The notes under the pieces are model-generated. The model did no database searches. It saw nothing but the letters and a program-made list of their open reading frames with translations, and was not told the DNA's origin. A DNA stretch of 64,000 nucleotides from Chlamydiota bacterium (GTDB lineage: Bacteria; Chlamydiota; Chlamydiia; Chlamydiales; JABDDJ01): positions 1,441 through 65,440 of the forward strand of contig JABDDJ010000006.1 in the NCBI GenBank assembly GCA_013287645.1, in the 5' to 3' direction. A program made the position numbers and the translations under genes. This document shows, one piece after another, positions 1 to 64,000 of the stretch. Each line of letters starts with the position of its first letter. Within the stretch, counting starts at the first letter, position 1.

Positions 1-72
1 AGAGGGACTAAAAAAGCATGAAAAAGAATTCATTTTAGTGTATGATGTACTTGTTTAATTATAGAAAAATTC

Positions 73-519
73 ATGCTAAATAGTTTTGATTTTAAAAATT
101 CTGATATTAGCGATAGGATGATTGATGAAAATGAATATGCTTTTGCATTTCTTACTAAGATACCTATTGTTCCAGGACACATACTCATTTGTCCAAAACG
201 TTCGATTACCTTTAGTCATGAACTTCTTGATGAAGAATTAAGGCATATTTTCTTGTTGAAAACGAAGGTCTGTAAGATTTTGCAGCAAGCTCTAAAAATA
301 GAAGGCTTTAATTTCGCTTGGAATGAAGGTATTGTTGCAGGACAAACAGTCCCGCATTTACATTTGCACATCGTTCCAAGAAAAAAAGGAGATGCTGGTA
401 TAACAGAATATGAACCACGCGTTTTTCTTTATCGTCCAGGAAGTAGAGCTGATTCTCAACATGAGGAATTAACCTCATTTGCAAAAGAATTAAGGGGATT
501 TCTTGAGTATCATGGATGA
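73..519 (+). CDS. HIT-family nucleotide hydrolase/transferase
   Basis: 148-aa ORF with the histidine-triad signature HLHLHIVPR (HxHxHxx) and the upstream IPIVPGHILICPK segment typical of HIT/Hint proteins. Confidence 0.85.
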   Translation: MLNSFDFKNSDISDRMIDENEYAFAFLTKIPIVPGHILICPKRSITFSHELLDEELRHIFLLKTKVCKILQQALKIEGFNFAWNEGIVAGQTVPHLHLHIVPRKKGDAGITEYEPRVFLYRPGSRADSQHEELTSFAKELRGFLEYHG

Positions 520-1153
520 GTATCTTGACACTGAACAACTATTAACTATTCAGAATGAGATTTACAAAAAAATTCAACTTAACGAAGACAAACTACGGTT
601 CATTAAAGACAAATCAAGTTCTCTTATTGAGAAATGGCAAGAATTACTCCAGGTCATTTTACCTATTCAGATGGATGTAATCAAAGCTTATAACCTTGGA
701 GACAATCAATCTGGACTGTCAAAATTTAATGCAGAATATACTCGCTGTTCACCTGAATCTGTTGCTTTATCTGAGCTGAATAAAGAGAAATGGCTATTTA
801 TATTTGACAAAACGTTCGGTGGTATTGAATTCAAAGAGATTTCTCTGCAAGAAGCGCAGAAATTAATAGAGGAAATAGCTCAAGAAATGACTTCTGAAAC
901 CTTTTTAACACAAATTGACCGTGTAATAATATCTCTCAAGCCTGAGGCATCTCTGATCGAGAAAAGACGAGCTGTTTTGACTATCCTTATTCCTTTACAT
1001 ATTTCCGTTATGGGAAGACATGGATTTAATGGTGAAGTGGGCTATATACAAGCTCAAAGAGCCATTATGGATTATTATCATGATCCACAGATTGCTCAAA
1101 GAGCAGCTCATGCTCAATCGGTCGTCTTTAGACGAGCTCAACTAATTCAATAA
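503..1153 (+). CDS. hypothetical protein
   Basis: 216-aa ORF overlapping the HIT gene end by 17 nt (operon-like). No motif recognised. Confidence 0.5.
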   Translation: MSIMDEYLDTEQLLTIQNEIYKKIQLNEDKLRFIKDKSSSLIEKWQELLQVILPIQMDVIKAYNLGDNQSGLSKFNAEYTRCSPESVALSELNKEKWLFIFDKTFGGIEFKEISLQEAQKLIEEIAQEMTSETFLTQIDRVIISLKPEASLIEKRRAVLTILIPLHISVMGRHGFNGEVGYIQAQRAIMDYYHDPQIAQRAAHAQSVVFRRAQLIQ

Positions 1154-1237
1154 CGAGCTTTTTAAAAATCTTCTACACTATCGTCAGCTATAGATGAAAG
1201 GGGCCGTGCCTGTATAAGGCATAACTTTACCTAACAA

Positions 1238-2437
1238 TCATTCTTCAAATGTCGGATATTTGCCGTCCCAACAAATTGCTCGATAATTTTCTGGATCAGT
1301 GTCCCCTTCAGTGCTAATCAAAAGGATGCGTGAGGTGGTGTTCAATTCCAGAGCCTTTTTGAGATCTTTTAACAGAGGATTTTTACACACTTCAACCAGA
1401 AATCCCAAAGGAACTGCTCCGGATTCCCCAGAAATAATTCTTGGATCTTTATCTAAAGGATTTCCAAGAATACGCATTCCTTTGGCTGCTACATGATCAG
1501 GACACGTCACAAAGCAATCCACAATATTTTTCAAAATATTCCAAGCAATTGGGTTGGGATCTCTACAAGCTAACCCTGCCATCATAGTCGAGAGATCTCC
1601 AGAAGCATTTTTAACTGTTCCATCTGCGGAGCATCCTGACTGAAAGAAACAATCTGCTTTGGTAGGTTCCACGACAATAAAAATGATCGATGTACTCACC
1701 AGCTGTTTTAACCCTTCAACGATCGTCCCAGCAAATGAACCTACTCCTGCTTGTAAGATAACATGGGTAGGCTGTTCTTTTTCGATGATTTTCAACTGTT
1801 TGAGGCATTCGCCAAGAATAGTTAAGTAACCTTGCATTATCAGTTTAGGAGTATCCACGTAACCGTCCCAAGCCGTATCTTGAATGAGAATCCAATTGCG
1901 TTCTTGGGCTAACCGAGAGACATATTGAACTGTATCATCATAGTTGAGAGTCGTGATCTCCGCTTGAGCACCCAATGCCCTGAGATTATCTAATTTACGC
2001 AGACAGGATCCTTTAGGCATAAAGACGACAGACTGTTGACCAAACTGTTTCACTGTCCACGCTAAACCCAATCCATGATTTCCTGCTGTAGCCGTCGCAA
2101 AAACTCGAGAGGGTAGTGTTTTGATTTTTTCTTTTATAGTGCTAAAAGAATTCAATTCTTTCGTGTATTCCTCATCTAAGTAATTGGCGATTGCGTATGA
2201 ACTACCCAGAATTTTAAAGGAATTTAAACCGAATCGATACGATTCATCTTTAACAAAAATTTCACCTAATCCTAAATAATTTGCGAGAGATTCTAATGAA
2301 GCAAGAGGAGTGGGAGCGTAATCCGGCAGTGTCCGATGAAATTTCATGGCCCTCTCCATCTCCCTAAAGTTGGCGATAGCAGCAGTTTGAGGATGAAGAT
2401 TTTTATGTGGATTTCTTTGCCACTGTATCTTTTCCAT
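1238..2437 (-). CDS. dpaL: diaminopropionate ammonia-lyase (fold-type II PLP enzyme, YgeX/DpaL-like)
   Basis: 399 aa. Carries the PLP-lysine block FGLNSFKILGSSYA plus TATAGNHG, DPRIISGESGAV and ISTEGDTD blocks that I recognise from E. coli YgeX. It is paired with an M20 peptidase, as ygeX-ygeY are. Confidence 0.85.
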   Translation of the reverse strand: MEKIQWQRNPHKNLHPQTAAIANFREMERAMKFHRTLPDYAPTPLASLESLANYLGLGEIFVKDESYRFGLNSFKILGSSYAIANYLDEEYTKELNSFSTIKEKIKTLPSRVFATATAGNHGLGLAWTVKQFGQQSVVFMPKGSCLRKLDNLRALGAQAEITTLNYDDTVQYVSRLAQERNWILIQDTAWDGYVDTPKLIMQGYLTILGECLKQLKIIEKEQPTHVILQAGVGSFAGTIVEGLKQLVSTSIIFIVVEPTKADCFFQSGCSADGTVKNASGDLSTMMAGLACRDPNPIAWNILKNIVDCFVTCPDHVAAKGMRILGNPLDKDPRIISGESGAVPLGFLVEVCKNPLLKDLKKALELNTTSRILLISTEGDTDPENYRAICWDGKYPTFEE

Positions 2438-2477
2438 CTTAGCTCTCCTTAAAATTTGATTGTTTTGATAAAGTGAT

Positions 2478-2500
2478 ATGTGATATATTACATATCACAT
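2478..2500. promoter_or_regulatory. candidate GntR-family operator (inverted repeat)
   Basis: ATGTGATAT-N5-ATATCACAT, a 9-bp perfect inverted repeat centred in the 106-bp divergent dpaL/GntR intergenic region. GT..AC palindromes are typical GntR operators. Confidence 0.4.
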
Positions 2501-2543
2501 AGCTTAGAGATTCTTATTTTTTCTGTCAAGAAAGGGCCAACTT

Positions 2544-3194
2544 ATGAAGCATCAAGACAAACTGCAACGGACTTTTGTGCGAGAGGAAGCCTACCTTATA
2601 TTGCGCGATCAAATTGTGGAAGGAAGGCTTGAGCCAGGTCGAAAATTGCGCGACAAGGAATTAGCGGAGCAGCTCGGTGTCAGTCGAACGCCCATTCGGG
2701 AAGCATTATTGCGGCTGGAGGAGGAGGGGTTGGTGCAGACAAAACCGAATTGTTCCACTCTTGTGTGTCCGATCGACTTTCACAACATTTTAAACTTGTA
2801 TTCCATTGCTTGGTCCCTGGAAAATTTAGCTTTGAGACAAGCTTTTGAGCGCATCACAAGTAAGACTATAGATCTTATGACAAAAGTCAATGAAAGATTA
2901 TTGCAGGCTTTAAAATCCAATGATTCGACAGCAGCTGTGCAAGCCGATAATGATTTCCATTCCATTTACATTCAGCTTTCACAAAACGAAGAGCTATGCC
3001 GGATTCTTTCGAGTATCAAGCAAAAACTCAAGCGTTTAGAGCTTTATTATTTTGCACAAGTTAAGGATGCTCATCGTTCTTATGAAGAACATTTACAAAT
3101 TATCAAAGCCTTAAAAAAGAAGGACCTGTCGCTTGCACTTAAGGCTGTTGAGTCTAACTGGCAGGCTAGTCTTTCACGCATTCAATCTCAATAA
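2544..3194 (+). CDS. GntR-family transcriptional regulator (FadR/FCD subfamily)
   Basis: 216 aa. N-terminal winged helix-turn-helix LAEQLGVSRTPIREALLRLEEEGLV, followed by an all-helical C-terminal ligand domain. Confidence 0.85.
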   Translation: MKHQDKLQRTFVREEAYLILRDQIVEGRLEPGRKLRDKELAEQLGVSRTPIREALLRLEEEGLVQTKPNCSTLVCPIDFHNILNLYSIAWSLENLALRQAFERITSKTIDLMTKVNERLLQALKSNDSTAAVQADNDFHSIYIQLSQNEELCRILSSIKQKLKRLELYYFAQVKDAHRSYEEHLQIIKALKKKDLSLALKAVESNWQASLSRIQSQ

Positions 3195-3208
3195 ATTCTC
3201 GAGGAACC

Positions 3209-4357
3209 ATGTCATCTTTAGAAAAATCAAAAATTGAGAAACTATTATGTCAGCTCATTCGCATTCCCTCTATCAATCCAAATTTGTCTGTTGGAAAAGA
3301 AACGAACGAAATGGCTTTGGCTATTTTTGTTCGTGATTGGTTGACTGATCATAAAATTAATGCACATATCGAAGAAGTGCAGTCAGGTAGGCCCAATGTT
3401 TACGCTGAAATTGGAAAGGGAAATGGAGCAACTTTATGTTTGTGTGCTCATTTGGACACGGTAGGCATTGAAGAAATGACAATTTCACCGTTTGAACCCA
3501 CTATTGAAGGAAATCGAGTCTACGGTCGAGGCAGTTGCGATATGAAAGGTGGGCTTGCTGCGGTGCTAAGCACGGTCGTTGCCCTAGCTGAAAAAGAAGT
3601 GCATGGAAAACTGATACTAGCTCTTGTTTGTGATGAAGAGTACGCGAGTATTGGAGCAGATGACTTTGTGAAAAGACATCGTGCAGATGCCTGTATTTTG
3701 ACTGAACCAAGCAGTTTGAATATGGTCATTGCACACAAGGGATTTTTATGGGGAAAAGTTGAGGTATTAGGTAGAAGTGCACATGGCAGTCGCTGGGACA
3801 TTGGTGAAAGTGCTATTTCCAAAATGGGCAGCATTCTCGTTGGATTAGATGACTTGGAGAATAACGTCTTAAGAAAAAGAACAGAGGAGTTAGTTGGACC
3901 AGCCTCGATGCATGTAAGTCTGATTAGCGGAGGTACTGGAATTTCCACTTACGCATCCACGTGCACAATTCATTTGGAAAGAAGAACTCTTCCTTCAGAA
4001 AACAGAGCTGAAGTGCAGTTGGAAATAGAAAAAGTGATTCGTAAAGCTTGTCCAGAGGCAGATATCGATTGGTATTTTTATCGACCTCCTTTTTACTGCG
4101 ATCCGAATGAGAAGATCGCGCAACATGTGAAACAAGCTTTTCAAACAATTGTGGGTCATGAAGTGAAGTTAGTTGGATGGGGAGTCTGGACGGATGCTGC
4201 GATTTTTCAGCAAGCTGGCATTCCCACTGTGAACCTAGGCCCCTTAGGATTTGGTCTACATGAACCTATAGAATGGGTAGATTTAGATTCTGTTGTGCAA
4301 ACTGCGACTATTTTATTCCATGCTGCTAACTCATTTTTACTCTCTAACAATGCATAG
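3209..4357 (+). CDS. M20-family metallopeptidase / deacylase (ArgE/DapE/YgeY-like)
   Basis: 382 aa with the M20 motifs CAHLDTV, GRGSCDMKGG and CDEEY. Confidence 0.85.
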   Translation: MSSLEKSKIEKLLCQLIRIPSINPNLSVGKETNEMALAIFVRDWLTDHKINAHIEEVQSGRPNVYAEIGKGNGATLCLCAHLDTVGIEEMTISPFEPTIEGNRVYGRGSCDMKGGLAAVLSTVVALAEKEVHGKLILALVCDEEYASIGADDFVKRHRADACILTEPSSLNMVIAHKGFLWGKVEVLGRSAHGSRWDIGESAISKMGSILVGLDDLENNVLRKRTEELVGPASMHVSLISGGTGISTYASTCTIHLERRTLPSENRAEVQLEIEKVIRKACPEADIDWYFYRPPFYCDPNEKIAQHVKQAFQTIVGHEVKLVGWGVWTDAAIFQQAGIPTVNLGPLGFGLHEPIEWVDLDSVVQTATILFHAANSFLLSNNA

Positions 4358-4363
4358 CCCCTT

Positions 4364-4553
4364 TCATGAGATCTTCCTTTCGTGATTGATTAACCATTTT
4401 TTGCGTGTGAGACCACCACCATAGCCGCCTAGCTCACCATTTGTATTAATGACCCGATGACATGGAATGATAATAGCGAACTGGTTGGCACCATTTGCTA
4501 ATGCTACAGCACGAAAAGCTGAGGGTTTTCCAATTGCTATAGCTATTTCGGCA
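4364..4553 (-). pseudogene. 3'-terminal relic of an ada/ogt-type methyltransferase gene
   Basis: 192 bp (4362-4553) match 18202-18393 with 5 mismatches and no indels. The relic encodes AEIAIAIGKPSAFRAVALANGANQFAIIIPCHRVINTNGELGGYGGGLTRKKWLINHERKIS*. There is no in-frame ATG; an upstream in-frame TAG closes the frame. Confidence 0.8.
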
Positions 4554-4618
4554 GGAAAAACTAAACATAGATAAAGGATTAGCTTACCGTTCTAATGAAA
4601 AAAATAGAGCAGTCATTA

Positions 4619-6439
4619 CTATTGAGTTAAAAGAGATAAATAGTATTTTTCGTATTTTTCTTTAGCGTCAGCTGTCAATGTAATTACTTCTTGAATCGAA
4701 GCCTTGTCTTTATGCTCAGCTTGTCCTGGCTTATGAGCTACTACCATCATTGCTATATCGTTAAAGGTAAAAAAGATGCGAATGCAATGACTTTTTTGTT
4801 GAGACACGATTACATTTTTAAGCACGATTTCGTTTTCGCCATTGGACGGTTCCTTAAAAATTTTTGAGTCCTGTGAATAAGGAAACACACATTCCTCTAT
4901 TAAAAACGTCTTATCGTAGTATTGAAATTGAGCCTGCCAAAAAGCACTGGGCAAATCAATGTAGTGCATGGCTTTTAATTTTTTAAAGTAATGGATGGCG
5001 TTGTCAGGTTTAATGGAAATGATGCGGAGTTGATTTACTTGGTCAAGCACAATTGTAGGTTCGATAGAACTACTTTCTACTAATATGGTACTTATTCCTT
5101 TGATCGAAATAGATTCAGATTCCTTGTCTACAGTAGCAACTAAACGGTCATCGATTTTAATCACATCTGCTGATTGCAACGGAAAAAACTCATTAGTTCC
5201 TGGCAGGCAAAGCAGAGGAATGTTAGCGATAATGGGGTGTGTTATGAACGTCATGATTTCTTGTAGGCGATCGATAGATGCAATAGAGAAGTCAATTGCT
5301 GCAAGGCCTTTAAAAAATTTCTCCCATTGATATACAGGGCTCAAAGGCAGTTGCCAGCAATTTTTTGTCGAATCATAAGTTAAATCAACGGTCGATAAAA
5401 ATTTTTTCTGGTCCGACGGCAGCAAATTAGTCCATTTACAGTAACTTGTACAATCGGTCAACGTATCGCAAGTGATTGCAAAACTGTAAGTCTTTTTTTG
5501 TTCATCATTGAAAAGAAGAGAGATATGATTGCCTCCTGCATAGCAGCTTGAGTAATGAAACAGATTAGTTTTTACCTTAGACTGAAAAAAATCCAGGACC
5601 TCTTTAAATTCTTTTACGTCCAAGTCTGCTATAATAGGCTTACCTATCCACGATATTGTCTGATTGCGATTCGATTCCTTGTATTTTGATCCACCATGAC
5701 CTGCGAGAATGATATTCCATGAGTATGGCATTTCTACATCAGGCAAATCATCATACGTGAGAAAAAAATCAGGCAAAGCGTTCACAATTGTTGCGTGATT
5801 GCATGAATCAAAATAAATAGAAGGAGAGTCTTCAGGATACGGGACTTTTTCAAGAGAATCAGTCTTAAAACCTATTTGCGCATTCTGATCACTATATTTC
5901 TTTGGAATAAATAAATAAAAACCGTTCTTATTACTATAGAGGTCCCAATCTTGAGCATTAAAATCAGTATAATAATTGAGTAAGAGCTGAAAACTTTCAT
6001 CTGTTACATTGTGTTTATCAATGTAAAACTCCTTATTGATAGTGTGAACCACTAATTTTTTATTTTGGCAGACATCATTGCTGAGTGCATTGTAGTGCTT
6101 ACTCCAATATTCAATCTTTTCATTGATCGCGCAGTAAAGATCATACGTTTTATGATGAGGCGAATCTTTTTCTTGCAATTTCTGCTCAAAATTTGTTCGA
6201 CGCTCAATAAAAGAATTCCAAAGACTTATATTTAATAAAATTGGAGTTGTTTGTTCAGCAATTGCTGATTGGAGCCTGGTTATCAAAAACCAACTCTCGG
6301 TACGCCCCACATTTTCCGAATTATCGTGATCAAGAAGAATGATGCAATTGCACTTAAGGTTTTCTGCGGCATTAATGCTAGTTGATAGTATCAATAACAG
6401 CAGCAAAAGCAGAATCTTGATTTTGTTTTTAATGCTCAT
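4619..6439 (-). CDS. secreted hypothetical protein with a caspase-like (clan CD) His/Cys dyad candidate
   Basis: 606 aa. Signal peptide MSIKNKIKILLLLLLLILSTSINA. ILAGHGGS and HYSSCYAGGNH lie 51 residues apart, resembling the His-Gly ... Cys dyad of the caspase/legumain/CHAT fold. The function call is low confidence. Confidence 0.6.
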   Translation of the reverse strand: MSIKNKIKILLLLLLLILSTSINAAENLKCNCIILLDHDNSENVGRTESWFLITRLQSAIAEQTTPILLNISLWNSFIERRTNFEQKLQEKDSPHHKTYDLYCAINEKIEYWSKHYNALSNDVCQNKKLVVHTINKEFYIDKHNVTDESFQLLLNYYTDFNAQDWDLYSNKNGFYLFIPKKYSDQNAQIGFKTDSLEKVPYPEDSPSIYFDSCNHATIVNALPDFFLTYDDLPDVEMPYSWNIILAGHGGSKYKESNRNQTISWIGKPIIADLDVKEFKEVLDFFQSKVKTNLFHYSSCYAGGNHISLLFNDEQKKTYSFAITCDTLTDCTSYCKWTNLLPSDQKKFLSTVDLTYDSTKNCWQLPLSPVYQWEKFFKGLAAIDFSIASIDRLQEIMTFITHPIIANIPLLCLPGTNEFFPLQSADVIKIDDRLVATVDKESESISIKGISTILVESSSIEPTIVLDQVNQLRIISIKPDNAIHYFKKLKAMHYIDLPSAFWQAQFQYYDKTFLIEECVFPYSQDSKIFKEPSNGENEIVLKNVIVSQQKSHCIRIFFTFNDIAMMVVAHKPGQAEHKDKASIQEVITLTADAKEKYEKYYLSLLTQ

Positions 6440-6940
6440 TCCTGTGCTTGCGAAAATTGTCTGTTATAGGGGGTTCAGTGTATAGCCTTTAATAATGTAA
6501 CGTCAAGTTTGATTTTTTTTCAGCTTTTCTCATACCGTTTGATAAATCATTACGCCAGAAAAAGGATTTCCAATGTCAGGTGCAATTCCTTCAATGCTAA
6601 CTATCAATAATATGGCTAATAACCTGAGTTTTCCTGCCCACAATAGTACTTCCACCCCTAGTTATATGTTGCCAACGGGAGAAACAGATAAGCGACGTCT
6701 TGATGCCAAGGGTCTATTTTTTGTTTTCGTTTAGGCATTTTGGATTTTTCCCATTAGGACCAAATTACAGGAACTGCACCGAAGCGTTCTTGACGATAGT
6801 TTTTTTCAAATTCGCATTCACTTCTCATATTGTATTCTAATTGAAATCAAATTCAACATGAAGATTCTTTTCCATCGATCCATACATTTTATGAAGAGTA
6901 ACAGCTCGAAATAGATCGCTTGGCTGATTGAAAAGAGATT

Positions 6941-9900
6941 TTAACTCATGCGGAATGACTTAGAAGAGGCCAAACTAAGTTGAATCGCCTTAGCTATTGT
7001 AGAAATATGTTGATGTTCAAACATTTCATGATGCGCCATAGGTATTTTGCTAATCGATAGATTTGGTAAAAAATCCCACCCATTATCAGGCATAACACTA
7101 TCCCCTGCTCGAACTAAATGGACCATTCCATCGTAGTAACTAGATTGATGATTCTTTAGAAGTTTATAATTATGTTGCGACTCGGCTTGAAGATCCTCAG
7201 AGTATATAAGAACAGGAAGATCTGTAACGGGTGCGTCAGGAGCATAACTATCTAACATAATGACACGGTCTATTAATTCACCCGTTTCCTTTAAAATTTT
7301 TGCCACCTCTAAAGCCACAATTCCTCCAAAGGACCACCCTCCAATAATGCAAGGAGTTTTAGATTGAATTTTCCTAATTTCTTGAGAGTAATATATCGCC
7401 ATTTCAGATAACGAGGAAAATGAAGTGGTTTTTTGTGTTATAAAAGGATTTTGTATTCCATAAATAGGATGGTCTGGCAAGCACTCTGCTAATGGTCGAT
7501 AACATTCTGCTAAACCTACTGAAGGATGGATCATGAATATCGGAAAGCGATTTCCCGTTGTCTGAATAGGGATAACAGTTTGCCTTTTAGGATTAGCTTG
7601 ATGGGATTCCATGAATTGCGCCAATTCAGAAATAGTTGAATGTTCCTGAAGTTCAGACATTGTTACTTCTATCCCCCATGCTTTTTCAATTTCAATAATT
7701 AGTTGCACGGACTGCAGAGAATCACCTCCCATTTGAAAAAAATCATTAGTTCTATCTTTAGGACATTCTCCAAGTAATTTTTCCCAGATTTCTTGCAACT
7801 TAGTTTCCGTAATGTTCAAACTAATCGAACAGTTTTTATGATCCCTTGTTTTTATTGAATGTAAACTTTTCCGATCTAGCTTTCCATTTGATAATCTCGG
7901 AAGTTTTTCTAGATGAATGTATTGCGTTGGAACCATGTATGAAGGTAACTGTTTTCTAAGAAAGTGCCTTATTATTTTCCAATTATCGACACTTCCCGCA
8001 TAGTAACAGGCAAGCGCTGATCTGTTATTATTGACACTAACATAACCAACAGCCGCTTCAGGAATATTGGGAGCAGACATGATTTTGCTTTCGACCAAAT
8101 GAATATCAACCCGAGATCCATTAACTTTAACAAAATCATTTTTCCTACCAACATACTCAAGCATGCCATCAGGTAAAACCCGAACAAAATCCCCTGTTCT
8201 ATATTGACAATTAGAAAAACTTTCCCCGCGAATATAACCTCTAGCAACTCCAATGCCTTTCAGATGCAATTCTCCAATTCCACCTTCTTGAACAGGATTT
8301 CCTTGATCATCAATAACCGAGCATTCAATCCCGGAAATGGGCCGGCCAATAATTCTTGCCGATTGATTGGTGTTGAATGCATGCAAATGTGTAAATATAG
8401 TGCATTCAGTGGGACCATACCCATTTAAAAGAAGCTTAACCTGTTTGCTCCAATATTCTATGAGACTTTGTGGTGTGGCTTCTCCTCCAATTAGCAGAAA
8501 TTTCAGATGATCTAAAGGAACTTTGGGAAGTAAATTAAGAACACCGGGAGTAAACTGTGCATGAGAAACCTGCATTACATTCATAAAGTTCCATAGACGA
8601 TTTATTCCGCCTTTGTATGGACATAATGTGGCGCCATTTGCAAGAGAAAATGCCCATTCAGATATGTGCATATCAAATGCTGGAGATATATGACTTAGCA
8701 TTTTTGTAGTAGAGGAGATATGGAACATCTGCTTGGCATGTATAGCTCTATGGCTGATTCCTTCATGTTCAATAATGACTCCTTTTGGCCTTCCTGTACT
8801 TCCTGAAGTATAAATTACATATGCGATATCATTAGGTGAAATTCTTACCTCTGGATTTGTACTTGGCAAGCTGTCAAGCTTGTCGAAAGTAATATGATCA
8901 ATGATCAAGAACGGTTTTACGTCTTCAATAATACTTTTACGATGTTCTATAGGGTCTCTGGAATCTAGAGGAATGAAATATCCCCCAGTTTTCAATACTG
9001 CTAGAGTGGCTATTATTTGACTAACAGGATTTTCGAAGCAGACTACAGAGCCCTTTCCGGGACTCATACCTTTTCGAATAAAGTAATGAGCTAGTTGATT
9101 CACTTTCTCGTTGAGAGCCCGATAGGTCAATGATAGGTTTTCATTCTCTATGGCAATCAAGTTGGGATCAATACCTTCTATCATCTCTACTAGGGTTGGT
9201 TGTTCACCTAGCGCGAAGTTTGATTCTGTCTGATTGAGCGAAGAGCCTAGATCCTTAATCAGCAATTCAGGTTGAACCAGTATTTTTTCCAAGATATCCA
9301 TAAATTTATTTGCTAACGTGTTAATACGCCAGCTTTCATAGATGCCTGAAGCATACTGTATGGATATACGGTATCTATTTTCCTCTTCTTCAATGACAAA
9401 ACTTAGATCAAATTCAGTAAAAGGAGAGGGTTTTTCTAAGCGTTGAACTTCAGTGCCGTTTATTTGTGGTGTTTGATCAATGCGACGGTTCCAACTAAAA
9501 ATAACATTCAAATGAATACGTGTTCCCAATGCTTCTTGAATTTGAAAAAATGGAGTCAATCGATGATAAAACATTTCTGCTAATTTTTCTTTGCACACTT
9601 TCAAAAGGTGTGTAAACCTGCTTTCGTTTTGAAATGAAAATTTCATAGGAAGCAGATTAACAAAAAGCCCGAAAGTTTTTTCAGCTTTTCTTGTGGAGAA
9701 AGGAATTCCGATAAGGAATCTATCCTCTTGAGAAAACAACTTATACGAAAGTGAAAACACCGAGAGAAGCAATGCAAAAGGAGTTGTCTCAAATTTTTTG
9801 CTTAAGTCTTGTATTTTTTCTCTTATATGGGGAGAAATAGGGATGCTATAATGCCCCGCATCACGATTTGGAGTTAGAGAGGGGGTGGTTTGCGGGAGTT

Positions 9901-12265
9901 CATTTTTCCAAAACAGAAGAGTATGAAGAGGGATTTCTTTTTGTTGGTTGAAGCTATATTGAGCATAGGAACCCGCTGGAGTGAGTTTTTTTTGAGGATT
10001 CTTGTATAGATCGCTCAACTCTTGCATAAATAAAGCGATAGATTGTTCATCACAAATAATATGATGAAACATGACATCAAGTCTCCACTGTTGAGAAAGT
10101 TCTTGTGTCAATTTATAAAAATACAATTCATTTTTTGTTTGAATAAAATTGTTATGAATTAGAGTAAAAGGTGATTTTAGAGCATCATAACGGTTTTTTA
10201 AAGAGTCAAAGCAACTTTTAAGTCTTTCTATATCGAGATCGCCATGAATACTATAAGAGAGTTCAATATGATATATGGTAGGTTGAGTTGCCACTTGCAT
10301 GCCATACCAAATAGCCAGTTGTTCTCCTGTTGCTGGAATGTCTTTAATATCCTTATTGTTTTCGGGCAAGCTAACAGCGTAGGGGAGTTGTTGAATTAAT
10401 ATGGCCAGATTTTTAGCTGTCGGAGTATCAAAAATATGAATAATATCAACGGATTTATTAGTTGCTTCTTCAAGACGAGAAGCTAAGACAGCTGCATCAA
10501 ATGAATCCCCTCCTAAAGAAGCAAAGAAGTGATCATTTACATCAATATTCTCAATATTTAATACATCAGAGATGCACTTTACAATGGTACTTTCTAGAGT
10601 ATTTAAAGACTTGTCTAATTGAATATCGCCACTGTCTTTTCTAATCCTTTTTTGAAGCTCCTCAGCTGTCTTAAGTGTCGTTGTGAGTTTCACAAAATTT
10701 GATCTATCGACTAATGTTGATTTAGCTGGCTTTATGTCTGATACCAGCGATTCACTAGAAACTGCCTTATCTGGCTCAAAAATGATCTTTATTAACTGTT
10801 TTGACTCAAAGAAATATCCATTTTCATCGGTTGTTAGTGGCTTTAATGATTCCAAAAATATTTTGACGGGTGTATTGCGCTTTGTCTGACAAAAATTTAC
10901 AACAACCAACTTACGGTGTGCTATTTGTCCAATGAAAGACATCATTTGATGCTCAATACCTCTACCTAATACCCGGCAACTTAGTAAAAAAGTATCTAGA
11001 ATTAGGTCATCTTCTCTGTGTTTGATAAAAATGGCCCCAACTAGTCCATAATCACCAAAACGATCCTCTGCATAAATAACGTAAATGGATTGCCTTTGTA
11101 CTTTGAGAAATTCCCGAATTTGTTGGGCTTTTCTACGGCGATTGGAAGCATTAAATTGGTTTGTGCGTTGCGTGAGCTGCGCAACTCGTTCTATTTCATC
11201 GGCATCAATTAATTTTATCTTCGTGTTTAAATGAAGTGAATTAATGAAATCACTTAATGACTTGGAAGAACTCTTTAATTCTTCTCTCTCAAGATGTTTT
11301 TTATACATATTAGTTCTTTGAGCATCTTTTAGAGTCATTTTATGGTAAATCGGTATATCCCAAACATGATGAAAAATAGACGGATCAAACTGTACAACGA
11401 CAACATCTGAAATCGACGCAGAAACAGTAGCGCATTCAATGGGATTATCATCAAAAAATAGCACAGAGTCTGGTCCAATATTCAACTTGTTTATTAAATG
11501 AACTAGATTTTCGCCTTTGCTATTCCAATTAATGTGCCATGCTGTTACAAAATCCTTTTTAAGTATCATGTCCGTATGGTTTTCAAATACTGCAACAACG
11601 TCTTCAAGCTCGTTTTTGCTGAACAATGCAATGGCAATTCCTCTTTGATAAAGATTTACAAGCCACTGTTGAAATTCGCTATGAATGACTATTGGTTCTT
11701 CAGCAACAATACCCTTCCATAAGGTGTTGTCACAATCCACACCGATCAATTTTATCAAAGGGAATTGCATGGAATAAATTATTCTAGCGATCAATGTACC
11801 CAGAACAGCATATCCGGAAAGTGTATAAGGGATATGAGCTGATTTTTCCGTTCTAACATCAAAATAATTAGATACTTGATACTTATCTAACCATTCATGT
11901 AGTTCTATGTAATAAGCGCCAGAGATAGAATCTATCTCTTTTTTGAGATGATCGCCCCACAGGCTTGGAGTTCGTTCTGGACAATGAATAACAAAGATAC
12001 TGGCAGAAATGGTTTTACATATATTACGAAGGTGCTGAACAAAAAAATAAAAATTTTCCTCGTATGAAGAAAATTGCAAATCCTTGTCTCTAATTACGAT
12101 AAAAATGGCGTCATTGTCAGCGCTACTGTTTAAAAGAGTTTGAAATATTTGATTATAAGGGGCAAATTTGATTTCGCATGTCAAAGGTATTTCTTGTACC
12201 CAGAAATCTAAGAATTCACGTAATGGTTCAATGATAAATGAACCTGAGATCAAATATTTACGCAT
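6941..12265 (-). CDS. hybrid nonribosomal peptide synthetase: FkbH-like loading domain - ACP - C - A - PCP - TE
   Basis: 1774 aa. Motifs in order: IGVDCDNTLW (HAD DxDxT, FkbH-type) and LLSCRVLGRGIE; LGGDSF (carrier 1); FHHIICDE (C domain); YTSGSTGRPKGV, FDMHISEW, NGYGPTE, YRTGD and NGKLDRK (A domain); MGGDSLQS (carrier 2); GWSFGG (thioesterase). Confidence 0.9.
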   Translation of the reverse strand: MRKYLISGSFIIEPLREFLDFWVQEIPLTCEIKFAPYNQIFQTLLNSSADNDAIFIVIRDKDLQFSSYEENFYFFVQHLRNICKTISASIFVIHCPERTPSLWGDHLKKEIDSISGAYYIELHEWLDKYQVSNYFDVRTEKSAHIPYTLSGYAVLGTLIARIIYSMQFPLIKLIGVDCDNTLWKGIVAEEPIVIHSEFQQWLVNLYQRGIAIALFSKNELEDVVAVFENHTDMILKKDFVTAWHINWNSKGENLVHLINKLNIGPDSVLFFDDNPIECATVSASISDVVVVQFDPSIFHHVWDIPIYHKMTLKDAQRTNMYKKHLEREELKSSSKSLSDFINSLHLNTKIKLIDADEIERVAQLTQRTNQFNASNRRRKAQQIREFLKVQRQSIYVIYAEDRFGDYGLVGAIFIKHREDDLILDTFLLSCRVLGRGIEHQMMSFIGQIAHRKLVVVNFCQTKRNTPVKIFLESLKPLTTDENGYFFESKQLIKIIFEPDKAVSSESLVSDIKPAKSTLVDRSNFVKLTTTLKTAEELQKRIRKDSGDIQLDKSLNTLESTIVKCISDVLNIENIDVNDHFFASLGGDSFDAAVLASRLEEATNKSVDIIHIFDTPTAKNLAILIQQLPYAVSLPENNKDIKDIPATGEQLAIWYGMQVATQPTIYHIELSYSIHGDLDIERLKSCFDSLKNRYDALKSPFTLIHNNFIQTKNELYFYKLTQELSQQWRLDVMFHHIICDEQSIALFMQELSDLYKNPQKKLTPAGSYAQYSFNQQKEIPLHTLLFWKNELPQTTPSLTPNRDAGHYSIPISPHIREKIQDLSKKFETTPFALLLSVFSLSYKLFSQEDRFLIGIPFSTRKAEKTFGLFVNLLPMKFSFQNESRFTHLLKVCKEKLAEMFYHRLTPFFQIQEALGTRIHLNVIFSWNRRIDQTPQINGTEVQRLEKPSPFTEFDLSFVIEEEENRYRISIQYASGIYESWRINTLANKFMDILEKILVQPELLIKDLGSSLNQTESNFALGEQPTLVEMIEGIDPNLIAIENENLSLTYRALNEKVNQLAHYFIRKGMSPGKGSVVCFENPVSQIIATLAVLKTGGYFIPLDSRDPIEHRKSIIEDVKPFLIIDHITFDKLDSLPSTNPEVRISPNDIAYVIYTSGSTGRPKGVIIEHEGISHRAIHAKQMFHISSTTKMLSHISPAFDMHISEWAFSLANGATLCPYKGGINRLWNFMNVMQVSHAQFTPGVLNLLPKVPLDHLKFLLIGGEATPQSLIEYWSKQVKLLLNGYGPTECTIFTHLHAFNTNQSARIIGRPISGIECSVIDDQGNPVQEGGIGELHLKGIGVARGYIRGESFSNCQYRTGDFVRVLPDGMLEYVGRKNDFVKVNGSRVDIHLVESKIMSAPNIPEAAVGYVSVNNNRSALACYYAGSVDNWKIIRHFLRKQLPSYMVPTQYIHLEKLPRLSNGKLDRKSLHSIKTRDHKNCSISLNITETKLQEIWEKLLGECPKDRTNDFFQMGGDSLQSVQLIIEIEKAWGIEVTMSELQEHSTISELAQFMESHQANPKRQTVIPIQTTGNRFPIFMIHPSVGLAECYRPLAECLPDHPIYGIQNPFITQKTTSFSSLSEMAIYYSQEIRKIQSKTPCIIGGWSFGGIVALEVAKILKETGELIDRVIMLDSYAPDAPVTDLPVLIYSEDLQAESQHNYKLLKNHQSSYYDGMVHLVRAGDSVMPDNGWDFLPNLSISKIPMAHHEMFEHQHISTIAKAIQLSLASSKSFRMS

Positions 12266-12368
12266 TATTTATTTACCTTTTTTTCAGCAAATTTGGAGCA
12301 TTTGTAAATGAGCATTCAAATGAAAAAAAATTGATTCGTTTATGATGCTCTCATCCACCACCTGCGCT

Positions 12369-12401
12369 AAAAACACAAAAGGCAATCTCATCGAGATTGC
12401 C
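12369..12401 (-). terminator. intrinsic terminator downstream of the truncated tRNA-Pro copy
   Basis: Hairpin ggcaatctc-atc-gagattgcc at 12381-12401. On the minus strand it is followed by TTTTGTGTTTTT. Confidence 0.5.
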
Positions 12402-12424
12402 TGTAAGTCCTTGAGAGAAAAGAA

Positions 12425-12472
12425 TCTGGGTGAGAGGATTTGAACCTCCGACCCCTTGCACCCCATGCAAGT
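12425..12472 (-). repeat. attR-like direct repeat: 48-nt copy of the 3' part of tRNA-Pro
   Basis: Identical to 21034-21081, covering the discriminator base, acceptor 3' strand, T arm, variable loop and the whole anticodon stem-loop. The tRNA 5' part is absent. Confidence 0.85.
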
Positions 12473-12610
12473 TTTTTCATGTTTTTAACCATATCATCCT
12501 GTCTCATTCAATGCTATCAAAATCGCATTCATGATGCTATTTCAGATTGATTTTTATCATATCTTTGTCTTATTTTGTAACTTTAAATATTGGCACTTAT
12601 TAGGTGGTCT

Positions 12611-12632
12611 CATCCGCCACATATCCGCCACA
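12611..12632 (+). repeat. candidate integrase arm-type site (tandem ATCCGCCACA x2)
   Basis: catccgccacatatccgccaca, identical to 20949-20970. It lies ~140 bp inside the element from attR, upstream of dinD-int. A degenerate single copy (tcatccaccacc) is at 12351-12362. Confidence 0.5.
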
Positions 12633-12676
12633 TGAAAATAAGGAAAAATCACTTCCATACTACAGGAGATTAAACA

Positions 12677-13567
12677 ATGAATAAAGATTTAGTTGAGAAC
12701 ACTCATCATCAAACTTTCGAATCACTTAGACAAGAAGAAGATGAGTGTGAATTTTGGAGTGCACGTAAATTAGCAAAGGTATTGGAATACAATGACTACC
12801 GTAATTTTCTTAATGTCATAGAAAAAGCTAAAGAAGCTTGCAAAAATAGCGGACACAATATTGTCGATCATTTCGTTGATGTCACCGATATGATCGACAT
12901 TGGCAAGGGAGGGCTGCGACAAGCTGCTGACGTAAGATTGTCTCGTTATGCCTGCTATCTGGTCGTACAAAATGGTGATCCAGCGAAGCCTGTTATTGCC
13001 AACGGACAGACTTATTTTGCAATTCAAACCCGCCGACAAGAGCTAGCCGATAACCGAAATTTTCAACAGCTAAAGGAAGAAGAGAAACGTGTTTATCTTC
13101 GAAAAGATCTTCGAGAACACAATAAACAGTTAGTCGAAACAGCTCAGCAATCTGGTGTAGAAACAACCCTTGATTTTGCCATATTCCAAAACCATGGTTA
13201 TAAGGGTCTCTATGGAGGTCTCGATGCAAAGGATATCCATGTACGCAAGGGACTGAAAAAGAATCAGAAGATTTTAGATCATATGGGAAGTACCGAACTT
13301 GCTGCGAATCTTTTTAGAGCCACTCAAGCGGAAGATAAGCTTCGTCGAGAGAACATCAAAGGGAAAAACAAAGCAAATCAAACTCACTATGAGGTAGGAA
13401 CGATAGTACGTCAAACTATTGAGAGGTTAGGAGGTACTATGCCCGAAGACTTGCCTGTTGCAGAAAAGAGTATCAGACAACTGGAAAAAGAAAGGAATCA
13501 AAAATCCATAGAAGTCGGCACGAATTCCTATGACATCCAAAACATTAGCTTGGATCAAGAAAATTAA
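12677..13567 (+). CDS. dinD: DNA-damage-inducible protein D (DinD family)
   Basis: 296 aa. Long blocks that I recognise from E. coli DinD: LSRYACYLVVQNGDPAKPVIANGQTYFAIQTRRQELAD, FAIFQNHGYKGLYGGLD and KKNQKILDHMGSTELAANLFRATQ. Confidence 0.85.
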   Translation: MNKDLVENTHHQTFESLRQEEDECEFWSARKLAKVLEYNDYRNFLNVIEKAKEACKNSGHNIVDHFVDVTDMIDIGKGGLRQAADVRLSRYACYLVVQNGDPAKPVIANGQTYFAIQTRRQELADNRNFQQLKEEEKRVYLRKDLREHNKQLVETAQQSGVETTLDFAIFQNHGYKGLYGGLDAKDIHVRKGLKKNQKILDHMGSTELAANLFRATQAEDKLRRENIKGKNKANQTHYEVGTIVRQTIERLGGTMPEDLPVAEKSIRQLEKERNQKSIEVGTNSYDIQNISLDQEN

Positions 13568-13585
13568 ATTACTTAATGGAAGTCG

Positions 13586-14881
13586 ATGGAAAAAATTCCC
13601 CGCTCAACTGCTGATGAGTTTTGTCAAAAGCTCAAGCCACAGGAAAAACCTATTTACATTCGAGACTCTCAAGTTAAAGGCTTAGTCCTTCGTGTCATGC
13701 CGACAGGCTCTAAATCTTGGATCTTTTGCTATTCCGTAAAAGAGGGAGACAAATGGCGAGAGCGAAGAAACGGTCTTGGTCCTTTTAGGCAAGGACGCAA
13801 TGATGCTGGCGGCTTGACTGTTTCTGCTGCACGACGTTTAGCTGAACGGATCAAAAATGAAGTGAAGCATGAAGGTGCTGACCCTATTGAAGAAAGAAAA
13901 AAGAGAGCTGTCAACAGAGCAAATGAGAAAGCTCTTACAGTTCTTGTGAAGGATCTTTTTGAACGTTGGGCAATCACCGATTTAATTAATCGCAAAGATA
14001 AAGGCACAGAAGCCCGTCGCATGATGGAAAAGGATGTTCTGCCATTCATTGGTGAATTAGATATAAGAGATGTGCGTAAGCTTCATGTGGCAGAGATAAC
14101 AGATCGTCTACTCCAACGAAATGTTAAGCGCATGGCAAAGGTTGTCTTTAGCCTTATTCGTCAGATGTTTAGATTTGCCGTTACGCGCGATCTTTTGGAA
14201 TCAGATCCCACCGCTATGGTCAGCAAGAAAAATATTGGAGGAGCCAACATTGAACGCGAGCGAGTATTGAGTGAAGAGGAAATTGGAGAGTTAGCTAGAA
14301 AGTTACCTCTCTCTCAAATGACAGAAATGAACGGACTAGCTATCTGGATTACCCTGGCTACTGGCTGTCGCATCGGCGAGTTATTAAAAGCTCGTTGGTA
14401 TCATATTTCTTTTGAACGTAACACTTGGATAATTCCTGCAGAGAACAGCAAAAATCAGAGAGAACACATTGTTCATCTATCACCTTTTGCTCTTCGCCAT
14501 TTTTTGAAATTGCATGAGCTCTCAGGAGAGGGAGAATGGTGTTATCCCAGTCGAGTTAATGGACATATCTGTCCGAAAACAATCACAAAACAAATAACAG
14601 ATCGCCAAAGGACTGTTGCGAATTTAAAAAATCGAAGCAAAAATACAAATGCTCTTACCTTGTCCAAAGGGGTATGGAAACCCCATGATCTGCGAAGAAC
14701 TGCTGCAACTTTGATGAATGCCCTGGGTGTATTACCTGAAGTTGCAGAGCGCTGCTTAAATCATCTTGAAGAAAACAGATTAAAACGCATCTATCAGCGA
14801 TATGGCTATGAAGTTGAAATGAAACAAGCCTGGGAAGCTTTAGGACATCACTTAGATCAGCTAATAACAAAGGGTCAATAG
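13586..14881 (+). CDS. int: tyrosine recombinase / phage P4-type integrase
   Basis: 431 aa. N-terminal arm-binding (DUF4102-like) segment IRDSQVKGLVLRVMPTGSKSWIF. Catalytic-domain residues appear in ATGCRIGELL, HDLRRTAAT and LNH...Y. Confidence 0.92.
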   Translation: MEKIPRSTADEFCQKLKPQEKPIYIRDSQVKGLVLRVMPTGSKSWIFCYSVKEGDKWRERRNGLGPFRQGRNDAGGLTVSAARRLAERIKNEVKHEGADPIEERKKRAVNRANEKALTVLVKDLFERWAITDLINRKDKGTEARRMMEKDVLPFIGELDIRDVRKLHVAEITDRLLQRNVKRMAKVVFSLIRQMFRFAVTRDLLESDPTAMVSKKNIGGANIERERVLSEEEIGELARKLPLSQMTEMNGLAIWITLATGCRIGELLKARWYHISFERNTWIIPAENSKNQREHIVHLSPFALRHFLKLHELSGEGEWCYPSRVNGHICPKTITKQITDRQRTVANLKNRSKNTNALTLSKGVWKPHDLRRTAATLMNALGVLPEVAERCLNHLEENRLKRIYQRYGYEVEMKQAWEALGHHLDQLITKGQ

Positions 14882-14883
14882 AT

Positions 14884-15483
14884 ATGACACAATCTTTCAA
14901 AGCATTGACAATCCCCGATCATTTGGAATTTATAGAAAAACATCCTATTGGAAAAGGGGTTCATGAGTTAACAGGATTAAGCATTGATAAAATTTTAGGT
15001 GAATGCACGTTAGAAATACCTGAAGAGTATTCTCCTGGCGTAGGTTGGCTTGTAAGCTGGCCTTATGAAAAACTGAATATTCATTCTTCCCATATTCATG
15101 CCATTCAGATTCTTCTCAAGCTCATGTGGCTCTATTCATGCAAGGAGTCGACTGATAGCCCTTTAAAAACATTTGTGTCTCAAGAATTAGCCATGTTTGA
15201 AGCTGGCATGAAACTAGAGGCAAGTCGACGCCAAAGAATTGAGGCAGCTAAAAAAGAACGTCCATGGCCTGCTCTTGCTAAATGGATTAAGAGAAAATTC
15301 AAAACTAAAGCTGGATGGATAAACAAGGAATTGTGGAACGCTTTACCTGATAGTTACGAAGATGAGGCTGTTTATCGTGATGGAGATAAATTATGCTGTT
15401 CAAAAGGCTCTCATGCCTCAATAGGTTTTCGCGCATTCTGTGACCATGTTCGAAAGCATCGCGAAAAAAATAAATGCAGATAG
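14884..15483 (+). CDS. hypothetical island protein
   Basis: 199-aa ORF starting 3 nt after int. No motif recognised. Confidence 0.5.
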   Translation: MTQSFKALTIPDHLEFIEKHPIGKGVHELTGLSIDKILGECTLEIPEEYSPGVGWLVSWPYEKLNIHSSHIHAIQILLKLMWLYSCKESTDSPLKTFVSQELAMFEAGMKLEASRRQRIEAAKKERPWPALAKWIKRKFKTKAGWINKELWNALPDSYEDEAVYRDGDKLCCSKGSHASIGFRAFCDHVRKHREKNKCR

Positions 15484-15544
15484 CGGCGTTAGCTGCATCT
15501 GCATATGAGATAATAAATCACATAGTAACATTAAACGAGGCTAT

Positions 15545-15736
15545 GTGATGAAAAATTTAACACCTTTTTTGCGAGATACAGAAGTTGCTAATCGATATTC
15601 CGTTAGTCGACCAACCATATGGCGGTGGGTAAAAGAGGGTCGATTTCCAAAACCAATAAAATTAGGAATTGGTTCGACGCGCTGGCGCTATTCCGATCTG
15701 GAAGCATGGGAGCAATCCCAGATTCAAGAGGGCTAG
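15545..15736 (+). CDS. alpA: AlpA-family helix-turn-helix regulator/excisionase
   Basis: 63 aa. YSVSRPTIWRWVKEGRFPKPIKLGIGSTRWRYSDLEAWE matches the AlpA/prophage CP4-57 regulatory pattern. Confidence 0.8.
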   Translation: MMKNLTPFLRDTEVANRYSVSRPTIWRWVKEGRFPKPIKLGIGSTRWRYSDLEAWEQSQIQEG

Positions 15737-15789
15737 CATGAAACAACAACTTTTTGCATTAGCCTATTTTCCCGATAAGAGGGAAAATT

Positions 15790-16692
15790 ATGCATAAAAT
15801 TCCTTATGTTTTCCGAGCAATTCCAGATGAATTTTTGACAGAAGATTTTTTAAGCGATCCTATTATGATACGCTTGATCGCTTGGATGATGAAACGCATT
15901 TATACTTATCCTCATAAGATTGCCTTGAAAAGATCCGCTAAACATCTGCTTCTTGAGCCTTTCGAATTCATATATGGAAGAGATAAATGCGCAAAGGATG
16001 CAAATATTTCTCCAAATAATGCACGAACAAGACTAAAACAGCTTATGGGCCTTGGTTATATAGAAGAAGTTGTTGCCAAAAGCACCAGCACTTTTTCAGT
16101 TTATAGACTAGTGACAACAGCTTTCAAGCAAAATTTTAGCCAGCAACCCAACCAGCATTCTGACCAACAGGAAGATCAGCTAGTCCACCACAAACGAAAA
16201 ACAGAGATTAAAAAAGATAAAAATATAAAAGAGGCGCTTAATGTTTCTTCAAAACACGCCGATAAATCGCCCCTTTCTGATAATCAGAAAGAAAAACTTT
16301 ATGCCTTGCTAGCTTACTCTGAAAACAAGAAATTAAAAATTTATGAGCCATCTTTAACTAGATGGTTGAAAATTTATGAAATTGATCGCATTACGGGGAA
16401 TTTACATCTATTAGAAGAGCAAATGCACAAAGTGATTAACCATGAAGCATGGCTAGAAACGGCATTAAAAGAAAATTATGCCTCGCAGAAAAACAACATC
16501 CAAAAGAATCGAGAGTTTGCAAAACAATTTAAGGAAAAGAATCAATGGGTTGACTTGCATCTTACTGAAAATTATTGTACCCATCTTCCTTCAGATAAAG
16601 ATTATCAATATTTTCTCATTCCTACAAGTTTTCAAAAGATGCTTAAAGACTGTTTTGATCAATATAATGAGATTGATAATTTAGGAGGATAG
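15790..16692 (+). CDS. hypothetical island protein (possibly replication/DNA-binding)
   Basis: 300-aa ORF in the position usually occupied by replication genes in P4-like islands. The N-terminal half looks winged-helix-like, but there is no firm motif. Confidence 0.5.
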   Translation: MHKIPYVFRAIPDEFLTEDFLSDPIMIRLIAWMMKRIYTYPHKIALKRSAKHLLLEPFEFIYGRDKCAKDANISPNNARTRLKQLMGLGYIEEVVAKSTSTFSVYRLVTTAFKQNFSQQPNQHSDQQEDQLVHHKRKTEIKKDKNIKEALNVSSKHADKSPLSDNQKEKLYALLAYSENKKLKIYEPSLTRWLKIYEIDRITGNLHLLEEQMHKVINHEAWLETALKENYASQKNNIQKNREFAKQFKEKNQWVDLHLTENYCTHLPSDKDYQYFLIPTSFQKMLKDCFDQYNEIDNLGG

Positions 16693-17133
16693 ATGTCTGA
16701 AAATGCAGAAGAAATGCAGGTAACAGGGAAATTTCAGAAAGGAAGATCGGGTAACCCTAAAGGAAAAGCCAAAGGTACAAAAAATAGGGCAACTATATTT
16801 GCAGAAACATTGTTAAAAGATGAAGTAGAAAGCATCTGCCGACGTCTAATACAGGAGGCTTTAACTGGCAATATTCAAGCTATCAAAATGGTTCTTGATC
16901 GGATATTTCCTTCTAGGAGAGATTGTCCCATTACAATTGAACTTCCTAAAATTCAAAACTCTTCCCACGTCTTGCAGGCAATAGGTTCGATTACGGCAGC
17001 AGTAGGAAATGGGGAGATTTCTCCAAGTGAAGGAGAGGCTTTATCGAGAATTATCGATGTCCATGTGAAAGCAATTGAAGCTCATGATTGCGAAAAACGG
17101 CTCAGTAAACTTGAAGAGAGGAAAATTCAATGA
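16693..17133 (+). CDS. DUF5681-like island protein
   Basis: 146 aa with a basic N-terminal motif KGRSGNPKGKAKGTKN, typical of DUF5681 proteins in mobile elements. Confidence 0.55.
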   Translation: MSENAEEMQVTGKFQKGRSGNPKGKAKGTKNRATIFAETLLKDEVESICRRLIQEALTGNIQAIKMVLDRIFPSRRDCPITIELPKIQNSSHVLQAIGSITAAVGNGEISPSEGEALSRIIDVHVKAIEAHDCEKRLSKLEERKIQ

Positions 17134-17351
17134 AATCATCAATCAAAAAGCGATTAAAAATTTTAGAGAATAGCTTAAACATAGATCAGAAGCATAAATG
17201 TGCATTAGTAGTATGCGATCCTGAGATTCTGCATACATTTGATTTTTCATTTATTGAAGCTGAACATATGGTAATTTTGCCTGATAATGGCCGAAGATTA
17301 CCAGGAGATCAGACAATTGGAAAAGGTTCTTATTCTATTCATTATTCATAA
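17130..17351 (+). CDS. hypothetical small protein
   Basis: 73-aa ORF overlapping the upstream stop by 4 nt. Confidence 0.4.
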   Translation: MKSSIKKRLKILENSLNIDQKHKCALVVCDPEILHTFDFSFIEAEHMVILPDNGRRLPGDQTIGKGSYSIHYS

Positions 17352-17427
17352 ATATCTGACCTGTTGCGAAAAGAATTCCAAACCAACTGCTATTTTTGCA
17401 TAGCAGTTAGACTGTAAGATTTTTTCT

Positions 17428-18237
17428 CTAGTTTTGGCCTACGGAAATTGCCTTGCGCCCAGCTTCTTTCAAAGATTCCATTACAAGACAATAAGGATTT
17501 GGACCATAGCTAATCCGAGCGACTCCCAATCCCACAAGCTGTTTAACTGAAGGCATATCAGGAAGAATCATTGTATTGATTGGTATAGGAGAACATTTAC
17601 ATAATTGTTCAATGTAATTGACATTTCTTAGACCTGGAACAAAAAATCCATTTGCTCCAGATTCTGCATAGGCATGAACACGCCGTATAGCTTCTTCTAA
17701 GTGGCTTTCTTTAGGGTTCTCAGAAGCTGTTTTGAAAAAAACATCGGTTCGTGCATTGATGAAAATAGGAATTGAAGCACGCTCTGCAACTTGACGAATT
17801 GCTTTAATACGCTTGCATTGATCTTCAATCGAATATAAATTATCAGTACCGATGATCTGATCTTCGAAATTTATTCCAACGGCCCCCGCTTCAATGACTT
17901 TTTTAACAGTTTCTTTTACTTCAGATGGGGTTGTTCCATAGCCACCTTCTATATCAATTGTTACAGGAAGATCGACTTTTGCAACAATGCGTTTAAGATT
18001 TGCGAGCACCAAATCAATAGATAGCTTTTCACCGTCTTCATATCCATGTGCCGCTGCTACAGACCAGCTCCCTGTGGCTATTGCTTTGGCTCCGATTTCT
18101 TGCATAGCCTGTGCGCTCCCCGCATCCCAAATATTAAATAAGATAAGCGGATTACCTTTGATGTGAAGATTTTTTAATAAGTGAGCATGTTCTATTTGAT
18201 TTTTCATGAGATCTTCCTTTCGTGATTGATTAACCAT
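17428..18237 (-). CDS. isocitrate lyase / PEP mutase superfamily protein (short, 2-methylisocitrate-lyase-like)
   Basis: 269 aa with NIWDAGSA, DIEGGYG and INFEDQ blocks of the ICL/PEPM TIM-barrel family. Its start overlaps the ada stop by 34 nt. Confidence 0.8.
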   Translation of the reverse strand: MVNQSRKEDLMKNQIEHAHLLKNLHIKGNPLILFNIWDAGSAQAMQEIGAKAIATGSWSVAAAHGYEDGEKLSIDLVLANLKRIVAKVDLPVTIDIEGGYGTTPSEVKETVKKVIEAGAVGINFEDQIIGTDNLYSIEDQCKRIKAIRQVAERASIPIFINARTDVFFKTASENPKESHLEEAIRRVHAYAESGANGFFVPGLRNVNYIEQLCKCSPIPINTMILPDMPSVKQLVGLGVARISYGPNPYCLVMESLKEAGRKAISVGQN

Positions 18238-19250
18238 TTTTTGCGTGTGAGACCACCCCCATAACCGCCTAGCTCACCATTTGTATTAATGACCCGATGA
18301 CATGGAATGATAATAGCGAACTGGTTGGCGCCATTTGCTAATGCTACAGCACGAAAAGCTGATGGTTTTCCAATTGCTATAGCTACTTCGGCATAAGACC
18401 GCGTTTCACCAGGCGGAATTTTTAATAATTCTTCCCAAACATGCTTTTGAAAAGGTGATCCTATAAGATGTAACGGTGTTTTGAATGATCTTAGCTTCCC
18501 CTTGAAGTAAAGGTAAAGTTCTTGCTCAATTGAATCTATAGGTTCTGAGCGACCTGGAATGATCGCTGATTTTGTTTTTTGTCTAAGACGTTCGATTTCA
18601 CGTTCTAAACCGCGGCGATCGACAAACTCTAACAAGTAAATAGCTTCTTCATTGGCTATTGCAACCATCGGACCAAGTGGAGTATCCAGCCAGGAAGCTT
18701 TTAAGATATTCTGATTTCCCAACTTTGTTGGAGCGGCTCCCATAATTCGCGAAAAAGCATCTCTAAAACCACTACTGGATTCATATCCAGTCGAGAGTTG
18801 TGCTTCAATGACAGCTTCTCCTCCTCTGATTTGTTTCATGGCTAGCCCCATACGACGTGCTCTTACATACTCTACGAATGTCATGCCAAACCGTTTATTG
18901 AATTGACGGCGAGCTGTTGAAGCATCCACGGCTAATTCCTCAAAATCTTTATCTTTCCAACGCCTTTCAGGGTCTTTTTCAACTGCTTCTACTAGTATTT
19001 GAATGAGCTTTGAAACGTGGCTTGGGTGAGATAGTGGTTTACAACGTTTACATGGACGAAATGACGCTAATAAGGCCTGTTGAGCGGTTTCAAAGAATTC
19101 ACAGTTTTCAAACTTTGGCTTTCTTGCAGGACAGGTCGGACGACAAAATACTCCTGTAGTTTTCACTCCAACAAAAAATAGACCTTCATACTCTGTTTTT
19201 TTTGCTAAGAGTGCTTGATAGTATTCTTTTTTATTTTCATTACTGATCAT
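18204..19250 (-). CDS. ada: bifunctional Ada-type regulator / O6-methylguanine-DNA methyltransferase
   Basis: 348 aa. N-terminal Ada zinc/Cys cluster GVFCRPTCPARKPKFENCEFF, an AraC-type HTH, and a C-terminal MGMT active site IIPCHRVI. Confidence 0.88.
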   Translation of the reverse strand: MISNENKKEYYQALLAKKTEYEGLFFVGVKTTGVFCRPTCPARKPKFENCEFFETAQQALLASFRPCKRCKPLSHPSHVSKLIQILVEAVEKDPERRWKDKDFEELAVDASTARRQFNKRFGMTFVEYVRARRMGLAMKQIRGGEAVIEAQLSTGYESSSGFRDAFSRIMGAAPTKLGNQNILKASWLDTPLGPMVAIANEEAIYLLEFVDRRGLEREIERLRQKTKSAIIPGRSEPIDSIEQELYLYFKGKLRSFKTPLHLIGSPFQKHVWEELLKIPPGETRSYAEVAIAIGKPSAFRAVALANGANQFAIIIPCHRVINTNGELGGYGGGLTRKKWLINHERKIS

Positions 19251-19984
19251 GGCAATCTCCTCGCTTTGATAATGAAATAGCTCGGATAAATATCACCATC
19301 AACTTTTTCAGCTCCTCTATCATTTCCTTCTTCGTAGGATTCAAGTATAAAAAATTTAAAAAAGGTAGGGCTTAAATATTCGTTCATCGTGTGTGAAGGT
19401 GATTTTTCTCTTAATTGACCATCAAAAAATACTGCTTCTACGATTTCTTTTTTGAAATAATCTTTGCCTGTGCGTTTTTTATCGATAAACTGACGAATAG
19501 GGTGAGCGGATAAATAGACTAACTGCCCATTTGCCTTTATAACACGTGCTATTTCCCGATAAATAGAGTCTATATCCATGGATTGCTGAAAAGACCATTT
19601 ACTAATCACAACATCGAAGGAGTGATCTGCAAATGGAATGTTGTCAAAATAACCTATTTTAATATTTCCTTCTGGATTTTTCTGTTGCGCAATCTCGATC
19701 ATTTCTTGCGAAGAATCAATCCCACAAATTAGGGCTCCTTTCAGTTTAATCCGTGATAAGTCATATCCATCGCCACACCCTAAATCCAAAACCGATTTCC
19801 CGTTCATAGGAATATCAAGACAACGAAAGTATGCTGTAATGCTATCCTGATTATTCTCTACAACCAGTTCAGAATATTTTTTTGCAATAGTGTTATATTG
19901 ATTATCTGCGGTGGTTTCGTTGGTTGTATTAAATAAGGGCAAGAAGGCCATTGATATGCAAAATAGATCATTAAAATTGCTCAT
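19247..19984 (-). CDS. class I SAM-dependent methyltransferase
   Basis: 245 aa with motif I VLDLGCGDGYD. Its stop overlaps the ada start (ATGA). Confidence 0.8.
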   Translation of the reverse strand: MSNFNDLFCISMAFLPLFNTTNETTADNQYNTIAKKYSELVVENNQDSITAYFRCLDIPMNGKSVLDLGCGDGYDLSRIKLKGALICGIDSSQEMIEIAQQKNPEGNIKIGYFDNIPFADHSFDVVISKWSFQQSMDIDSIYREIARVIKANGQLVYLSAHPIRQFIDKKRTGKDYFKKEIVEAVFFDGQLREKSPSHTMNEYLSPTFFKFFILESYEEGNDRGAEKVDGDIYPSYFIIKARRLP

Positions 19985-20173
19985 TTTGAGACTCCTAAAT
20001 TGGTCTGTTCCTCCTCATTATAGTGAACGCTAAAATAAGCCGACGCCGAAATTCAGGCGTTAATTTTTTTATTATATCAATATAAAGGCTAATGGGTTGC
20101 AACTGAAGACTAGATCCGTTTGATTTCATGTAATTTGCCTGATAATGGCTGTGGATTTCCTTTGGACCTTCAT

Positions 20174-20899
20174 TTAGGGAAACATGGTGGAAATGGTTGT
20201 TTTAAGAGTTTGCCATATTGCATGCAGGGAGGCGATCCCGCTTACTAATTCTTGTGTATTCTTTAGCAAGGTTCTTATTACTGTAAGGCGGTGTTTTTCT
20301 TTTGGAGAACGTACTTCGTCAATTATAGCACTCATTAATTCTAGAATGGCTTCTTTTTGTTCATTCGATGCTTCAACCGATTTCAGAACTGCTTCGGTAA
20401 AACTCTTAAGAGCTTCTTGGAATGATTGCAGGGTTGGTTCCTGGCTAATCATGCTGAGGGTGGCGTCAATATTTTCAACGGATCCTCCAATGGATCCTGT
20501 ATTGATAAGGCCGATGGCACTTTTTTCGATTTTAATGTTATTCAATGTAAATTCTCCTATCACAGTTGTCGGTTTAGAAGGAGCAACTTGGTACCTACCA
20601 AAGAAACCTCTTTGCATCCCAGAAGCATCTTCCATTTCAGTTAAAGCAAAATTAATACCTCGAATATTTCTTTCTTCCATTTCACCGAGGGTTTTTTGAT
20701 GCAACGTCCAACACTTTTGACACAGTGGATGTCGAATATCTGTCCAACCTCCAAATAGGAAAAAAGGGCCGTTACACTGCGAGCATTTTAGATCTTTCCA
20801 TGGTTGGTCTTCAGGGGGATTCAAGTGTGCCTCCTTAGCCTGTTTGAGTGTTGTATGCACGTTGAGTCGTTGTTGAAGAAAGTAAGGGATTTCCTGCAA
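20174..20899 (-). CDS. hypothetical protein with N-terminal CxxC...CxxC zinc-ribbon-like motif
   Basis: 241 aa. CSQCNGPFF...CQKCW, followed by a helical C-terminal half. Confidence 0.5.
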   Translation of the reverse strand: MQEIPYFLQQRLNVHTTLKQAKEAHLNPPEDQPWKDLKCSQCNGPFFLFGGWTDIRHPLCQKCWTLHQKTLGEMEERNIRGINFALTEMEDASGMQRGFFGRYQVAPSKPTTVIGEFTLNNIKIEKSAIGLINTGSIGGSVENIDATLSMISQEPTLQSFQEALKSFTEAVLKSVEASNEQKEAILELMSAIIDEVRSPKEKHRLTVIRTLLKNTQELVSGIASLHAIWQTLKTTISTMFP

Positions 20900-20948
20900 T
20901 CAGTACTTCTCCTATCTTTATGGTTTATTGACCTTATTTTCGAGGAGC

Positions 20949-20970
20949 CATCCGCCACATATCCGCCACA
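20949..20970 (+). repeat. candidate integrase arm-type site (second copy)
   Basis: catccgccacatatccgccaca, identical to 12611-12632. It lies ~65 bp from the tRNA 3' end, inside the element. Confidence 0.5.
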
Positions 20971-20976
20971 CGAACC

Positions 20977-21010
20977 CAAAAACACAAAAGGCATTCTCAT
21001 CGAGAATGCC
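20977..21010 (-). terminator. intrinsic terminator of tRNA-Pro
   Basis: Hairpin ggcattctc-atc-gagaatgcc at 20990-21010, followed on the minus strand by TTTTGTGTTTTT. It differs from the 12381-12401 hairpin by compensatory changes. Confidence 0.55.
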
Positions 21011-21033
21011 CGTAAGTCATTAAGGAAAAAGAA

Positions 21034-21108
21034 TCTGGGTGAGAGGATTTGAACCTCCGACCCCTTGCACCCCATGCAAGTACGCTAGCCAAGCTGCGCT
21101 ACACCCAG
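21034..21108 (-). tRNA. tRNA-Pro (anticodon GGG)
   Basis: 75 nt, folded by hand: acceptor stem CTGGGTG/CACCCAG (C1-G72), D arm GCGC-AGCTTGGCTA-GCGT, anticodon stem CTTGC/GCAAG with loop ATGGGGT (GGG, G37), T arm GGAGG-TTCAAAT-CCTCT, discriminator A. CCA is not encoded. Confidence 0.9.
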
Positions 21109-21115
21109 ATAAAGA

Positions 21116-21412
21116 TTAGACATTCACGCCTTCAAAGTGAAACTCTGCGCGCTGGATGGACTTGACGGCCATTTTGGCGCAGGCTTCGATAATGTTTTCT
21201 AATGGATCGCCAAGGTCCACTTCTACGGCTGCTGTATCGACGGAAATGGACGCATTAAAGGTCGTTCCTTCTCGGATTCCATTAATGCGAAAATTGACAA
21301 AAAGGCCGTCTTTCTTGCGTGTGACGCTGATAAATCGTATTAAGTTATTTTCTGCAAGGTGTTTTAGTGCCATGGCGCGCTTTAGTTTAATTGAAAGCTC
21401 ACAATTATACAC
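21116..21412 (-). CDS. hypothetical protein
   Basis: 98-aa ORF. No motif recognised. Confidence 0.45.
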   Translation of the reverse strand: MYNCELSIKLKRAMALKHLAENNLIRFISVTRKKDGLFVNFRINGIREGTTFNASISVDTAAVEVDLGDPLENIIEACAKMAVKSIQRAEFHFEGVNV

Positions 21413-21490
21413 AAGGTTTGATTCGAGTCAACATCCTTAACATTATTGTTGATTTGGGGTATGTTTGTTCTTCAAAGTTAGGGGTCAACG

Positions 21491-22174
21491 ATGTTTGAAA
21501 TTGAACCGAGCTGGAAAATGGCTCTGCAGGATGAGCTAGAGAAGGCATATCTTATCAAATTAGCTGCTTTTATCGAGCGTGAGAGGCTCTACAATGGTCC
21601 TGTGTATCCTCCTGCCTCTCTGGTCTTTAATGCGTTATGGTTAACTCCTTTTGACAAGGTATCTGTTGTGATTGTGGGCCAGGACCCCTACCATGGTCCT
21701 GGGCAGGCTCATGGGCTCTGTTTTAGCGTTCCAAAGGGGGTTGCTATTCCTCCTTCTTTGAGGAATATTTACAAGGAAATCTCGGAAGACATTGGGGCTG
21801 CTATGCCTTCTCACGGCTGTTTAATCGACTGGGCGGAACAGGGTGTTTTGCTTCTAAACACGCTAATGACTGTGCGTGAAAAGTCTCCTATGTCTCATGA
21901 GAAGCAGGGCTGGGAACAATTTACGGACGCTGTAATCTTTGCTTTGGCAAAGCGGTCTGAACCTTTGGTTTTTTTGCTTTGGGGCGCTGCTGCTCAGAAG
22001 AAATGGCAAGCGGTTGCTGGTAGTGGAATGGGTCATCAACATTTGATTTTAAAGGCGGCGCATCCTTCTCCTCTTTCGGCTCATTCGGGATTTCTGGGGT
22101 GTCGGCATTTTTCTGAGGCTAATCATTTTTTAAAACAAAAGGGAAAAAATGTGATCGAATGGGCTATAAAATAA
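21491..22174 (+). CDS. ung: uracil-DNA glycosylase
   Basis: 227 aa with GQDPYHGPGQAHGLCFSV and HPSPLSA motifs. Confidence 0.93.
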   Translation: MFEIEPSWKMALQDELEKAYLIKLAAFIERERLYNGPVYPPASLVFNALWLTPFDKVSVVIVGQDPYHGPGQAHGLCFSVPKGVAIPPSLRNIYKEISEDIGAAMPSHGCLIDWAEQGVLLLNTLMTVREKSPMSHEKQGWEQFTDAVIFALAKRSEPLVFLLWGAAAQKKWQAVAGSGMGHQHLILKAAHPSPLSAHSGFLGCRHFSEANHFLKQKGKNVIEWAIK

Positions 22175-22218
22175 ATTTTTGGCATTTTTTTTGCTTCATG
22201 TTAAGTTAGCTTAAGATT

Positions 22219-22527
22219 GTGAAGGGTATCGATATGGAAAAGAAAAATTTGCCAGTACATGAGCAAATCACTTCTCATTCGGCTTCTTCTCCTCGTGCTG
22301 CTAGGCACGATATGTCATTCGAACTTTTGACTAGACACTTTTCTTCTCAGGTGGGGCACATGCAAAATGAGCTAACGTCTCCTAAGATTAAGGCAAAAAG
22401 GGAGGCGGCAATGCGTGATGCTCAGGAAAATTATGAGATTATGATGGAATTTCAACGTGAATTAAGGGAAGAATTTTCCAAATTTATCTCTGCTGCAGAC
22501 TCATCTTCTCTTTCAGAGCAGGGATAA
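22219..22527 (+). CDS. hypothetical small protein
   Basis: 102-aa ORF (GTG start; an internal ATG lies 5 codons in). Its convergent 3' end overlaps the next gene by 44 nt. Confidence 0.35.
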   Translation: MKGIDMEKKNLPVHEQITSHSASSPRAARHDMSFELLTRHFSSQVGHMQNELTSPKIKAKREAAMRDAQENYEIMMEFQRELREEFSKFISAADSSSLSEQG

Positions 22528-23383
22528 ACCTTTTAATTGTATAGTCCTGAACTTGGTTAATATTGGCTAATCGCTGCCATTGGCCATCTGCTCCTTCCAG
22601 CCAAGCCTGTCTTCTAGGCATTTTAATTTCGGTAAAAAATGAGAGGTCTCTGGACCAGTAATGGTTAATGCGTAGCTTATCTACGGGGATGGAGTTATTC
22701 ATAGAAGAATGGACGGAATTTTTATTCTGACTTACGGCCTGATAGGGGTTGAGATATTCGGCATAGTGTGGATCGGTGAACTGTTTGACTCTCTCGGGGC
22801 GAACAATGGACTTAACAAAGGCATTTTCGGCGTATTTTGTTTCTGCCTTAAGTGTAAGGAGCTCGATCATGAGTTGATCTGAGGGGATTCTTTCTACGTG
22901 AGAGGTGCCAAAGAGCTGCCAATTGGCGACAACGCCGCCTACGGATGAGAAGTCTTTGAGAAAGGTGACAAGGTTTTCAGCATGTACAGGGAAGAGGAAC
23001 TCATCGGTATCGAGGACGGCTAACCATTTGACTTTGGCTTTTATGGCTCGTCCTACGGCATTGTTGTAGGCGCCGACTTGGATAGTTGTCCAGGATTCTA
23101 TGGTAGTAAATTTGTAGGGCCAGAGGAAGAGTTCGACTTCTCCGGTCTCTATGTAGGGTTGGAGCACTTCGTAGTAGTTATCGTCGCTTAGGTTGTTATA
23201 CAAATAGAAGCGTGTGGCTCCCATGAGTTTATGAAATTCAATCCACTCTTTGAGGAATCGTGCTTCATTGCGAAAGATGGCACAGACTGCTAGTGGGTGT
23301 TTGTACTTTGTTTTGGCTTCTAGGGTTGAGAAGCTTGCTACGCAAATAAGAAGAAAAAATAGTCGTTTTAGAAGAATATTCAT
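22484..23383 (-). CDS. glycosyltransferase (GT92/DUF23-like, Glyco_tranf_2_4-type)
   Basis: AVCAIFRNEARFLKEWIEFHKLMGATRFYLYNN and LDTDEF blocks. The probable start is Met13 (leader MNILLKRLFFLLICVASFSTLEA); the full ORF runs to 23419. Confidence 0.65.
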   Translation of the reverse strand: MNILLKRLFFLLICVASFSTLEAKTKYKHPLAVCAIFRNEARFLKEWIEFHKLMGATRFYLYNNLSDDNYYEVLQPYIETGEVELFLWPYKFTTIESWTTIQVGAYNNAVGRAIKAKVKWLAVLDTDEFLFPVHAENLVTFLKDFSSVGGVVANWQLFGTSHVERIPSDQLMIELLTLKAETKYAENAFVKSIVRPERVKQFTDPHYAEYLNPYQAVSQNKNSVHSSMNNSIPVDKLRINHYWSRDLSFFTEIKMPRRQAWLEGADGQWQRLANINQVQDYTIKRFIPALKEKMSLQQR

Positions 23384-23433
23384 GGCGACAAGATAACTTT
23401 TTCTTTGTAGGGGAGGCAAGGAAAATTTTTGCT

Positions 23434-23874
23434 CTAACGATTTTTATAGATATAGATGTGGTCATTTCGGTCTTGATCATCTAGGTAGAGGCGCCACTCA
23501 TCTGCAACGGATCCAAACTCTTCGAGGAGATTTTGGAGCTTGCTTGAGTTGATATTATCAAATTTTCCTAAGTAGTTGAGAAATATGCGAAAGTGTTGTT
23601 CATCCACACTTAAGAAAGTGGGAATGAGCGAGTTAAAGTCGGGTAATTGTTTTTGAACGCTTTGGCGGACGCTTTTGGGTATATAGGAGTTTCCATAATA
23701 GACAACAGTAGAGAGTGAGAGTTTTGAGGCATCGTCGAGGGCGCGAATAATGATGTCGTTACCGTCGAAGATAAATTCTGCTTTGGAGTGGTCGCTTAAT
23801 TGTGAAAGTACTTTTGCAATTTCTTTGCTCTTAATCATAATTGCCTGACTTTTATTATAATTAAAATGCTTCAT
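23434..23874 (-). CDS. hypothetical protein
   Basis: 146-aa acidic ORF. Its size and charge are reminiscent of secretion chaperones, but there is no diagnostic motif. Confidence 0.5.
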   Translation of the reverse strand: MKHFNYNKSQAIMIKSKEIAKVLSQLSDHSKAEFIFDGNDIIIRALDDASKLSLSTVVYYGNSYIPKSVRQSVQKQLPDFNSLIPTFLSVDEQHFRIFLNYLGKFDNINSSKLQNLLEEFGSVADEWRLYLDDQDRNDHIYIYKNR

Positions 23875-23909
23875 AACTTAATTATAATAATTAAAATTTA
23901 AAATTAAAA

Positions 23910-24611
23910 TTAATTTATTCTTATTTTTGAATAAATTATTCCAATTTCATAAAAAAGGCACAAAGGAATAGCTAATAAGATTTGAGTTAGGACATCGGGC
24001 GGGGTAAGCAGAGCTGCTAGGATAAAGGAGGCGACAATTGCATGGCGCCGATAGTGGATTAGGGTCTCATTTTTTATGATTCCTTGGTGAATGGCAAAGA
24101 ATAGGAGGGCTCCTAGCTCAAAGGCTACGCCTGTGGCTAAGATAAGAAGCAGAGAATAGTCTAAGTATTTTTCTAAACTCCAAAGGTTGTCGCCTAATGA
24201 GCTATTAAAAAGGAGAAAATACTCGTTAGCTAGGGGAAGGATAGCAAAGATGGCTATGCTTATTCCTATCATGACGCAGCAAAAGGAAAGGGCTAAAAAG
24301 GGGATAATGATCCCTCGCTGTTGTGTGTAGAGGGCTGGTGCAAAAAACTTGTAGCAAAAATAACCCCAAATGGGTGCGGAAATGAGGAGTGCACCCCAGA
24401 AAGCTACTCGGAGCATCGAGGTAAATCCTTCAATGGGACTTAAAATAACGAGGGTCTGTTCTGGGAATAGGAGGGTAATAAGGGGCTTATAAAAGCAGAG
24501 AAGGATAAAAAAGATAATCCCAATGGTGCTTAAGCAAGCTATAACGGTCGTGCGGAGCTCTTTGATATGTGCGCTGACGGGTAAAAGCTCTTCCTCAGGA
24601 GGGGGGGACAT
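23910..24611 (-). CDS. tatC: twin-arginine translocase subunit TatC
   Basis: 233-aa polytopic membrane protein with an N-terminal HIKELRTTVI segment and hydrophobic spans consistent with six TM segments. It overlaps tatA by 17 nt. Confidence 0.85.
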   Translation of the reverse strand: MSPPPEEELLPVSAHIKELRTTVIACLSTIGIIFFILLCFYKPLITLLFPEQTLVILSPIEGFTSMLRVAFWGALLISAPIWGYFCYKFFAPALYTQQRGIIIPFLALSFCCVMIGISIAIFAILPLANEYFLLFNSSLGDNLWSLEKYLDYSLLLILATGVAFELGALLFFAIHQGIIKNETLIHYRRHAIVASFILAALLTPPDVLTQILLAIPLCLFYEIGIIYSKIRIN

Positions 24612-24798
24612 TCTCCTTCTCCTCTTTTTTCTCTGGGGAGGGTTTTATCTCTATCTCTTTATCATCCATGCCGTTGCAGGCGCGTTTGAATTCTCTTATT
24701 CCTTCACCTAGGCTTCGGGCTAGTTCCGGAAGTCTTTTTCCTCCGAAAAGCAGGAGGATGAGCACCAAAATAATCAATAATTCGCCAGTGCCAAACAT
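24595..24798 (-). CDS. tatA: twin-arginine translocase subunit TatA/E
   Basis: 67 aa. MFGTGELLIILVLILLLFGGKRLPELARSLGEGIREFKRA is the canonical TatA TM segment plus amphipathic helix. Confidence 0.85.
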   Translation of the reverse strand: MFGTGELLIILVLILLLFGGKRLPELARSLGEGIREFKRACNGMDDKEIEIKPSPEKKEEKENVPPS

Positions 24799-24883
24799 GG
24801 GAGTCTCCAGTGCAATAATTTTTTGATTTTGTCATTGAATTTTTTTGTTATCAAGGGATTTAATGATCTGATGGAGTTTTAAA

Positions 24884-25684
24884 ATGTTTAAGTCTATTAA
24901 AATTTTAATTTTTTGTTTTTGTTTTTCGTTCTCGTTGGATGGCCTAATCTTCGAGATTCCCTCTATCACTGATTTGCCTCCCTATCTTCGTAATGAGTCG
25001 CTTGTGATTGTGAATGTGCATTCTGTTTTGATTGAACCAGCTCAGATGCTTGGTTCGGAAGAGTGGGCAGAGTATGAGTTACAAAATCTGAAAGAGAACG
25101 AGGGGATGTCCTATAAAGAGGCTATGGAAGAGCTGGTGCCTATCTGGCAGAGGATTTTGCTCTCCTCGCCTATGAAATGTGTAGAGCCTACGACGATGGG
25201 AATGGTCCGCTATCTGCAAAAGAGAGGCTACAAAATTTTGGGAATTGACTCTCAAGAAGTAGAGATGGCCTATCCCACTCATTTTCAGCTAAAGGCTCTA
25301 GACATAGATATGTTGCGAAGCGCTCCTTATACTGGGTGTACAGTCGTGGATCTTAAGCCTTATGCAAAGTACATTGATGGAATTTTGTTTATCGGGAATC
25401 GGGGTGACTTTCCTTTAGCAATAACAAAATTTTTTGAGTGCTTGAAAGAGAGACCTAAGCATGTCATCTACATTGACACGGATACTTATAGAGTAGCCTC
25501 TGTAGCTGATGAGCTTAATTGGAAGGGTATACAGACTGTGGGATTACGGCTAACAGCCCGGGATGGTAAAAAATCTCTTTACAATCCTTCTGTAGTAGAG
25601 ATTCAGAAGCGCTATCAAGGGAAAATGTTGCCTGATAGGGAGGCGTATTGGTTGGTGAATCATGGGTTTGGAGATGGTCATTGA
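24884..25684 (+). CDS. secreted hypothetical protein, HAD-like fold candidate (paralogue 1)
   Basis: 266 aa with a signal peptide. It aligns along its whole length with the next ORF. The position of HAD motif I reads VNVHSV, i.e. without the aspartates. Confidence 0.55.
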   Translation: MFKSIKILIFCFCFSFSLDGLIFEIPSITDLPPYLRNESLVIVNVHSVLIEPAQMLGSEEWAEYELQNLKENEGMSYKEAMEELVPIWQRILLSSPMKCVEPTTMGMVRYLQKRGYKILGIDSQEVEMAYPTHFQLKALDIDMLRSAPYTGCTVVDLKPYAKYIDGILFIGNRGDFPLAITKFFECLKERPKHVIYIDTDTYRVASVADELNWKGIQTVGLRLTARDGKKSLYNPSVVEIQKRYQGKMLPDREAYWLVNHGFGDGH

Positions 25685-26466
25685 AGAGTTTCTTTTTTTT
25701 CATCTGTTTATTTCTATCTGTGAATCTATATTCAAAGCATGTCATTGTTGACATTGCTCACATTACTGATCTAGAGCCTTTTATCGAGGCAGATACTCTG
25801 CTTATATTTGATGTGGGCAATACCTTGATCGAAGGAGGTACCTGCTGGGGGCACTCTCAATCTATTGTCACTGCAATTGAAGAGTCCAAGGCGCGGGGAG
25901 AGGATCCGGAGGAATTTCTTAAAGGTTTTGCTCCGTATTGGATTGAAGCGCAGAAGTTCTGTCCTGGACAACTGATTGAAGGTGAGCTTGTCCCTTTGAT
26001 ACGAAGGTTGCAGGAGAGAGGGATTAAGATAATGGGATTGACCCATCGTCCTGTTGAAACTGCAGCGAGTACGTTAGATCAACTATTTTCTGTAGGGATT
26101 GATTTTGAGAAGAGTGCTCCTTATCCTGATCAGATAGATCTTCCTTTTGTTCCGAAGGCGCGCTATTTAGAGGGTGTTATTTTTTCTACATACTATAATA
26201 ATAAGGGAACAGTGCTACAGGAATTTCTTGCCTATACGGGGCTTTTGCCTACTAAGATTGTGGTGGTGGATGACCGTTCAGATAAACTGGAGGATGTTGT
26301 TTTAACTCTTTCTAATTTAGGGCTTTATGTTGTTGGCCTGCACTATCTCTATCCAGAACAAAAACCCTATCCCTGGGATCCGGCAACTTCTACGATCCAA
26401 AGAAGATTACAGGGGTCTTTCCTCAATGATCGAGAGGCGGCAGCTCTACTTGAGTTTACTCCTTAA
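25648..26466 (+). CDS. secreted hypothetical protein, HAD-like fold candidate (paralogue 2)
   Basis: 272 aa. Motif-I position reads FDVGNTL, followed by a late VVVDDRSD block. Tandem paralogue of 24884-25684. Confidence 0.55.
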   Translation: MVGESWVWRWSLKSFFFFICLFLSVNLYSKHVIVDIAHITDLEPFIEADTLLIFDVGNTLIEGGTCWGHSQSIVTAIEESKARGEDPEEFLKGFAPYWIEAQKFCPGQLIEGELVPLIRRLQERGIKIMGLTHRPVETAASTLDQLFSVGIDFEKSAPYPDQIDLPFVPKARYLEGVIFSTYYNNKGTVLQEFLAYTGLLPTKIVVVDDRSDKLEDVVLTLSNLGLYVVGLHYLYPEQKPYPWDPATSTIQRRLQGSFLNDREAAALLEFTP

Positions 26467-26599
26467 ACTCCTTGACTGGCATATTAATTGCTTCTTTATA
26501 AACAGATGCAAAAATTAGGGTGGCGCAAGTGAAAATCTTGCCCAACAATGGCATCAGAAAGTGGTTAGTTTAATATAAACCATTAATAATGAGGATGCT

Positions 26600-28045
26600 A
26601 TGCACTATAAACTCTTGGCCTTAGTGCTGTTTTTAGTGGTGTGCGTGGCAGGGGGAGCTTATCTCTATTCTGACCAAACCTCCACATCAACAGACGTAAA
26701 AGATGTAAATAAAGACGTGAATACAGAAGTGGTTCCACCAGTTGTATCACAACCTGCTGAAGTACCGACTGTTCATAAGGAGGACTGTGTTGTCCAGCCT
26801 GGTACAAAGGTTTCAGACTTCTGTGTGAAAATCAAACACGAAGAACAAAAGCCAGTTAACGGGTCCTTGGCTATGGGATCTTCTAGCAGCATGATGTCTG
26901 CAGAAGAAAATAGTCCCGTAGATGTCAATAAAGAACCTGCCAATCCAGTCGTTCCTCAACCCTTGGATGTACCCAAAGGGAATGGTGACGAATGTGTTGT
27001 AAAACCAGGTGAGACAGTTCCAGAACATTGCACTATTAAGAAAGAGGAAATGAAAGGGAATGGAGCTTTGGCCGATGCAACTACTCCTGATGCTAGAAGT
27101 GTTATTCCAACTGTTCCTGTTCCAGTCCCAGTACCTGAACAGAATAGTGTGAACCTACAAAATAGCGAAAATAGCAATACTGTAAATACAATTGTACCTG
27201 CTCCAGTAGTAGTTCCAAATGATCAAAATTCAGATTTGCAAATGGTTCCAGGGTATTTTGAAGCGACTCCTCAACCCGATTTTTTAGCGGTTGTTAGTGA
27301 TGGAAATTCAGCGGTTGTTCCTACTGAAACTGCTTCTCCAGCTGCTCCTGTAACACCTTCTGAAGCTCCAGTAGCGCAGCCTGCTCAACCTGCAGTATCT
27401 CAGCCAGTACCTGCACCAGTGCAAGCTCCTGTTACAACTCCAGCTCCTGTTACAACTCCAGCTCCAATGACACCTCCATCTGTAGTTCAACCCACTGTAA
27501 CGGCTCCACCAGTTGTACAGCCTGCTGCACCAGTACCCGGTGTTCCTCCTGCAGCTGCTACTGAACAAAAGAGTTCAGACAACATCTTTAAAGATGATTT
27601 AAAAGGCTATTCCATTCAATTCCCACTAAAATGGGATGTCAGACAGGGAATGGCTGGTCTGGACGTTGTAGCTATTGCTCCAGTAATGGGACCTGAAGAT
27701 GTATTTAGAAACACTGTTGACGTTGCTTCTCAAGCCTTTAATGATCCTATTGATATGACTACCTTTTATAACAAAGGGGTAAAAATTCTCTCAGAACAAT
27801 TACCTGGATTTAAAATGTTAGGTAATGGAGATGTCACTATTAATGGATTAGGCGCAAAATGGATTGAATTTTCTCAGTCTAGCAATAACCTACAAGCAAA
27901 TGTAAAACAGTACTACATTTTAGCTGAGCAAGGAAGAAAGGCTTATGTCATTACTGGTCTCTCATCACCAGATAAATTTGAGCAATTCAAACCAGTACTT
28001 GAACAAATCGTCCAATCGTTTCACTTAAGTAAAGCTCAAGCTTAA
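26600..28045 (+). CDS. membrane-anchored Pro/Val-rich protein with C-terminal PsbP/DcrB-like domain candidate
   Basis: 481 aa. N-terminal TM segment, two copies of a Cys-bracketed ~30-aa unit, low-complexity PAPVTTPAPVTTPAP linker and a globular C-terminal ~150 aa. Confidence 0.6.
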   Translation: MHYKLLALVLFLVVCVAGGAYLYSDQTSTSTDVKDVNKDVNTEVVPPVVSQPAEVPTVHKEDCVVQPGTKVSDFCVKIKHEEQKPVNGSLAMGSSSSMMSAEENSPVDVNKEPANPVVPQPLDVPKGNGDECVVKPGETVPEHCTIKKEEMKGNGALADATTPDARSVIPTVPVPVPVPEQNSVNLQNSENSNTVNTIVPAPVVVPNDQNSDLQMVPGYFEATPQPDFLAVVSDGNSAVVPTETASPAAPVTPSEAPVAQPAQPAVSQPVPAPVQAPVTTPAPVTTPAPMTPPSVVQPTVTAPPVVQPAAPVPGVPPAAATEQKSSDNIFKDDLKGYSIQFPLKWDVRQGMAGLDVVAIAPVMGPEDVFRNTVDVASQAFNDPIDMTTFYNKGVKILSEQLPGFKMLGNGDVTINGLGAKWIEFSQSSNNLQANVKQYYILAEQGRKAYVITGLSSPDKFEQFKPVLEQIVQSFHLSKAQA

Positions 28046-28063
28046 AGAAGATAAACAAATAAA

Positions 28064-28130
28064 TTAAACGCAAAGACGCAAAGGCGCAAAGAAAAATCTA
28101 ATCTTTGCGCCTTTTGTTCTTTGCGTTTAA
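28064..28130. terminator. bidirectional terminator (long imperfect palindrome)
   Basis: 29-nt arms ttaaacgcaaagacgcaaaggcgcaaaga / tctttgcgccttttgttctttgcgtttaa with a 9-nt loop. It fills the gap between convergent genes and has A/T runs on both sides. Confidence 0.6.
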
Positions 28131-28135
28131 TTTAT

Positions 28136-28876
28136 TTATTGACAGAGGGAGTGTAGTTCTCGTGAGAGCTCTTTCAGAATAACTTTTTGTTTAGGAGTAA
28201 GGTGATGTGAGGCTGCCCGTAGTTCGTTGCAAATACGGCGAAGAGCCAGTATAGCCGACTCTGCAGGCGCTACGCGTCTACGATCTTGTAAAGGCAAGGG
28301 AAACTGCATCCGAATCTGAGTTAAAAGTTCATTTTTAGTTTCGCCATGGTAATTTTCCACAAAGCGTCTCTTTAAGGTAAAATCGCCTTCTCGACTAGCG
28401 AGAGTGTAAATAGCTTGGCGAGGCATGATTTCAAGCTGTGGGCGAAGTGATTGAGGCAGCGCTTGATGGAATTCGTAATAGACTAAGAAGTTATAAGGTG
28501 TTTGTCGATTGCCATAACTTGTCATTAACCAGGCGGTAAACGCTCCGTCGCGATATTTCTTTAAGATCTCTTGAGCTTTTTTAATGCGTTCGCCGTGGAG
28601 GATAGCGGCTTGGTTAGTGATGGCTTTGACTTCCATCGTTAATGACGTAAGTGCTTCTAAATCAGTATTATAGGAATCATTTTTCTTGCTTGGAGAAAAT
28701 TCATCTAGAATGGCTTCTAGCGACGCTTTTTCTCCATGGCTCAACTCTGAAAGGCTAAAAATATTAGCAAAACTATTTAATGTACCATTAGTAGAATGCC
28801 TTGCCATCTCACTCATCTTTGAGATAGCTGGACTCTTCTTCAAGCGTTGAGATAATAGAGCGGTAACATTACTCAT
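28136..28876 (-). CDS. pGP6-D-like protein (chlamydial plasmid-paralogue family)
   Basis: 246 aa. The central blocks VKAITNQAAILHGERIKKAQEIL...FTAWL...PYNFLVYYEF...AIYTLASREGD follow the pattern I recall for C. trachomatis pGP6-D/CT583. It overlaps parA by 4 nt. Confidence 0.6.
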   Translation of the reverse strand: MSNVTALLSQRLKKSPAISKMSEMARHSTNGTLNSFANIFSLSELSHGEKASLEAILDEFSPSKKNDSYNTDLEALTSLTMEVKAITNQAAILHGERIKKAQEILKKYRDGAFTAWLMTSYGNRQTPYNFLVYYEFHQALPQSLRPQLEIMPRQAIYTLASREGDFTLKRRFVENYHGETKNELLTQIRMQFPLPLQDRRRVAPAESAILALRRICNELRAASHHLTPKQKVILKELSRELHSLCQ

Positions 28877-29643
28877 AAAAACCGTTTTAAAAGTTCTGCT
28901 GTCAATTTGCGGTAATCTTCTGCTGCGCGAGCTGTCGGCGATATTTCAAAAATAGGTTTACCATGAATCGATGCTTCGCTAACAGTAATATCTCGCCTTA
29001 CTTTGGTTGTTAATAATTTTTTTGGAAATGTCGATTCGATCACTTCAAGAAATGCCTTATTACTCTTTCCGCGATTATTCCAATAGGAAAGCACAACACC
29101 TGCGATATTCAATGGATGTCTCTCACTTAAACTATGAATAAATTGAGACAATCGCTCCAAACCTTTAATGCTATAAAATTCGGGTGTTGCACAAATCAGA
29201 GTATGCTGAGAAGCTATTAAAGCTGATTCTGTAAGCCAGCAAAGGGAGGGCGGTGTATCAACGATCACAAAATCATAAGGCAAAGGACGCAAGAGCTGGC
29301 GCAATTTTTCATGCGAATATCTGTCTCCTGCCAATGAACCTGTCACTTCAACCCTCTCAAGCCAAGTGTCGGCAGGAATAAGATCTAAACGATCTATTGT
29401 AGTTGATCGTACAACATCTTTTAGAGTTTTTGTGCCTTGAAGCACAGGTGCCAAGCTATCATGTTCGTCAGGATCAAGCCCAAGGCCAGTAGTTAAATTG
29501 GCCTGGGCATCAAAATCGACTAGTAGTACCTTTTTTTTGTGAAACTTGGCCAAAGCAGCTCCACAATGGAGTGCAGTAGATGTTTTGGCAGTTCCTCCTT
29601 TAAAGCTGCTTACAGCTATGACAGTCGCATTTTTCTTTTCCAT
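28873..29643 (-). CDS. parA: ParA/Soj-family partition ATPase
   Basis: 256 aa with the deviant Walker A SSFKGGTAKTS, DFDAQANLT and VIVDTPPS. Confidence 0.9.
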   Translation of the reverse strand: MEKKNATVIAVSSFKGGTAKTSTALHCGAALAKFHKKKVLLVDFDAQANLTTGLGLDPDEHDSLAPVLQGTKTLKDVVRSTTIDRLDLIPADTWLERVEVTGSLAGDRYSHEKLRQLLRPLPYDFVIVDTPPSLCWLTESALIASQHTLICATPEFYSIKGLERLSQFIHSLSERHPLNIAGVVLSYWNNRGKSNKAFLEVIESTFPKKLLTTKVRRDITVSEASIHGKPIFEISPTARAAEDYRKLTAELLKRFL

Positions 29644-29648
29644 GAACC

Positions 29649-31580
29649 CTATTTTTGGTTAGGAGTTGCAAATGAACTTTCTAAACTGCGGTTTTTGCGC
29701 TCTTGATGCAGTTTTGCGATAAGCTCATCGGGATGAATCTCTCCATGGACAATATTATCGCGAGTACGCACATTTAAGGTGCCATTTTCCATCTCTTTAT
29801 CACCGACTGTCAAGATATAATTTACTTGATCGAGCTGAGCTCTGCGTACTTTTTTGCTAACAGACTCATTGTCAGCATCTAGTTCAACATGAAATCCGTG
29901 TTCTTTAAACTGTTTCATCTTCTCTTTTGCATAATCAATATGTCGATCCGCAACGACAAGTAGTCTTATCTGTCTTGGACTAATCCAGAAGGGGAATTTT
30001 CCTGCAAAATGCTCAATCAATATACCGAAGAAGCGTTCAACAGACCCTAGAATTGTTCGATGTATCATAACAGGTCTTTGACGGCTTCCATCTGAAGCTG
30101 TGTATTCTAGATCGAATTTTTCCGGTAGGGCCATATCGAGCTGGATTGTTCCACACTGCCATGTACGATGTAAGGCATCACGAATATGAAAATCTATTTT
30201 TGGACCATAGAAGGCTCCATCGCCAGGATTGATGCGGTAGGGGATTCCACTGGCATCTAATGCTTTTTGAAGGGCTGATGTTGCGCGTTCCCACTCTTCG
30301 TCAGTTCCAATAGTGTTTTTTTCTGGGCGTGTGGAAAGTTCTAAATGATACTGCAGTCCGAAGGTCTTATAAACTTCATCGGCAAATTGAATCGCATTAA
30401 ATATTTCGTTTTGTATATCTTCCGGCTTCATGAAGGTATGAGCATCGTCCTGGTGGAAGCTACGCACCCTAAACAGTCCTGAGAGTGCACCTGAAGGTTC
30501 AAAACGATGGACATTGCCTATCTCAGCTACACGAAGAGGCAGTTCACGATAGCTATGAGGATGAGAACTGTAAAAGAGCATCCCTCCTGGACAGTTCATG
30601 GGCTTGATGGCAAAATCCCGTTCTTCGATATGCGAAGTGAACATGTTTTGGCGGTAATTGCTCCAATGTCCAGACCGTTCCCATAACTCGCGTGTCATCA
30701 AAGCGGGTGTTTTGATTTCGATATAGTCATATTTGTCCAGAAGCTCTCGGTTAAATGCTAGAAGTGTGTTCCAAACAATGATGCCTTTAGGGTGAATAAA
30801 GGGCATGCCTGGGGCCTCTTCTTTTAAAGAAAAGAGATTGAGTTGAGGGCCTAATACTTTATGATCGCGCTTTTTGGCCTCTTCTAGAAAAGTAAAGTAC
30901 TCTTTAAGCTGCTTACGGTCGGGGAAGGTAATTCCATAGATGCGTGTGAGCATGACATTATTGCTGTCTCCTCTCCAGTAAGCTCCGGATATTTTGAGAA
31001 GTTTTAAGGCTTTGACCTTTCCTAGATTGTTAAGGTGGGGACCGCGGCATAAATCAAAAAATTCTCCCTGACGATAGCCTGTAAATTCGGAATCGTCTGA
31101 AATTGCATCGATGATTTCTACTTTATATGGATTATCACCAAACTGTTTTTTGGCCTCTGACTTACTCTTGAAGAGTTCACGGTGGCTTGTATAATTTTCG
31201 TTAACGATCTTTTGCATCTCTTCTTCAATGCGGGCAAAGTCTTCATCAGAAATATGCAAGTTTGCAAAATCGTAGTAAAATCCGGCTTCGATGGGCGGTC
31301 CGATGGTAGGGAGTGCTTCTGGATATAGTCTCAGAATAGCTTGCGCAAGGATATGTGCGCTTGTATGCCAAAATACTTCTTTGCCTTCTGGATCATCAAA
31401 GCTCCATAATTTAACGACATCTCCATCCTTTAATGATGTTGACAAATCGCGTGTCACTCCATTGATAGAGGCTGCTAAGGCTTGATGTGGTGCAGTAAGA
31501 TGTAATTGATCGGCTAAATCTTTAGCACTGCTGCCATCTTTAAGTTCAATTTTTTTATTGTCAGGTAAAACGATCTGCAT
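29649..31580 (-). CDS. thrS: threonyl-tRNA synthetase
   Basis: TGS-domain start MQIVLPDNKKIELKDGS, editing-domain FWHTSAHILAQA, class II core (HRFEPSGALSGLFRVRSFHQDDAH, HRTILGSVERF) and an anticodon-binding C-terminus. The ORF extends to 31649, but Met24 at 31580 matches the usual ThrRS N-terminus. Confidence 0.95.
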   Translation of the reverse strand: MQIVLPDNKKIELKDGSSAKDLADQLHLTAPHQALAASINGVTRDLSTSLKDGDVVKLWSFDDPEGKEVFWHTSAHILAQAILRLYPEALPTIGPPIEAGFYYDFANLHISDEDFARIEEEMQKIVNENYTSHRELFKSKSEAKKQFGDNPYKVEIIDAISDDSEFTGYRQGEFFDLCRGPHLNNLGKVKALKLLKISGAYWRGDSNNVMLTRIYGITFPDRKQLKEYFTFLEEAKKRDHKVLGPQLNLFSLKEEAPGMPFIHPKGIIVWNTLLAFNRELLDKYDYIEIKTPALMTRELWERSGHWSNYRQNMFTSHIEERDFAIKPMNCPGGMLFYSSHPHSYRELPLRVAEIGNVHRFEPSGALSGLFRVRSFHQDDAHTFMKPEDIQNEIFNAIQFADEVYKTFGLQYHLELSTRPEKNTIGTDEEWERATSALQKALDASGIPYRINPGDGAFYGPKIDFHIRDALHRTWQCGTIQLDMALPEKFDLEYTASDGSRQRPVMIHRTILGSVERFFGILIEHFAGKFPFWISPRQIRLLVVADRHIDYAKEKMKQFKEHGFHVELDADNESVSKKVRRAQLDQVNYILTVGDKEMENGTLNVRTRDNIVHGEIHPDELIAKLHQERKNRSLESSFATPNQK

Positions 31581-31869
31581 AGTATTAACCATAATAGTGA
31601 ATCTAAAAGGCGCAATGATACTAAAAAAAAGAAATTGTCGAAAGAGCATTTCGCATTAATGACTCTCCTTCTTCGCGACCTTCGTGTTTAAATAAGTTTT
31701 GCGTAAAATGAGTTAATTAAAAAAATAGATGATGTTATGTGATTGATTGTTAATGATTTAAATTAAAAATTACTAGTGTTAACAATAGAAAGCTCTTGAC
31801 GTATACCTGGAAATTAGGTTATGAATATATAAATTAAAGCAATCGAGATTATCAAAACTTATTCATTTC

Positions 31870-32898
31870 ATGGAGTTAAACATGTATTTGCGCTCTTTAA
31901 TTGTAGGCGCTATGGCGTGCATTTTCGCGCTACAGACACAAACGCCTGCTTGTAGTGAACACACTTTTGTTGGACCTACCGGCCGTATTGTTGCCGCAGC
32001 TCCTACTTGTGGTTATGGTGCCTACAGTGTCCTCGGAGAAGTTGCACCTCGTAACTTTCGTTTAAACGGTACTTTTGCTTACCAAGTCTGTGACAATCAT
32101 TACTTTAAAATTTCTACAGATTGGTTAACTCAAAAATTACGTTATCGCCCTGTGAAGCACAGACATATTTGGGTCCATGAAGAATCTTATGGAGCAGCCT
32201 ACGCCTATACTTGGGACTGTGGAATCCTGAGCACATTAGATGCTAATGTTTACTATAGCCGTGCTCACAATAAAGATTTTAGTGATCTTATCTCCCAATC
32301 CATTGATCCTGTAACGGACGCTGTTGTAACAAGTACATTAAGGCGCCATGTTGCTGGAGCAAGCTTCTGGGGCTTAAGCGCAGGCTTTACAATTGAACCT
32401 ATAGAGTGCACTTCAGTGTCTCTTGCACTTAACTACGACGATGTAGATTACAGAACAAAGTTTCGCTCCTTAGATTCCAAAACAGGTCTTGGCGGTACTC
32501 TTGCTATCCATTATCAATGGTCTGACTGCGTTGGAATAGATTTTTCTGGCTGCTGGCGCAAACCATATGACGATTACCAAGCTGCCATTAACTGGTTCTT
32601 CGAAGGCTGTGGACAGTGTGACCGCTTTGCTCTTGGTATATTCGGGGGCTACACACATGCTAAGTATGGAGTGCCTAACGTTGGAAATGCCGGCCTTCAA
32701 TTAGCTTATTGGGTAGGTGACAACAAAGGTTGCTGTAATAACTCATGCAACTATGATCCTTGCTGCGAGCCATGCAGAGAGTTTGATATTGTAGCATGGG
32801 CTTCCAGACCTGCGGTTTACGATCCAGTGGTTGTAGCAACAAGAGATACATTTACTATTACTACAATCCCAGTACTGCCACCAGCACCAGCACCATAA
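31870..32898 (+). CDS. cysteine-rich outer-membrane protein candidate
   Basis: 342 aa. Signal peptide, 16 Cys including the cluster CCNNSCNYDPCCEPC, and alternating beta-strand-like segments. Confidence 0.6.
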   Translation: MELNMYLRSLIVGAMACIFALQTQTPACSEHTFVGPTGRIVAAAPTCGYGAYSVLGEVAPRNFRLNGTFAYQVCDNHYFKISTDWLTQKLRYRPVKHRHIWVHEESYGAAYAYTWDCGILSTLDANVYYSRAHNKDFSDLISQSIDPVTDAVVTSTLRRHVAGASFWGLSAGFTIEPIECTSVSLALNYDDVDYRTKFRSLDSKTGLGGTLAIHYQWSDCVGIDFSGCWRKPYDDYQAAINWFFEGCGQCDRFALGIFGGYTHAKYGVPNVGNAGLQLAYWVGDNKGCCNNSCNYDPCCEPCREFDIVAWASRPAVYDPVVVATRDTFTITTIPVLPPAPAP

Positions 32899-32929
32899 TT
32901 AACAAATGCGCATCTAGCTGAAAGGTTAG

Positions 32930-35887
32930 ATGCGCTTTTTTTTAATGGATACAGATACAGAACCTCATCCTTTTGATTCCTCGTTTTATTCAGAAGCTTT
33001 CCAATCAGCGATTAAATATTGGAAAAATCGTCTCAAGCAGTCACCAAATCAATTAGAACAACTTGTTGTAGAAGAGTATGGCGATTTAACAAAAAGGTTA
33101 GACCGTTCAGAACTTCAAGATAGTGTTTCTGTAAGAAATGTTTTGCGTTGTCGGGCGATCGCCAATTGTCTTATTGGAGACAATGGAGAGATTCACCTTG
33201 ATCTCTTACCCGAGTTGATTCAGCAATTAAAGGCTCATCTCTATTCAATAGGACCCAATCGACAGCATGATAGTTGTCGTCAGGAGCATCTATTATGCGT
33301 GTTATGCGCACTGCGCGATGATAAGGATCTTGTTCAGCTCTTGCGCAAAATTTCGAAACCCTATTCGCAGAAAAATGCCGATCAACTCATTAGAGATACT
33401 CTAAACCTATCTGCGGGTACAGCTGTTACCGATGCACACACACGTCGAGCTGCATTGAGTGCTTGGTTAACCTATTTACGACAAAATGTGGGGTCATGCT
33501 TTGCAACAGCTCCGGCGATTTTGATTCATGACGCTCAGCCACATGCCTTTTTAGAAGATCTGAATGAATTGTTAGCCACAGGTAGATTGAAGCGCACTTT
33601 TGGAGGTATTGAATACTCTGCTCCTTTAAGCGCTAGTTGGGGATCAGGGGAGTTGCGTAAACCCTGCTTAGTTCCTCGAGAGGAGCGCTTTGGTACGACG
33701 GATTTGTGGCTGTCACCAGGGCTTATGGAAGCCTTTACAGCTGTAGGAATTTTAGATCAGAAGAGTTCCCCGAAAGAGAGAGCATTAGTTATTAAGGATC
33801 TTTTACAGCAGCTCTTTTTAGAATGGGAAGGAACAGATCCCTATATCTTTGTTTCCGCAGAAGAAGTGATTGAGCATATGCTTTTGAAAGAGTTGGGCCT
33901 GACAAAACAAGATCTTATTGATTATGCTAATAGGCCGCGAGAGATCATTCAGGGAGCGCTACTTATGCAAGTTCCTCAATCCGCACAAAGAAGCGGCGGA
34001 AAAGGAGAGCTTTGCGCGCGCTACTATGTGCTTTTTAACCAAGCAACTATAGCTTTTAAACAGTTAGCCGATAATGCTTTATTAAAGTCGTGGGAATATA
34101 CAGTAGCCTCTTTTGCCGAAACAAAGGGGACTTTTTCTCGTTGGAATTTCTACTCTAGCTTGGGCCTTAATCATGATGACAGGGATGGCATTGGACCTTG
34201 TATTTACAAAGCTGTTCAGGATCAGTTAGATAGGCTTAATGCACAAGTCAGAGAATACCAAGAACAATTTGATCAACTCTATGGACAGGTGCGGCATTTA
34301 GAAACGCGTATTCGCCATGTGACATCTGAAAATGAAGGTCAGTGGTTGCGTTCTGAATTGCGTAGTTTAGTTAACGAATTTAAAACTGTGCAGGAGTTAA
34401 GAGATAGTTTTCATTTTAAAGCTCAAAATATGTCGGGCTTATTCAATCTTCTTGTGGAGATTTATGAAGCGCTATTTCCGAAATATTTCCAAGAAGTATA
34501 CGACGCAGATATCCACGAAGTAAGCACTAGCCCCTATGATGATAGTCCTGCTGGCTTTAGATTGGTCTACAAATTTGGTAGATCCAATACATCGCAGTGG
34601 GTACCGATTGGGAATATCAATGAATTTATTGAAGCATTAGTGAGTTTTTTTATAGCCACAGAGACTGAAATAGTCGCATCACCTCATTTTGAAGGGCTAA
34701 AAGATATTCTAGGCAATATCGTTTCGACAATCGTTGGCCATGTGCGTACTAAAGAATTTTTAGAGAGTGCTTTGCATCGCATGGCGGCTGTCCATCATTC
34801 TAGATTGATTAAAAATCCTTTAGAGCATCTTGATAAAGTGGAAAAGAAGCCTTGGGTCTATACATCTGGTGGTAGTATGGAAGCTCTTGTCAGCTGCTAT
34901 TTTGGACTTCTGCAACCGCCAACTAGCTCTACACGTTGGGTAGAAAGTCCTATCGAGCTGCTTGTTTTTCTGATAGATGTCGCTAAACAGATGCCTGCTA
35001 AACAGCAAGCTGCCCTTGCGCGTTCGCGCAAACCGGCTCTGCTAATGCATTCTCCTACGCACGCTTTCTTATTTGCTCCTATGATGCGTTCTTTCCAAGA
35101 CCTTGCCTCTTCTGAATCTTTCACGTACACCTGGGTGAGGGATTCTGTGGTGATTCCTATGCAGCGGTTTGTGGCAAATATCGTTCTTGATGAAGCTAAA
35201 ATGGCCTATTTAATCTCTCTGCTTACTCAAAAAATTCCTTATAATTTCCGCCCTCGCTTCAAAGATGTTTTTGCTAGAATCTACGGCACAATGAGCCCTA
35301 CGGACTTTAGGCAGCATCTTGTCGAAACTATGGAACAAGATAGGGGACTGCTGCATGGCGGTCAGCTTGTTCTCTCTAGGGATGAGATCGATAGTCTTCT
35401 ATATGCTCAAATTCCTCTGATCTCCATATCGCAACTCCATGGCCATGTCGATGCCATCATCGACCTTCTGCCGGGAATTTCTCACGACACTCGTAAAGGG
35501 ATGCTCGACTCTCTCGATCAACTTCTATCCTCTCCTTTTGAAGGAACGGTTATCGGAGCGCAAGGTTTACAAAACATCGTCAAGAGTCTTCTCTGCTCTA
35601 CTCTACAAGCCACTTCTCTACCTTATGATTACCATAAGCATATTGCCATTGCTGCTCAAAAACTGGGATTTGCTATGCCTTCTCCCATCCTTTTTGCTGA
35701 CACAAACTGGATACGAGACTTTTTTGGATTCTCGGTCAATCCGGGAACCGGCGCTTTCGAACTGTGGCGTTACGATGTCAATGGTTCGGAAGGAACCGCT
35801 ATGCGTGCCTGGTCTCAGTGGTTAGATGGTAGTCGTCGTGAACCTCCTTGGGGTATCTATATCAACCCCTACGAGTATCTACGTTAG
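32930..35887 (+). CDS. large conserved-hypothetical-type protein
   Basis: 985-aa ORF with a central coiled-coil-like region (QLDRLNAQVREYQEQFDQLYGQVRHLE). No catalytic motif recognised. Confidence 0.6.
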   Translation: MRFFLMDTDTEPHPFDSSFYSEAFQSAIKYWKNRLKQSPNQLEQLVVEEYGDLTKRLDRSELQDSVSVRNVLRCRAIANCLIGDNGEIHLDLLPELIQQLKAHLYSIGPNRQHDSCRQEHLLCVLCALRDDKDLVQLLRKISKPYSQKNADQLIRDTLNLSAGTAVTDAHTRRAALSAWLTYLRQNVGSCFATAPAILIHDAQPHAFLEDLNELLATGRLKRTFGGIEYSAPLSASWGSGELRKPCLVPREERFGTTDLWLSPGLMEAFTAVGILDQKSSPKERALVIKDLLQQLFLEWEGTDPYIFVSAEEVIEHMLLKELGLTKQDLIDYANRPREIIQGALLMQVPQSAQRSGGKGELCARYYVLFNQATIAFKQLADNALLKSWEYTVASFAETKGTFSRWNFYSSLGLNHDDRDGIGPCIYKAVQDQLDRLNAQVREYQEQFDQLYGQVRHLETRIRHVTSENEGQWLRSELRSLVNEFKTVQELRDSFHFKAQNMSGLFNLLVEIYEALFPKYFQEVYDADIHEVSTSPYDDSPAGFRLVYKFGRSNTSQWVPIGNINEFIEALVSFFIATETEIVASPHFEGLKDILGNIVSTIVGHVRTKEFLESALHRMAAVHHSRLIKNPLEHLDKVEKKPWVYTSGGSMEALVSCYFGLLQPPTSSTRWVESPIELLVFLIDVAKQMPAKQQAALARSRKPALLMHSPTHAFLFAPMMRSFQDLASSESFTYTWVRDSVVIPMQRFVANIVLDEAKMAYLISLLTQKIPYNFRPRFKDVFARIYGTMSPTDFRQHLVETMEQDRGLLHGGQLVLSRDEIDSLLYAQIPLISISQLHGHVDAIIDLLPGISHDTRKGMLDSLDQLLSSPFEGTVIGAQGLQNIVKSLLCSTLQATSLPYDYHKHIAIAAQKLGFAMPSPILFADTNWIRDFFGFSVNPGTGAFELWRYDVNGSEGTAMRAWSQWLDGSRREPPWGIYINPYEYLR

Positions 35888-36024
35888 AATATTTTTGCTT
35901 GACAGTTTCACATAAAAAAGTTAAACATGATCGCGAAATGTAGTATTAAAAGGTGAGATCTCGATAAGCTCTATCTTTTTTTCTCATTACGTCCGTAATT
36001 TTAGCAATACAATGGAGCTTAACA

Positions 36025-37599
36025 ATGAAACTATTAAGGTACCTGTTACCGCTAGTAGTTGCTGTAGGTATTTCTTCTACGGCCTATGCCCAGCATAAAC
36101 ATGAAACAAGATATGAAGAAGAACTCAATGAGCGCGACTTCGATGCCCTTCGCCAATTTGTCAATTCTAAACGCACTCTAGATCTGCAAGACAAATCTAG
36201 CAACTTGACCATCAGTGGTGACGTTCGTACCGAATGGCGCAATCTATCCGAAAAAGCATGCCACACAAGCGTTATAGCAAATCGCTATGTTACTGATGAT
36301 AAAGGCATTCTCTATGGACGTAATGACTTTGATATCGAATTTAACCTACGCCTTGACTATATCTGTGATAATGCCTGGGCAGTTGCTCATGTGCTTTTTG
36401 ATAACTCCGCCGGGGTTGACTTTGGGCGCTGTCACGGTCATAAACCCGAAAAAAAGAATGTGTGCAAATTAAAAGCAGGCGAAGTACCTCACCATCACCA
36501 TCATCATCACAACGAAGCGATCATTAGTCCAGCTGATGAGAAAGAAGCGGTTCATGATACGATCCTCGTCATTGGAGGCTCTCCAGCAGACGGCTCTATT
36601 TTAGGATGCACAAGTAAGGTAGAAGAAGATCCAAACGGCTGGCAAGGAAGCGGTTCGCGCAACGAAGTTAATCTCCGCAAAGCCTACATCGGGATGAACC
36701 TGTATGAGAGTGATTGTGCTCGATTAGATGTTGAATTAGGCCGTCGTAATCTCTACAACGTATTTGATTCAAAAGTTCAATTCCTTAGCCGATTTGATGG
36801 ACTCTTATTTAAATATACAGATACTTGCGTCTGCTGCATGTGCGACTACTATATCTACTTGGCTGGATTTGTTGTCGATGAGCGCGTTAATCATTTTGCC
36901 TGGGTAACAGAAATTGGTCTCGAAGACGTTTGCGAAATGTGTCTCGACCTTAAATTCTCTTTCATTGACTGGAATAAAAACGGAAGAAACCGCTGCAACA
37001 AGCGCGACCCAGCAGCATTTAGATTCCGAAACACACAGTTCACTGCAATTTGGCACTTCAATCCTCAGTACATTAATACTGATGCAAAAATCTATGGTGC
37101 GATTATCACTAACCATGATGCTGCAGAGATACATTATGAAGGCTTTAATCACTTTGATCATGAATGCAAGCCTAAGTGCTTCCCACCGAAAAACCAACAG
37201 GTTGTAGTCACAGGTCCCGATGGAGAAATAATACCTCAGTGCTGCTTCAGAAAGAATCTGGGTTATCAACGCAATGCTTGGTATATCGGCTTTACACTGG
37301 GTAAAGTATGTGAGCAAGGCGATTGGGCTTTTGATTTCCAATATCAATGGGTTGAAGCAAACTCGATCCCAGATCGCGATGTTTCAGGAATCGGCCGTGG
37401 TAACTTCCAAGGTCAATCTTTGACAGCTGAGGGTCGTGGAAACGCCAACTATAAGGGTGTTAGTGCCGAGTTTCTCTATGCGGTTACTGACAATCTGTCG
37501 CTTGACACCATATGGGAATTCTCCACACAGATCAAAAGAGAGATTGGTGGATTCCATCGCTACGCTAAGTTTGAGTTAGAGGCTATTTACGCATTCTAA
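36025..37599 (+). CDS. cysteine-rich outer-membrane beta-barrel/porin candidate with His7 tract
   Basis: 524 aa. Signal peptide MKLLRYLLPLVVAVGISSTAYA, HHHHHHH at ~36490-36510, Cys clusters (CVCCMCDYY) and a C-terminal aromatic signature ELEAIYAF. Confidence 0.65.
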   Translation: MKLLRYLLPLVVAVGISSTAYAQHKHETRYEEELNERDFDALRQFVNSKRTLDLQDKSSNLTISGDVRTEWRNLSEKACHTSVIANRYVTDDKGILYGRNDFDIEFNLRLDYICDNAWAVAHVLFDNSAGVDFGRCHGHKPEKKNVCKLKAGEVPHHHHHHHNEAIISPADEKEAVHDTILVIGGSPADGSILGCTSKVEEDPNGWQGSGSRNEVNLRKAYIGMNLYESDCARLDVELGRRNLYNVFDSKVQFLSRFDGLLFKYTDTCVCCMCDYYIYLAGFVVDERVNHFAWVTEIGLEDVCEMCLDLKFSFIDWNKNGRNRCNKRDPAAFRFRNTQFTAIWHFNPQYINTDAKIYGAIITNHDAAEIHYEGFNHFDHECKPKCFPPKNQQVVVTGPDGEIIPQCCFRKNLGYQRNAWYIGFTLGKVCEQGDWAFDFQYQWVEANSIPDRDVSGIGRGNFQGQSLTAEGRGNANYKGVSAEFLYAVTDNLSLDTIWEFSTQIKREIGGFHRYAKFELEAIYAF

Positions 37600-37609
37600 A
37601 CGCGCTTTA

Positions 37610-37641
37610 CCACAGAGCTCTCTCTTTAGAGAGTTCTGTGG
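37610..37641 (+). terminator. intrinsic terminator after the porin-like gene
   Basis: 14-bp stem ccacagagctctct / agagagttctgtgg (one G-U pair) with a 4-nt loop, followed by ATTTTCT. Confidence 0.55.
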
Positions 37642-37650
37642 ATTTTCTGG

Positions 37651-40600
37651 ATGGATATGGATGAGGTCTATAGCAATCGCGTAGAGGTGTTGTACGAGCA
37701 GTTGGTGAATCAGCTCTTCTTTAGCGAAAGACAAAAACCTTTTTCACGGCGGCTAGTATTAGTTGCCAGTCCAGCAATGCGTTCTTGGTTACAGCTGCGA
37801 ATGGCCTATGATCAACGGTTAGGCATTGCTGCAGGAATGGAAATGGGGTTTGTCGAGCAGACCTTAATTTCATTAGCTAATAATTCTGATAAGTTAATTC
37901 CATCAATTCCTACACTTTCATTAGCGGTCGAGGTAACACTTAAAAAAATCCTTGATAAGGATGCACCTTATTTAGAGCCTTTAAAAAAGTGGGTGGGTGA
38001 TTCTAAAAATCCTCAAAAACAGATCAGAATCATAGGTCGTGAACTAGCGCAGCTGTTTCAACGTTATGGCACTTATGGAGATAAGTTAATTCAAGAATGG
38101 ACTCAGAAAGAGCCAGACCATTGGCAGGCATTGCTTTGGCGAGAACTATTTGATTCTGCCAAATGGAGTTATCCAGCTCAGTTACTCAAAGATGCCAGAG
38201 TTCCGTTATTGGACAGTATTCATCTGTTTGCTGTTAGTTTTGTTCCCAAGTGTTATCTGGAATATTTAAAGCGAATATCGGAGACGATCTCTGTTTCATT
38301 TTATCTTCTGTCTCCTTGCCGGGCTTTTTGGACAGATATTTTAAGCGAGAAGCATCAGCACTATCTTTTGAAAAAACTTGAAGAGAGCCGCGTATCTATA
38401 TCTCAGCAATTTGCATTAGAAGATCTTTTGCTGGATACAAATCCTCTTTTGGCTAATTTTGGACGGTTAGGCAGAGAAATGGCTGAGCAGTTTGAAGACG
38501 ATGTGATTCATCCAACTCAACAGTATGTGATTTCGGTAGGTTGTATGCATCATCCTCAGTATCAAGATCTTACTGATTACACGATGCAAAATGATCTCTC
38601 TAATACTCATTTAACGCTCCTTCATGCAGTTCAAGCGGATATGGCTTTGCTTAGAACGCCTTCTGAAGAACAAAGAATTGAAATAGAAGTCGCTGACCGA
38701 TCTATTCAAGTCCATGCAGTGCCTTCAAGATGGCGTGAAATAGAGGTATTGTACAATCTACTTGTCGATGCTATCCAGCAGTCTCATAACAGTTCTGATC
38801 CACTTACTCCCGGCGATATTGTCGTCATGGCTCCTGATATTTCTGCTTATGTCTCCTATGTACGCGCTGTTTTTGAACGTGAAGGAAGTCTTTTGCCTAT
38901 TCGAGTGATGGATTTGCATCTGCCTTCTCAAAGTCCCTATATCAAAGCATTTTTGATTCTGATTTCTCTGGGGAAAGGAGACTGGGAAAATCGTGTGATT
39001 CTTGAATTGCTAGATAGTTTTCCATTTTTAAGAAAGCAGTGTTGGAGCCGAGAAGATGCAGCAGTTTTGCGTCGCTGGACAACTCAGACAAGTGTACGTT
39101 GGGGTTTCGATCCAGTTCATCGAGATAAAATCTTACAGGCTAATCACTGTGTAAAGGAGATGATTGATCGCACCGCATCAGGAACATGGCAATCCTCATT
39201 ACAGCAACTATGTGAAAGTTTAATGCAGTCTCCCGAAGAAAAATCGCTTCTTGTAGAGATGGCCGATTCGCCCCTTTTGGGTACTTGGTGGCTATTTTTG
39301 AACAAGCTGTATAACTGTCTTCAACCCATCATCAATGGAGAGCAGCGAACTATAAAAGAATGGGTCGTCTTTTTGCGAACGTTATGTGAAGAGTATTTGG
39401 ATCATGATACTGATAATGATAGTGCAGCTGATTATAAATCCCTTTTAAGGATATTACAGGAGATCAATAGCTCTACACAACATCTCTCAGAAAGTATTCT
39501 GCCTTTTGAATCTATTTCAAAACACATTGAAGAAGCACTCGATAGAGTTCATGTCTCTTATAAAGAAGGAAACTTGCAAGCTGTGCGCTTTTGTTCGATG
39601 CTTCCGATGCGAGCTGTGCCCGCAAAAATCATCGCTATGGTAGGCATGGAGAACGACTCTTTTCCAAAACGCGGACAAGATACAACAGCGTTCGATCTTC
39701 TAAAAACTTCTGACAAAGCCGATTATTGCCCCAGACAGACAGACTTTGACCGTTATCTCTTTTTAGAGACGGTGCTCTCTGCTAGACAAAGTTTACTTTT
39801 GCTCTTTCCAGGCAGATGGAAACATACAGCACATTCATCAGAGAGTTTACCGTCACCCCTTATTGAAGAATTAATACACTATCTCGATAGAAGTTATACT
39901 TTAGGAGGAAAATTACCTTCAGAATTAATTGTTAAAGAGCATCTATTAGCAGGCTATCATCTGAAAGATGTTTCCTACTTTGCAGAGCATTATAGATGGG
40001 CAAACGCCAAGTATAACTTACCCAGAAAAGAACATGAGCCCCTTTTAGGGAATTTTGTTCCAAATCATTCTTCAAATTGTTTAGGTAATCACGTAACATT
40101 GGAAGCCTTACAATCCTTGGCTAGAAATCCACTTAAAGATTACTTTAAACATGTTTTGAAGACCCATCCCGATATTATTCATAATAAGCATCAATATTTA
40201 GAAGAGACCTTTGACCTAAAACCACGTGACCAAGGGTTGCTTAGAAGTCATCTGCTCAAAAGGCCATTTGATCAGATTATGATGGAGGCATTACACTCGG
40301 GAAAAATGCCCTTTTCACCTCTTAAAGAGATGTTTGAGTATCGTCTACAAAATGAAGATCAAAAATTTAAGCGGCAGTTCCAAGAAATTGGAATAACTCC
40401 TCAAAGTTTTTTTACACTTCAGTTTTCAGAACATTTTAGAGAGCCAAAAAAGACAGAGGAGGGGAATTGGAGCCTACCCCCGCTTAAAATAGGAACATGG
40501 TGCATTGAAGGAGAGCTCTCTTTAGTGACTTCTCAGGGCCTCATCGTCTATGCTCAAAATCAATGGGATAAATTAATCAAGTCATGGCCAGCTTACTTAG

Positions 40601-40986
40601 TCTTTTTAACAGCAATCGAGCAGTACAAGCTACCGATTTTAAATAATTTATTACCAATACACTCCACTTCTGACACTATCTGCATTCATGAAGCCTTTTT
40701 AGATAGTCCAACATCTCAACTAGAAAACTATTTACTCTACTATTCTCAAACACGACAAACACCTTCTCCGCTTATTCCTGAATGGGTCAATGCCATCATG
40801 GAAGGCAATGTGGAAAGACTTCAAAAACTATTCGATAGTGAAGAAAATCAATTTTCTTTTTCTGATGAAACCGTATCCTGGCTCTATCGAAGCGCCCAAT
40901 TACCCGACCCATACCATTTAATTAGTCACTGGCAACCTACTGCACAATTGCTCTACGAATCACTCAAAACTGCTATTGTTTTATGA
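37651..40986 (+). CDS. recC: exodeoxyribonuclease V gamma subunit (RecC)
   Basis: 1111 aa. The N-terminus VYSNRVEVLYEQL...VLVASPAMRSWLQLRMA..LGIAAG parallels E. coli RecC (YHSNRLDVL...ILVQSTGMAQWLQMTL..FGIAAN). Its stop overlaps the recB start (ATGA). Confidence 0.85.
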   Translation: MDMDEVYSNRVEVLYEQLVNQLFFSERQKPFSRRLVLVASPAMRSWLQLRMAYDQRLGIAAGMEMGFVEQTLISLANNSDKLIPSIPTLSLAVEVTLKKILDKDAPYLEPLKKWVGDSKNPQKQIRIIGRELAQLFQRYGTYGDKLIQEWTQKEPDHWQALLWRELFDSAKWSYPAQLLKDARVPLLDSIHLFAVSFVPKCYLEYLKRISETISVSFYLLSPCRAFWTDILSEKHQHYLLKKLEESRVSISQQFALEDLLLDTNPLLANFGRLGREMAEQFEDDVIHPTQQYVISVGCMHHPQYQDLTDYTMQNDLSNTHLTLLHAVQADMALLRTPSEEQRIEIEVADRSIQVHAVPSRWREIEVLYNLLVDAIQQSHNSSDPLTPGDIVVMAPDISAYVSYVRAVFEREGSLLPIRVMDLHLPSQSPYIKAFLILISLGKGDWENRVILELLDSFPFLRKQCWSREDAAVLRRWTTQTSVRWGFDPVHRDKILQANHCVKEMIDRTASGTWQSSLQQLCESLMQSPEEKSLLVEMADSPLLGTWWLFLNKLYNCLQPIINGEQRTIKEWVVFLRTLCEEYLDHDTDNDSAADYKSLLRILQEINSSTQHLSESILPFESISKHIEEALDRVHVSYKEGNLQAVRFCSMLPMRAVPAKIIAMVGMENDSFPKRGQDTTAFDLLKTSDKADYCPRQTDFDRYLFLETVLSARQSLLLLFPGRWKHTAHSSESLPSPLIEELIHYLDRSYTLGGKLPSELIVKEHLLAGYHLKDVSYFAEHYRWANAKYNLPRKEHEPLLGNFVPNHSSNCLGNHVTLEALQSLARNPLKDYFKHVLKTHPDIIHNKHQYLEETFDLKPRDQGLLRSHLLKRPFDQIMMEALHSGKMPFSPLKEMFEYRLQNEDQKFKRQFQEIGITPQSFFTLQFSEHFREPKKTEEGNWSLPPLKIGTWCIEGELSLVTSQGLIVYAQNQWDKLIKSWPAYLVFLTAIEQYKLPILNNLLPIHSTSDTICIHEAFLDSPTSQLENYLLYYSQTRQTPSPLIPEWVNAIMEGNVERLQKLFDSEENQFSFSDETVSWLYRSAQLPDPYHLISHWQPTAQLLYESLKTAIVL

Positions 40987-43900
40987 TAAGCTCATTCGAA
41001 GTCCTATCACGCAACCAGAAGCTAAAGGGCCACCAGCTATTAGAAGCCTCTGCAGGTACAGGTAAAACATTTGCGATCGAAAATTATGTTGTGCGCAGCT
41101 TATTAGAGACAGAGGAGCAGCTAGATCAAATCCTCGTCCTTACCTTTACTAAAGCAGCAGCAAGCGACCTTCAATCTCGCATACGCAATTGCATCGCACA
41201 AACCTCTGCACTGCTATCTAGCAAAAAGAATCCTCCTGACTACCTTAAAGCAATCCTCGAAAAAGATGAAGTAGCTGTCCGTTTAGCTCAGAGATACTTA
41301 CGCCGAGCTCTCTTCTCTTTTGAAAATGCACAAATTTTCACTTTTCACGGATTTTGTCATAAAATTCTTTCCGAATTATCCTTTCTCGATACAAAACAGA
41401 GCCTTTTATCCCGTACAGACATTCGAAGGTCTGTTTTGGACTTTTTCCGGACTGAACTAGACGCCTCATACATGCACCCAGCAGAACTCAACTGCTTATG
41501 GAGAGATAAAAAAACTACTGAAAAAGTCATCGAGGCTCTAGAAGCCCTAATTACCAACGGGACAAACCTTGCCGAATTACCCTCATTCAAAGAAGGCGCC
41601 CAACATTTTTGTAACGTAATCACAGAATGGCAAGAAAGCACACCTTTCACTTCTCACCATGTTTTAAATGATTTTTTAACTCTAGCAAAAAATTATAACA
41701 AAATTTTTGATCGCAACAACCAGCTAAAACCTCACTTTTCTCACTCCATGGGCCGGTTTTCAAGGATGCTAGAACAAGAACCTTCAGCTCAACAATTCGT
41801 ACAAATCATTGAAGATGGCCTTGTCTGGACTGATGCTTTAAATGAGGAGAACTTACGAAAGAAGGCTTCACCCTTAGACACCTCACAACTACTCTACCCC
41901 AATCTAGATGAGCGCGTGCGTCAGGAATTAGCTCCACGCCTATCTCACCATAATGAACCAGCCTATCTTCTGGTCCGTCTTGCAGTCGGAGCGCGTAAGC
42001 TACTTTCTCGCTATGCCGAAGCTGAGCATCGATTTACTCACGACGATCTTTTACGCAAGATGGAAAAAACAGTAGAAGATCCACATATAGCACAACAACT
42101 TCGTGAAAAATACCGCATCGTTATTGTGGATGAGTTCCAAGATACTGACCCCATCCAATGGAATATCCTAAACAAATTATTTTTAGATAGACCTCTGAAT
42201 TGGGATGGCCGTGTTGTCTTGGTAGGTGATCCTAAGCAGTCGATTTATGCCTTTCGGCAAGCTGATATCTACACCTATCTAGATGCTGCACAAACACTGG
42301 GACAAGAGTCTGCAGCTACTTTAGATACCAATTTTAGATCTCATCCAAAGCTTGTAGATGGATTAAATAAATTATTTTGCAGTGGCCTCACTCCTTCGTT
42401 AATCTCACTTCCAGCAGCTGATACATCCATCCCATGCCATCCAGTCAAAGCAGGTCTGCATGATACAGAGCTATCGTTGCTGCCTACACAAGAAGTAGGC
42501 ATCGATGTCATTGCCTCAGCCATACCCAAAAAGAAAAAGAAAATTCTTCCTGAAGAAGAAGTGTTCCCTTTCATTGCGCATGAAATACATCGCCTTTGCA
42601 AAGAATACTCTGTGAGCCCAAATCACTGTGCCATTCTCGTCAATGACCGCTATCAAGGAGAACGCTTAGCCAAAGTACTCAAAGAATGGAATATTCCCTA
42701 TAACCTTCACCGCTCTCACTCCTTAACTAAATCAGCCGCCTTTGAAGCTATCTACGAGCTCCTCGTAGCGATTATTTTCTACCGCGATTTAGCTATTGTT
42801 AAACTAGCATTAGCAGGCGAAATCCTCGGATGGTCCTCTCGACAACTACTCTCTTTAACGGATCAAAATCTCCTAGCTCATGTTCTACAGCTCTTTGCCG
42901 AATGGCATCTAATTCTATCAGAGCAGGGGATTGCCGCCTGTTTTCAAGCTGTAATCAATACTACGTATCAGAATGATCCACGATACACACATGCCGAAAT
43001 CATCCTGATGCGAGAGGAGGGAGAACAGTTCTTTCAGGACATGCTACAGGTGATAGAACTCCTCCTCGAAAACTCTCAACAATCCCTCAACTCTCCTGAA
43101 AAAATTATAGATCTCTTTGATGAACTAGAAGAACTAGAGACCAATGGAGATCCCTCTCTAACTCCTCGAAGCTTTGACAGTAGCCAAGGCGCATCCATCG
43201 TCACTATACACTCCAGCAAAGGACTCGAATACGATATCGTCTTCGCCATCGGTGTTGCTGAACGCTCTAAAGAACCCTCTCAAATCATTGTTAAACATAC
43301 ACCAGAAGGAAGGATTACACTTCCCATTGATGTCAATTCCGAAGAGTACCTCGACCACTGCGCCGAAATCGAAGCGGAAAAAATGCGTCAATTTTATGTC
43401 GCCTCGACACGAGCAAAATACAAACTCTATCTTTTCCTTGCCGCATTCACAGAAAGTATGCCCAAACAACCCACTTTAGGAACAGCCGCACAAATAGAAC
43501 TCTTTTTAAGCCATCTCTCAGGGAATGGAGAAAATATCGAAAACCTCTATAAAGGTATACAAGAACTAAATTTAGATAAGGCTAAAAAATTAATTGAAAA
43601 AATAGATCCCTATCAAGAGTCTATTCGTTATCATGAGTTAAACCCACAGAGCTCACAGAGACCACAGAGTAAAGCAAATTCTCTTTGTGATCTCTCTGGT
43701 TTTATATCTCCACCTCCACCACCCCAATTTAATTTTCCCGCTTTTCATATCTCCTCTTTCACCTCTCTTACCTCACATCTCGAAAAGCCAAAACTACATG
43801 CTTCAACACCACAACATTTAAATGACACACTCATTCAATCTCCTCATACCCTTCCAGCAGGTCCAGAAACTGGAATCATCCTTCACTCTCTTTTTGAAAA

Positions 43901-44405
43901 AATCGACTTTTCAAAAGCCAATGATCAATCGTATCTCGATAGACAACTCATTAAAAGCATTGAAACTTCCAACTTGGCTCAATGGAAAGAAATTCTTTTA
44001 ACAATTGTCTATGCGACCCTCTCAACCAATATAGAAGGTTTCAATCTCACCCAAATAGACCCGCAACTCTCTTTTCGCGAAACAGAATTCCTATACTCCT
44101 CCGAACCCACCCAGCTCATCAAAGGTGTCATCGACCTCTTTTTCAACCATCAAGGCAAATACTATCTCATCGATTGGAAAAGCAACTGGCTCGGACCAGA
44201 TGACTCCTACTATGACTCACACCATATCTCCAAAGCTATGGAAGAGCACAACTACTACCTCCAAGCCAACTTTTATAAAAATGCATTAAAAAAATATACT
44301 TATCTTTTCGATAAACGTCCCTTTGAAGAACACTTCGGAGGCATCTACTACCTATTCTTAAGAGGATTACCCAGTGGAAAAGGCATCTACAAACTACATC
44401 AATAA
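40983..44405 (+). CDS. recB: exodeoxyribonuclease V beta subunit (RecB helicase-nuclease)
   Basis: 1140 aa with SF1 helicase motifs ASAGTGKTF, IVDEFQDTD and TIHSSKGLEYDIVF, plus a C-terminal PD-(D/E)xK nuclease block VIDLFFNHQGKYYLIDWKSN. Confidence 0.9.
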   Translation: MISSFEVLSRNQKLKGHQLLEASAGTGKTFAIENYVVRSLLETEEQLDQILVLTFTKAAASDLQSRIRNCIAQTSALLSSKKNPPDYLKAILEKDEVAVRLAQRYLRRALFSFENAQIFTFHGFCHKILSELSFLDTKQSLLSRTDIRRSVLDFFRTELDASYMHPAELNCLWRDKKTTEKVIEALEALITNGTNLAELPSFKEGAQHFCNVITEWQESTPFTSHHVLNDFLTLAKNYNKIFDRNNQLKPHFSHSMGRFSRMLEQEPSAQQFVQIIEDGLVWTDALNEENLRKKASPLDTSQLLYPNLDERVRQELAPRLSHHNEPAYLLVRLAVGARKLLSRYAEAEHRFTHDDLLRKMEKTVEDPHIAQQLREKYRIVIVDEFQDTDPIQWNILNKLFLDRPLNWDGRVVLVGDPKQSIYAFRQADIYTYLDAAQTLGQESAATLDTNFRSHPKLVDGLNKLFCSGLTPSLISLPAADTSIPCHPVKAGLHDTELSLLPTQEVGIDVIASAIPKKKKKILPEEEVFPFIAHEIHRLCKEYSVSPNHCAILVNDRYQGERLAKVLKEWNIPYNLHRSHSLTKSAAFEAIYELLVAIIFYRDLAIVKLALAGEILGWSSRQLLSLTDQNLLAHVLQLFAEWHLILSEQGIAACFQAVINTTYQNDPRYTHAEIILMREEGEQFFQDMLQVIELLLENSQQSLNSPEKIIDLFDELEELETNGDPSLTPRSFDSSQGASIVTIHSSKGLEYDIVFAIGVAERSKEPSQIIVKHTPEGRITLPIDVNSEEYLDHCAEIEAEKMRQFYVASTRAKYKLYLFLAAFTESMPKQPTLGTAAQIELFLSHLSGNGENIENLYKGIQELNLDKAKKLIEKIDPYQESIRYHELNPQSSQRPQSKANSLCDLSGFISPPPPPQFNFPAFHISSFTSLTSHLEKPKLHASTPQHLNDTLIQSPHTLPAGPETGIILHSLFEKIDFSKANDQSYLDRQLIKSIETSNLAQWKEILLTIVYATLSTNIEGFNLTQIDPQLSFRETEFLYSSEPTQLIKGVIDLFFNHQGKYYLIDWKSNWLGPDDSYYDSHHISKAMEEHNYYLQANFYKNALKKYTYLFDKRPFEEHFGGIYYLFLRGLPSGKGIYKLHQ

Positions 44406-46035
44406 TCTCTGGGAAAATTGGCCGCTCCTCCAACAAGCGCTTTTTCAAGGAACCATCGAGCCAATTGATCTAATTCTCGCTCAAACAATCCTAGGTTCAA
44501 ATTCCGCCGACCTCTATCCCGCTGCCTGCACACTTTGCCACCTCCTCCTAGCTACTCGCGAAGGGCATCTCTGCATTCAAAAATTCAATAATTCCATTTA
44601 TCCCGAACCAACCGAACTACCCTCAAGCCTCATCCTCCAAGGATTTGACCAACTTCTAACATTACCCTCCAATCCCTATATCCACTTTTGGGGACACTCT
44701 CTCTATCTCCAATGCTACTGGCATTACGAAAACTCATGCATCAAACTCTTCCAACAACACGAATCTCTCACTCCAACGCACCATGTAGACGAAGCCCATT
44801 TCGCATCCCTCCTAGCCAAAAACCCCAATCTTCTCCCAGAACAATCCGACGCAATCTGGAAAATCCTCCACCACACCATCACCCTAATCACAGGAGGCCC
44901 AGGCACAGGAAAAACCTACACCGCCGGCTGTCTCATCAAAATCCTCTGGAACTCTCTACAACCCATTCAAAAACAAAATTACCAAATCGCCCTCGCCGCT
45001 CCAACCGGAAAAGCTGCCTCCCATCTACTCCAAAGCATCTCTCGCTTCATCGGCGAAGACTCACTGCCACTCGCTGCAACCACCCTTCACACACTCTTAG
45101 AACTATCACCCTATTCCAAAAAAACTCCCAAACTCACCCAAGACCTTATCCTCGTCGACGAAAGCTCCATGGTTGACATAAAACTAATGGAAACCCTTCT
45201 CAAAGCCCTAAAGCCAGGAGCCAGACTCATCCTTCTCGGAGACCATCGCCAACTCCCACCTGTTGAACCTGGTGCCCCCTTTTTCGACCTCATCAATTTC
45301 CGCTCACAATCCTCCAAACCCTCTCAACAGCCTGCTTTCTTAAAAAAATGTTTAAGGGCCGAACTCCAAGAAATCATTCACTTCGCCGATGCCATCAATC
45401 AAGGAGACGAAATCTCTATCCTTAAAATGCTCCAATCATCCAACTCTCCCATTAACGGAAAAATCCTTCCTCCAACCGAACAGTACAATTCTACCATCGA
45501 ACAACTCGCCCACAAATTTCCAATCCTCACTCAACCTGATTCTTCAGCATTAAAATCTTTTCGCATTCTAACTCCCTTACGAAGAGGACTTTGGGGAGTC
45601 GAACACATCAACCGACATATCCATTCCCATTTCCTCAAACGCGTTCCTCATGGAACCACACCCCTCATTCCTATCCTCCTTGTCGCCAATGACCACCTCC
45701 TCAAACTCTATAATGGCGAAATGGGGTTCCTCAAAGGAAATCAAGCCTACTTCCCCACGACAGAAAACGCTTGGCGCACCGTCCCAGCCGCAATACTTCC
45801 ACGCTACCAATATGGCTACTGCCTCTCCGTCCACAAAAGCCAAGGTAGCGAATTTGACCATATCACCGTCCTTCTCCCACCAGGATCCGAAACCCTAGGT
45901 CGAGCCGTCCTTTATACAGCCGTAACACGCGCTCGCCATTCCGTCGAATTATGGTACGAACCCAGCACTCTCACCCAGACCATAAAAAAAGAATACCCAC
46001 GACTTTCCAATTTTTCAGAAAAAATGTATCAATAA
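44374..46035 (+). CDS. recD: exodeoxyribonuclease V alpha subunit (RecD)
   Basis: 553 aa with ITGGPGTGKTY, LILVDESSMVD, LGDHRQLPPV and SVHKSQGSEFD. It overlaps recB by 32 nt. Confidence 0.9.
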   Translation: MEKASTNYINNLWENWPLLQQALFQGTIEPIDLILAQTILGSNSADLYPAACTLCHLLLATREGHLCIQKFNNSIYPEPTELPSSLILQGFDQLLTLPSNPYIHFWGHSLYLQCYWHYENSCIKLFQQHESLTPTHHVDEAHFASLLAKNPNLLPEQSDAIWKILHHTITLITGGPGTGKTYTAGCLIKILWNSLQPIQKQNYQIALAAPTGKAASHLLQSISRFIGEDSLPLAATTLHTLLELSPYSKKTPKLTQDLILVDESSMVDIKLMETLLKALKPGARLILLGDHRQLPPVEPGAPFFDLINFRSQSSKPSQQPAFLKKCLRAELQEIIHFADAINQGDEISILKMLQSSNSPINGKILPPTEQYNSTIEQLAHKFPILTQPDSSALKSFRILTPLRRGLWGVEHINRHIHSHFLKRVPHGTTPLIPILLVANDHLLKLYNGEMGFLKGNQAYFPTTENAWRTVPAAILPRYQYGYCLSVHKSQGSEFDHITVLLPPGSETLGRAVLYTAVTRARHSVELWYEPSTLTQTIKKEYPRLSNFSEKMYQ

Positions 46036-46039
46036 AGAC

Positions 46040-46786
46040 ATGAAAGGAAAATTTAAAATTGTCGTCCCCTCCTTCAATAGCGTGGAGTATCTACCCAAAA
46101 CCCTCCGCTCCATTGAAAGCCAAATCAACAAAAACTTTGACGTCTGCGTTATCGACGACTACTCCTCACTCAAACAACAACGCAGTATCATCTTAGATTT
46201 TTGCCAAAGAAACCATTGGAAATATATCTTCCATGACACCAATGTCGGAGCCCTTGCCAGCATCGTCGAAGGCATCCAACACCTCCAATGCAAAGATGAC
46301 GACGTCATCGTCATGCTCGATGGAGATGATTGGCTCTACGACTCTCACGTCCTCACCAAACTCGACAAAATCTACACAGAAGAAGACGTCTACCTCACTT
46401 GGGGACAGTTTGAATCCTATCCACCCCATGTCATCAATATCAATTATGCAGAAGACATAGACGACCATATCATCGATGAAAAACTCTACCGCACAATTAC
46501 AGACGTCTTTTGCCACCTCAAAACTTACAAATACCGCCTCTACCGCGAAATTAAAGACAAAGACCTACGCGACCAAAATGGAAAATACTTCCTCGTCTCA
46601 TGGGATAAAGCACTCATGTATCCCATGCTCGAAATGGCAGGACACAAAGTCCGCTTCGTCCCAGATACCCTATATGTATACAATATCGATAACCCCCTTA
46701 ACGACTTCAAAGTCAACCGAGAAGAACAGATCGAAGCCACCAACTACATCAAAAACAAAAAACCCTACAAACTCCTCAAACTCTAA
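46040..46786 (+). CDS. family 2 glycosyltransferase
   Basis: 248 aa with KIVVPSFNSVEYLPKTLRSIESQ, VIDDYSS and the DXD-type MLDGDDW. Confidence 0.8.
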   Translation: MKGKFKIVVPSFNSVEYLPKTLRSIESQINKNFDVCVIDDYSSLKQQRSIILDFCQRNHWKYIFHDTNVGALASIVEGIQHLQCKDDDVIVMLDGDDWLYDSHVLTKLDKIYTEEDVYLTWGQFESYPPHVININYAEDIDDHIIDEKLYRTITDVFCHLKTYKYRLYREIKDKDLRDQNGKYFLVSWDKALMYPMLEMAGHKVRFVPDTLYVYNIDNPLNDFKVNREEQIEATNYIKNKKPYKLLKL

Positions 46787-46801
46787 CACTAAGGAATACC
46801 C

Positions 46802-47647
46802 ATGCGCTATTTACTCCTCTTATTAACCACACTATCTTTAACTACCCATCTACAAGCTATCGAAGAACAAATAAAAGATCCAAAACTCTATAAACAAGTA
46901 CTAAGTTATAATCCCCAACTCGTTAACAGCTATTACTATGACCCCATACCACTAGAAGAATTCGTAGAATTCCTTAACATTTACGAAAATAGACCCATCG
47001 AAACAAACATCTGCGGAATGCGTTCAGAAGGAAATTTCTTCCTATGGCACCTCCTCCGAAAAATCAAACCCTCACTCGTCATCGAAAGCGGAGTATGGAA
47101 AGGACAAAGCACCTGGACAATAGAACAAGCCGTACCTGAAGCAGAAATCATTTGCATGGATCCCGATCTAACTAACAGAATTTACATCTCTCAAGACGCA
47201 TTCTATACAACCACCGACTTCTCAGAATATGAGTTTGATCTCCCTGAAGGAAAACCCGTTGTAGCCTTCTTTGATGACCATATCAACGCCTATGATAGAG
47301 TTCTACAATGCTCCGTCAAAGGAATCAAACACATCATATTTGATGATAACTACGCACCAGGATTCGACGACTGCGTCCCCGGACACCTCACCCTCCGAGA
47401 TTGCTTCGAAATGGGAGAACACCGTGGCAAAGCAGCCGTACTTAAACACATCATCAAACGCTATGCCATCACTCCACAGATCGTTGGAAGAATGGTAAAA
47501 TACTTTCCCAACAGCAAAGCTGACAGCAACCAACCAGCCCTCTGGAAAACCCTAAACGAAATTGACCCATCAATACGCAATCGTATGAAAGTCTTTTACA
47601 ACGACGGAGCACGCTACAGATGGCTCACCTATGTAGAGTTATACTAA
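46802..47647 (+). CDS. hypothetical protein, methyltransferase-fold candidate (CmcI/TylF-like)
   Basis: 281 aa. Leader peptide; VIESGVWKGQSTW and AFFDDH...IIFDDN blocks resemble those of the MTase at 56451-57131. Confidence 0.5.
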   Translation: MRYLLLLLTTLSLTTHLQAIEEQIKDPKLYKQVLSYNPQLVNSYYYDPIPLEEFVEFLNIYENRPIETNICGMRSEGNFFLWHLLRKIKPSLVIESGVWKGQSTWTIEQAVPEAEIICMDPDLTNRIYISQDAFYTTTDFSEYEFDLPEGKPVVAFFDDHINAYDRVLQCSVKGIKHIIFDDNYAPGFDDCVPGHLTLRDCFEMGEHRGKAAVLKHIIKRYAITPQIVGRMVKYFPNSKADSNQPALWKTLNEIDPSIRNRMKVFYNDGARYRWLTYVELY

Positions 47648-47658
47648 CCTGTGTGAAT

Positions 47659-54311
<6,653 letters not shown>

Positions 54312-54452
54312 ATTCTGAGTTCAAAGGGTTTTTCATAAGTACAATAAATTGTTTAAATAAGTATTTCAATCAAAAAATTTGACAAAATTGATATGAATAT
54401 TTTTACTTGTCATGCAGGATGCAAAATTTAAAAATGATTTTAAGAGTGAGAT

Positions 54453-55499
54453 ATGAAATATCTGTTTTTGGTTTTTGTGTCAGGGTTAGTTTTATTTGTA
54501 TCGGCTATATCCGCTAGTATTCAAGGTATTTTAATTGCAAAGCCTATTGATAAACTGGTCATTTCAACTAAAAGAATCTACCTTCCCAGCTATCCTGGAG
54601 CATATAATCCCTCTATTATTAAGTTTAAAGAGGGTTATTTGATGATTTTTAGATACCTTCCGAGTCGGTATCATCAGCCTTGGCTCTCATGCATAGGGGC
54701 TGTATTACTGAATAATTCGTTTGAACCTATTTCGCATACTCAGTTGATTGACACTCGTTTTAATGATAAGAGAACGTTTTCGCAGGCTGAAGACCCGCGT
54801 GTGTTTAGTTTCGATGATAGGTTGTTTTTAATTTACAATGATAACATGGAAAAGATGTATCCATCGCTTCAGGATAGGCGTGACATGTATATTGCAGAGC
54901 TTTTTTATTTGCATAAGCAGTTTTTTATCTCTGATCCGGTTAAGTTGGTGCATGAATCGAGGTATGATACGGTTCTTTGGCAGAAAAATTGGAGTCCTTT
55001 TGTTTGGAATGGGTCTTTACTGTTCTCTTATTCGATTAATCCGCATGAAGTGGTCATTCCTGATCTTTCTACAGGTATTTGTAAAAGGGTATATGAAACA
55101 AATAGAGCGCTTTCTTGGAATTATGGGACGTTAAGGGGGAGTGCACCTGTTCAATTAGTCGATGGGGAATATTTGGGATTTTTTCATTCTGGAACAGTAA
55201 CTAGGACTACTTCTTCGGATAATAGGGATATGTGGCATTACTTTATGGGTGCTTATACTTTTGCTGCTGAGCCCCCTTTTGAATTGACAAAGATCAGCCC
55301 ATTTCCGATTGATTCGCTAGAGTTTTATACTTATTCGAGCTATGAGAAGCGTGTGATTTATCCTGGTGGGTTTGTGGTGGATGGCTCAAATCTTTATTTG
55401 TCATATGGAAAGGATGATTCGGAAATTTGGATTGCAACGATTGATTTAAATGCTCTTAAAGACTCACTGGTACCAGCTCATGAGATACAATACAGATAG
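54453..55499 (+). CDS. GH130/DUF377-like beta-propeller protein (glycoside phosphorylase/transferase-fold candidate)
   Basis: 348 aa with a signal peptide. AYNPSIIKFKEGYLMIFRY and AEDPRVFSFDDRLFLIYND blocks. Paralogous to the C-terminus of the 707-aa protein. Confidence 0.55.
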   Translation: MKYLFLVFVSGLVLFVSAISASIQGILIAKPIDKLVISTKRIYLPSYPGAYNPSIIKFKEGYLMIFRYLPSRYHQPWLSCIGAVLLNNSFEPISHTQLIDTRFNDKRTFSQAEDPRVFSFDDRLFLIYNDNMEKMYPSLQDRRDMYIAELFYLHKQFFISDPVKLVHESRYDTVLWQKNWSPFVWNGSLLFSYSINPHEVVIPDLSTGICKRVYETNRALSWNYGTLRGSAPVQLVDGEYLGFFHSGTVTRTTSSDNRDMWHYFMGAYTFAAEPPFELTKISPFPIDSLEFYTYSSYEKRVIYPGGFVVDGSNLYLSYGKDDSEIWIATIDLNALKDSLVPAHEIQYR

Positions 55500-56436
55500 T
55501 AGAACGTTAATTAAATTCTTTACTTTGTTTTTTGTTCTGCTATATGGACTTCTTGTAGCAAAATTGGAAGATCACTTTAAAATCCCTTTGGACAAATCGG
55601 GGCCTCATCAGATACGCAATATCGACTTTATTTATATGCTTAATTTGGATGAGCGGCCGGAGAAATTTATGCATTCTGTTGACGAATTGGCTCCTTATGG
55701 GATTACGCCGTTTCGTTTTTCAGCTGTCAATGGTTGGGAGCTTTCCTATGAAGTGATAGATGATGTTGGGGTTAAATATGTGCCTTGGATGAAACAGGGT
55801 TTGATGGGAACCTGTTATTTTCCTGAGTATGAGGGAGAGCCTTTTCATGAAGTGATGCAGGTGATGGGAAGGAACTATTTTTGTCACTGTATGGCGAGAG
55901 GGGCTATAGGAATTATTTTGAGTCATCTATCTATTCTTAAAGATGCGTATGATTCTGGTTATGAAACGATTTGGGTGATGGAAGATGATGTTGAGGTGAT
56001 TAAGGATCCTCATTTGATGTCAGACCTTATTGAGAAACTAGATAGCCTTGTGGGCAAGGATGGATGGGATTTTCTGTTTACTGATCAAGACACTAAGGAT
56101 CAGAATGGCCAGTACGTACCCTGTTTGGGGCATGCCTTACGACCAAATTTTACGCCTAGCAATCCTTATAAATTTTTAGAACGAGTAGATATTAGCCCAG
56201 AGTTTAGAAGGGTAGGAGCCCGTTACGGGGCATATTCGATGATTGTAAGAAGGTCTGGAATGAAGAAAATGCTTGACTTTACCCGTGAAGGGATTTTCTT
56301 ACCTTACGACATGGAATATACCCTACCGGATGATATTCGTATGTACAATGTACGCGAAGATGTTGTTTCGACTCAGCCGAGAGCTCTTTCAGACAATGGA
56401 GCGCCCAATTATAAGCATAAACTCATTGCACACTGA
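55480..56436 (+). CDS. family 25 glycosyltransferase
   Basis: IDFIYMLNLDERPEKF...ITPFRFSAVNG and GAIGIILSHLSILKDAYDSGYETIWVMEDDVEV fit the GT25 pattern. The probable start is Met11 of the ORF that opens at 55450. Confidence 0.75.
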   Translation: MRYNTDSRTLIKFFTLFFVLLYGLLVAKLEDHFKIPLDKSGPHQIRNIDFIYMLNLDERPEKFMHSVDELAPYGITPFRFSAVNGWELSYEVIDDVGVKYVPWMKQGLMGTCYFPEYEGEPFHEVMQVMGRNYFCHCMARGAIGIILSHLSILKDAYDSGYETIWVMEDDVEVIKDPHLMSDLIEKLDSLVGKDGWDFLFTDQDTKDQNGQYVPCLGHALRPNFTPSNPYKFLERVDISPEFRRVGARYGAYSMIVRRSGMKKMLDFTREGIFLPYDMEYTLPDDIRMYNVREDVVSTQPRALSDNGAPNYKHKLIAH

Positions 56437-56450
56437 ACAGGAGTTATTTC

Positions 56451-57131
56451 ATGGATCTATATGATCATCAAGGCGATAAACCAGACTATCATTATGAATG
56501 TATCGAGATGGTATCGAATACTAATATACTAGCTCAGAGGTCGAAAGAGGTAGCATTTAACTACATGGACCATTTGGAGGGCTGGTGTACACATAATAAG
56601 GCTTCCGTTTTAGTGGATTTGATTTTTATGTTGAAGCCTAAAATTGTAGTAGAAATCGGTGTGTGGGGAGGAAAGTCTTTGGTTCCAATGGGCTTAGCTC
56701 TTAAAGTCAACGGAAGAGGAAAAGCCTACGGAATAGACCCATGGGATTCTGGGGCCTCATCTGAAGGGATGGATGGTGTGAATTATGACTGGTGGAGTCA
56801 GGTGGATCATCAAATGATATTACGAGGACTACAGGCAAAAATTAGTGAATATAATCTACAAGCAAATATAGAGCTGATTAAGTCTACATCTGAGAATGCT
56901 CCATTAATTCCGAATATTGATATTTTGCATATCGATGGTAACCATTCTGAAAAGGCAGCAAATTTAGATGCTCATAAGTGGGTTCCTTTAGTGAGAAGGG
57001 GAGGAATTATTATTTTTGACGATATTACTTGGGGAACGACGGCGAGTGCGGTTAAGTGGATGGATGAAAATTGTATTCGGTTAGCCGAATTTCATGAAGA
57101 TAATGACTGGGGCATTTGGGTAAAGCCTTAA
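56451..57131 (+). CDS. class I SAM-dependent methyltransferase (Methyltransf_24-like)
   Basis: 226 aa with VVEIGVWGGKS and ILHIDGNHSEKAANLDAHKWVPLVRRGGIIIFDDI. Confidence 0.8.
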   Translation: MDLYDHQGDKPDYHYECIEMVSNTNILAQRSKEVAFNYMDHLEGWCTHNKASVLVDLIFMLKPKIVVEIGVWGGKSLVPMGLALKVNGRGKAYGIDPWDSGASSEGMDGVNYDWWSQVDHQMILRGLQAKISEYNLQANIELIKSTSENAPLIPNIDILHIDGNHSEKAANLDAHKWVPLVRRGGIIIFDDITWGTTASAVKWMDENCIRLAEFHEDNDWGIWVKP

Positions 57132-57968
57132 ATGCCAGAATTGCCTGAAGTTGAAATCATTGTTCGAGAACTTAGAGCTAGCCATTTACTGGGCCTGAAA
57201 ATTCGCGAAGTGGTTGTATTTTGGCCTAGAAGTATTGCTGAGCCGAGTATTGAGGAATTCTGTCAACAGATTCGCAATCAAACCATTAAAGATATAACTC
57301 GTCGAGGTAAGTATATCGTCTTTTCGTTGAGTCAGCAGACTTTGCTTGTGCACTTGCGTATGACGGGTAAGTTTTCTATCTCTATGCAACAAGAGATAAA
57401 GTCATCTCATGAGCGCGTCCAATTGCGTTTAGCGGATGGGCGCACTCTTCATTATGAGGATCAGCGTAAATTTGGAAAATGGTATTTACTTTTTGATCCG
57501 AGGACAAAATTACATAATCTAGGTATAGAGCCTCTATCCGAAGCGTTTACTCTGAAGGCTTTTCAACAGCTCCTTAAAACGAGCTCGCAGCAGATCAAAC
57601 CATTTTTGTTGGATCAGAAGCATTTGGTGGGCTTGGGAAATATTTATGTGGATGAGGCGTTATGGGCTTCAAAAATTCACCCAGAACAAAAAACAAATGA
57701 GGTAAAACAAGCTCAAATAAAAACTTTGCATGTAGCTATTATCGATGTTTTAAAGCAGGGGATTGAGTACCAAGGAACAACTCTGGGGTCGACACGAGCC
57801 AATTATTATAGTGTTTCAGGCCAACGGGGAGGACATCAGACTCAGTTAAAAGTGTTTAGACGTGATGGGCTACACTGCCCGAGATGTCAAACTGAGATCA
57901 TTCGGATTAAGGTGGCCCAAAGAAGCAGTCACATATGTCCAAAGTGTCAAAAAAAAACATATTCTTAA
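57132..57968 (+). CDS. mutM: formamidopyrimidine-DNA glycosylase
   Basis: 278 aa with N-terminal MPELPEVE, an H2TH region and a C-terminal zinc finger CPRCQ...CPKCQ. Confidence 0.95.
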   Translation: MPELPEVEIIVRELRASHLLGLKIREVVVFWPRSIAEPSIEEFCQQIRNQTIKDITRRGKYIVFSLSQQTLLVHLRMTGKFSISMQQEIKSSHERVQLRLADGRTLHYEDQRKFGKWYLLFDPRTKLHNLGIEPLSEAFTLKAFQQLLKTSSQQIKPFLLDQKHLVGLGNIYVDEALWASKIHPEQKTNEVKQAQIKTLHVAIIDVLKQGIEYQGTTLGSTRANYYSVSGQRGGHQTQLKVFRRDGLHCPRCQTEIIRIKVAQRSSHICPKCQKKTYS

Positions 57969-58029
57969 GATTTTATTAAAATATTTATTATCTATATATA
58001 TTAAATTTACCCCTTAATAAGGAGGAATT

Positions 58030-58515
58030 ATGGATAAAGACTTTAATCCTGAGTTTATGAAAAGGGCAATTCAGCTAAGTAGAAAAGCCTCTATCGAAGA
58101 GAAAACGGGAGGTGTTTTTGGAGCGGTAGTTGTGAAGGATGGAAAAATCATTGCTGAGGGGTATAACCAGGTCATTAAACACAAAGACCCTACTTGGCAT
58201 GCAGAGATGCAGGCTATCCGCGAAGCTTGTAAAAAATTGGGTACTCCTCATCTGAAAGGGTGTCAGATATATACAAGCGCAGAATGCTGTCCCATGTGTT
58301 TAGCGACGGCATACTGGGCACATGTAGATAAAATTTACTACGGAGCAACAACGGAAGATGCCCTGAAGTATGGAGACTTTGCCGATATTGATATCCTTGA
58401 TGAAATACGCAAAGATCCTAAAGATCGCCGCATTCAAACGAAGGAGCATATGCGTCCTGAAGCGGTAAAAGTTTGGATCGAATTTTCTGAGATGCCTGAC
58501 AGGGCACGTTATTAA
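58030..58515 (+). CDS. CDA-fold nucleoside/guanine deaminase (TadA/GuaD-like)
   Basis: 161 aa with the zinc ligand motifs HAEMQAIREA and CCPMCLATAYWA. An AAGGAGG RBS lies upstream. Confidence 0.85.
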   Translation: MDKDFNPEFMKRAIQLSRKASIEEKTGGVFGAVVVKDGKIIAEGYNQVIKHKDPTWHAEMQAIREACKKLGTPHLKGCQIYTSAECCPMCLATAYWAHVDKIYYGATTEDALKYGDFADIDILDEIRKDPKDRRIQTKEHMRPEAVKVWIEFSEMPDRARY

Positions 58516-58529
58516 AGTTTAGGTTAACT

Positions 58530-59465
58530 ATGCCAACGTATGCTCAAAATCCTACCATTCTTACATTGAGAATAGAGCTAAATCCTCAATGTAAGAGTGA
58601 TTTTGCAGAGTGGCAGGCACATTTTAACTCTAAGGTAGTCAACTTTCCCGGGTTTGTGAGTCTTGAGTTTTTGGCGCCAGGAGAGCAGCAGCAAAAGTGG
58701 CTAGTTGTCCAGCGATTTAGCAGCATGAGTGATGCGTTACTCTGGCAAGATTCGACGGAAAGCCATGGATTGATGGATGATTTAAAAAAATATAGCGTCA
58801 ACAATGGAATTCATGAAACAATGACCCAAGAATCTGCTGTGCAAAACGGTGTCACAGAGATCTTGATCACTCAAGTCCATCCACATAAAGAGCAGGCCTA
58901 TCGCGAATGGAGTGCCAAGATACATCAAGTAGAGGCTAAGTTCCCAGGATTTCGAGGCGTATATGTCCAGTCTCCCAGAGAGAAACTGGGGCATTGGATT
59001 ACTTTGTTACAATTTGATTCTATACAGAACCTCGATCAATGGCTTAAATCCTCTGAGAGAGAGTCCCTGCTCAAAGAGTCAAATACACTCATTTCTACTC
59101 TCGAAAATAATCGCATTATTTCTCCCTACATAGGATGGTTTGCGTCTATCGCGAAGGTAGGGGAGATTCCGCCTGTCTGGAAGCAGACCATGTTAGTTTT
59201 ATTGGTCTTGTTTCCTATTGTGATGTTTGAACTCAAGTTTCTATCTCCTTTAACCTCAGGACTAAACTCTTCAGTGGGGACTTTTATAGGCAATGCGATA
59301 AGTGTAACTCTGATCGCTTACCCCATGATGCCCATTGCGCTCTGGTTTTTGAGCTGGTGGCTAATGCCCAAGCGTAATCAAAAGCTATGGACCCTTTTAG
59401 GCACCCTTTTGCTACTTATTCTCTATTTGATTGAAATCCTCCTCTTCTGGCATTTCTTAAGTTAG
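58530..59465 (+). CDS. membrane protein with two ABM-like (antibiotic biosynthesis monooxygenase fold) domains, tentative
   Basis: 311 aa. Two ~90-aa alpha+beta repeats (FPGFVSLEFL..., FPGFRGVYVQ...) followed by about four TM helices. Confidence 0.5.
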   Translation: MPTYAQNPTILTLRIELNPQCKSDFAEWQAHFNSKVVNFPGFVSLEFLAPGEQQQKWLVVQRFSSMSDALLWQDSTESHGLMDDLKKYSVNNGIHETMTQESAVQNGVTEILITQVHPHKEQAYREWSAKIHQVEAKFPGFRGVYVQSPREKLGHWITLLQFDSIQNLDQWLKSSERESLLKESNTLISTLENNRIISPYIGWFASIAKVGEIPPVWKQTMLVLLVLFPIVMFELKFLSPLTSGLNSSVGTFIGNAISVTLIAYPMMPIALWFLSWWLMPKRNQKLWTLLGTLLLLILYLIEILLFWHFLS

Positions 59466-59493
59466 ATAACTATAGAAAGCCAAAGGAGATGTT

Positions 59494-59820
59494 ATGAAAA
59501 ATATTCTATTCTCACTTATTTTTTCAGGGCTTTTAGCAGGCAGTACAGCCGCTTATTCTCAAAATGCAAATCCAAATCCTAACTATTCACCTCATCCAAT
59601 GACACCCCAAACAGGTGACTATGGCAATGGTTCTAGCCAAGAGAGCGCTATTTTACGTAACTTCGAACAGCAGCGCAATTCTATCCTCAATGCCAGTGAA
59701 GGGGCATCAGATACGGATACCAACTCATCTCAGGAAGAGAGATTAAAAAGCCGTTCTATTAGACAGCAAGATGAGATCATGCAGCGCTCTTTACGACAGC
59801 AGCAAGAACTCAATCGTTAA
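59494..59820 (+). CDS. small secreted protein
   Basis: 108 aa with a signal peptide and a Q/N/S-rich mature part. An AAGGAG RBS lies upstream. Confidence 0.45.
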   Translation: MKNILFSLIFSGLLAGSTAAYSQNANPNPNYSPHPMTPQTGDYGNGSSQESAILRNFEQQRNSILNASEGASDTDTNSSQEERLKSRSIRQQDEIMQRSLRQQQELNR

Positions 59821-61255
59821 CATCTGAACCAAACCAAGTGCCTTCCCAAAGATGGATTGCAAGGGTTTCAGGCTGAATAAATTCAATAAATTTATTTACA
59901 GTAGCTGACCTAGCGACCCAGGGCATCGGATAGAAGTAAGAGCTTGGCAAAATAAGTATATTTTCTTCACCCTGAAAAAGAAGAGTCTCATTACACGCTT
60001 TTGTCACAGGCCCTGGACCTGATCTCTCACACAGAATCAAATCACCCGCTTCATCAGACGGGATAGAGTAGTCCATGCTTCGTTTCATGACAGAGCTATT
60101 TTTTGCTGCGCCGAGAATAGCAGTTCCAATGCGAGGATTAACAAATTCAGCAATACAGTTACCTTCATAGCAGGCAAAAAAGGTTAATCCATTTGAAACA
60201 AGGTCCTCAAAGGAATTGAGGCACACTGCATCGATATCGCTATAGATACCTCCATATTGATAGAGCAGCTCACAACGTAAAATGTCCGATTTCTCAGCCC
60301 AGCTAATCGATTTTTCAAAAAAAGATTGTGAATGAGGTGTCGACCAACTAAAATTTTCAATCTCTTGATCTGTCCAAAGCTTAATATCCCAATCAGGGTG
60401 GTATTTTTTCCACGATTCAACGGCTAAATTAACTCTACGAGTAGGTGGAGAGCCCAACCAAATTAAATGGATCAGATGAGGGATAGAGGGTTCTAAAGTA
60501 TGTGCAGAGCCAGTTAAAAATCTTTCACAAAAATGGTTATATCGCTCTTCAGCTAGCTTAACGTAAATGTCCTTAGTATAGCATTCATCTTGGGGAGGTA
60601 AGTTTATTTCAAGAGACTTTCGAAATGAAGTAGGCAAAAAGCCTTCAGATTTAGGCTTTAAGGCTAATAAAACTTCCATCGTAGAGTCTACAATAGACAC
60701 TGGAACTCTGTAGGGGCTACGAGTTCTCAATTTTAAAAATGCTTTATAAAACGAGAGAGCAATCTGCTTAAAATCTTCTTTAGAAGTATCTTGAAGTGTT
60801 AAGAGAATACCTTCTCTTAAATATTCTTCAGACGGCTTTAACTTTCTAGAACGCAATTGCGAGTCTAACTGGTCTACTCTCTCTTTTAACGGAAGCTTTT
60901 TATCTTCCTCATTTTCAGAAAAATAGAAACAAGTAGCTGCTACAGATAAATAAAAATTGCATTTACCATTTAATAGGATTTCAAGATCACTCTTTTCAGG
61001 AGGTCTTCCTAAATAAGCTTCTAGGAATATTTTTTCCTGATCAGGCGACATATTAGTAGTCACACATAAATAACCCAAGTCATTGTAGAAATTGTTGAAA
61101 GGCCAATTTATGAGTCTTTTCATCGAGATAGCAAATACAGAAGGATATGCCACACCTGATTCTAAACCCATTCGATACGAATGTAGAATTTTATCTGTAA
61201 GCTTAGGAATTCCAGGAATAACTATTTCGTGAACGTAAGGTGCAGCCAAATCCAT
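59810..61255 (-). CDS. GT32-type (DXD sugar-binding) glycosyltransferase, effector-like
   Basis: 481 aa. The C-terminal half has IPHLIHLIWLGSPP, WKKYHPDWDIKLW and YGGIYSDIDAVCL (Och1/TcdA-TcdB-type Gly_transf_sug motif). The N-terminal ~230 aa resemble a kinase-fold C-lobe remnant (NDLGYL...SPDQEKIFLEAYLG). Confidence 0.7.
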   Translation of the reverse strand: MDLAAPYVHEIVIPGIPKLTDKILHSYRMGLESGVAYPSVFAISMKRLINWPFNNFYNDLGYLCVTTNMSPDQEKIFLEAYLGRPPEKSDLEILLNGKCNFYLSVAATCFYFSENEEDKKLPLKERVDQLDSQLRSRKLKPSEEYLREGILLTLQDTSKEDFKQIALSFYKAFLKLRTRSPYRVPVSIVDSTMEVLLALKPKSEGFLPTSFRKSLEINLPPQDECYTKDIYVKLAEERYNHFCERFLTGSAHTLEPSIPHLIHLIWLGSPPTRRVNLAVESWKKYHPDWDIKLWTDQEIENFSWSTPHSQSFFEKSISWAEKSDILRCELLYQYGGIYSDIDAVCLNSFEDLVSNGLTFFACYEGNCIAEFVNPRIGTAILGAAKNSSVMKRSMDYSIPSDEAGDLILCERSGPGPVTKACNETLLFQGEENILILPSSYFYPMPWVARSATVNKFIEFIQPETLAIHLWEGTWFGSDVND

Positions 61256-61262
61256 TTTGAAC

Positions 61263-62582
61263 CTATATGCAATTTAGTATCTTTGGAAAGTATGGGAGCT
61301 CTTTTGCACAAAAAGTGCTCCAAGCATTCAATTTTACATCATTAATTGCCTTAATACCAAATAAGAACTCGGCACTTTTTAACAGAACCATTCTCCCTTC
61401 GTGCGTGGTCATATCGATGGAAAAGAAATCCTCACTGTTCTTCCATACACTTACAACAAAAAATTCAATATCGGCTCTCTCAATCATCCATAAGGGTAAT
61501 CCAGGATAGCCATGAATTTCCGGAGTATTGAACTGACGAGAAACAAAGTTTAGAATATGTTGAAAAGGCTTATAGTATGCAAGTCGAGTGGAATCATTAA
61601 GGTATTTAAATAATTTTATAAACTCAGTAATAGAATCTTTAGATGATTTTAACGCTATAATTTTTTCTTTAACACACTTCAAAGCCAGCTTAACAGGCTC
61701 TTCTTCAGAATATTTATCAAAGTCAGCTTGAAATCCTAATGTTTTTCCCGCTAATACTTTTTTAGCTAACCATAGATGCATGGATGAAAAACGTTTATGC
61801 TTGAGTAATTCACCATAGATTAAGTTAGCATCCTGTGTACGAAGAACCCTCTCAAAATCAGTGCAAAAGTCTTGAAATTTTTGATCCTTCATGCGAATGC
61901 AACTCGCAAAAAATGTTAGTTCATGACCTTCTAATTTTTTTTCTATTTCAGAAGGAGCAAAGACCTGTTGACGAACATCCATCACTCTATTAAGTGGTGA
62001 GAATCTTCGAAGATCAAGTAGCTTAATGCCCTCTTTTAGAGAATTATATTCTGGAAAGGTGTTACTTACTAATGCACAGTAAATCTTAAGCCTGTTTAAT
62101 GCTGTTTGAGAAGCCACCACCTTCTCATGATCATCAGAGCGTTGAGATCTGTTATAGAACTCACTCAGATATGCCAGTCCCAAATTCAGTTTTTCATATT
62201 TATGATGAAGATAAGAAATAAAGTCTTTATCCTCGATTTTTAATCGAGTTAATTCAGGTGCATAGGACGTTAAAAAATCAATGAAATCTTGGATATGTTT
62301 AGCATCATCACTTCTTTCCCAACCAAAGATACTAGAAACAGATAGAGGAGCCAATTGATAAATTAAGCCGCTATTTTTTGGTATGAATCTAAGAGTAGAA
62401 ATATCTAAGGACAATGGTGTAACTGAATTTAGTCTATCCTCTTCTATAAACCTTTCTGAGAGCGCATTTTTAGATATAGTACCAATATTTTCTAAAATTA
62501 AATCTTTTATTTTGTTTACATCATTCGTGTTCTTTAGATTTAATTTTGCAGCATATTCAAGAAATACATTTGTAACAGCCAT
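61263..62582 (-). CDS. orphan family protein, tandem paralogue 1
   Basis: 439 aa. It aligns end-to-end (roughly half the residues identical by eye) with the 62603-63931 product. There is no signal peptide. Confidence 0.6.
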   Translation of the reverse strand: MAVTNVFLEYAAKLNLKNTNDVNKIKDLILENIGTISKNALSERFIEEDRLNSVTPLSLDISTLRFIPKNSGLIYQLAPLSVSSIFGWERSDDAKHIQDFIDFLTSYAPELTRLKIEDKDFISYLHHKYEKLNLGLAYLSEFYNRSQRSDDHEKVVASQTALNRLKIYCALVSNTFPEYNSLKEGIKLLDLRRFSPLNRVMDVRQQVFAPSEIEKKLEGHELTFFASCIRMKDQKFQDFCTDFERVLRTQDANLIYGELLKHKRFSSMHLWLAKKVLAGKTLGFQADFDKYSEEEPVKLALKCVKEKIIALKSSKDSITEFIKLFKYLNDSTRLAYYKPFQHILNFVSRQFNTPEIHGYPGLPLWMIERADIEFFVVSVWKNSEDFFSIDMTTHEGRMVLLKSAEFLFGIKAINDVKLNAWSTFCAKELPYFPKILNCI

Positions 62583-62602
62583 ATATTTATCCTACGAACT
62601 GG

Positions 62603-63931
62603 TCAGCTGGAAAGAAAAGCTTGAATTTTGGAAAACTCGGGAAGCTCTTTTGCACAAAAAGATTGCCACTCTTTAAGTCTTTTAACATCAATTTTTCGAT
62701 CAGCAAAAAGAAATTCTGCGCTTGTTAGCAAAATCATTCTTCCTTCATGCGTAGTCATATCAATGTTGTAAAAGTCCTTATTCTTCAGCCACACATTGGC
62801 AATAAACTGATTAAAATCGTTATCTCCAGTAATATGCAGTGGCAAGCCTGGGTATCCTGCAATCTTAGGGGTTTTATAATGATCAAAGACAAAGTTTAAG
62901 ATATGCTGAAAAGGCTTATAATGTTCTATACCGCTATGATCTCTCAGAAATTTACTTAATCTCATTAGTTTATCTAGAGGCATTAGAGCAGACTTTAGTT
63001 CAATAATTGTATCTTCAACGTATTTTAGAGCCTGTTTGACAGGCTCTCCAGCTGTGCGTTTATCAAACTCCTCCTGAGATTCAAATTGCCTTGGTTTCAG
63101 TATTTTGCTTACCAACCAAAGATGCATCGATGAAAATCGTTCATTTTTGAGCAGTACAGAATAAATTAAATCCGCATCTAGTGTAGAAAGAATTTTTTCA
63201 AATTTTTCACAAAAATCCTTTAATTCAAGATCCTTCATGCGGATACAGCATGCCAGAAATGTGATTTGCTTATCTTCCAATTTTTCTTCTACTTCCGATT
63301 TCGCACACCTATATTTTCTTACATTTATTACACTTTCTAGTGCAGAATATCTTTCAATTTCGAGTATTTTCATTGCCTTATGAAGAGAGTAATTTTCTGA
63401 AGAGATATTCCCCAATAAACAACAGCAAGTATCAAACCTTGTCAGAGCAACCTGAGAAGCATTGACAATTTGGTGATCCAATGTGCGTTTGGATCGGTGA
63501 TACGCTTCACCTAAATAGACGAGTCCCCAATCCAATGTTTTATATTTATTATGAAGATAAGGAATGAAATCTTCATTGCGTACCTTGAGTTGAGTTAATT
63601 CAGGTGCATAAGAGGTTAAAAAATCAAAAAAATCAGAAATATGTTTAGCGTCATCACTACAGCACCAACCAAACCGACTCGCAATAAACGAGGGAGTCCA
63701 TTGATAAACGTAGCCAGTATTTTGAGGAACAAATCTGAGAGTAGTAAGATTTAAGGAGAGAGGTTTGACTAAATCCATTTTATCACGATCTATACAATTC
63801 TCAGTGAGAGCATTTTCGCCGATAGCATTAATGTTATCTAATATGAGATCTTTAATTTTGTTAACATCTTCCTGGGTATTTAGATTTAGCTTAGTAGCGA
63901 AACTTAAAAATACATTGGATGTCGAGCCCAT
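62603..63931 (-). CDS. orphan family protein, tandem paralogue 2
   Basis: 442 aa. Shared blocks DVNKIKDLIL, DDAKHI.DF.DFLTSYAPELT, FSSMHLWL, HYKPFQHILNFV, GYPGLPL and MTTHEGRM.LL.SAEFLF. Confidence 0.6.
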   Translation of the reverse strand: MGSTSNVFLSFATKLNLNTQEDVNKIKDLILDNINAIGENALTENCIDRDKMDLVKPLSLNLTTLRFVPQNTGYVYQWTPSFIASRFGWCCSDDAKHISDFFDFLTSYAPELTQLKVRNEDFIPYLHNKYKTLDWGLVYLGEAYHRSKRTLDHQIVNASQVALTRFDTCCCLLGNISSENYSLHKAMKILEIERYSALESVINVRKYRCAKSEVEEKLEDKQITFLACCIRMKDLELKDFCEKFEKILSTLDADLIYSVLLKNERFSSMHLWLVSKILKPRQFESQEEFDKRTAGEPVKQALKYVEDTIIELKSALMPLDKLMRLSKFLRDHSGIEHYKPFQHILNFVFDHYKTPKIAGYPGLPLHITGDNDFNQFIANVWLKNKDFYNIDMTTHEGRMILLTSAEFLFADRKIDVKRLKEWQSFCAKELPEFSKIQAFLSS

Positions 63932-63946
63932 GGTTTTATCCTCCTG

Positions 63947-64000
63947 TTAGGAAAAAATGGCTTGCAATTCTGGAACATGTGGTATTGCATCTGCAAAGTA
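63947..64000 (-). CDS. C-terminal end of a third tandem paralogue (partial, runs off the window)
   Basis: The reverse translation ...YFADAIPHVPELQAIFS* parallels the C-termini FCAKELPEFSKIQAFLSS* and FCAKELPYFPKILNCI*. Confidence 0.45.
   Translation of the reverse strand, partial: YFADAIPHVPELQAIFS

Follow-up and report, generated by a model that had tools for sequence, protein, structure and literature searches.

A putative stand-alone nonribosomal peptide synthetase with an FkbH-like glyceryl-loading unit in an environmental chlamydia

Could an obligate intracellular chlamydia carry a complete assembly line for a small natural product? In the 64-kb stretch of DNA analysed here (the window), we found one gene whose product is probably best explained as a functional, stand-alone, single-module nonribosomal peptide synthetase (NRPS) with glyceric acid as its starter. 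The open reading frame runs uninterrupted from ATG to stop and encodes 1774 amino acids, and the N-terminus of the product lines up with the starts of nine homologues. The gene and its domains are as follows.

6941..12265 (-), FkbH-ACP-C-A-PCP-TE synthetase gene (ORF list and translation, Pfam, NCBIfam)
11759..12265 (-), NEX subdomain, residues 1-169 (conserved in the clade; alpha/beta fold modelled with high confidence)
11366..11758 (-), HAD-type (MDP-1-like) phosphatase, residues 170-300 (TIGR01686, 3slr, invariant motifs)
10766..11263 (-), GNAT-like acyltransferase subdomain, residues 335-500 (invariant columns, Foldseek)
10382..10609 (-), carrier protein 1 (ACP/T1), residues ~553-628 (Pfam PP-binding, PDB PCP matches)
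9236..10348 (-), condensation domain, residues ~640-1010 (Pfam Condensation)
7856..9178 (-), adenylation domain, residues ~1030-1470 (Pfam AMP-binding, TIGR01733)
7613..7801 (-), carrier protein 2 (PCP), residues 1489-1551 (Pfam PP-binding)
6944..7543 (-), type I thioesterase, residues 1575-1774 (Pfam Thioesterase, invariant triad)

The protein consists of six domains only, in the order FkbH (NEX, HAD phosphatase and GNAT-like acyltransferase), ACP, C, A, PCP and a terminal TE, and all the NRPS domains score far beyond the Pfam thresholds. Pfam and NCBIfam agree with the domain order proposed in an earlier, sequence-only reading of this DNA, and every motif quoted there is present in its place. 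The label "hybrid" used in that reading is a misnomer, since no KS, AT, KR or DH match was obtained in the protein with Pfam at E <= 0.01, nor any dehydratase, ketoreductase, dehydrogenase or methyltransferase domain. Consequently, we dropped the PKS-NRPS hybrid; the synthetase is an NRPS with an FkbH loading unit. The catalytic residues of all six domains are intact and invariant over ten clade members with 41-63% identity, including the DxDxT Asp, the carrier Ser and the TE Ser on which the earlier reading depended, which argues for purifying selection. The gene had also appeared AT-rich by eye. Against a window value of 0.411, its GC content is indeed 0.363; lower values still occur in 7 of the remaining 43 ORFs, and at three homologous loci the GC content of the gene equals that of the flanks, so that the AT-richness is mild and the gene is no outlier.

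The N-terminal unit (residues 1-500) holds up as a predicted FkbH-like glyceryl transferase/phosphatase (TIGR01686; HAD subfamily IIIC), as had been assigned from the letters. The NCBIfam model TIGR01686 ("FkbH domain") matches residues 170-473 over profile positions 2-316 of 323 with 254.4 bits, above the curated cut-off of 146.65 bits. Within the phosphatase subdomain, VDCDNTLW starts at residue 176 and provides the HAD motif D177-x-D179-x-T181, followed by S216-K217-N218 and by D272-D273 (FFDDNP at 270), while the acyltransferase subdomain contains RTNQFN (367-372), DRFGxYGLxG (401-410) and LLSC430R (LLSCRV at 427) as invariant stretches. DxDxT, SKN, DD and LLSC430R are invariant in all 16 aligned sequences, even in the distant cyanobacterial and gammaproteobacterial relatives with 34-37% identity. 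Since DxDxT, SKN and DD are intact and invariant, dephosphorylation would be expected, and the conserved Cys of the acyltransferase subdomain is presumably the covalent glyceryl carrier, as reported for OzmB. The structural comparisons point to the same folds. PDB 3slr matches the phosphatase part in phmmer (E 2.3e-19); in the AF2 model of residues 1-545 (pLDDT 87, pTM 0.76) the NEX and HAD part superposes on 3slr over 351 columns (Foldseek, E 4e-17), and the further Foldseek matches include the MDP-1 HAD phosphatases 1u7p and 2wm8 as well as the GNAT acetyltransferases 3eo4, 9mto, 4cry and 5xxr. The layout of NEX, phosphatase and acyltransferase is the same as that of the FkbH-like proteins described previously (PMC12304814).

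Two stretches of the synthetase match Pfam PP-binding (E 6.3e-28), and the PDB PCP matches cover residues 554-627, that is, carrier 1. The phosphopantetheine sites are S588 in carrier 1 (LGGDSF; GGDSF at 585), invariant in the clade, and S1516 in carrier 2 (MGGDSL; GGDSL at 1513), also invariant. The best stretch of the Pfam Condensation match is 711-1007 (E 1.6e-40), and the active-site motif HHIICDE lies at 734-740, with H734, H735, D739 and E740 invariant in the clade. The motif thus reads HHxxxDE, not HHxxxDG, with Glu in place of the usual Gly, and the variant HHxxxD[E/A] is common to other single-module FkbH NRPSs.

For the adenylation domain, AMP-binding matches 1034-1344 (E 7.8e-60), TIGR01733 reaches 282.6 bits, under its own cut-off of 317.4, and AMP-binding_C reaches 22.8 bits, slightly under the Pfam cut-off of 24.5. 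Motifs A3, A4, A5, A7, A8 and A10 were located, with YTSGSTGRPKG at 1152, FDMHISEW at 1197, NGYGPTE at 1281, YRTGD at 1355, GRKNDFVKVNGSRV at 1373 and NGKLDRK at 1460. Extraction of the specificity code by alignment to GrsA, a check suggested earlier, was performed with MAFFT against GrsA 234-452 (the GrsA sequence being 100% identical to PDB 1amu_A), and gave D M S Q L G G I F K at positions 235, 236, 239, 278, 299, 301, 322, 330, 331 and 517 in GrsA numbering. D1198 aligns with GrsA D235, and K1462 in NGKLDRK corresponds to K517; the presence of both points to an alpha-amino acid as the probable substrate, as had been proposed from the Asp. The code DMSQLGGIFK has no confident substrate match, so that the amino acid is not predictable from it. 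It shares 6 of 10 positions with the Gly code DILQLGLIWK and 5 of 10 with the Val code DAFWIGGTFK. The pocket-filling residues L239, L322 and W331 of Gly domains are S, G and F here, and a confident call was dropped. Among the clade members, the code differs at positions 239, 278, 299 and 301.

The Pfam Thioesterase match spans 1575-1677 (E 3.1e-20), and the triad S1645 (GGWSFGG at 1642; GWSFG), D1672 and H1745 is invariant in ten sequences. The distance of 27 residues from Ser to Asp presumably agrees with the thioesterases of SrfA-C and EntF, while the distance from Ser to His, only 100 residues, is presumably shorter than in either of them. Because of this short distance, and because the match covers only the first half of the Pfam profile (positions 2-106 of 226), the lid region would be unusual.

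The choice of substrates, the way in which groups are passed along and the release step are inferred here by analogy with FkbH/OzmB-type enzymes and canonical NRPS modules. The FkbH unit would accept 1,3-bisphosphoglycerate from glycolysis, the 3-phosphate would be removed at the DxDxT site, and the glyceryl group would be held on C430 before its transfer to carrier 1, where S588 bears the phosphopantetheine arm. The A domain would adenylate one alpha-amino acid and load it onto S1516 of carrier 2; the amino group of this amino acid could then attack the glyceryl-S-ACP at the C domain (H735) to give N-(2,3-dihydroxypropanoyl)-aminoacyl-S-PCP. The acyl chain would finally move to the TE (S1645/D1672/H1745), and release by hydrolysis would yield a linear N-glyceroyl amino acid; alternatively, attack by a glycerate hydroxyl could yield a 6- or 7-membered lactone. 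A glyceryl-amino-acid product, already put forward in the sequence-only reading, is what the arrangement of the domains, their unimpaired catalytic residues and the FkbH-like N-terminal unit would lead one to expect.

The order FkbH-T-C-A-T is already known from glycerate-starter NRPSs, such as dysinosin DysB. The suomilide synthetase, whose FkbH domain is reportedly implicated in a glyceric acid moiety joined to the first amino acid, and the FkbH-sulfotransferase NRPSs of Planktothrix and Nostoc (e.g., P0064) share this order with DysB and with the protein described here. In DysB, the sulfated glyceric acid moiety together with the first amino acid has been attributed to these domains (PMC6520454). 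The FkbH catalytic motifs of these cyanobacterial systems are identical to those of the synthetase. However, they are first modules of multi-module lines, accompanied by a sulfotransferase, methyltransferase or epimerase and by more NRPS genes, whereas the module here stands alone and ends straight in a TE; compared with pathways of the dysinosin, suomilide and vioprolide types, no further NRPS modules or tailoring domains were found in the protein or its neighbourhood, where the gene neighbours are a 606-aa ORF and mobile-element genes. The identity to the cyanobacterial systems is only 33% (FkbH), 21% (C) and 33% (A), and their C3 motif is HHxxxDG.

The same domains occur elsewhere in other arrangements. 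Stand-alone FkbH-type enzymes divert 1,3-bisphosphoglycerate to glyceryl-S-ACP, and FkbH of FK520, OzmB of oxazolomycin and the tetronate pathway enzymes all fall under TIGR01686. These enzymes are separate proteins with separate ACPs as partners, and they supply PKS extender units or tetronate pathways, whereas our synthetase carries the unit as part of an NRPS module, with the glyceryl moiety predicted to become an N-acyl cap. The C-A-PCP-TE half matches the structures of EntF, SrfA-C, AB3403 and LgrA; for EntF (E 2e-63) and SrfA-C (E 5e-80) the match extends over the C-terminal 1130 residues, with the same domain order and TE triad. These two proteins receive the donor from an aryl or peptidyl carrier on another polypeptide, whereas here the donor carrier and the enzyme that loads it belong to the same chain, in cis. 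In the cystomanamide and vioprolide lines, FkbH domains of NRPS modules load 1,3-bisphosphoglycerate onto a T domain and dephosphorylate it (PMC8949500). In these lines, as in C-FkbH of foxicin FoxBII, FkbH replaces the A domain of an NRPS or hybrid line (PMC8949500; PMC5318452) and stands after the C domain; the vioprolide glycerate is esterified with a fatty acid through the action of a C domain. In our synthetase FkbH precedes the C domain; therefore, glycerate would be the donor and an amide would be expected.

The most similar architecture is found in uncharacterised metagenomic proteins of ~1940-2050 aa (P0012, P0021, P0043 and P0048/P0050), which have the same six-domain order terminated by a TE, share the HHxxxD[E/A] variant and align over 94-99% of the synthetase. 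They differ from it in their hosts, in their flanking MFS transporters and methyltransferase, and in being 160-270 residues longer with only 23-36% identity per domain, and for one member of this cluster, MGD0465608.1, the annotation names a Gammaproteobacteria MAG as the source. Their A domain, one per protein, has a different code in each of them. The code of P0043 is DAFWIGGTF, the Val code, and that of the further single-module homologues P0059/P0072 is DVWHISLVD, which is Ser-like; such textbook-like codes would fit a family of "glyceroyl-X" synthetases.

Among 5.8 billion proteins, only nine close homologues were found (41-63% identity), which form one clade, so the family is rare. The members of the clade that were checked are chlamydial, and one of them lies on a confirmed chlamydial contig. 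A neighbor-joining (NJ) tree of the FkbH core of 119 proteins also recovers the clade as monophyletic, with all outgroups about equidistant (~0.55), and a statement on the donor lineage was dropped for this reason. Relatives outside the clade do not exceed ~39% identity in any domain; consequently, no outside donor is visible and, the checked members being chlamydial, nothing points to a recent arrival from a different phylum. A scan of GTDB-representative genomes (a collection that excludes the window's own genome and the clade) with the synthetase protein gave only relatives of 23-27% identity in Anaerolineales and Poribacteria. In a scan of metagenome contigs with the clade alignment, the FkbH-NRPS loci numbered at least 566. 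Their identity was 25-34% throughout, and no further clade member was among them. In P0008, the internal A domain is missing and a different, Gly-like A domain is present at the C-terminus. No PPTase, transporter or tailoring gene is conserved beside the homologues, and neither a tRNA nor an integrase is found there, so the association with tRNA-Pro is specific to this genome.

The ThrRS encoded in the window is 71-77% identical to proteins of Parachlamydiales and Parachlamydiaceae MAGs, and on the contig of the closest synthetase homologue PutA is nearest to those of Chlamydiae, Ca. Protochlamydia and Waddlia; by these similarities, the host is placed in the Parachlamydiales, as an environmental chlamydia. 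The literature search returned no paper linking FkbH to chlamydiae in a relevant way. The earlier remark that NRPS genes are rare in Chlamydiae is right for this family but not for biosynthetic gene clusters (BGCs) in general, which, NRPS-like ones included, have been reported to be common across environmental chlamydiae and to be missing from Chlamydiaceae and Parilichlamydiaceae alone (PMC9666466).

The gene lies between relics that duplicate parts of a neighbouring integrative element, as listed below.

4362..4553 (-), ada relic, last ~63 codons (direct repeat D1; bounds the far side of the NRPS block)
4619..6439 (-), 606-aa ORF (ORF list; inside the relic-bounded NRPS block, immediately downstream of the synthetase gene)
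12369..12472 (-), relic attachment site: tRNA-Pro 3' 49 nt, terminator and arm-like site (repeat D2)
12473..21109 (no strand), integrative element with tRNA-Pro target (Pfam, ARAGORN, Rfam, repeats D2 and D3, alignment)
12588-12636 and 20926-20974, arm-type repeats of the element
12677-13567, Bro-N protein (Pfam)
13586-14881, tyrosine integrase (Pfam Arm-DNA-bind_3, Phage_int_M, Phage_integrase)
16693-17133, DUF5681 protein (Pfam); the element also holds hypothetical ORFs
17428-18237 (-), PEP-mutase-family gene (Pfam)
18204-19250 (-), ada, intact (Pfam)
19247-19984 (-), methyltransferase-like ORF
20174-20899 (-), 241-aa ORF
21033-21109 (-), tRNA-Pro(ggg) (ARAGORN, Rfam)

The ada fragment and the truncated tRNA noticed earlier near 4.4 and 12.4 kb are both real and tell more than had been recognised. 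The former (4362-4553, 192 nt) repeats the 3' end of the intact ada (18202-18393) with 97% identity and sharp boundaries. The latter belongs to a segment (12369-12472) that is a 93% direct-repeat copy of 20978-21081 and includes the terminator as well as 49 nt from the 3' part of tRNA-Pro(ggg). These 49 nt occur twice, at 12424-12472 and at 21033-21081; in the alignment, the identity stops abruptly at 12472/21081, inside the tRNA. The relic, ~100 nt upstream of the start codon of the synthetase, holds a terminator hairpin (12402-12380) and one ATCC(A/G)CCAC arm-like site, and the terminator stems of the two copies differ by a compensatory change. The 606-aa ORF has a hydrophobic, signal-like N-terminus and no Pfam match, and neither it nor the island genes have a homologue in the homologous loci L003-L007. 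The element carries a tyrosine integrase as well as direct repeats of the 3' part of the tRNA, which are the marks of a tRNA-targeting integrative element. Since both relics duplicate ends of this element, local mobility is well supported, and what they speak for is that DNA has moved or been rearranged locally, on an integrase-bearing element at tRNA-Pro. Of the horizontal acquisition suggested in the sequence-only reading, the local movement is thus retained, but not a recent import from another phylum. As for expression, the 114 nt that separate the relic terminator from the start codon gave no call for a sigma-70-like promoter; over its full extent the scan yielded fewer sites (24) than shuffles (31.8), so it permits no statement on the promoter.

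Several other explanations have to be weighed against the glycerate-starting NRPS proposed above. With the same assembly chemistry, the TE could be a cyclase or oligomerase, giving a hydroxymethyl-morpholine-2,5-dione, a 1,4-oxazepane-2,5-dione or, by enterobactin-like iterative logic, a di- or trimeric glyceroyl-amino-acid macrolactone in place of the free acid. Two free glycerate hydroxyls near the thioester, the half-length Pfam match, the short Ser-to-His spacing with its atypical lid region and the presence of EntF, a single C-A-PCP-TE module that oligomerises, among the structural relatives all speak for it. However, no sequence feature separates hydrolysing from cyclising TEs, and the literature searches gave no precedent for such products from FkbH NRPSs; we regard this as an unlikely alternative. 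It is less probable still that the FkbH unit supplies something other than plain glycerate, such as a retained 3-phosphoglyceryl unit, a lactyl or pyruvyl unit after further processing, or another phosphorylated acid, in which case the product would be no glyceroyl conjugate. The N-terminal 545 residues are only 30-39% identical to any homologue outside the clade, and FkbH-like domains do feed end products as varied as methoxymalonyl-ACP, tetronates and the D-lactate of bryostatin, but the phosphatase motifs are intact and invariant, and no dehydratase, ketoreductase, dehydrogenase or methyltransferase occurs in the protein or is conserved beside the homologues.

About equally improbable is a decaying or silent passenger of the mobile element that is intact by chance and never phosphopantetheinylated or expressed. 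The recombination scars on its flanks, the terminator ~115 nt upstream of the start codon and the drift of specificity-code positions inside the clade would be consistent with such a passenger, as would the motif regex searches, a weak test, that gave neither Sfp/AcpS PPTase signatures in the six-frame translations of the 64-kb window nor an MbtH-like motif in it. Yet a 5.3-kb ORF without stop or frameshift is unlikely to last without selection, the catalytic residues of six domains show no variation among ten homologues, even at an identity as low as 41%, and the A-domain swap in P0008 would make little sense had function been lost. That the gene is not chlamydial at all, and is present through chimeric assembly or wrong binning, is hardly credible. 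The scan of GTDB species representatives gave no close relative, but the same 64-kb stretch carries chlamydial ThrRS and RecBCD, the GC content of the gene is inside the range of the other genes, the closest homologue shares its contig with a chlamydial PutA, and a third homologue sits among BTB and RING proteins, which are typical of amoeba-associated chlamydiae.

We also considered, as a doubtful proposal, that the NRPS is cargo of a 13.8-kb element moving among amoeba-associated chlamydiae, with a chlamydia-specific product acting on the host or on competing intracellular bacteria. Read in this way, the order would be ada 3' end, 606-aa secreted protein, NRPS, attP, Bro-N, integrase and so on up to the PEP-mutase-like gene. 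If this were true, a glyceroyl-amino-acid or its lactone might account, for example, for the unexplained protection of amoebae against Legionella by Parachlamydiaceae (PMC9666466).

The glycerate-starting NRPS bears on a wider question. Obligate intracellular chlamydiae were long believed to have no secondary metabolism, and a 2022 survey that described BGCs in environmental chlamydial lineages characterised none of them. The synthetase is about the smallest complete assembly line possible, with one protein and two building blocks, one of them direct from glycolysis, and this small size could offer an unusually tractable path to a first chlamydial natural product. The clade, with the swapped Gly-like A domain of P0008 and its drifting specificity-code positions, is a natural experiment, and the interleaved repeats around the gene make it a testable case for gene movement in chlamydial genomes.

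The synthetase is encoded by a single, uninterrupted ORF (6941..12265, minus strand; 1774 aa), as seen in both the ORF list and the translation. In Pfam, its Condensation, AMP-binding, PP-binding (two stretches) and Thioesterase domains were detected with E between 1e-20 and 1e-60, and the NCBIfam model for the FkbH domain, TIGR01686, scored 254 bits on residues 170-473 (curated cut-off 146.65). Six catalytic units occur in the order loader, carrier, C, A, carrier and TE; their active sites are intact and are kept in homologues down to 41% identity. The ORF and domain order described in the sequence-only reading are fully confirmed by the ORF, Pfam, NCBIfam and motif positions, and every motif string quoted there was located in place. 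The 'hybrid' label, however, has to be dropped: neither a KS nor an AT domain is present, therefore the protein is not a PKS-NRPS hybrid. Judged from its sequence, it is a real, intact single module with an FkbH glycerate loader, and it is probably functional.

For the loader, an alignment was made of the first 545 residues, the nine close homologues and six more distant FkbH-NRPS fusions (34-37% identity), whose sources include cyanobacteria and a gammaproteobacterial MAG. D177/D179/T181 (DxDxT), S216-K217-N218, D272-D273, RTNQFN (367-372), DRFGxYGLxG (401-410) and LLSC430R are all invariant. AlphaFold2, run on this alignment, gave a high-confidence model (mean pLDDT 87, pTM 0.76). Foldseek against the PDB matched it to 3slr (Bacteroides BF1531, N-terminal part plus phosphatase domain; E 4e-17, 351 columns) and to MDP-1-type HAD phosphatases, while its C-terminal third resembles GNAT acetyltransferases. 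[quoted passage not shown] Since the profile search succeeded and the catalytic residues are unmutated on alignment, the FkbH assignment stands.

The C-domain motif reads H734-H735-IIC-D739-E740, with Glu in place of Gly in the usual HHxxxDG. This variant is invariant across the clade formed by the synthetase and its nine close homologues, and other single-module FkbH NRPSs likewise have HHxxxD[E/A], whereas the multi-module cyanobacterial relatives have DG. In the A domain, motifs A3-A10 are present. The specificity code, extracted by MAFFT alignment to GrsA 234-452 (reference 100% identical to PDB 1amu_A), is D M S Q L G G I F, plus K1462; D235 and K517 in GrsA numbering indicate an alpha-amino acid as the predicted substrate. 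Comparison with published codes gave no confident substrate match, six of the ten positions agreeing with the Gly code and five with that for Val. The code also varies inside the clade (DMFILAGIF, DMAIMGGIF, DMAIMAGIF, DMLTCGGIF and DMALMAGIF). The TE residues S1645, D1672 and H1745 are all invariant in the clade alignment; the match to the Pfam TE profile covers no more than its first half, so the lid is atypical. The entire C-A-PCP-TE half matches the structures of LgrA, AB3403, SrfA-C and EntF.

By analogy with established FkbH/OzmB and NRPS chemistry, the most likely mechanism would yield a glyceroyl-amino acid. 1,3-Bisphosphoglycerate would be dephosphorylated and then transferred via C430 to S588 of the first carrier (ACP), the amino acid would be loaded onto S1516 of the second (PCP), the C domain would form N-glyceroyl-aminoacyl-S-PCP, and the TE would release an acid or a lactone. 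Both architecture and chemistry are already of a known kind. For example, dysinosins have been proposed to gain their glyceric acid moiety by the same FkbH-T-C-A-T logic (PMC6520454), and FkbH modules are also on record for the synthesis of cystomanamide and vioprolide (PMC8949500).

Searching 5.8 billion proteins brought up the nine close full-length homologues (41-63% identical, 1604-1785 aa). Together with the synthetase, they group as a single clade in an NJ tree built on the FkbH core, with every outgroup at an equal distance. Per-domain BLAST against FkbH-NRPS fusions outside the clade gave identities of 30-39% for the N-terminal/FkbH region, 19-27% for the C domain and 27-35% for the A domain. 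One clade member, P0008 (locus L004, 10001-15247), has the permuted order FkbH-ACP-C-PCP-TE-A: it is without the internal A domain, and the one after the TE is different (33% identity, Gly-like code DILQIGAIW). P0008 is preceded by 11 consecutive ORFs on the same strand, of which one has a Tae4 amidase-effector domain, and is followed by BTB and RING-finger proteins; a further BTB protein lies at the upstream edge of the locus.

FkbH-NRPS fusions are generally common: a single metagenome scan gave at least 566 loci. Other metagenomes contain uncharacterised single-module proteins of the same architecture at only 23-36% identity. For one member of a cluster, the annotation gives a Gammaproteobacteria MAG as the source, and its neighbours are MFS transporters and a methyltransferase. 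The A-domain codes of these proteins differ mutually (Val-like, Ser-like and others with no assigned substrate), which suggests that single-module FkbH NRPSs may constitute a broader family of glyceroyl-X synthetases. The stand-alone module with TE is uncharacterised, yet not unique to the chlamydial lineage, whose clade is small and divergent. Among the distant relatives outside the clade, per-domain BLAST placed FkbH after the C domain near the C-terminus in many, such as P0011, P0013 and P0015 (A-T-C-FkbH-T-TE). This orientation resembles that of foxicin and vioprolide, where glycerate would act as acceptor instead of starter. Metagenomes thus commonly hold both of these opposite uses of FkbH in NRPSs.

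The surroundings of the gene were considered for signs of transfer. The AT-richness noted by eye is mild, with a GC of 0.363 against a window mean of 0.411. Seven of the remaining 43 ORFs have a lower GC and, at three homologous loci, the NRPS gene has the same GC as its flanks; therefore, composition is no evidence for transfer. Both flanking relics of mobile DNA proposed in the sequence-only reading are real, being repeats of the ada 3' end and of the 3' part of a tRNA-Pro. The features concerned are as follows.

4362-4553: second copy of the ada-end repeat, 97% identity, sharp edges
12369-12472: tRNA-Pro relic, comprising the 3' 49 nt, the terminator hairpin and one ATCC(A/G)CCAC site
12473-21081: integrative element at tRNA-Pro, 8.6 kb, with an intact tyrosine integrase and candidate arm sites
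18202-18393: ada-end repeat, the last 192 nt of ada
21033-21109: tRNA-Pro(ggg), intact copy

Between the tRNA-Pro copies lie a 241-aa ORF and, as identified by Pfam, genes for a tyrosine integrase that has an arm-binding domain, for a Bro-N protein and for a DUF5681 protein. The cargo comprises a PEP-mutase-family gene, a full Ada (Zn-binding, HTH and MGMT domains) and a methyltransferase-like ORF. The PEP_mutase-family protein (17428-18237, minus strand; 269 aa) matches PF13714 with E 6.6e-80; PF13714 PepM has been discussed as a marker of phosphonate BGCs in sponge chlamydiae (PMC9666466). The protein on the element may be either a genuine PepM or an enzyme of the methylisocitrate-lyase type. 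Tandem ATCCGCCACA repeats at 12609-12630 and 20948-20969 flank the two att copies, placed as arm sites would be, and are candidates for these. When the relic is aligned with the intact tRNA, identity stops abruptly inside the tRNA. A compensatory pair, GGCAATCTC/GAGATTGCC versus GGCATTCTC/GAGAATGCC, distinguishes the terminator hairpins (12380-12402 and 20989-21011), which suggests an origin in two diverged tRNA-Pro loci and not in a recent duplication.

The order is ada-end, 606-aa ORF and NRPS, tRNA-end, integrase and following genes, ada-end, rest of ada, methyltransferase and ORF, and tRNA-end. Two histories fit. The 8.6-kb element may have integrated at tRNA-Pro beside a resident NRPS, the ada relic being an older event; or the NRPS and the 606-aa ORF may have been carried, along with the integrase and an intact attP, on a 13.8-kb circle that recombined through the ada end, which would make the NRPS cargo. 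At the homologue loci, no tRNA or integrase adjoining the NRPS was found. Under either history, the gene occupies a recombination hot spot. About 115 nt separate its start codon from an upstream terminator; no convincing promoter was called, and no PPTase or MbtH-like motif was seen within the 64-kb window.

Elsewhere in the window, a 1526-aa ORF (47659-52239, minus strand) has a GC of 0.556 in a 0.41-GC genome, yet a GC3 of only 0.236, and its strong multi-stretch matches are to collagen-like adhesins, at 607 bits for SclB and 592 bits for Legionella Lcl. Between 48 and 52 kb, GC rises to 0.58, an island accounted for by the gene of this giant Gly-X-Y repeat protein. The adjoining 707-aa ORF (52188-54311, minus strand) has two weak matches far below cut-off, to SunS-family peptide S-glycosyltransferases at its N-terminus (E 6.6e-10) and to MamA (E 1.7e-06).

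As for the host, the ThrRS in the window is 71-77% identical to Parachlamydiales and Parachlamydiaceae MAG proteins, and RecBCD is also encoded. The contig of the closest NRPS homologue carries a PutA nearest those of Chlamydiae, Ca. Protochlamydia and Waddlia, and a further homologue has BTB and RING proteins around it. Therefore, from its gene surroundings, the clade looks chlamydial. The expected rarity of NRPS genes in Chlamydiae has to be revised: in an antiSMASH survey, BGCs, NRPS-like ones among them, were widespread in environmental chlamydiae and absent from Chlamydiaceae (PMC9666466). That survey is without any mention of FkbH, and a literature search for FkbH in chlamydiae found no relevant link among the papers covered. 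The main value of the synthetase is that it offers a one-gene route to a first chlamydial natural product.

What the first reader, a model, noticed from the sequence alone, without database searches (positions are those of the whole stretch)
40900..47650. Extreme C>>G, A-rich coding-strand composition confined to recB-recD-GT2-281aa, starting inside an operon
Seen, from hand counts of 100-nt plus-strand windows:
- recC start, 37651-37750: G27/C17
- recD, 44881-44980: G14/C33
- recD, 45061-45160: G8/C41
- further right, 55141-55240: G25/C14

Other observations:
- Codon usage flips from TTA/TTG Leu and T/G-ending codons in recC to CTC/CTA and C-ending codons in recD and the GT2 gene.
- The shift builds up gradually from the 3' end of recC through recB, although recC/recB/recD are overlap-coupled.
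- A similar C-rich patch occurs at ~35.0-35.7 kb.
- The G-poor composition explains the many spurious same-strand overlapping ORFs here.
- The minus-strand 707-aa gene also has a C/A-rich coding strand.

Inference: this could be a displaced replication-skew segment, a local mutational regime, or a codon-usage island (donor or expression related). None of these fits cleanly, because the transition lies inside a coupled operon.
Basis: seen in the sequence. Interest (0 to 1): 0.6.

Follow-up and report, generated by a model that had tools for sequence, protein, structure and literature searches.

The report
Extreme G-poor strand block in recBCD operon
The far end of a DNA-repair operon in an uncultured chlamydia has almost lost the base G on its coding strand, apparently the strongest case of a one-sided mutation pressure that grows along operons throughout this genome.

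Summary
All four hand counts and the Leu codon flip reproduce exactly. The block holds the strongest GC skew in this 2.53-Mb MAG. recD is the most C-skewed of 1689 ORFs, and p281, GT2 and recD have the three lowest third-position G fractions of 1564 ORFs. G is 1.7% at their four-fold sites.

It is not confined to recB-p281. It starts in the 3' end of recC (~40.5 kb) and runs to ~48.1 kb. There the minus-strand C-terminal part of the collagen-like gene has the inverse coding skew, so the bias belongs to the DNA strand.

It arose in situ:
- RecC, RecB and RecD are sister to those of the same-genus genome.
- Synteny is kept across the transition.
- Relatives lack the skew.
- RecD's amino-acid make-up is deformed (GAVDE z -4.1).

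Genome-wide, skew follows the DNA strand in patchy domains. In addition, coding-strand skew falls 5'->3' along operon-like runs (66 of 86 runs; -0.03 to -0.07 per kb). That gradient is absent from two comparator genomes. The recC-p281 unit is one of the longest tightly coupled runs, so its distal end reaches the floor.

Best reading: the extreme tail of a lineage-specific, strand-asymmetric mutational regime. The molecular cause is unknown.

The parts
37651..40986 (+). recC (1111 aa), first gene of the tightly coupled unit. Coding strand is G-rich at its 5' end, and the skew turns negative from ~40.5 kb.
   Evidence: Pfam Exonuc_V_gamma 2e-47 and RecC_C. Third-position skew by 80-codon windows runs from +0.33/+0.50 down to -0.33/-0.48. 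42% identical to the G001 orthologue and sister to it.
40983..44405 (+). recB (1140 aa), overlapping recC by 4 nt. Intermediate zone of the gradient.
   Evidence: Pfam UvrD-helicase 2e-47 and UvrD_C. gcs3 -0.47; four-fold sites G 6.7%, C 32%. Best two-step model puts steps at 40.5 and 43.7 kb.
44374..46035 (+). recD (553 aa), overlapping recB by 32 nt. Most C-skewed gene of the genome, with deformed amino-acid composition.
   Evidence: Pfam AAA_19/AAA_30/UvrD_C_2. gcs -0.448, gcs1 -0.21, gcs2 -0.38, gcs3 -0.78; rank 1 of 1689 ORFs. GAVDE z -4.1 and PHQT z +4.1 against 11 orthologues. Largest negative skew difference of 182 orthologue pairs with G001.
46040..46786 (+). Family-2 glycosyltransferase (248 aa), 4 nt after recD. 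An accessory gene not found next to recD in relatives.
   Evidence: Pfam Glycos_transf_2 3e-18. gcs3 -0.81, four-fold G 1.2%, C 67%. No homologue in 16 relatives' recD loci.
46802..47647 (+). p281, an orphan 281-aa ORF and last gene of the unit. No G at any of its 110 four-fold sites.
   Evidence: No Pfam family above cut-off. Four-fold G 0.0%. Found only in G000 among 200 scored genomes of the order.
47662..48120 (-). Non-collagen C-terminal ('knob') part of the convergent collagen-like gene. Its coding strand is G-rich, so it shares the DNA-strand polarity of the block.
   Evidence: Translation shows Gly-X-Y repeats ending ~48120. Four-fold sites G19/C6, p=5.5e-5 against the genome mean. Fisher p=2e-10 against the 707-aa gene on the same strand.
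40500..48120 (.). The skew block itself: plus strand C- and A-rich, minus strand G- and T-rich, whichever strand codes.
   Evidence: K-corrected four-fold plus-strand skew per kb is -0.45, -0.21, -0.42, -0.59, -0.69, -0.69, -0.76, -0.40. Composition of 44374-47647: G 14.2%, C 31.0%, A 32.3%, T 22.4%.
48121..52239 (-). Collagen repeats and N-terminal part of the collagen-like gene. The polarity switch from - to + lies here. Skew cannot be read cleanly inside the 9-nt periodic repeats.
   Evidence: Pfam Collagen 4e-176. Plus-strand four-fold skew +0.12 to +0.76. 9-nt periodic repeats.
52188..57968 (.). Opposite-polarity block (plus strand G/T-rich). It holds the 707-aa GT2-TPR-GH130 gene (-), then GH130, GT25, methyltransferase and Fpg genes (+).
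   Evidence: Pfam. 707 coding gcs4 -0.66 to -0.86; GH130 +0.64; GT25, MT and Fpg +0.28 to +0.32. K-corrected skew +0.45 to +0.86.

Best explanation
The block (about 40.5-48.1 kb) is the extreme tail of a lineage-specific, strand-asymmetric mutation pressure that acts across this chlamydial genome. It arose in place.

Within the block the minus strand carries a large excess of G and T, and the plus strand an excess of C and A. This is the signature left when one strand suffers more C->T and A->G change, as in single-strand deamination. The plus strand is the coding strand of recB, recD, GT2 and p281. Their synonymous sites have therefore almost lost G, and RecD has lost Gly/Ala/Val/Asp/Glu codons and gained Pro/His/Gln/Thr codons.

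Two genome-wide components add up here:
1. Patchy domains in which skew follows the DNA strand whichever way genes point.
2. A steady fall of coding-strand GC skew, with a rise of AT skew, from the 5' to the 3' end of operon-like gene runs.

recC-recB-recD-GT2-p281 is one of the longest tightly coupled units (10 kb) and lies in a negative domain, so its distal end hits the floor.

Shown: the composition, its strand nature, its in-situ origin, and the genome-wide gradient with its absence from two comparators.

Inferred: the gradient reflects transcription-linked exposure. On this view the non-template strand is deaminated near promoters, with the effect decaying with distance. The distal part is then dominated by exposure of the template strand, through head-on replication and/or antisense transcription entering from the convergent collagen-like gene.
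For: Synonymous sites: four-fold sites of recD+GT2+p281 are G 1.7%, C 50.7%, A 30.7%, T 16.8%. The genome is 13.1/24.4/28.7/33.9. G is 6.4% of purine-ending two-fold codons against 32% genome-wide.

Strand nature:
- Opposite-strand neighbours have anticorrelated coding skew (r=-0.505, n=425); same-strand neighbours correlate positively (r=+0.62, n=900).
- The minus-strand knob inside the block is G-rich (G19/C6 at four-fold sites).

Mutational, not translational:
- gcs1 -0.21 and gcs2 -0.38 in recD.
- RecD GAVDE z -4.1 and PHQT z +4.1.
- G avoidance in two-fold purine codons exceeds that of GroEL (0.064 against 0.244).

In situ:
- RecC, RecB and RecD are each sister to G001's protein, with the G000 branches shorter.
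- Identity to G001 and to the outgroups is flat along the operon.
- Gene order p985-p524-recC-recB-recD is shared with G001.
- None of 16 relatives shows the skew: RecB and RecD gene skew is -0.15 to +0.24.
- RecD is the largest negative difference of 182 orthologue pairs.

Operon gradient:
- Slope is negative in 66 of 86 runs (Wilcoxon 2e-7).
- Within-run slope is -0.033/kb, p=9e-20, n=762, and unchanged without this contig.
- It is -0.069/kb with gaps <40 nt (49 of 60 runs negative). No shuffle of 1000 reaches the observed slope.
- AT skew rises along runs.
- This run's own slope is -0.071/kb.
- It is the 8th longest of 1099 tight runs. 20 of 24 genes lying >6 kb into a tight run are C-skewed.

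Comparators: the G001 sample has slope -0.0015/kb (n=155) and the G018 sample +0.005/kb (n=127). Both have coherent, weaker skew.
Against: - The average gradient predicts only about -0.25 at >6 kb into a run. recD, GT2 and p281 sit at -0.66 to -0.76, so an extra domain term of unknown origin is needed.
- The neighbouring 707-collagen unit runs against the rule, with its 5' gene C-rich and its 3' knob G-rich.
- The distal polarity (coding strand C/A-rich) is opposite to classical transcription-induced deamination of the non-template strand.
- Genome-wide, the last gene of a run is no more C-rich when the downstream neighbour is convergent (-0.003) than when it is tandem (-0.020). Antisense entry is therefore not generally supported.
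- There are no expression data. Runs are defined by spacing only, and genes by longest ORFs.
- Origin and terminus cannot be placed in a 132-contig, 72.8%-complete MAG.
- No missing repair or termination gene explains the lineage specificity: UDG, Rho and Mfd are all present.
- The comparators are only two samples, of 420 and 400 kb.
Confidence: 0.6

Rival explanations
1. Displaced replication-skew segment. The block kept the lagging-strand composition of an earlier orientation after an inversion or translocation in a heavily rearranged genome.
For: - Skew is DNA-strand based and patchy. At least 8 origin-like and 8 terminus-like polarity switches of |0.63-1.19| occur over the contigs scanned.
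- G000 and G001 are extensively rearranged. Orthologues of one 180-kb G001 stretch lie on at least 7 G000 contigs.
- Synteny with G001 ends right after recD.
- In Protochlamydia amoebophila a genomic island gives a local inversion of the cumulative skew (PMC548262 and PMC5010888, passages read).
Against: - The left boundary lies inside an intact, overlap-coupled operon whose order is shared with G001 and other relatives.
- A one-step boundary is rejected (BIC 1401 against 1357/1359).
- A similar +/- switch lies inside a 40-kb block collinear with G001 (contig C4).
- Skew changes are no larger at synteny breakpoints than at conserved adjacencies. That test is weak: 7 breakpoints against 115 conserved adjacencies.
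- Synonymous sites have long re-equilibrated since the G000/G001 split (r=0.27 between orthologues).
Confidence: 0.12
2. Local change of fork direction. Either the fork-meeting (terminus) zone lies across recC/recB, or leftward forks start at the collagen repeat (for example R-loop primed). In both cases the block would be replicated against the direction of its flanks.
For: - The -/+ switch across the collagen-like gene is the strongest origin-like switch in the genome when a 4.5-kb gap is allowed (V=1.19), and second without a gap (0.95).
- The polarity on both sides is that of forks leaving the centre.
- The right edge is sharp (knob against repeats), and the left edge is graded.
- A graded switch is what a trap-less termination zone would leave (inference).
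Against: - Several other switches of similar size exist, and a chromosome has one origin and one terminus.
- There is no dnaA in this contig. The dnaA genes lie on C12 and C19, and C12 has its own origin-like switch 13 kb from dnaA.
- DnaA-box-like words are not enriched (16 found, 17 expected).
- There is no intergenic room. The only gaps between 37.6 and 54.3 kb are 4-15 nt.
- No dif-like site was found.
- The negative steps between neighbours are specific to closely spaced co-oriented genes. They are not seen at other junctions, which points to transcription units rather than forks.
Confidence: 0.1
3. Donor or codon-usage island. The block was imported, with its composition, from another organism.
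For: - GT2 and p281 are accessory. They are absent from 16 relatives' recD loci, and p281 was found in none of 199 other genomes of the order.
- GC3 is raised (0.44-0.56 against 0.34 in recC).
- The 707-aa gene of the adjoining cluster is patchily distributed and lacks a full-length match in G001.
- GT2 and p281 have normal first- and second-position skew, as expected for shorter exposure or for arrival already skewed.
Against: - recB and recD carry the same composition yet are sister to G001's genes with short branches.
- The identity profile shows no step.
- Homologous replacement from a lineage with opposite, saturated synonymous skew is implausible (inference).
- No tRNA, integrase or flanking direct repeats lie at the edges.
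- Orthologues of the 707-aa gene elsewhere are much less skewed (-0.37 to +0.26).
Confidence: 0.08
4. Antisense read-through from the convergent collagen-like gene is the main driver. Leftward transcription would expose the minus strand over p281, GT2, recD and recB, decaying with distance.
For: - Only 11 nt separate the two stop codons (47647 and 47659).
- No terminator-like hairpin lies on the minus strand before 46314.
- The polarity and the leftward decay fit.
- The knob, transcribed in sense, is G-rich.
Against: - The N-terminal part of the same gene and the co-oriented 707-aa gene upstream have the opposite polarity.
- Genome-wide, a convergent downstream neighbour makes no difference.
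- Terminator- and promoter-like sites are at chance level (19 against 17.9; 24 against 32.8), so their absence says little.
- There are no RNA data.
Confidence: 0.1
5. Translational selection. The genes use the C- and A-ending codons favoured in highly expressed genes.
For: - GroEL and ribosomal-protein genes are also C-rich and G-poor at four-fold sites (GroEL G 2.2%, C 60%).
- Ribosomal-protein genes are C-skewed in both G000 and G001.
Against: - The top C-skewed genes have mixed functions.
- Non-synonymous positions and protein composition are shifted.
- G avoidance in two-fold purine codons is far beyond GroEL's.
- The opposite-strand knob has the inverse skew.
- The change runs gradually through genes.
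Confidence: 0.03

Closest known systems
Replication-associated GC/AT skew of bacterial chromosomes (leading strand G- and T-rich). In Parachlamydiaceae, the third-position skew described for Protochlamydia amoebophila (PMC2216083, passages read).
   Same: The skew follows the DNA strand rather than the gene. There is a keto (G+T) excess on one strand, and it is strongest at synonymous sites.
   Different: - The magnitude is far larger: four-fold skew -0.94 here, against a leading-strand median third-position skew of 0.129 +/- 0.167 in P. amoebophila.
- Polarity changes many times over 5-20 kb instead of once at the origin and once at the terminus.
- Part of the signal tracks position within transcription units.
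Local inversion of the cumulative GC skew at the genomic island Pam100G of Protochlamydia amoebophila (PMC548262; PMC5010888; passages read)
   Same: A short stretch of a parachlamydial chromosome with reversed skew slope and raised G+C, next to accessory genes.
   Different: Pam100G is a 100-kb mobile island with tRNA, direct repeats, transposases and tra genes. Here the reversed stretch is 7.6 kb, has no such marks, and covers vertically inherited recB and recD.
Strand asymmetry of vertebrate mitochondrial DNA, graded by the time a strand spends single-stranded (general knowledge; PMC4182315 seen in a search listing only)
   Same: A coding strand very poor in G and rich in C and A at four-fold sites. 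The bias changes gradually along the DNA, and protein composition is affected.
   Different: The organelle replicates by strand displacement. No such replication mode is known or shown for this bacterium, and here the gradient follows operon-like runs.
[quoted passage not shown] Also transcription-linked skew at 5' ends of human genes (PMC3787257, listing only; otherwise recalled).
   Same: A skew gradient along transcription units. It is present at four-fold sites and strong enough to bias amino-acid usage.
   Different: The sign is opposite to fungi: here the 5' end is G-rich and the 3' end C-rich. The scale is kilobases across several genes of an operon, and it is a bacterium. The pattern is seen in one genome and not in two relatives sampled.

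Membership tests
Replication-associated strand compositional asymmetry | Skew follows the DNA strand irrespective of gene orientation | tested here: met
   Opposite-strand neighbours r=-0.505 (n=425). Minus-strand knob inside the block G19/C6.
Replication-associated strand compositional asymmetry | Polarity changes only at origin and terminus, with similar magnitude along a replichore | tested here: not met
   At least 8 switches of each sign with |V| 0.63-1.19. D is unimodal around 0, sd 0.26, range -0.72 to +0.71. The G001 and G018 samples are coherent over 180-400 kb.
Replication-associated strand compositional asymmetry | The block lies on the lagging strand of the current replichore | not testable with these tools
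   The MAG has 132 contigs and is 72.8% complete. No dif-like site was found. dnaA lies on other contigs.
Transcription-associated mutational asymmetry | Skew depends on direction of, and position within, transcription units | tested here: met
   66 of 86 runs have a negative slope. Within-run slope -0.033/kb, p=9e-20. No shuffle of 1000 reaches the observed slope. The slope is steeper with stricter spacing. Runs are inferred from spacing only.
Transcription-associated mutational asymmetry | Non-template (coding) strand enriched in G and T | tested here: not met
   In the block the coding strand is C- and A-rich. Only the promoter-proximal part of recC is G-rich.
Transcription-associated mutational asymmetry | Strength scales with expression level | not testable with these tools
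   No RNA holder was listed for this DNA.
Horizontally acquired genomic island | Genes absent from close relatives or phylogenetically incongruent | tested here: inconclusive
   Met for GT2 and p281. Not met for recB and recD, which are sister to G001.
Horizontally acquired genomic island | Mobility marks at the edges (tRNA, integrase, direct repeats) | tested here: not met
   The only tRNA is tRNA-Pro at 21033-21109. No flanking direct repeats were found apart from the collagen periodicity.
Translational-selection codon bias | Confined to synonymous sites of the coding strand of highly expressed genes | tested here: not met
   gcs1 and gcs2 are shifted and RecD's composition is deformed. The knob has the inverse skew. 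The top-skewed genes have mixed functions.
RecBCD (exonuclease V) operon | RecC, RecB and RecD domain sets in one co-oriented unit | tested here: met
   Pfam hits above cut-offs for all three. The same order is seen in 12 of 16 relatives' loci where all three genes were found.

The most novel reading that the evidence does not exclude
This chlamydial lineage has acquired a transcription-unit-polar mutational process. Strand bias changes steadily with distance from the operon start, by about 0.03-0.07 skew units per kb at four-fold sites. It ends with near-total loss of G from the coding strand of distal genes and a remodelling of their proteins. It would be a bacterial counterpart of the 5'-3' skew gradients of eukaryotic genes. 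It appears within a genus, so its cause (altered handling of R-loops, transcription-replication conflicts or coupled repair) could be found by comparing close relatives.
Probability: 0.35. Interest if true: 0.65.

Novelty: new variant of a known kind. Interest (0 to 1): 0.5.

Why it matters
Strand skews are used to place origins, to check metagenome assemblies and to flag foreign DNA. Here a 7.6-kb reversal of skew, with G at 1.7% of four-fold sites, lies in vertically inherited repair genes. It would be misread by all three uses.

If the 5'->3' decline along operons is a real mutational effect, it gives a natural system for studying how transcription shapes mutation in bacteria. One genome has it and a congener does not. 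It also shows that mutation pressure alone can shift the amino-acid make-up of a helicase subunit by about a quarter of its G-coded residues, without speeding its overall divergence.

Tried and rejected
- The search for related loci on genome contigs with RecD found no confirmed relative. Relatives were then reached with the genome search.
- A dif-like site was sought with three recalled motifs. There were no hits at <=5 mismatches for the two long ones, and 354 hits for the short degenerate one, so the result is uninformative.
- DnaA-box words in the window were at chance level (16 found, 17 expected).
- The promoter and terminator scan of 39.0-58.9 kb was at chance level (24 against 32.8; 19 against 17.9).
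- Sequencing runs: one DNA holder, kept as contigs and possibly the source of the window. No RNA holder was listed.
- Loss of UDG, Rho or Mfd as the cause: all three are present in G000.
- Skew change at synteny breakpoints against conserved adjacencies: only 7 breakpoints, no difference, underpowered.
- Effect of a convergent against a tandem downstream neighbour on the last gene of a run: none.
- Flanking direct or inverted repeats around the accessory cluster: none beyond chance-size matches and the collagen periodicity.
- Earlier scan notes searched for 'skew': nothing found.
- Literature: three full-text searches (listings and abstract starts only) showed no paper describing a skew gradient along bacterial operons. 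This is not proof that none exists.

Full report
**What is there.** The window is contig C6 (1441-65440) of a 2.53-Mb, 132-contig MAG that is 72.8% complete. Earlier notes of this scan call it an environmental chlamydia. That label fits the V-type ATPase, the Pkn-type kinase and the second RecD-like gene seen here, on recalled knowledge of the phylum.

- recC (37651-40986), recB (40983-44405) and recD (44374-46035);
- a family-2 glycosyltransferase (46040-46786);
- an orphan 281-aa ORF (46802-47647);
- then, converging on them after an 11-nt spacer, a 1526-aa collagen-like gene (47659-52239, minus strand) and a 707-aa GT2-TPR-GH130 gene (52188-54311, minus strand);
- then GH130, GT25, methyltransferase and Fpg genes on the plus strand.

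- The four hand counts and the Leu codon flip reproduce exactly.
- GC skew in 1-kb windows is -0.15 to -0.44 between 40 and 48 kb and reaches -0.52 in 300-nt windows.
- The window at 44.6-45.6 kb is the most skewed of 2456 in the genome.
- recD is the most C-skewed of 1689 ORFs, and GT2 has the lowest third-position skew.
- p281, GT2 and recD have the three lowest third-position G fractions of 1564 ORFs.
- At four-fold sites of these three genes, G is 1.7%, C 50.7%, A 30.7% and T 16.8%. The genome is 13.1/24.4/28.7/33.9.
- The onset is gradual. Third-position skew is +0.3 to +0.5 at the start of recC, near zero at 39.3-40.3 kb, -0.2 to -0.8 through recB, and about -0.8 from 44.6 to 47.6 kb.
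- A ramp (BIC 1357) and two steps at 40.5 and 43.7 kb (BIC 1359) fit equally. One step is rejected (BIC 1401).

**It is a property of the DNA strand and of mutation, not of codon choice.**
- Genome-wide, neighbouring genes on opposite strands have anticorrelated coding-strand skew (r=-0.505, n=425). Same-strand neighbours correlate positively (r=+0.62, n=900).
- Inside the block, the only minus-strand coding DNA is the non-collagen C-terminal part of the collagen-like gene (47662-48120). It has the inverse coding skew, G19/C6 at four-fold sites. This gives p=5.5e-5 against the genome mean and p=2e-10 against the 707-aa gene on the same strand. The block therefore runs from about 40.5 to 48.1 kb.
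That polarity is shared with the G-rich plus-strand genes to its right.
- First and second codon positions of recD are also shifted (gcs1 -0.21, gcs2 -0.38).
- RecD has 22.1% Gly+Ala+Val+Asp+Glu against 31.0 +/- 2.2 in 11 orthologues (z -4.1). It has 24.4% Pro+His+Gln+Thr against 16.0 +/- 2.0 (z +4.1). RecB and RecC are shifted less.
- G avoidance in purine-ending two-fold codons (6.4%) is far beyond that of GroEL (24%).
- The most C-skewed genes of the genome have mixed functions.
- The direction of change is loss of G and T and gain of C on the plus strand, which means a G+T excess on the minus strand. This is what C->T and A->G changes on the minus strand would leave. The link to deamination of single-stranded DNA is inference from established models.

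**It arose in place.**
- None of 16 relatives has anything similar. Their RecB and RecD gene skew is -0.15 to +0.24.
- In the same-genus genome G001 the order p985-p524-recC-recB-recD is conserved. Synteny ends right after recD.
- In trees of RecC, RecB and RecD, G000 is sister to G001 each time, with the shorter branch.
- Identity to G001 and to the outgroups is flat along the operon.
- Among 182 reciprocal-best orthologue pairs with G001 (median identity 60%), RecD shows the largest negative difference in four-fold skew, -0.98.
- GT2 and p281 are accessory. p281 was found in none of 199 other scored genomes of the order. The 707-aa gene is patchily distributed, and its orthologues are much less skewed.

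**The genome-wide setting.**
- After subtracting the mean coding bias (K0 = -0.24 at four-fold sites), the strand term D is unimodal around zero. Its sd is 0.26 and its extremes are about +/-0.7.
- D forms patches of 5-20 kb.
- At least eight origin-like and eight terminus-like polarity switches of |0.63-1.19| occur. The one across the collagen-like gene is the strongest when the repeat is skipped.
- By contrast, 420 kb of G001 and 400 kb of a complete genome of the order (G018) show coherent, weaker skew.
- One 40-kb block of G000 that is collinear with G001 also contains a +/- switch. Switches therefore do not need rearrangement.
- The dnaA genes are on other contigs. C12 has its own origin-like switch 13 kb from dnaA. 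DnaA-box words are not enriched in the window.

**The in-operon transition is the rule in this genome.**
- In 86 runs of at least four co-oriented genes with gaps under 120 nt, coding-strand four-fold skew falls from 5' to 3' in 66 (Wilcoxon 2e-7).
- The pooled within-run slope is -0.033 per kb (p=9e-20, n=762), and it is unchanged without contig C6.
- With gaps under 40 nt the slope is -0.069 per kb (49 of 60 runs negative). No shuffle of 1000 reorderings of genes within runs reaches the observed slope.
- AT skew rises along runs, and GC3 does not change.
- Long genes are more G-rich in their 5' half (229 of 389, p=2e-5).
- Only closely spaced co-oriented neighbours show the negative step. 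Other junctions do not.
- The G001 and G018 samples show no such slope: -0.0015 and +0.005 per kb.
- The recC-p281 run has slope -0.071 per kb. It is the 8th longest of 1099 tight runs. 20 of 24 genes lying more than 6 kb into a tight run are C-skewed.
- These runs are inferred from spacing alone, and genes from longest ORFs. No transcript data exist for this organism.

**Synthesis.** The block is best read as the place where two components of one unusual, lineage-specific mutational regime add up. One is a negative strand domain. The other is the distal end of a long operon.

This explains four things:
- why the shift starts inside a coupled operon;
- why it is graded;
- why it is extreme here;
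- why RecD, a fast-evolving resident protein, is deformed, while the accessory GT2 and p281 are skewed at synonymous sites only.

It does not explain four others:
- The domain term itself is unexplained. The average gradient gives about -0.25 at this distance into a run, against -0.66 to -0.76 observed.
- The neighbouring 707-collagen unit runs against the rule.
- The reason this lineage differs from its congener is unknown. UDG, Rho and Mfd are all present.
- Antisense entry from the collagen-like gene is possible at this locus, given the 11-nt spacer and no convincing terminator. It is not supported as a general cause.

**Rivals.** Five rivals are scored in their own section: a displaced replication segment, a local fork-direction anomaly, a donor island, antisense read-through, and translational selection. 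None is excluded outright except, nearly, the last.

**Comparison with what is known.**
- The kind of signal is known: strand compositional asymmetry from asymmetric mutation.
- Local reversals of cumulative skew are known in Parachlamydiaceae at a 100-kb mobile island (PMC548262, PMC5010888). That is a different thing from a 7.6-kb reversal across vertically inherited genes.
- Third-position skews reported for P. amoebophila are far weaker (PMC2216083).
- Skew gradients along transcription units are described for fungi, with the opposite sign (PMC3315797, abstract).
- Three full-text searches listed no description of such a gradient along bacterial operons. This is a limited search, not proof of absence.
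- I therefore class it as a new variant of a known kind.

**Limits.**
- The MAG is fragmented and incomplete.
- Genes were called by a crude ORF rule.
- K0 is a single constant.
- The comparators are partial samples of two genomes.
- No expression, depth or polymorphism data were available.

Noticed in passing
whole genome G000 (e.g. C17:9950-22125, C10:26798-37536, C39:7247-20806, C31:2963-9361, C4:19239-27153): Other long co-oriented gene runs show the same fall of coding-strand four-fold GC skew, from about +0.5/+0.9 at the 5' end to -0.1/-0.7 at the 3' end. The pattern is absent from 420 kb of the same-genus genome and from 400 kb of a complete genome of the order.
   Followed up: yes
G000 contig C12:9500-26400, outside the window: A 17-kb domain with plus-strand skew -0.4 to -0.75 in genes of both orientations. 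It contains a dnaA gene (12148-13500) and rpsD, and it ends abruptly at 26.4 kb. This is a candidate chromosomal origin region.
   Followed up: partly
window 21033-21109: tRNA-Pro(GGG) sits where the plus-strand skew jumps from about -0.1 to +0.6. This is the border between the low-GC3 NRPS-bearing region (1-20 kb) and strongly skewed genes.
   Followed up: no
window 21491-22174 and 57132-57968: Two base-excision glycosylase genes lie inside the two strongly G-rich patches that flank the block. They are a UDG-family gene and an Fpg/MutM gene. Two UDG-family genes were found in G001 and only one in this 73%-complete MAG.
   Followed up: partly
window 46802-47647: p281 is an orphan. It has no Pfam family above cut-off and no homologue in 199 other scored genomes of the order.
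   Followed up: partly
window 46040-57131: GT2, p281, the collagen-like gene, a GT2-TPR-GH130 fusion, GH130, GT25 and a methyltransferase form an accessory cluster that is absent downstream of recD in G001. The skew polarity switch lies inside it, between the collagen repeats and the C-terminal domain.
   Followed up: partly
G000 contig C22:26300-38800 and G001 C1:110-123 kb: Ribosomal-protein genes are C-skewed on the coding strand in both genomes, whatever the local strand domain. This suggests selection for C-ending codons in highly expressed genes of this clade.
   Followed up: no
G000 contig C4:48723-56725: Four tandem paralogue-sized genes (622-668 aa) have very low GC3 (0.25-0.27) and weak skew. 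They interrupt a strongly skewed domain.
   Followed up: no
window 44688-45176 (+): A 162-aa ORF lies in an alternative frame inside recD. It is best explained by the scarcity of stop codons in G- and T-poor sequence.
   Followed up: partly

Follow-up and report, generated by a model that had tools for sequence, protein, structure and literature searches.

A collagen-like fibre gene of an environmental chlamydia within a candidate O-glycosylation cluster

Introduction

BclA of Bacillus anthracis/cereus has a GXT-rich collagen-like region followed by a C-terminal BclA_C domain, and its threonine residues bear O-linked oligosaccharides that include methylated sugars. SunS, ThuS and GmaR belong to the GT2 enzymes, carry helical repeat domains and each glycosylate one specific peptide or protein. 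Their acceptors differ, being Cys of a bacteriocin or Ser/Thr of flagellin, the latter for the Listeria flagellin O-GlcNAc transferase GmaR; SunS/ThuS are named glycocin S-glycosyltransferase in PDB and NCBIfam entries. In Clostridioides difficile, SgtA consists of a GT-A domain and a TPR domain, its gene is immediately upstream of bclA3, and in vitro it puts beta-O-GlcNAc on the collagen-repeat threonines of BclA3 (PMC7157674). In Mimivirus, a GLT25D1-like domain of L230 glycosylates viral collagen (PMC9614988).

The gene cluster

The window analysed here is a stretch of 64,000 nucleotides from an uncultured amoeba-type chlamydia. It contains seven neighbouring genes (Table 1), which a preliminary description took to be a single functional module of about 11 kb. 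All seven are intact open reading frames with the positions and folds proposed there. The proposal of one module is supported by comparative genomics for the right-hand part of the block, while GT2 46040 and ORF 46802 can be placed in it only by adjacency. We consider it somewhat probable that the region 47659–57131 serves to O-glycosylate a BclA-like collagen fibre that is secreted and trimeric; the individual steps are inferred below.

Table 1 Features of the cluster, in window positions
Feature	Position	Strand	Basis
GT2 glycosyltransferase (GT2 46040), no leader	46040..46786	+	PF00535 Glycos_transf_2, E 2.9e-18
Signal-peptide protein with class I methyltransferase fold (ORF 46802)	46802..47647	+	AlphaFold2, Foldseek, motif
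BclA-like collagen-like fibre protein	47659..52173	-	ORF, composition, PF01391 and PF18573, DNA repeats
707-aa enzyme: hydrophobic leader, GT2 (GT-A fold, DAD motif), TPR, GH130-like 5-bladed propeller	52188..54311	-	Pfam, NCBIfam, PDB sequence matches, AF2, Foldseek, synteny
Divergent intergenic region between the two cluster arms, 141 bp	54312..54452	.	One sigma-70-like match per strand
Stand-alone GH130-like propeller with signal peptide, paralogue of the fused domain	54453..55499	+	Pfam, alignment, synteny
GT25 glycosyltransferase, N-terminal hydrophobic leader, EDD (DXD) motif	55480..56436	+	PF01755, profile match
Class I SAM-dependent methyltransferase (Methyltransf_24, MT24), no leader	56451..57131	+	Pfam, E 2.7e-20

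The collagen-like fibre protein

The fibre protein is a Thr-rich collagen-like protein of 1,504 residues, with an N-terminal hydrophobic Sec-type leader (signal peptide). It contains 425 GXY triplets, with Thr at Y in 378 of them, so that the earlier estimate of several hundred potential O-glycosylation sites is correct. In total there are 443 Thr and only 11 Lys. The collagen repeat family PF01391 is matched, and the C-terminal domain is a BclA_C (C1q/TNF-like) domain (PF18573, 43.9 bits, cut-off 38). The protein thus resembles Bacillus BclA in both its GXT-rich region and its C-terminal domain. It differs in having a Sec leader in place of the exosporium-targeting N-terminal domain and in being about 4 times longer, and the bacterium that encodes it does not form spores. 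Among the ORFs examined there was no rhamnose or anthrose operon. The DNA of the gene has a 27-nt period (~111 copies, with only 72% matches) and also diverged 69-nt repeats. The repeat array is old and diverged, and an assembly artefact is not obvious.

The three-domain enzyme

The enzyme gene lies upstream of the fibre gene. Its stop codon is at 52188–52190 and the collagen ATG at 52173, which gives the spacer of 14 nt that had been described. AlphaFold2 models the protein with a pLDDT of 92. Its best matches are SunS/ThuS and GmaR, both in sequence (PDB matches to GmaR at 2.5e-7 and SunS at 1.6e-6) and in fold (Foldseek, SunS/ThuS, E 5e-13), the matching part being the N-terminal half, residues about 20–390. 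The identity to these enzymes is only 14–19%, and they differ from the chlamydial enzyme in being cytoplasmic and in having no propeller domain.

The C-terminal part has weak Pfam support, with the fused propeller falling below the Pfam cut-off. Foldseek matches it to GH130 phosphorylases (4udk, 1vkd, 5ayd; E 2e-10) and to Leishmania MPT-2 (6q4z, 1e-6). The GH130 beta-mannoside phosphorylases/synthases and the Leishmania GT108 MPT mannosyltransferases share this five-bladed propeller fold, at a very low identity of 11–14%. In contrast to them, the chlamydial enzyme joins the propeller to a protein glycosyltransferase in one chain and bears a leader.

The likeness to SgtA is one of layout: a GT-A (GT2-type) domain is followed by TPR, and next downstream of the gene comes a collagen-like gene of the BclA type with Thr-rich GXT repeats. 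SgtA has 358 residues, no GH130-like propeller and no leader, whereas the chlamydial enzyme has 707 residues in three domains. Moreover, SgtA and BclA3 belong to a Gram-positive spore former, which builds the fibre in the cytoplasm of the mother cell, while in the chlamydia both enzyme and fibre have Sec-type leaders. The 707-residue enzyme is proposed as the initiating protein O-glycosyltransferase for the GXT repeats.

Linkage of the enzyme to collagen-like genes

The surroundings of the enzyme were compared in 78 homologous loci from Chlamydiota, Verrucomicrobia-labelled MAGs, Chloroflexota and Myxococcota. A Thr-rich collagen-like ORF was found within 10 kb in 34 of these 78 loci and in 0 of 80 control loci (p = 3e-13, the control loci being taxonomically broader and the test loci phylogenetically non-independent). 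Such ORFs become about 25-fold less dense farther from the enzyme gene: there are 19 per 100 kb at distances of <500 bp, and 0.7 per 100 kb at 6–10 kb. Outside the PVC group, 12 of 14 enzyme loci have such an ORF within 10 kb, and in most Chloroflexia/Thermomicrobiales loci it ends 94–274 nt upstream of the enzyme on the same strand. Giant-virus contigs carry the same enzyme, three of them with a Thr-rich collagen-like ORF directly adjoining. In the other 44 of the 78 loci, many with short flanks, no collagen-like ORF was present in the available flanks; in three of these a collagen gene lies farther along the same contig.

Could the adjacency be a coincidence, with no functional relation between the genes? 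In the compact genomes of chlamydiae, genes without a common role can be close neighbours: GT2 46040 starts 4 nt after recD, and fpg follows MT24 with a gap of 0 nt. Nor does the cluster keep a constant position with respect to recBCD and fpg among loci. Against this stand the synteny statistics, the decay with distance and the recurrence in four bacterial phylum-level groups and giant viruses, which already disfavour coincidence and make it very improbable. The comparison of genomes thus argues strongly for an enzyme–collagen linkage across phyla. Since genes for similar collagen-like proteins adjoin that of the three-domain enzyme in several phyla of bacteria and in some giant viruses, the enzyme probably coats such fibres with sugar.

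The divergent arm

The sigma-70-like matches in the intergenic region are consensus matches only. The stand-alone propeller is recognised as GH130 (PF04041, 40 bits, cut-off 26) and, as had been suspected, is a paralogue of the fused domain (22% identity over 321 aligned positions, E 1e-8). The ED-x-R motif is kept in both propellers; in the stand-alone protein it is E113-D114-x-R116, which aligns with EDPR of GH130 enzymes. The family profile matches beta-1,2-mannoside phosphorylases at 3.7e-4. The GH130-like domains might also be hydrolases, or non-catalytic sugar binders.

The GT25 (PF01755, 31.7 bits, cut-off 24; alternative ATG at 55450) had been likened to the animal collagen transferases. 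The likeness holds for the family, in that the profile matches human procollagen galactosyltransferase 1 (COLGALT1, GLT25D1; E 6.5e-10) in an alignment that includes the EDD motif, but not for the mechanism. COLGALT1 and Mimivirus L230 act on hydroxylysine. Because the fibre has so few Lys, and no lysyl-hydroxylase or 2OG-oxygenase family is matched by any of the seven genes of the cluster, hydroxylysine galactosylation by this GT25 was ruled out, which leaves a sugar or Thr/Ser as the acceptor. MT24 also has weaker matches to CmcI and rhamnosyl O-MTase families.

These three genes recur with the enzyme: among 64 PVC enzyme loci the propeller is present in 31 (adjacent to the three-domain enzyme in 26), GT25 in 27 and MT24 in 23. 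A search centred on GT25 gives a different picture. It confirmed 271 relatives among GTDB species genomes, often with several copies per locus, and 78 chlamydial loci were kept. The three-domain enzyme is present in only 16 of them and a collagen-like ORF within 10 kb in only 10, with the collagen gene farther along the same contig in at least three cases. MT24 adjoins GT25 in 36 of the 78; such pairs far outnumber collagen genes and are mostly away from them. GT25 and MT24 are thus in part conserved without a collagen gene, an observation that counts against a single dedicated module.

These counts favour a rival reading in which only the three-domain enzyme is dedicated to collagen, the other five genes being a general chlamydial envelope glycan or general protein glycosylation system that is often parked nearby. 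Chloroflexia, Polyangia and viral loci have enzyme and collagen and none of the accessory genes, and Pfam describes GT25 as an LPS biosynthesis family. Against it stand the direct adjacency of propeller and enzyme in 26 of the 64 PVC loci and the frequency of collagen genes near GT25, which is far above that in the 80 control loci. Furthermore, a gene-by-gene inspection of two relatives, whose three-domain enzymes have 66% and 60% identity to this one, places the collagen gene in the other cluster arm: in L001/L029 it is co-oriented directly behind propeller-MT24, and in L003/L009 it is convergent on MT24 and adjoins it. We regard a general system as unlikely, though a good deal less so than coincidence. 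For the propeller, GT25 and MT24, a link to the fibre has moderate support, from their recurrence with the enzyme in chlamydial relatives, although they often occur with no collagen gene nearby.

A proposed pathway

A dedicated O-glycosylation module is favoured by the 14-nt spacing of enzyme and fibre genes together with the putative divergent promoter region between the arms; by the resemblance of the enzyme to the peptide-glycosylating GT2-TPR enzymes SunS/ThuS and SgtA; by the cross-phylum synteny, with a linkage that is rearranged but retained (L029, L009); by leaders that co-vary between enzyme and collagen; and by the recurrence of the accessory genes in PVC loci and the ED-x-R motif in both propellers. 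The acceptor would be the fibre protein, with its about 380 GXT threonines. The enzyme gene, just upstream, is probably co-transcribed with it. The TPR domain would hold the repetitive acceptor, and the GT2 domain, which resembles those of SunS, GmaR and SgtA, would attach a first sugar to Thr; by analogy with SgtA this sugar may be HexNAc from a UDP-sugar. The fused propeller would then add or edit a second sugar, probably of the beta-mannoside type, and the divergent operon would extend and O-methylate the glycan. GT2 46040 and ORF 46802 may contribute.

The left-hand genes

ORF 46802 has no match in Pfam or NCBIfam. Its AlphaFold2 model (pLDDT 90.5) resembles class I O-methyltransferases of the cation-dependent type (Foldseek E 2e-7, TM 0.41–0.53), and its motif ESGVWKGQS can be aligned with EIGVWGGKS in the methyltransferase nearby. 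The gene converges on the collagen gene, with 12 nt between the two stops. Its relatives are spread over many phyla; 0 of 80 of their loci are near a Thr-rich collagen-like ORF, and only 4 of 80 match another gene of the cluster, weakly. For GT2 46040, only 1 of 84 loci has it close to the cluster. The sole pointer to module membership of these two genes is their adjacency.

Leaders and compartment

Sec-type leaders are present on the three-domain enzyme, the stand-alone propeller, GT25, ORF 46802 and the fibre. Among homologues they are found in 42 of 44 propellers and 127 of 149 GT25, and in only 4 of 53 MT24. In PVC genomes both enzyme and collagen have them; in Chloroflexia, Polyangia and viruses neither does. 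Leaders on the transferases would place Leloir-type enzymes where no supply of nucleotide sugars is known in a bacterium, and they count against a glycosylation module.

It is worth adding that a GT92 elsewhere in the window also bears a Sec-type leader, that GT25, GT92 and GT10 genes are clustered together in relatives, and that a TcdA/TcdB-like DXD glycosyltransferase is located 3 kb away.

An alternative is that the leader-bearing transferases are secreted effectors acting on host or inclusion substrates, and not cytoplasmic enzymes for the bacterium's own fibre. Such effectors would derive from mainly eukaryotic enzyme families. The widespread leaders, the clustering in relatives and the TcdA/TcdB-like neighbour would all fit. 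We nevertheless consider effectors improbable. The fibre also bears a leader, so that it would still share a compartment with the enzyme; the TPR domain and SunS-like fold point to a peptide acceptor encoded next door; and in free-living Chloroflexia and Polyangia, leaderless homologues are found directly beside collagen-like genes.

Organisation of the gene cluster

The window comes from an uncultured chlamydia (Chlamydiota), and the seven genes of the cluster lie between housekeeping genes, with recC, recB and recD upstream and fpg downstream. All of them are intact ORFs, and Pfam together with AlphaFold2/Foldseek confirmed the folds attributed to them in the preliminary description. A scan for promoters and terminators gave no more matches than in shuffled sequence, and the operon structure is therefore read from gene spacing only.

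Genes of the cluster, with window positions
Gene	Position	Strand	Description
GT2	46040-46786	plus	PF00535, E 2.9e-18; starts 4 nt past recD
ORF 46802	46802-47647	plus	Class I methyltransferase fold by model
Collagen-like fibre gene	47659-52173	minus	1,504 residues: hydrophobic leader, GXY region, BclA_C domain
Three-domain enzyme (GT2 + TPR + GH130-like)	52188-54311	minus	707 aa
Stand-alone GH130-like propeller	54453-55499	plus	PF04041, 40.0 bits (cut-off 26)
GT25	55480-56436	plus	PF01755, 31.7 bits (cut-off 24)
MT24 (Methyltransf_24)	56451-57131	plus	Class I SAM-dependent methyltransferase, E 2.7e-20, 73.7 bits

The functional statements made here draw on sequence, predicted structure and synteny. 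On this basis, the best-supported reading is that the cluster would be a module dedicated to O-glycosylating a BclA-like fibre, resembling the SgtA-BclA3 system but built around a different three-domain enzyme. It had been proposed that the whole block of ~11 kb makes and decorates a glycosylated fibre as one module. This holds in a graded form: the case for the predicted enzyme-fibre pair is strong and that for the propeller, GT25 and MT24 is moderate, while for GT2 and ORF 46802 nothing beyond adjacency speaks for membership.

The fibre protein

The GXY region contains 425 triplets, with threonine at position Y in 378 of them (a composition count), and matches PF01391. It follows a hydrophobic Sec-type leader (23 residues) and ends in a BclA_C domain of the C1q/TNF-like type (PF18573, 43.9 bits against a cut-off of 38, E 2.7e-11). 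The fibre shares with BclA the long region dominated by GXT (GPT) triplets and the BclA_C trimerisation domain. It differs in that the N-terminus carries the Sec-type leader and no exosporium-targeting domain, and in coming from a chlamydia rather than a spore-forming Firmicute.

The DNA repeats of the gene have a 27-nt period with 72% matches. They are thus diverged, so that the array is not an obvious assembly artefact. Three other long ORFs overlap this array (48111-51281, minus; 48296-51289, plus; 51385-52098, plus). They were dismissed as artefacts of reading the repeats in other frames; the leader, GXY periodicity and BclA_C domain are found only in the frame of the fibre gene.

Spores of Bacillus and Clostridioides are known to bear collagen-like glycoprotein fibres that have a transferase of their own. 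A literature search found no paper on collagen-like proteins in Chlamydiae. With ~380 potential glycosylation sites, the fibre would represent a major surface structure, so far unstudied, in environmental chlamydiae; it is a candidate adhesin or amoebal uptake signal.

The three-domain enzyme

The AlphaFold2 model of the three-domain enzyme, built on 59 homologues, has a pLDDT of 92 and a pTM of 0.86. Four segments follow one another from the N-terminus: the leader helix, the GT-A domain, the TPR region (helices at residues ~203-386), and a C-terminal domain (residues ~395-700) made up entirely of β-strands, which is predicted to form a five-bladed propeller. The GT2 domain matches PF00535 (34.5 bits against a cut-off of 23.3), and its DxD motif, D124-A-D126, is invariant or nearly so among homologues. 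Several TPR families in Pfam match the enzyme, all below their own cut-offs, and the TPR region also matches designed TPR proteins and the TPR domain of OGT. Foldseek relates the first half of the protein to the glycocin S-glycosyltransferases SunS and ThuS (E 5e-13), and by sequence the N-terminal part matches GmaR (2.5e-7), the O-GlcNAc transferase of Listeria flagellin, and SunS (1.6e-6). SunS, ThuS and GmaR each have a specific peptide or protein as acceptor.

By architecture and gene context, the closest characterised analogue is SgtA of C. difficile. SgtA has a GT-A domain and four TPRs, is encoded immediately upstream of bclA3, and puts β-O-GlcNAc on collagen-repeat threonines in vitro (PMC7157674). 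Like transferases of the SgtA/GmaR/SunS type, the three-domain enzyme has a GT-A GT2 domain with a DxD motif followed by a TPR region, and its gene adjoins that of its putative protein substrate: the fibre ATG begins 14 nt past its stop codon, and the synteny is recurrent. A literature search returned nothing relevant on a GT2-TPR-GH130 fusion linked to collagen-like proteins.

For the fused propeller, the Foldseek matches are GH130 β-mannoside phosphorylases (E 2e-10) and the GDP-mannose-dependent mannosyltransferase MPT-2 of Leishmania (E 1e-6); its PF04041 score of 21.7 bits falls below the cut-off of 26. The stand-alone propeller is a paralogue, with 22% identity over 321 aligned positions (E 1e-8). 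Both carry an E-D-x-R motif that is invariant among homologues (E113-D114-x-R116 in the stand-alone and E497-D498-x-R500 in the fused domain), and this motif pairs with the EDPR of three GH130 structures, in low-scoring segments only. The Asp of the EDPR motif is presumably the catalytic residue of GH130. A purely decorative role for the propellers is conceivable, but the invariant motif and its low-scoring alignment to EDPR make it more likely that both domains are catalytic.

Linkage of the enzyme to collagen-like genes

A scan of genome contigs with the single sequence of the three-domain enzyme gave no loci, and an alignment was needed as query. With the alignment, 78 loci were recovered from GTDB species, each represented by one genome. 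The comparison loci lie mostly on MAG contigs, which are possibly chimeric and phylogenetically non-independent. The 78 loci span Parachlamydiaceae, Waddliaceae and Rhabdochlamydiaceae, MAGs labelled 'Verrucomicrobiae', Chloroflexia/Thermomicrobiales and Polyangia. The closest relatives of the window proteins (60-66% identity) are in Parachlamydiaceae MAGs.

Collagen-like ORFs were defined as six-frame ORFs with at least 12 GXY triplets and at least 50% Thr at Y. Such an ORF is present in 34 of the 78 enzyme loci (available flanks, 0.95 Mb in total) as against 0 of 80 control loci (1.31 Mb) built around ORF 46802 homologues, a set taxonomically broader than the test set (Fisher's exact test, p = 3e-13). 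Two further results agree with that from the broader control. Collagen-like ORFs become sparser with distance from the enzyme gene (19 per 100 kb at less than 500 bp, 0.7 per 100 kb at 6-10 kb), and within chlamydiae they occur in 22 of 64 enzyme loci versus 4 of 62 GT25-centred loci without the enzyme (p = 1e-4).

Outside the PVC group, 12 of 14 enzyme loci have a collagen-like ORF. Most Chloroflexia/Thermomicrobiales loci have one to three short tandem GXT ORFs; the last of these has the same orientation as the enzyme gene and stops 94-274 nt upstream of it. The Polyangia locus has the two genes in convergent orientation, with 18 nt between them. In five Chloroflexia loci (L055, L057, L063, L066 and L070, at ~7000-9900) the tandem ORFs directly upstream of the enzyme gene encode ~215-290 aa without a C-terminal globular domain, and are preceded by a Gly-rich paralogue of GGTGG type.

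In both chlamydial relatives inspected gene by gene, the collagen gene lies within the cluster, at a position different from that in the window. In one (L001/L029, 66% identity in the three-domain enzyme) the propeller, MT24, collagen and GT92 genes are co-oriented; in the other (L003/L009, 60%) the collagen gene is convergent on MT24. Three loci counted as having no collagen-like ORF have such a gene farther along the contig (L040, L064 and L034, in the overlapping loci L173, L174 and L262 respectively), which came to light by chance contig overlap. Synteny with relatives bears out one part of the earlier proposal, in that the enzyme-fibre linkage recurs across phyla, and not the other, since the comparison loci show no conservation of GT2 or ORF 46802 around the cluster.

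A scan with an alignment of five collagen C-terminal domains gave 10 loci. The MAG loci L171 and L176 (Candidatus Acheromyda pituitae; Verrucomicrobia SZAS-8) have four tandem paralogous GXT genes with a C-terminal domain of the chlamydial type, and no three-domain enzyme within 10 kb.

The family of the three-domain enzyme is large, with 2,969 clusters at 50% identity (E <= 1e-30). Most of the top 150 clusters are matched over most of the query length, with some shorter variants lacking the GT2 or the propeller. Relatives that match only residues ~205-706 (TPR and propeller) include L059, L060, L064, L073, L078, P0249 and P0262, and the GT2-less proteins in the protein library have ~505-535 aa. 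IMG/VR adds 343 contigs with the enzyme, many labelled as giant-virus MAGs (GVMAG), where it is a full-length, leaderless protein of 31-37% identity. A Thr-rich collagen-like ORF is present in 8 of the 80 viral loci examined (within L085-L164) and adjoins the enzyme gene in three (L085, L095 and L110). No GT25 relatives were found in viral contigs, in a scan limited by its search pattern and so not proof of absence. For the uncharacterised three-domain family, the cross-phylum linkage suggests a testable substrate.

Accessory and left-hand genes

The DXD motif of GT25 (E168-D169-D170) is invariant among homologues, and the family profile matches human procollagen galactosyltransferase 1 (COLGALT1; E 6.5e-10), with the DXD aligned to FEDD. 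The preliminary description had drawn a parallel with the animal collagen transferases. A hydroxylysine-type galactosyltransferase is ruled out, because the fibre has only 11 lysines in 1,504 residues and none of the seven cluster genes has a Pfam match to a hydroxylase or 2OG-oxygenase family.

The stand-alone propeller occurs in 31 of the 64 PVC enzyme loci (adjacent in 26), GT25 in 27, MT24 in 23, and all three in 16. Conversely, 78 loci centred on GT25 contain MT24 in 47 cases (36 adjacent) and the propeller in 32, as against only 16 with the three-domain enzyme and only 10 with a collagen-like ORF. GT25-MT24 is a tight pair, much commoner than the collagen genes; it may plausibly be dedicated to the fibre. 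Conservation of the transferase and methyltransferase genes without collagen had been named as evidence against a module. This applies in part to GT25-MT24, while the enzyme-fibre link stands.

ORF 46802 has no Pfam or NCBIfam match. Its AlphaFold2 model (pLDDT 90.5) resembles class I cation-dependent O-methyltransferases (Foldseek E 2e-7, TM 0.41-0.53), and its ESGVWKGQS is aligned to motif I of the neighbouring methyltransferase; the profile search against PDB reached only 0.011.

In L001, a GT92 gene (4395-5327) is directly downstream of the collagen-like gene, and the locus also has a GT10, three GT25 and two Methyltransf_21 genes. The window has a GT92 with a signal-peptide-like N-terminus at 22484-23419 (minus), 24 kb from the cluster.

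Leader sequences and the cellular compartment

The N-terminus of the three-domain enzyme resembles a Sec signal in PVC genomes. Leaders are likewise frequent among homologues of the stand-alone propeller (42 of 44) and of GT25 (127 of 149), and rare among those of MT24 (4 of 53). In every PVC locus where both N-termini are complete (about ten, plus the window), enzyme and collagen-like ORF are both leadered. The homologues of the enzyme in Chloroflexia, Polyangia and viruses start directly at the first GT2 strand, and the collagen-like ORFs there have no Sec leaders, some having a Tat-signal-like RRRALA motif. This shared presence or absence is further circumstantial evidence that the enzyme and its putative substrate work together.

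Leaders on GT-A transferases pose a puzzle as to the source of the sugar donors: we know of no obvious donor supply in the bacterium for Leloir-type GT-A enzymes outside the cytoplasm. ORF 46802, which would be a SAM-dependent fold behind a signal peptide, is part of the same puzzle. It is conceivable that host-derived nucleotide sugars in the inclusion act as donors. A much wider reading, which we consider improbable, makes the GT2-TPR-GH130-like protein a 'collagen-fibre glycosylase' of ancient origin, dedicated to such fibres and common to PVC bacteria, Chloroflexota, Myxococcota and the giant viruses that infect amoebae. The chlamydial pathway, in which the enzyme, propeller, GT25 and fibre carry leaders, would in this reading be extracytoplasmic: Leloir-type glycosylation would run in the periplasm or inclusion lumen on host-derived nucleotide sugars, and would yield a glycan-coated fibre on the infectious particle. 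This fibre would promote amoebal uptake, a role also proposed for mimivirus fibrils.

Other features of the window

The protein of 481 aa encoded at 59810-61255 (minus) has no leader and has a C-terminal match to DXD glycosyltransferases (Gly_transf_sug, 3.8e-16; TcdA_TcdB catalytic domain, 7.7e-7); it may act as a glycosyltransferase effector on host targets. On the same strand, two ORFs of comparable length (439 and 442 aa) and visibly similar sequence come before it, neither with a significant Pfam match (61263-62582 and 62603-63931, both minus).

A cysteine-rich protein of 524 aa (36025-37599, plus) has a signal peptide, a run of seven histidines and no Pfam match, and is presumably similar to porin-like outer-membrane proteins found in environmental chlamydiae. 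Near the L001 cluster lie genes for two proteins of comparable size (523 and 529 aa), again with no Pfam match.

A gene at 6941-12265 (minus) encodes a non-ribosomal peptide synthetase module of 1,774 aa, with condensation, adenylation, carrier and thioesterase domains. At 12677-14881 (plus), a Bro-N domain gene is followed by a phage-type integrase, with tRNA-Pro (21033-21109, minus) 6 kb away, and this region may be the remnant of an integrated element. A PEP phosphomutase (17428-18237, minus; E 6.6e-80), whose family carries out the first step in making phosphonates, adjoins an Ada-type methyltransferase/regulator. The GC skew is strongly negative (-0.17 to -0.44) at 40000-48000, across recB, recD, GT2 and ORF 46802, even though these lie on the plus strand, and turns positive from 52 kb on, with the cumulative skew peaking at ~40 kb.
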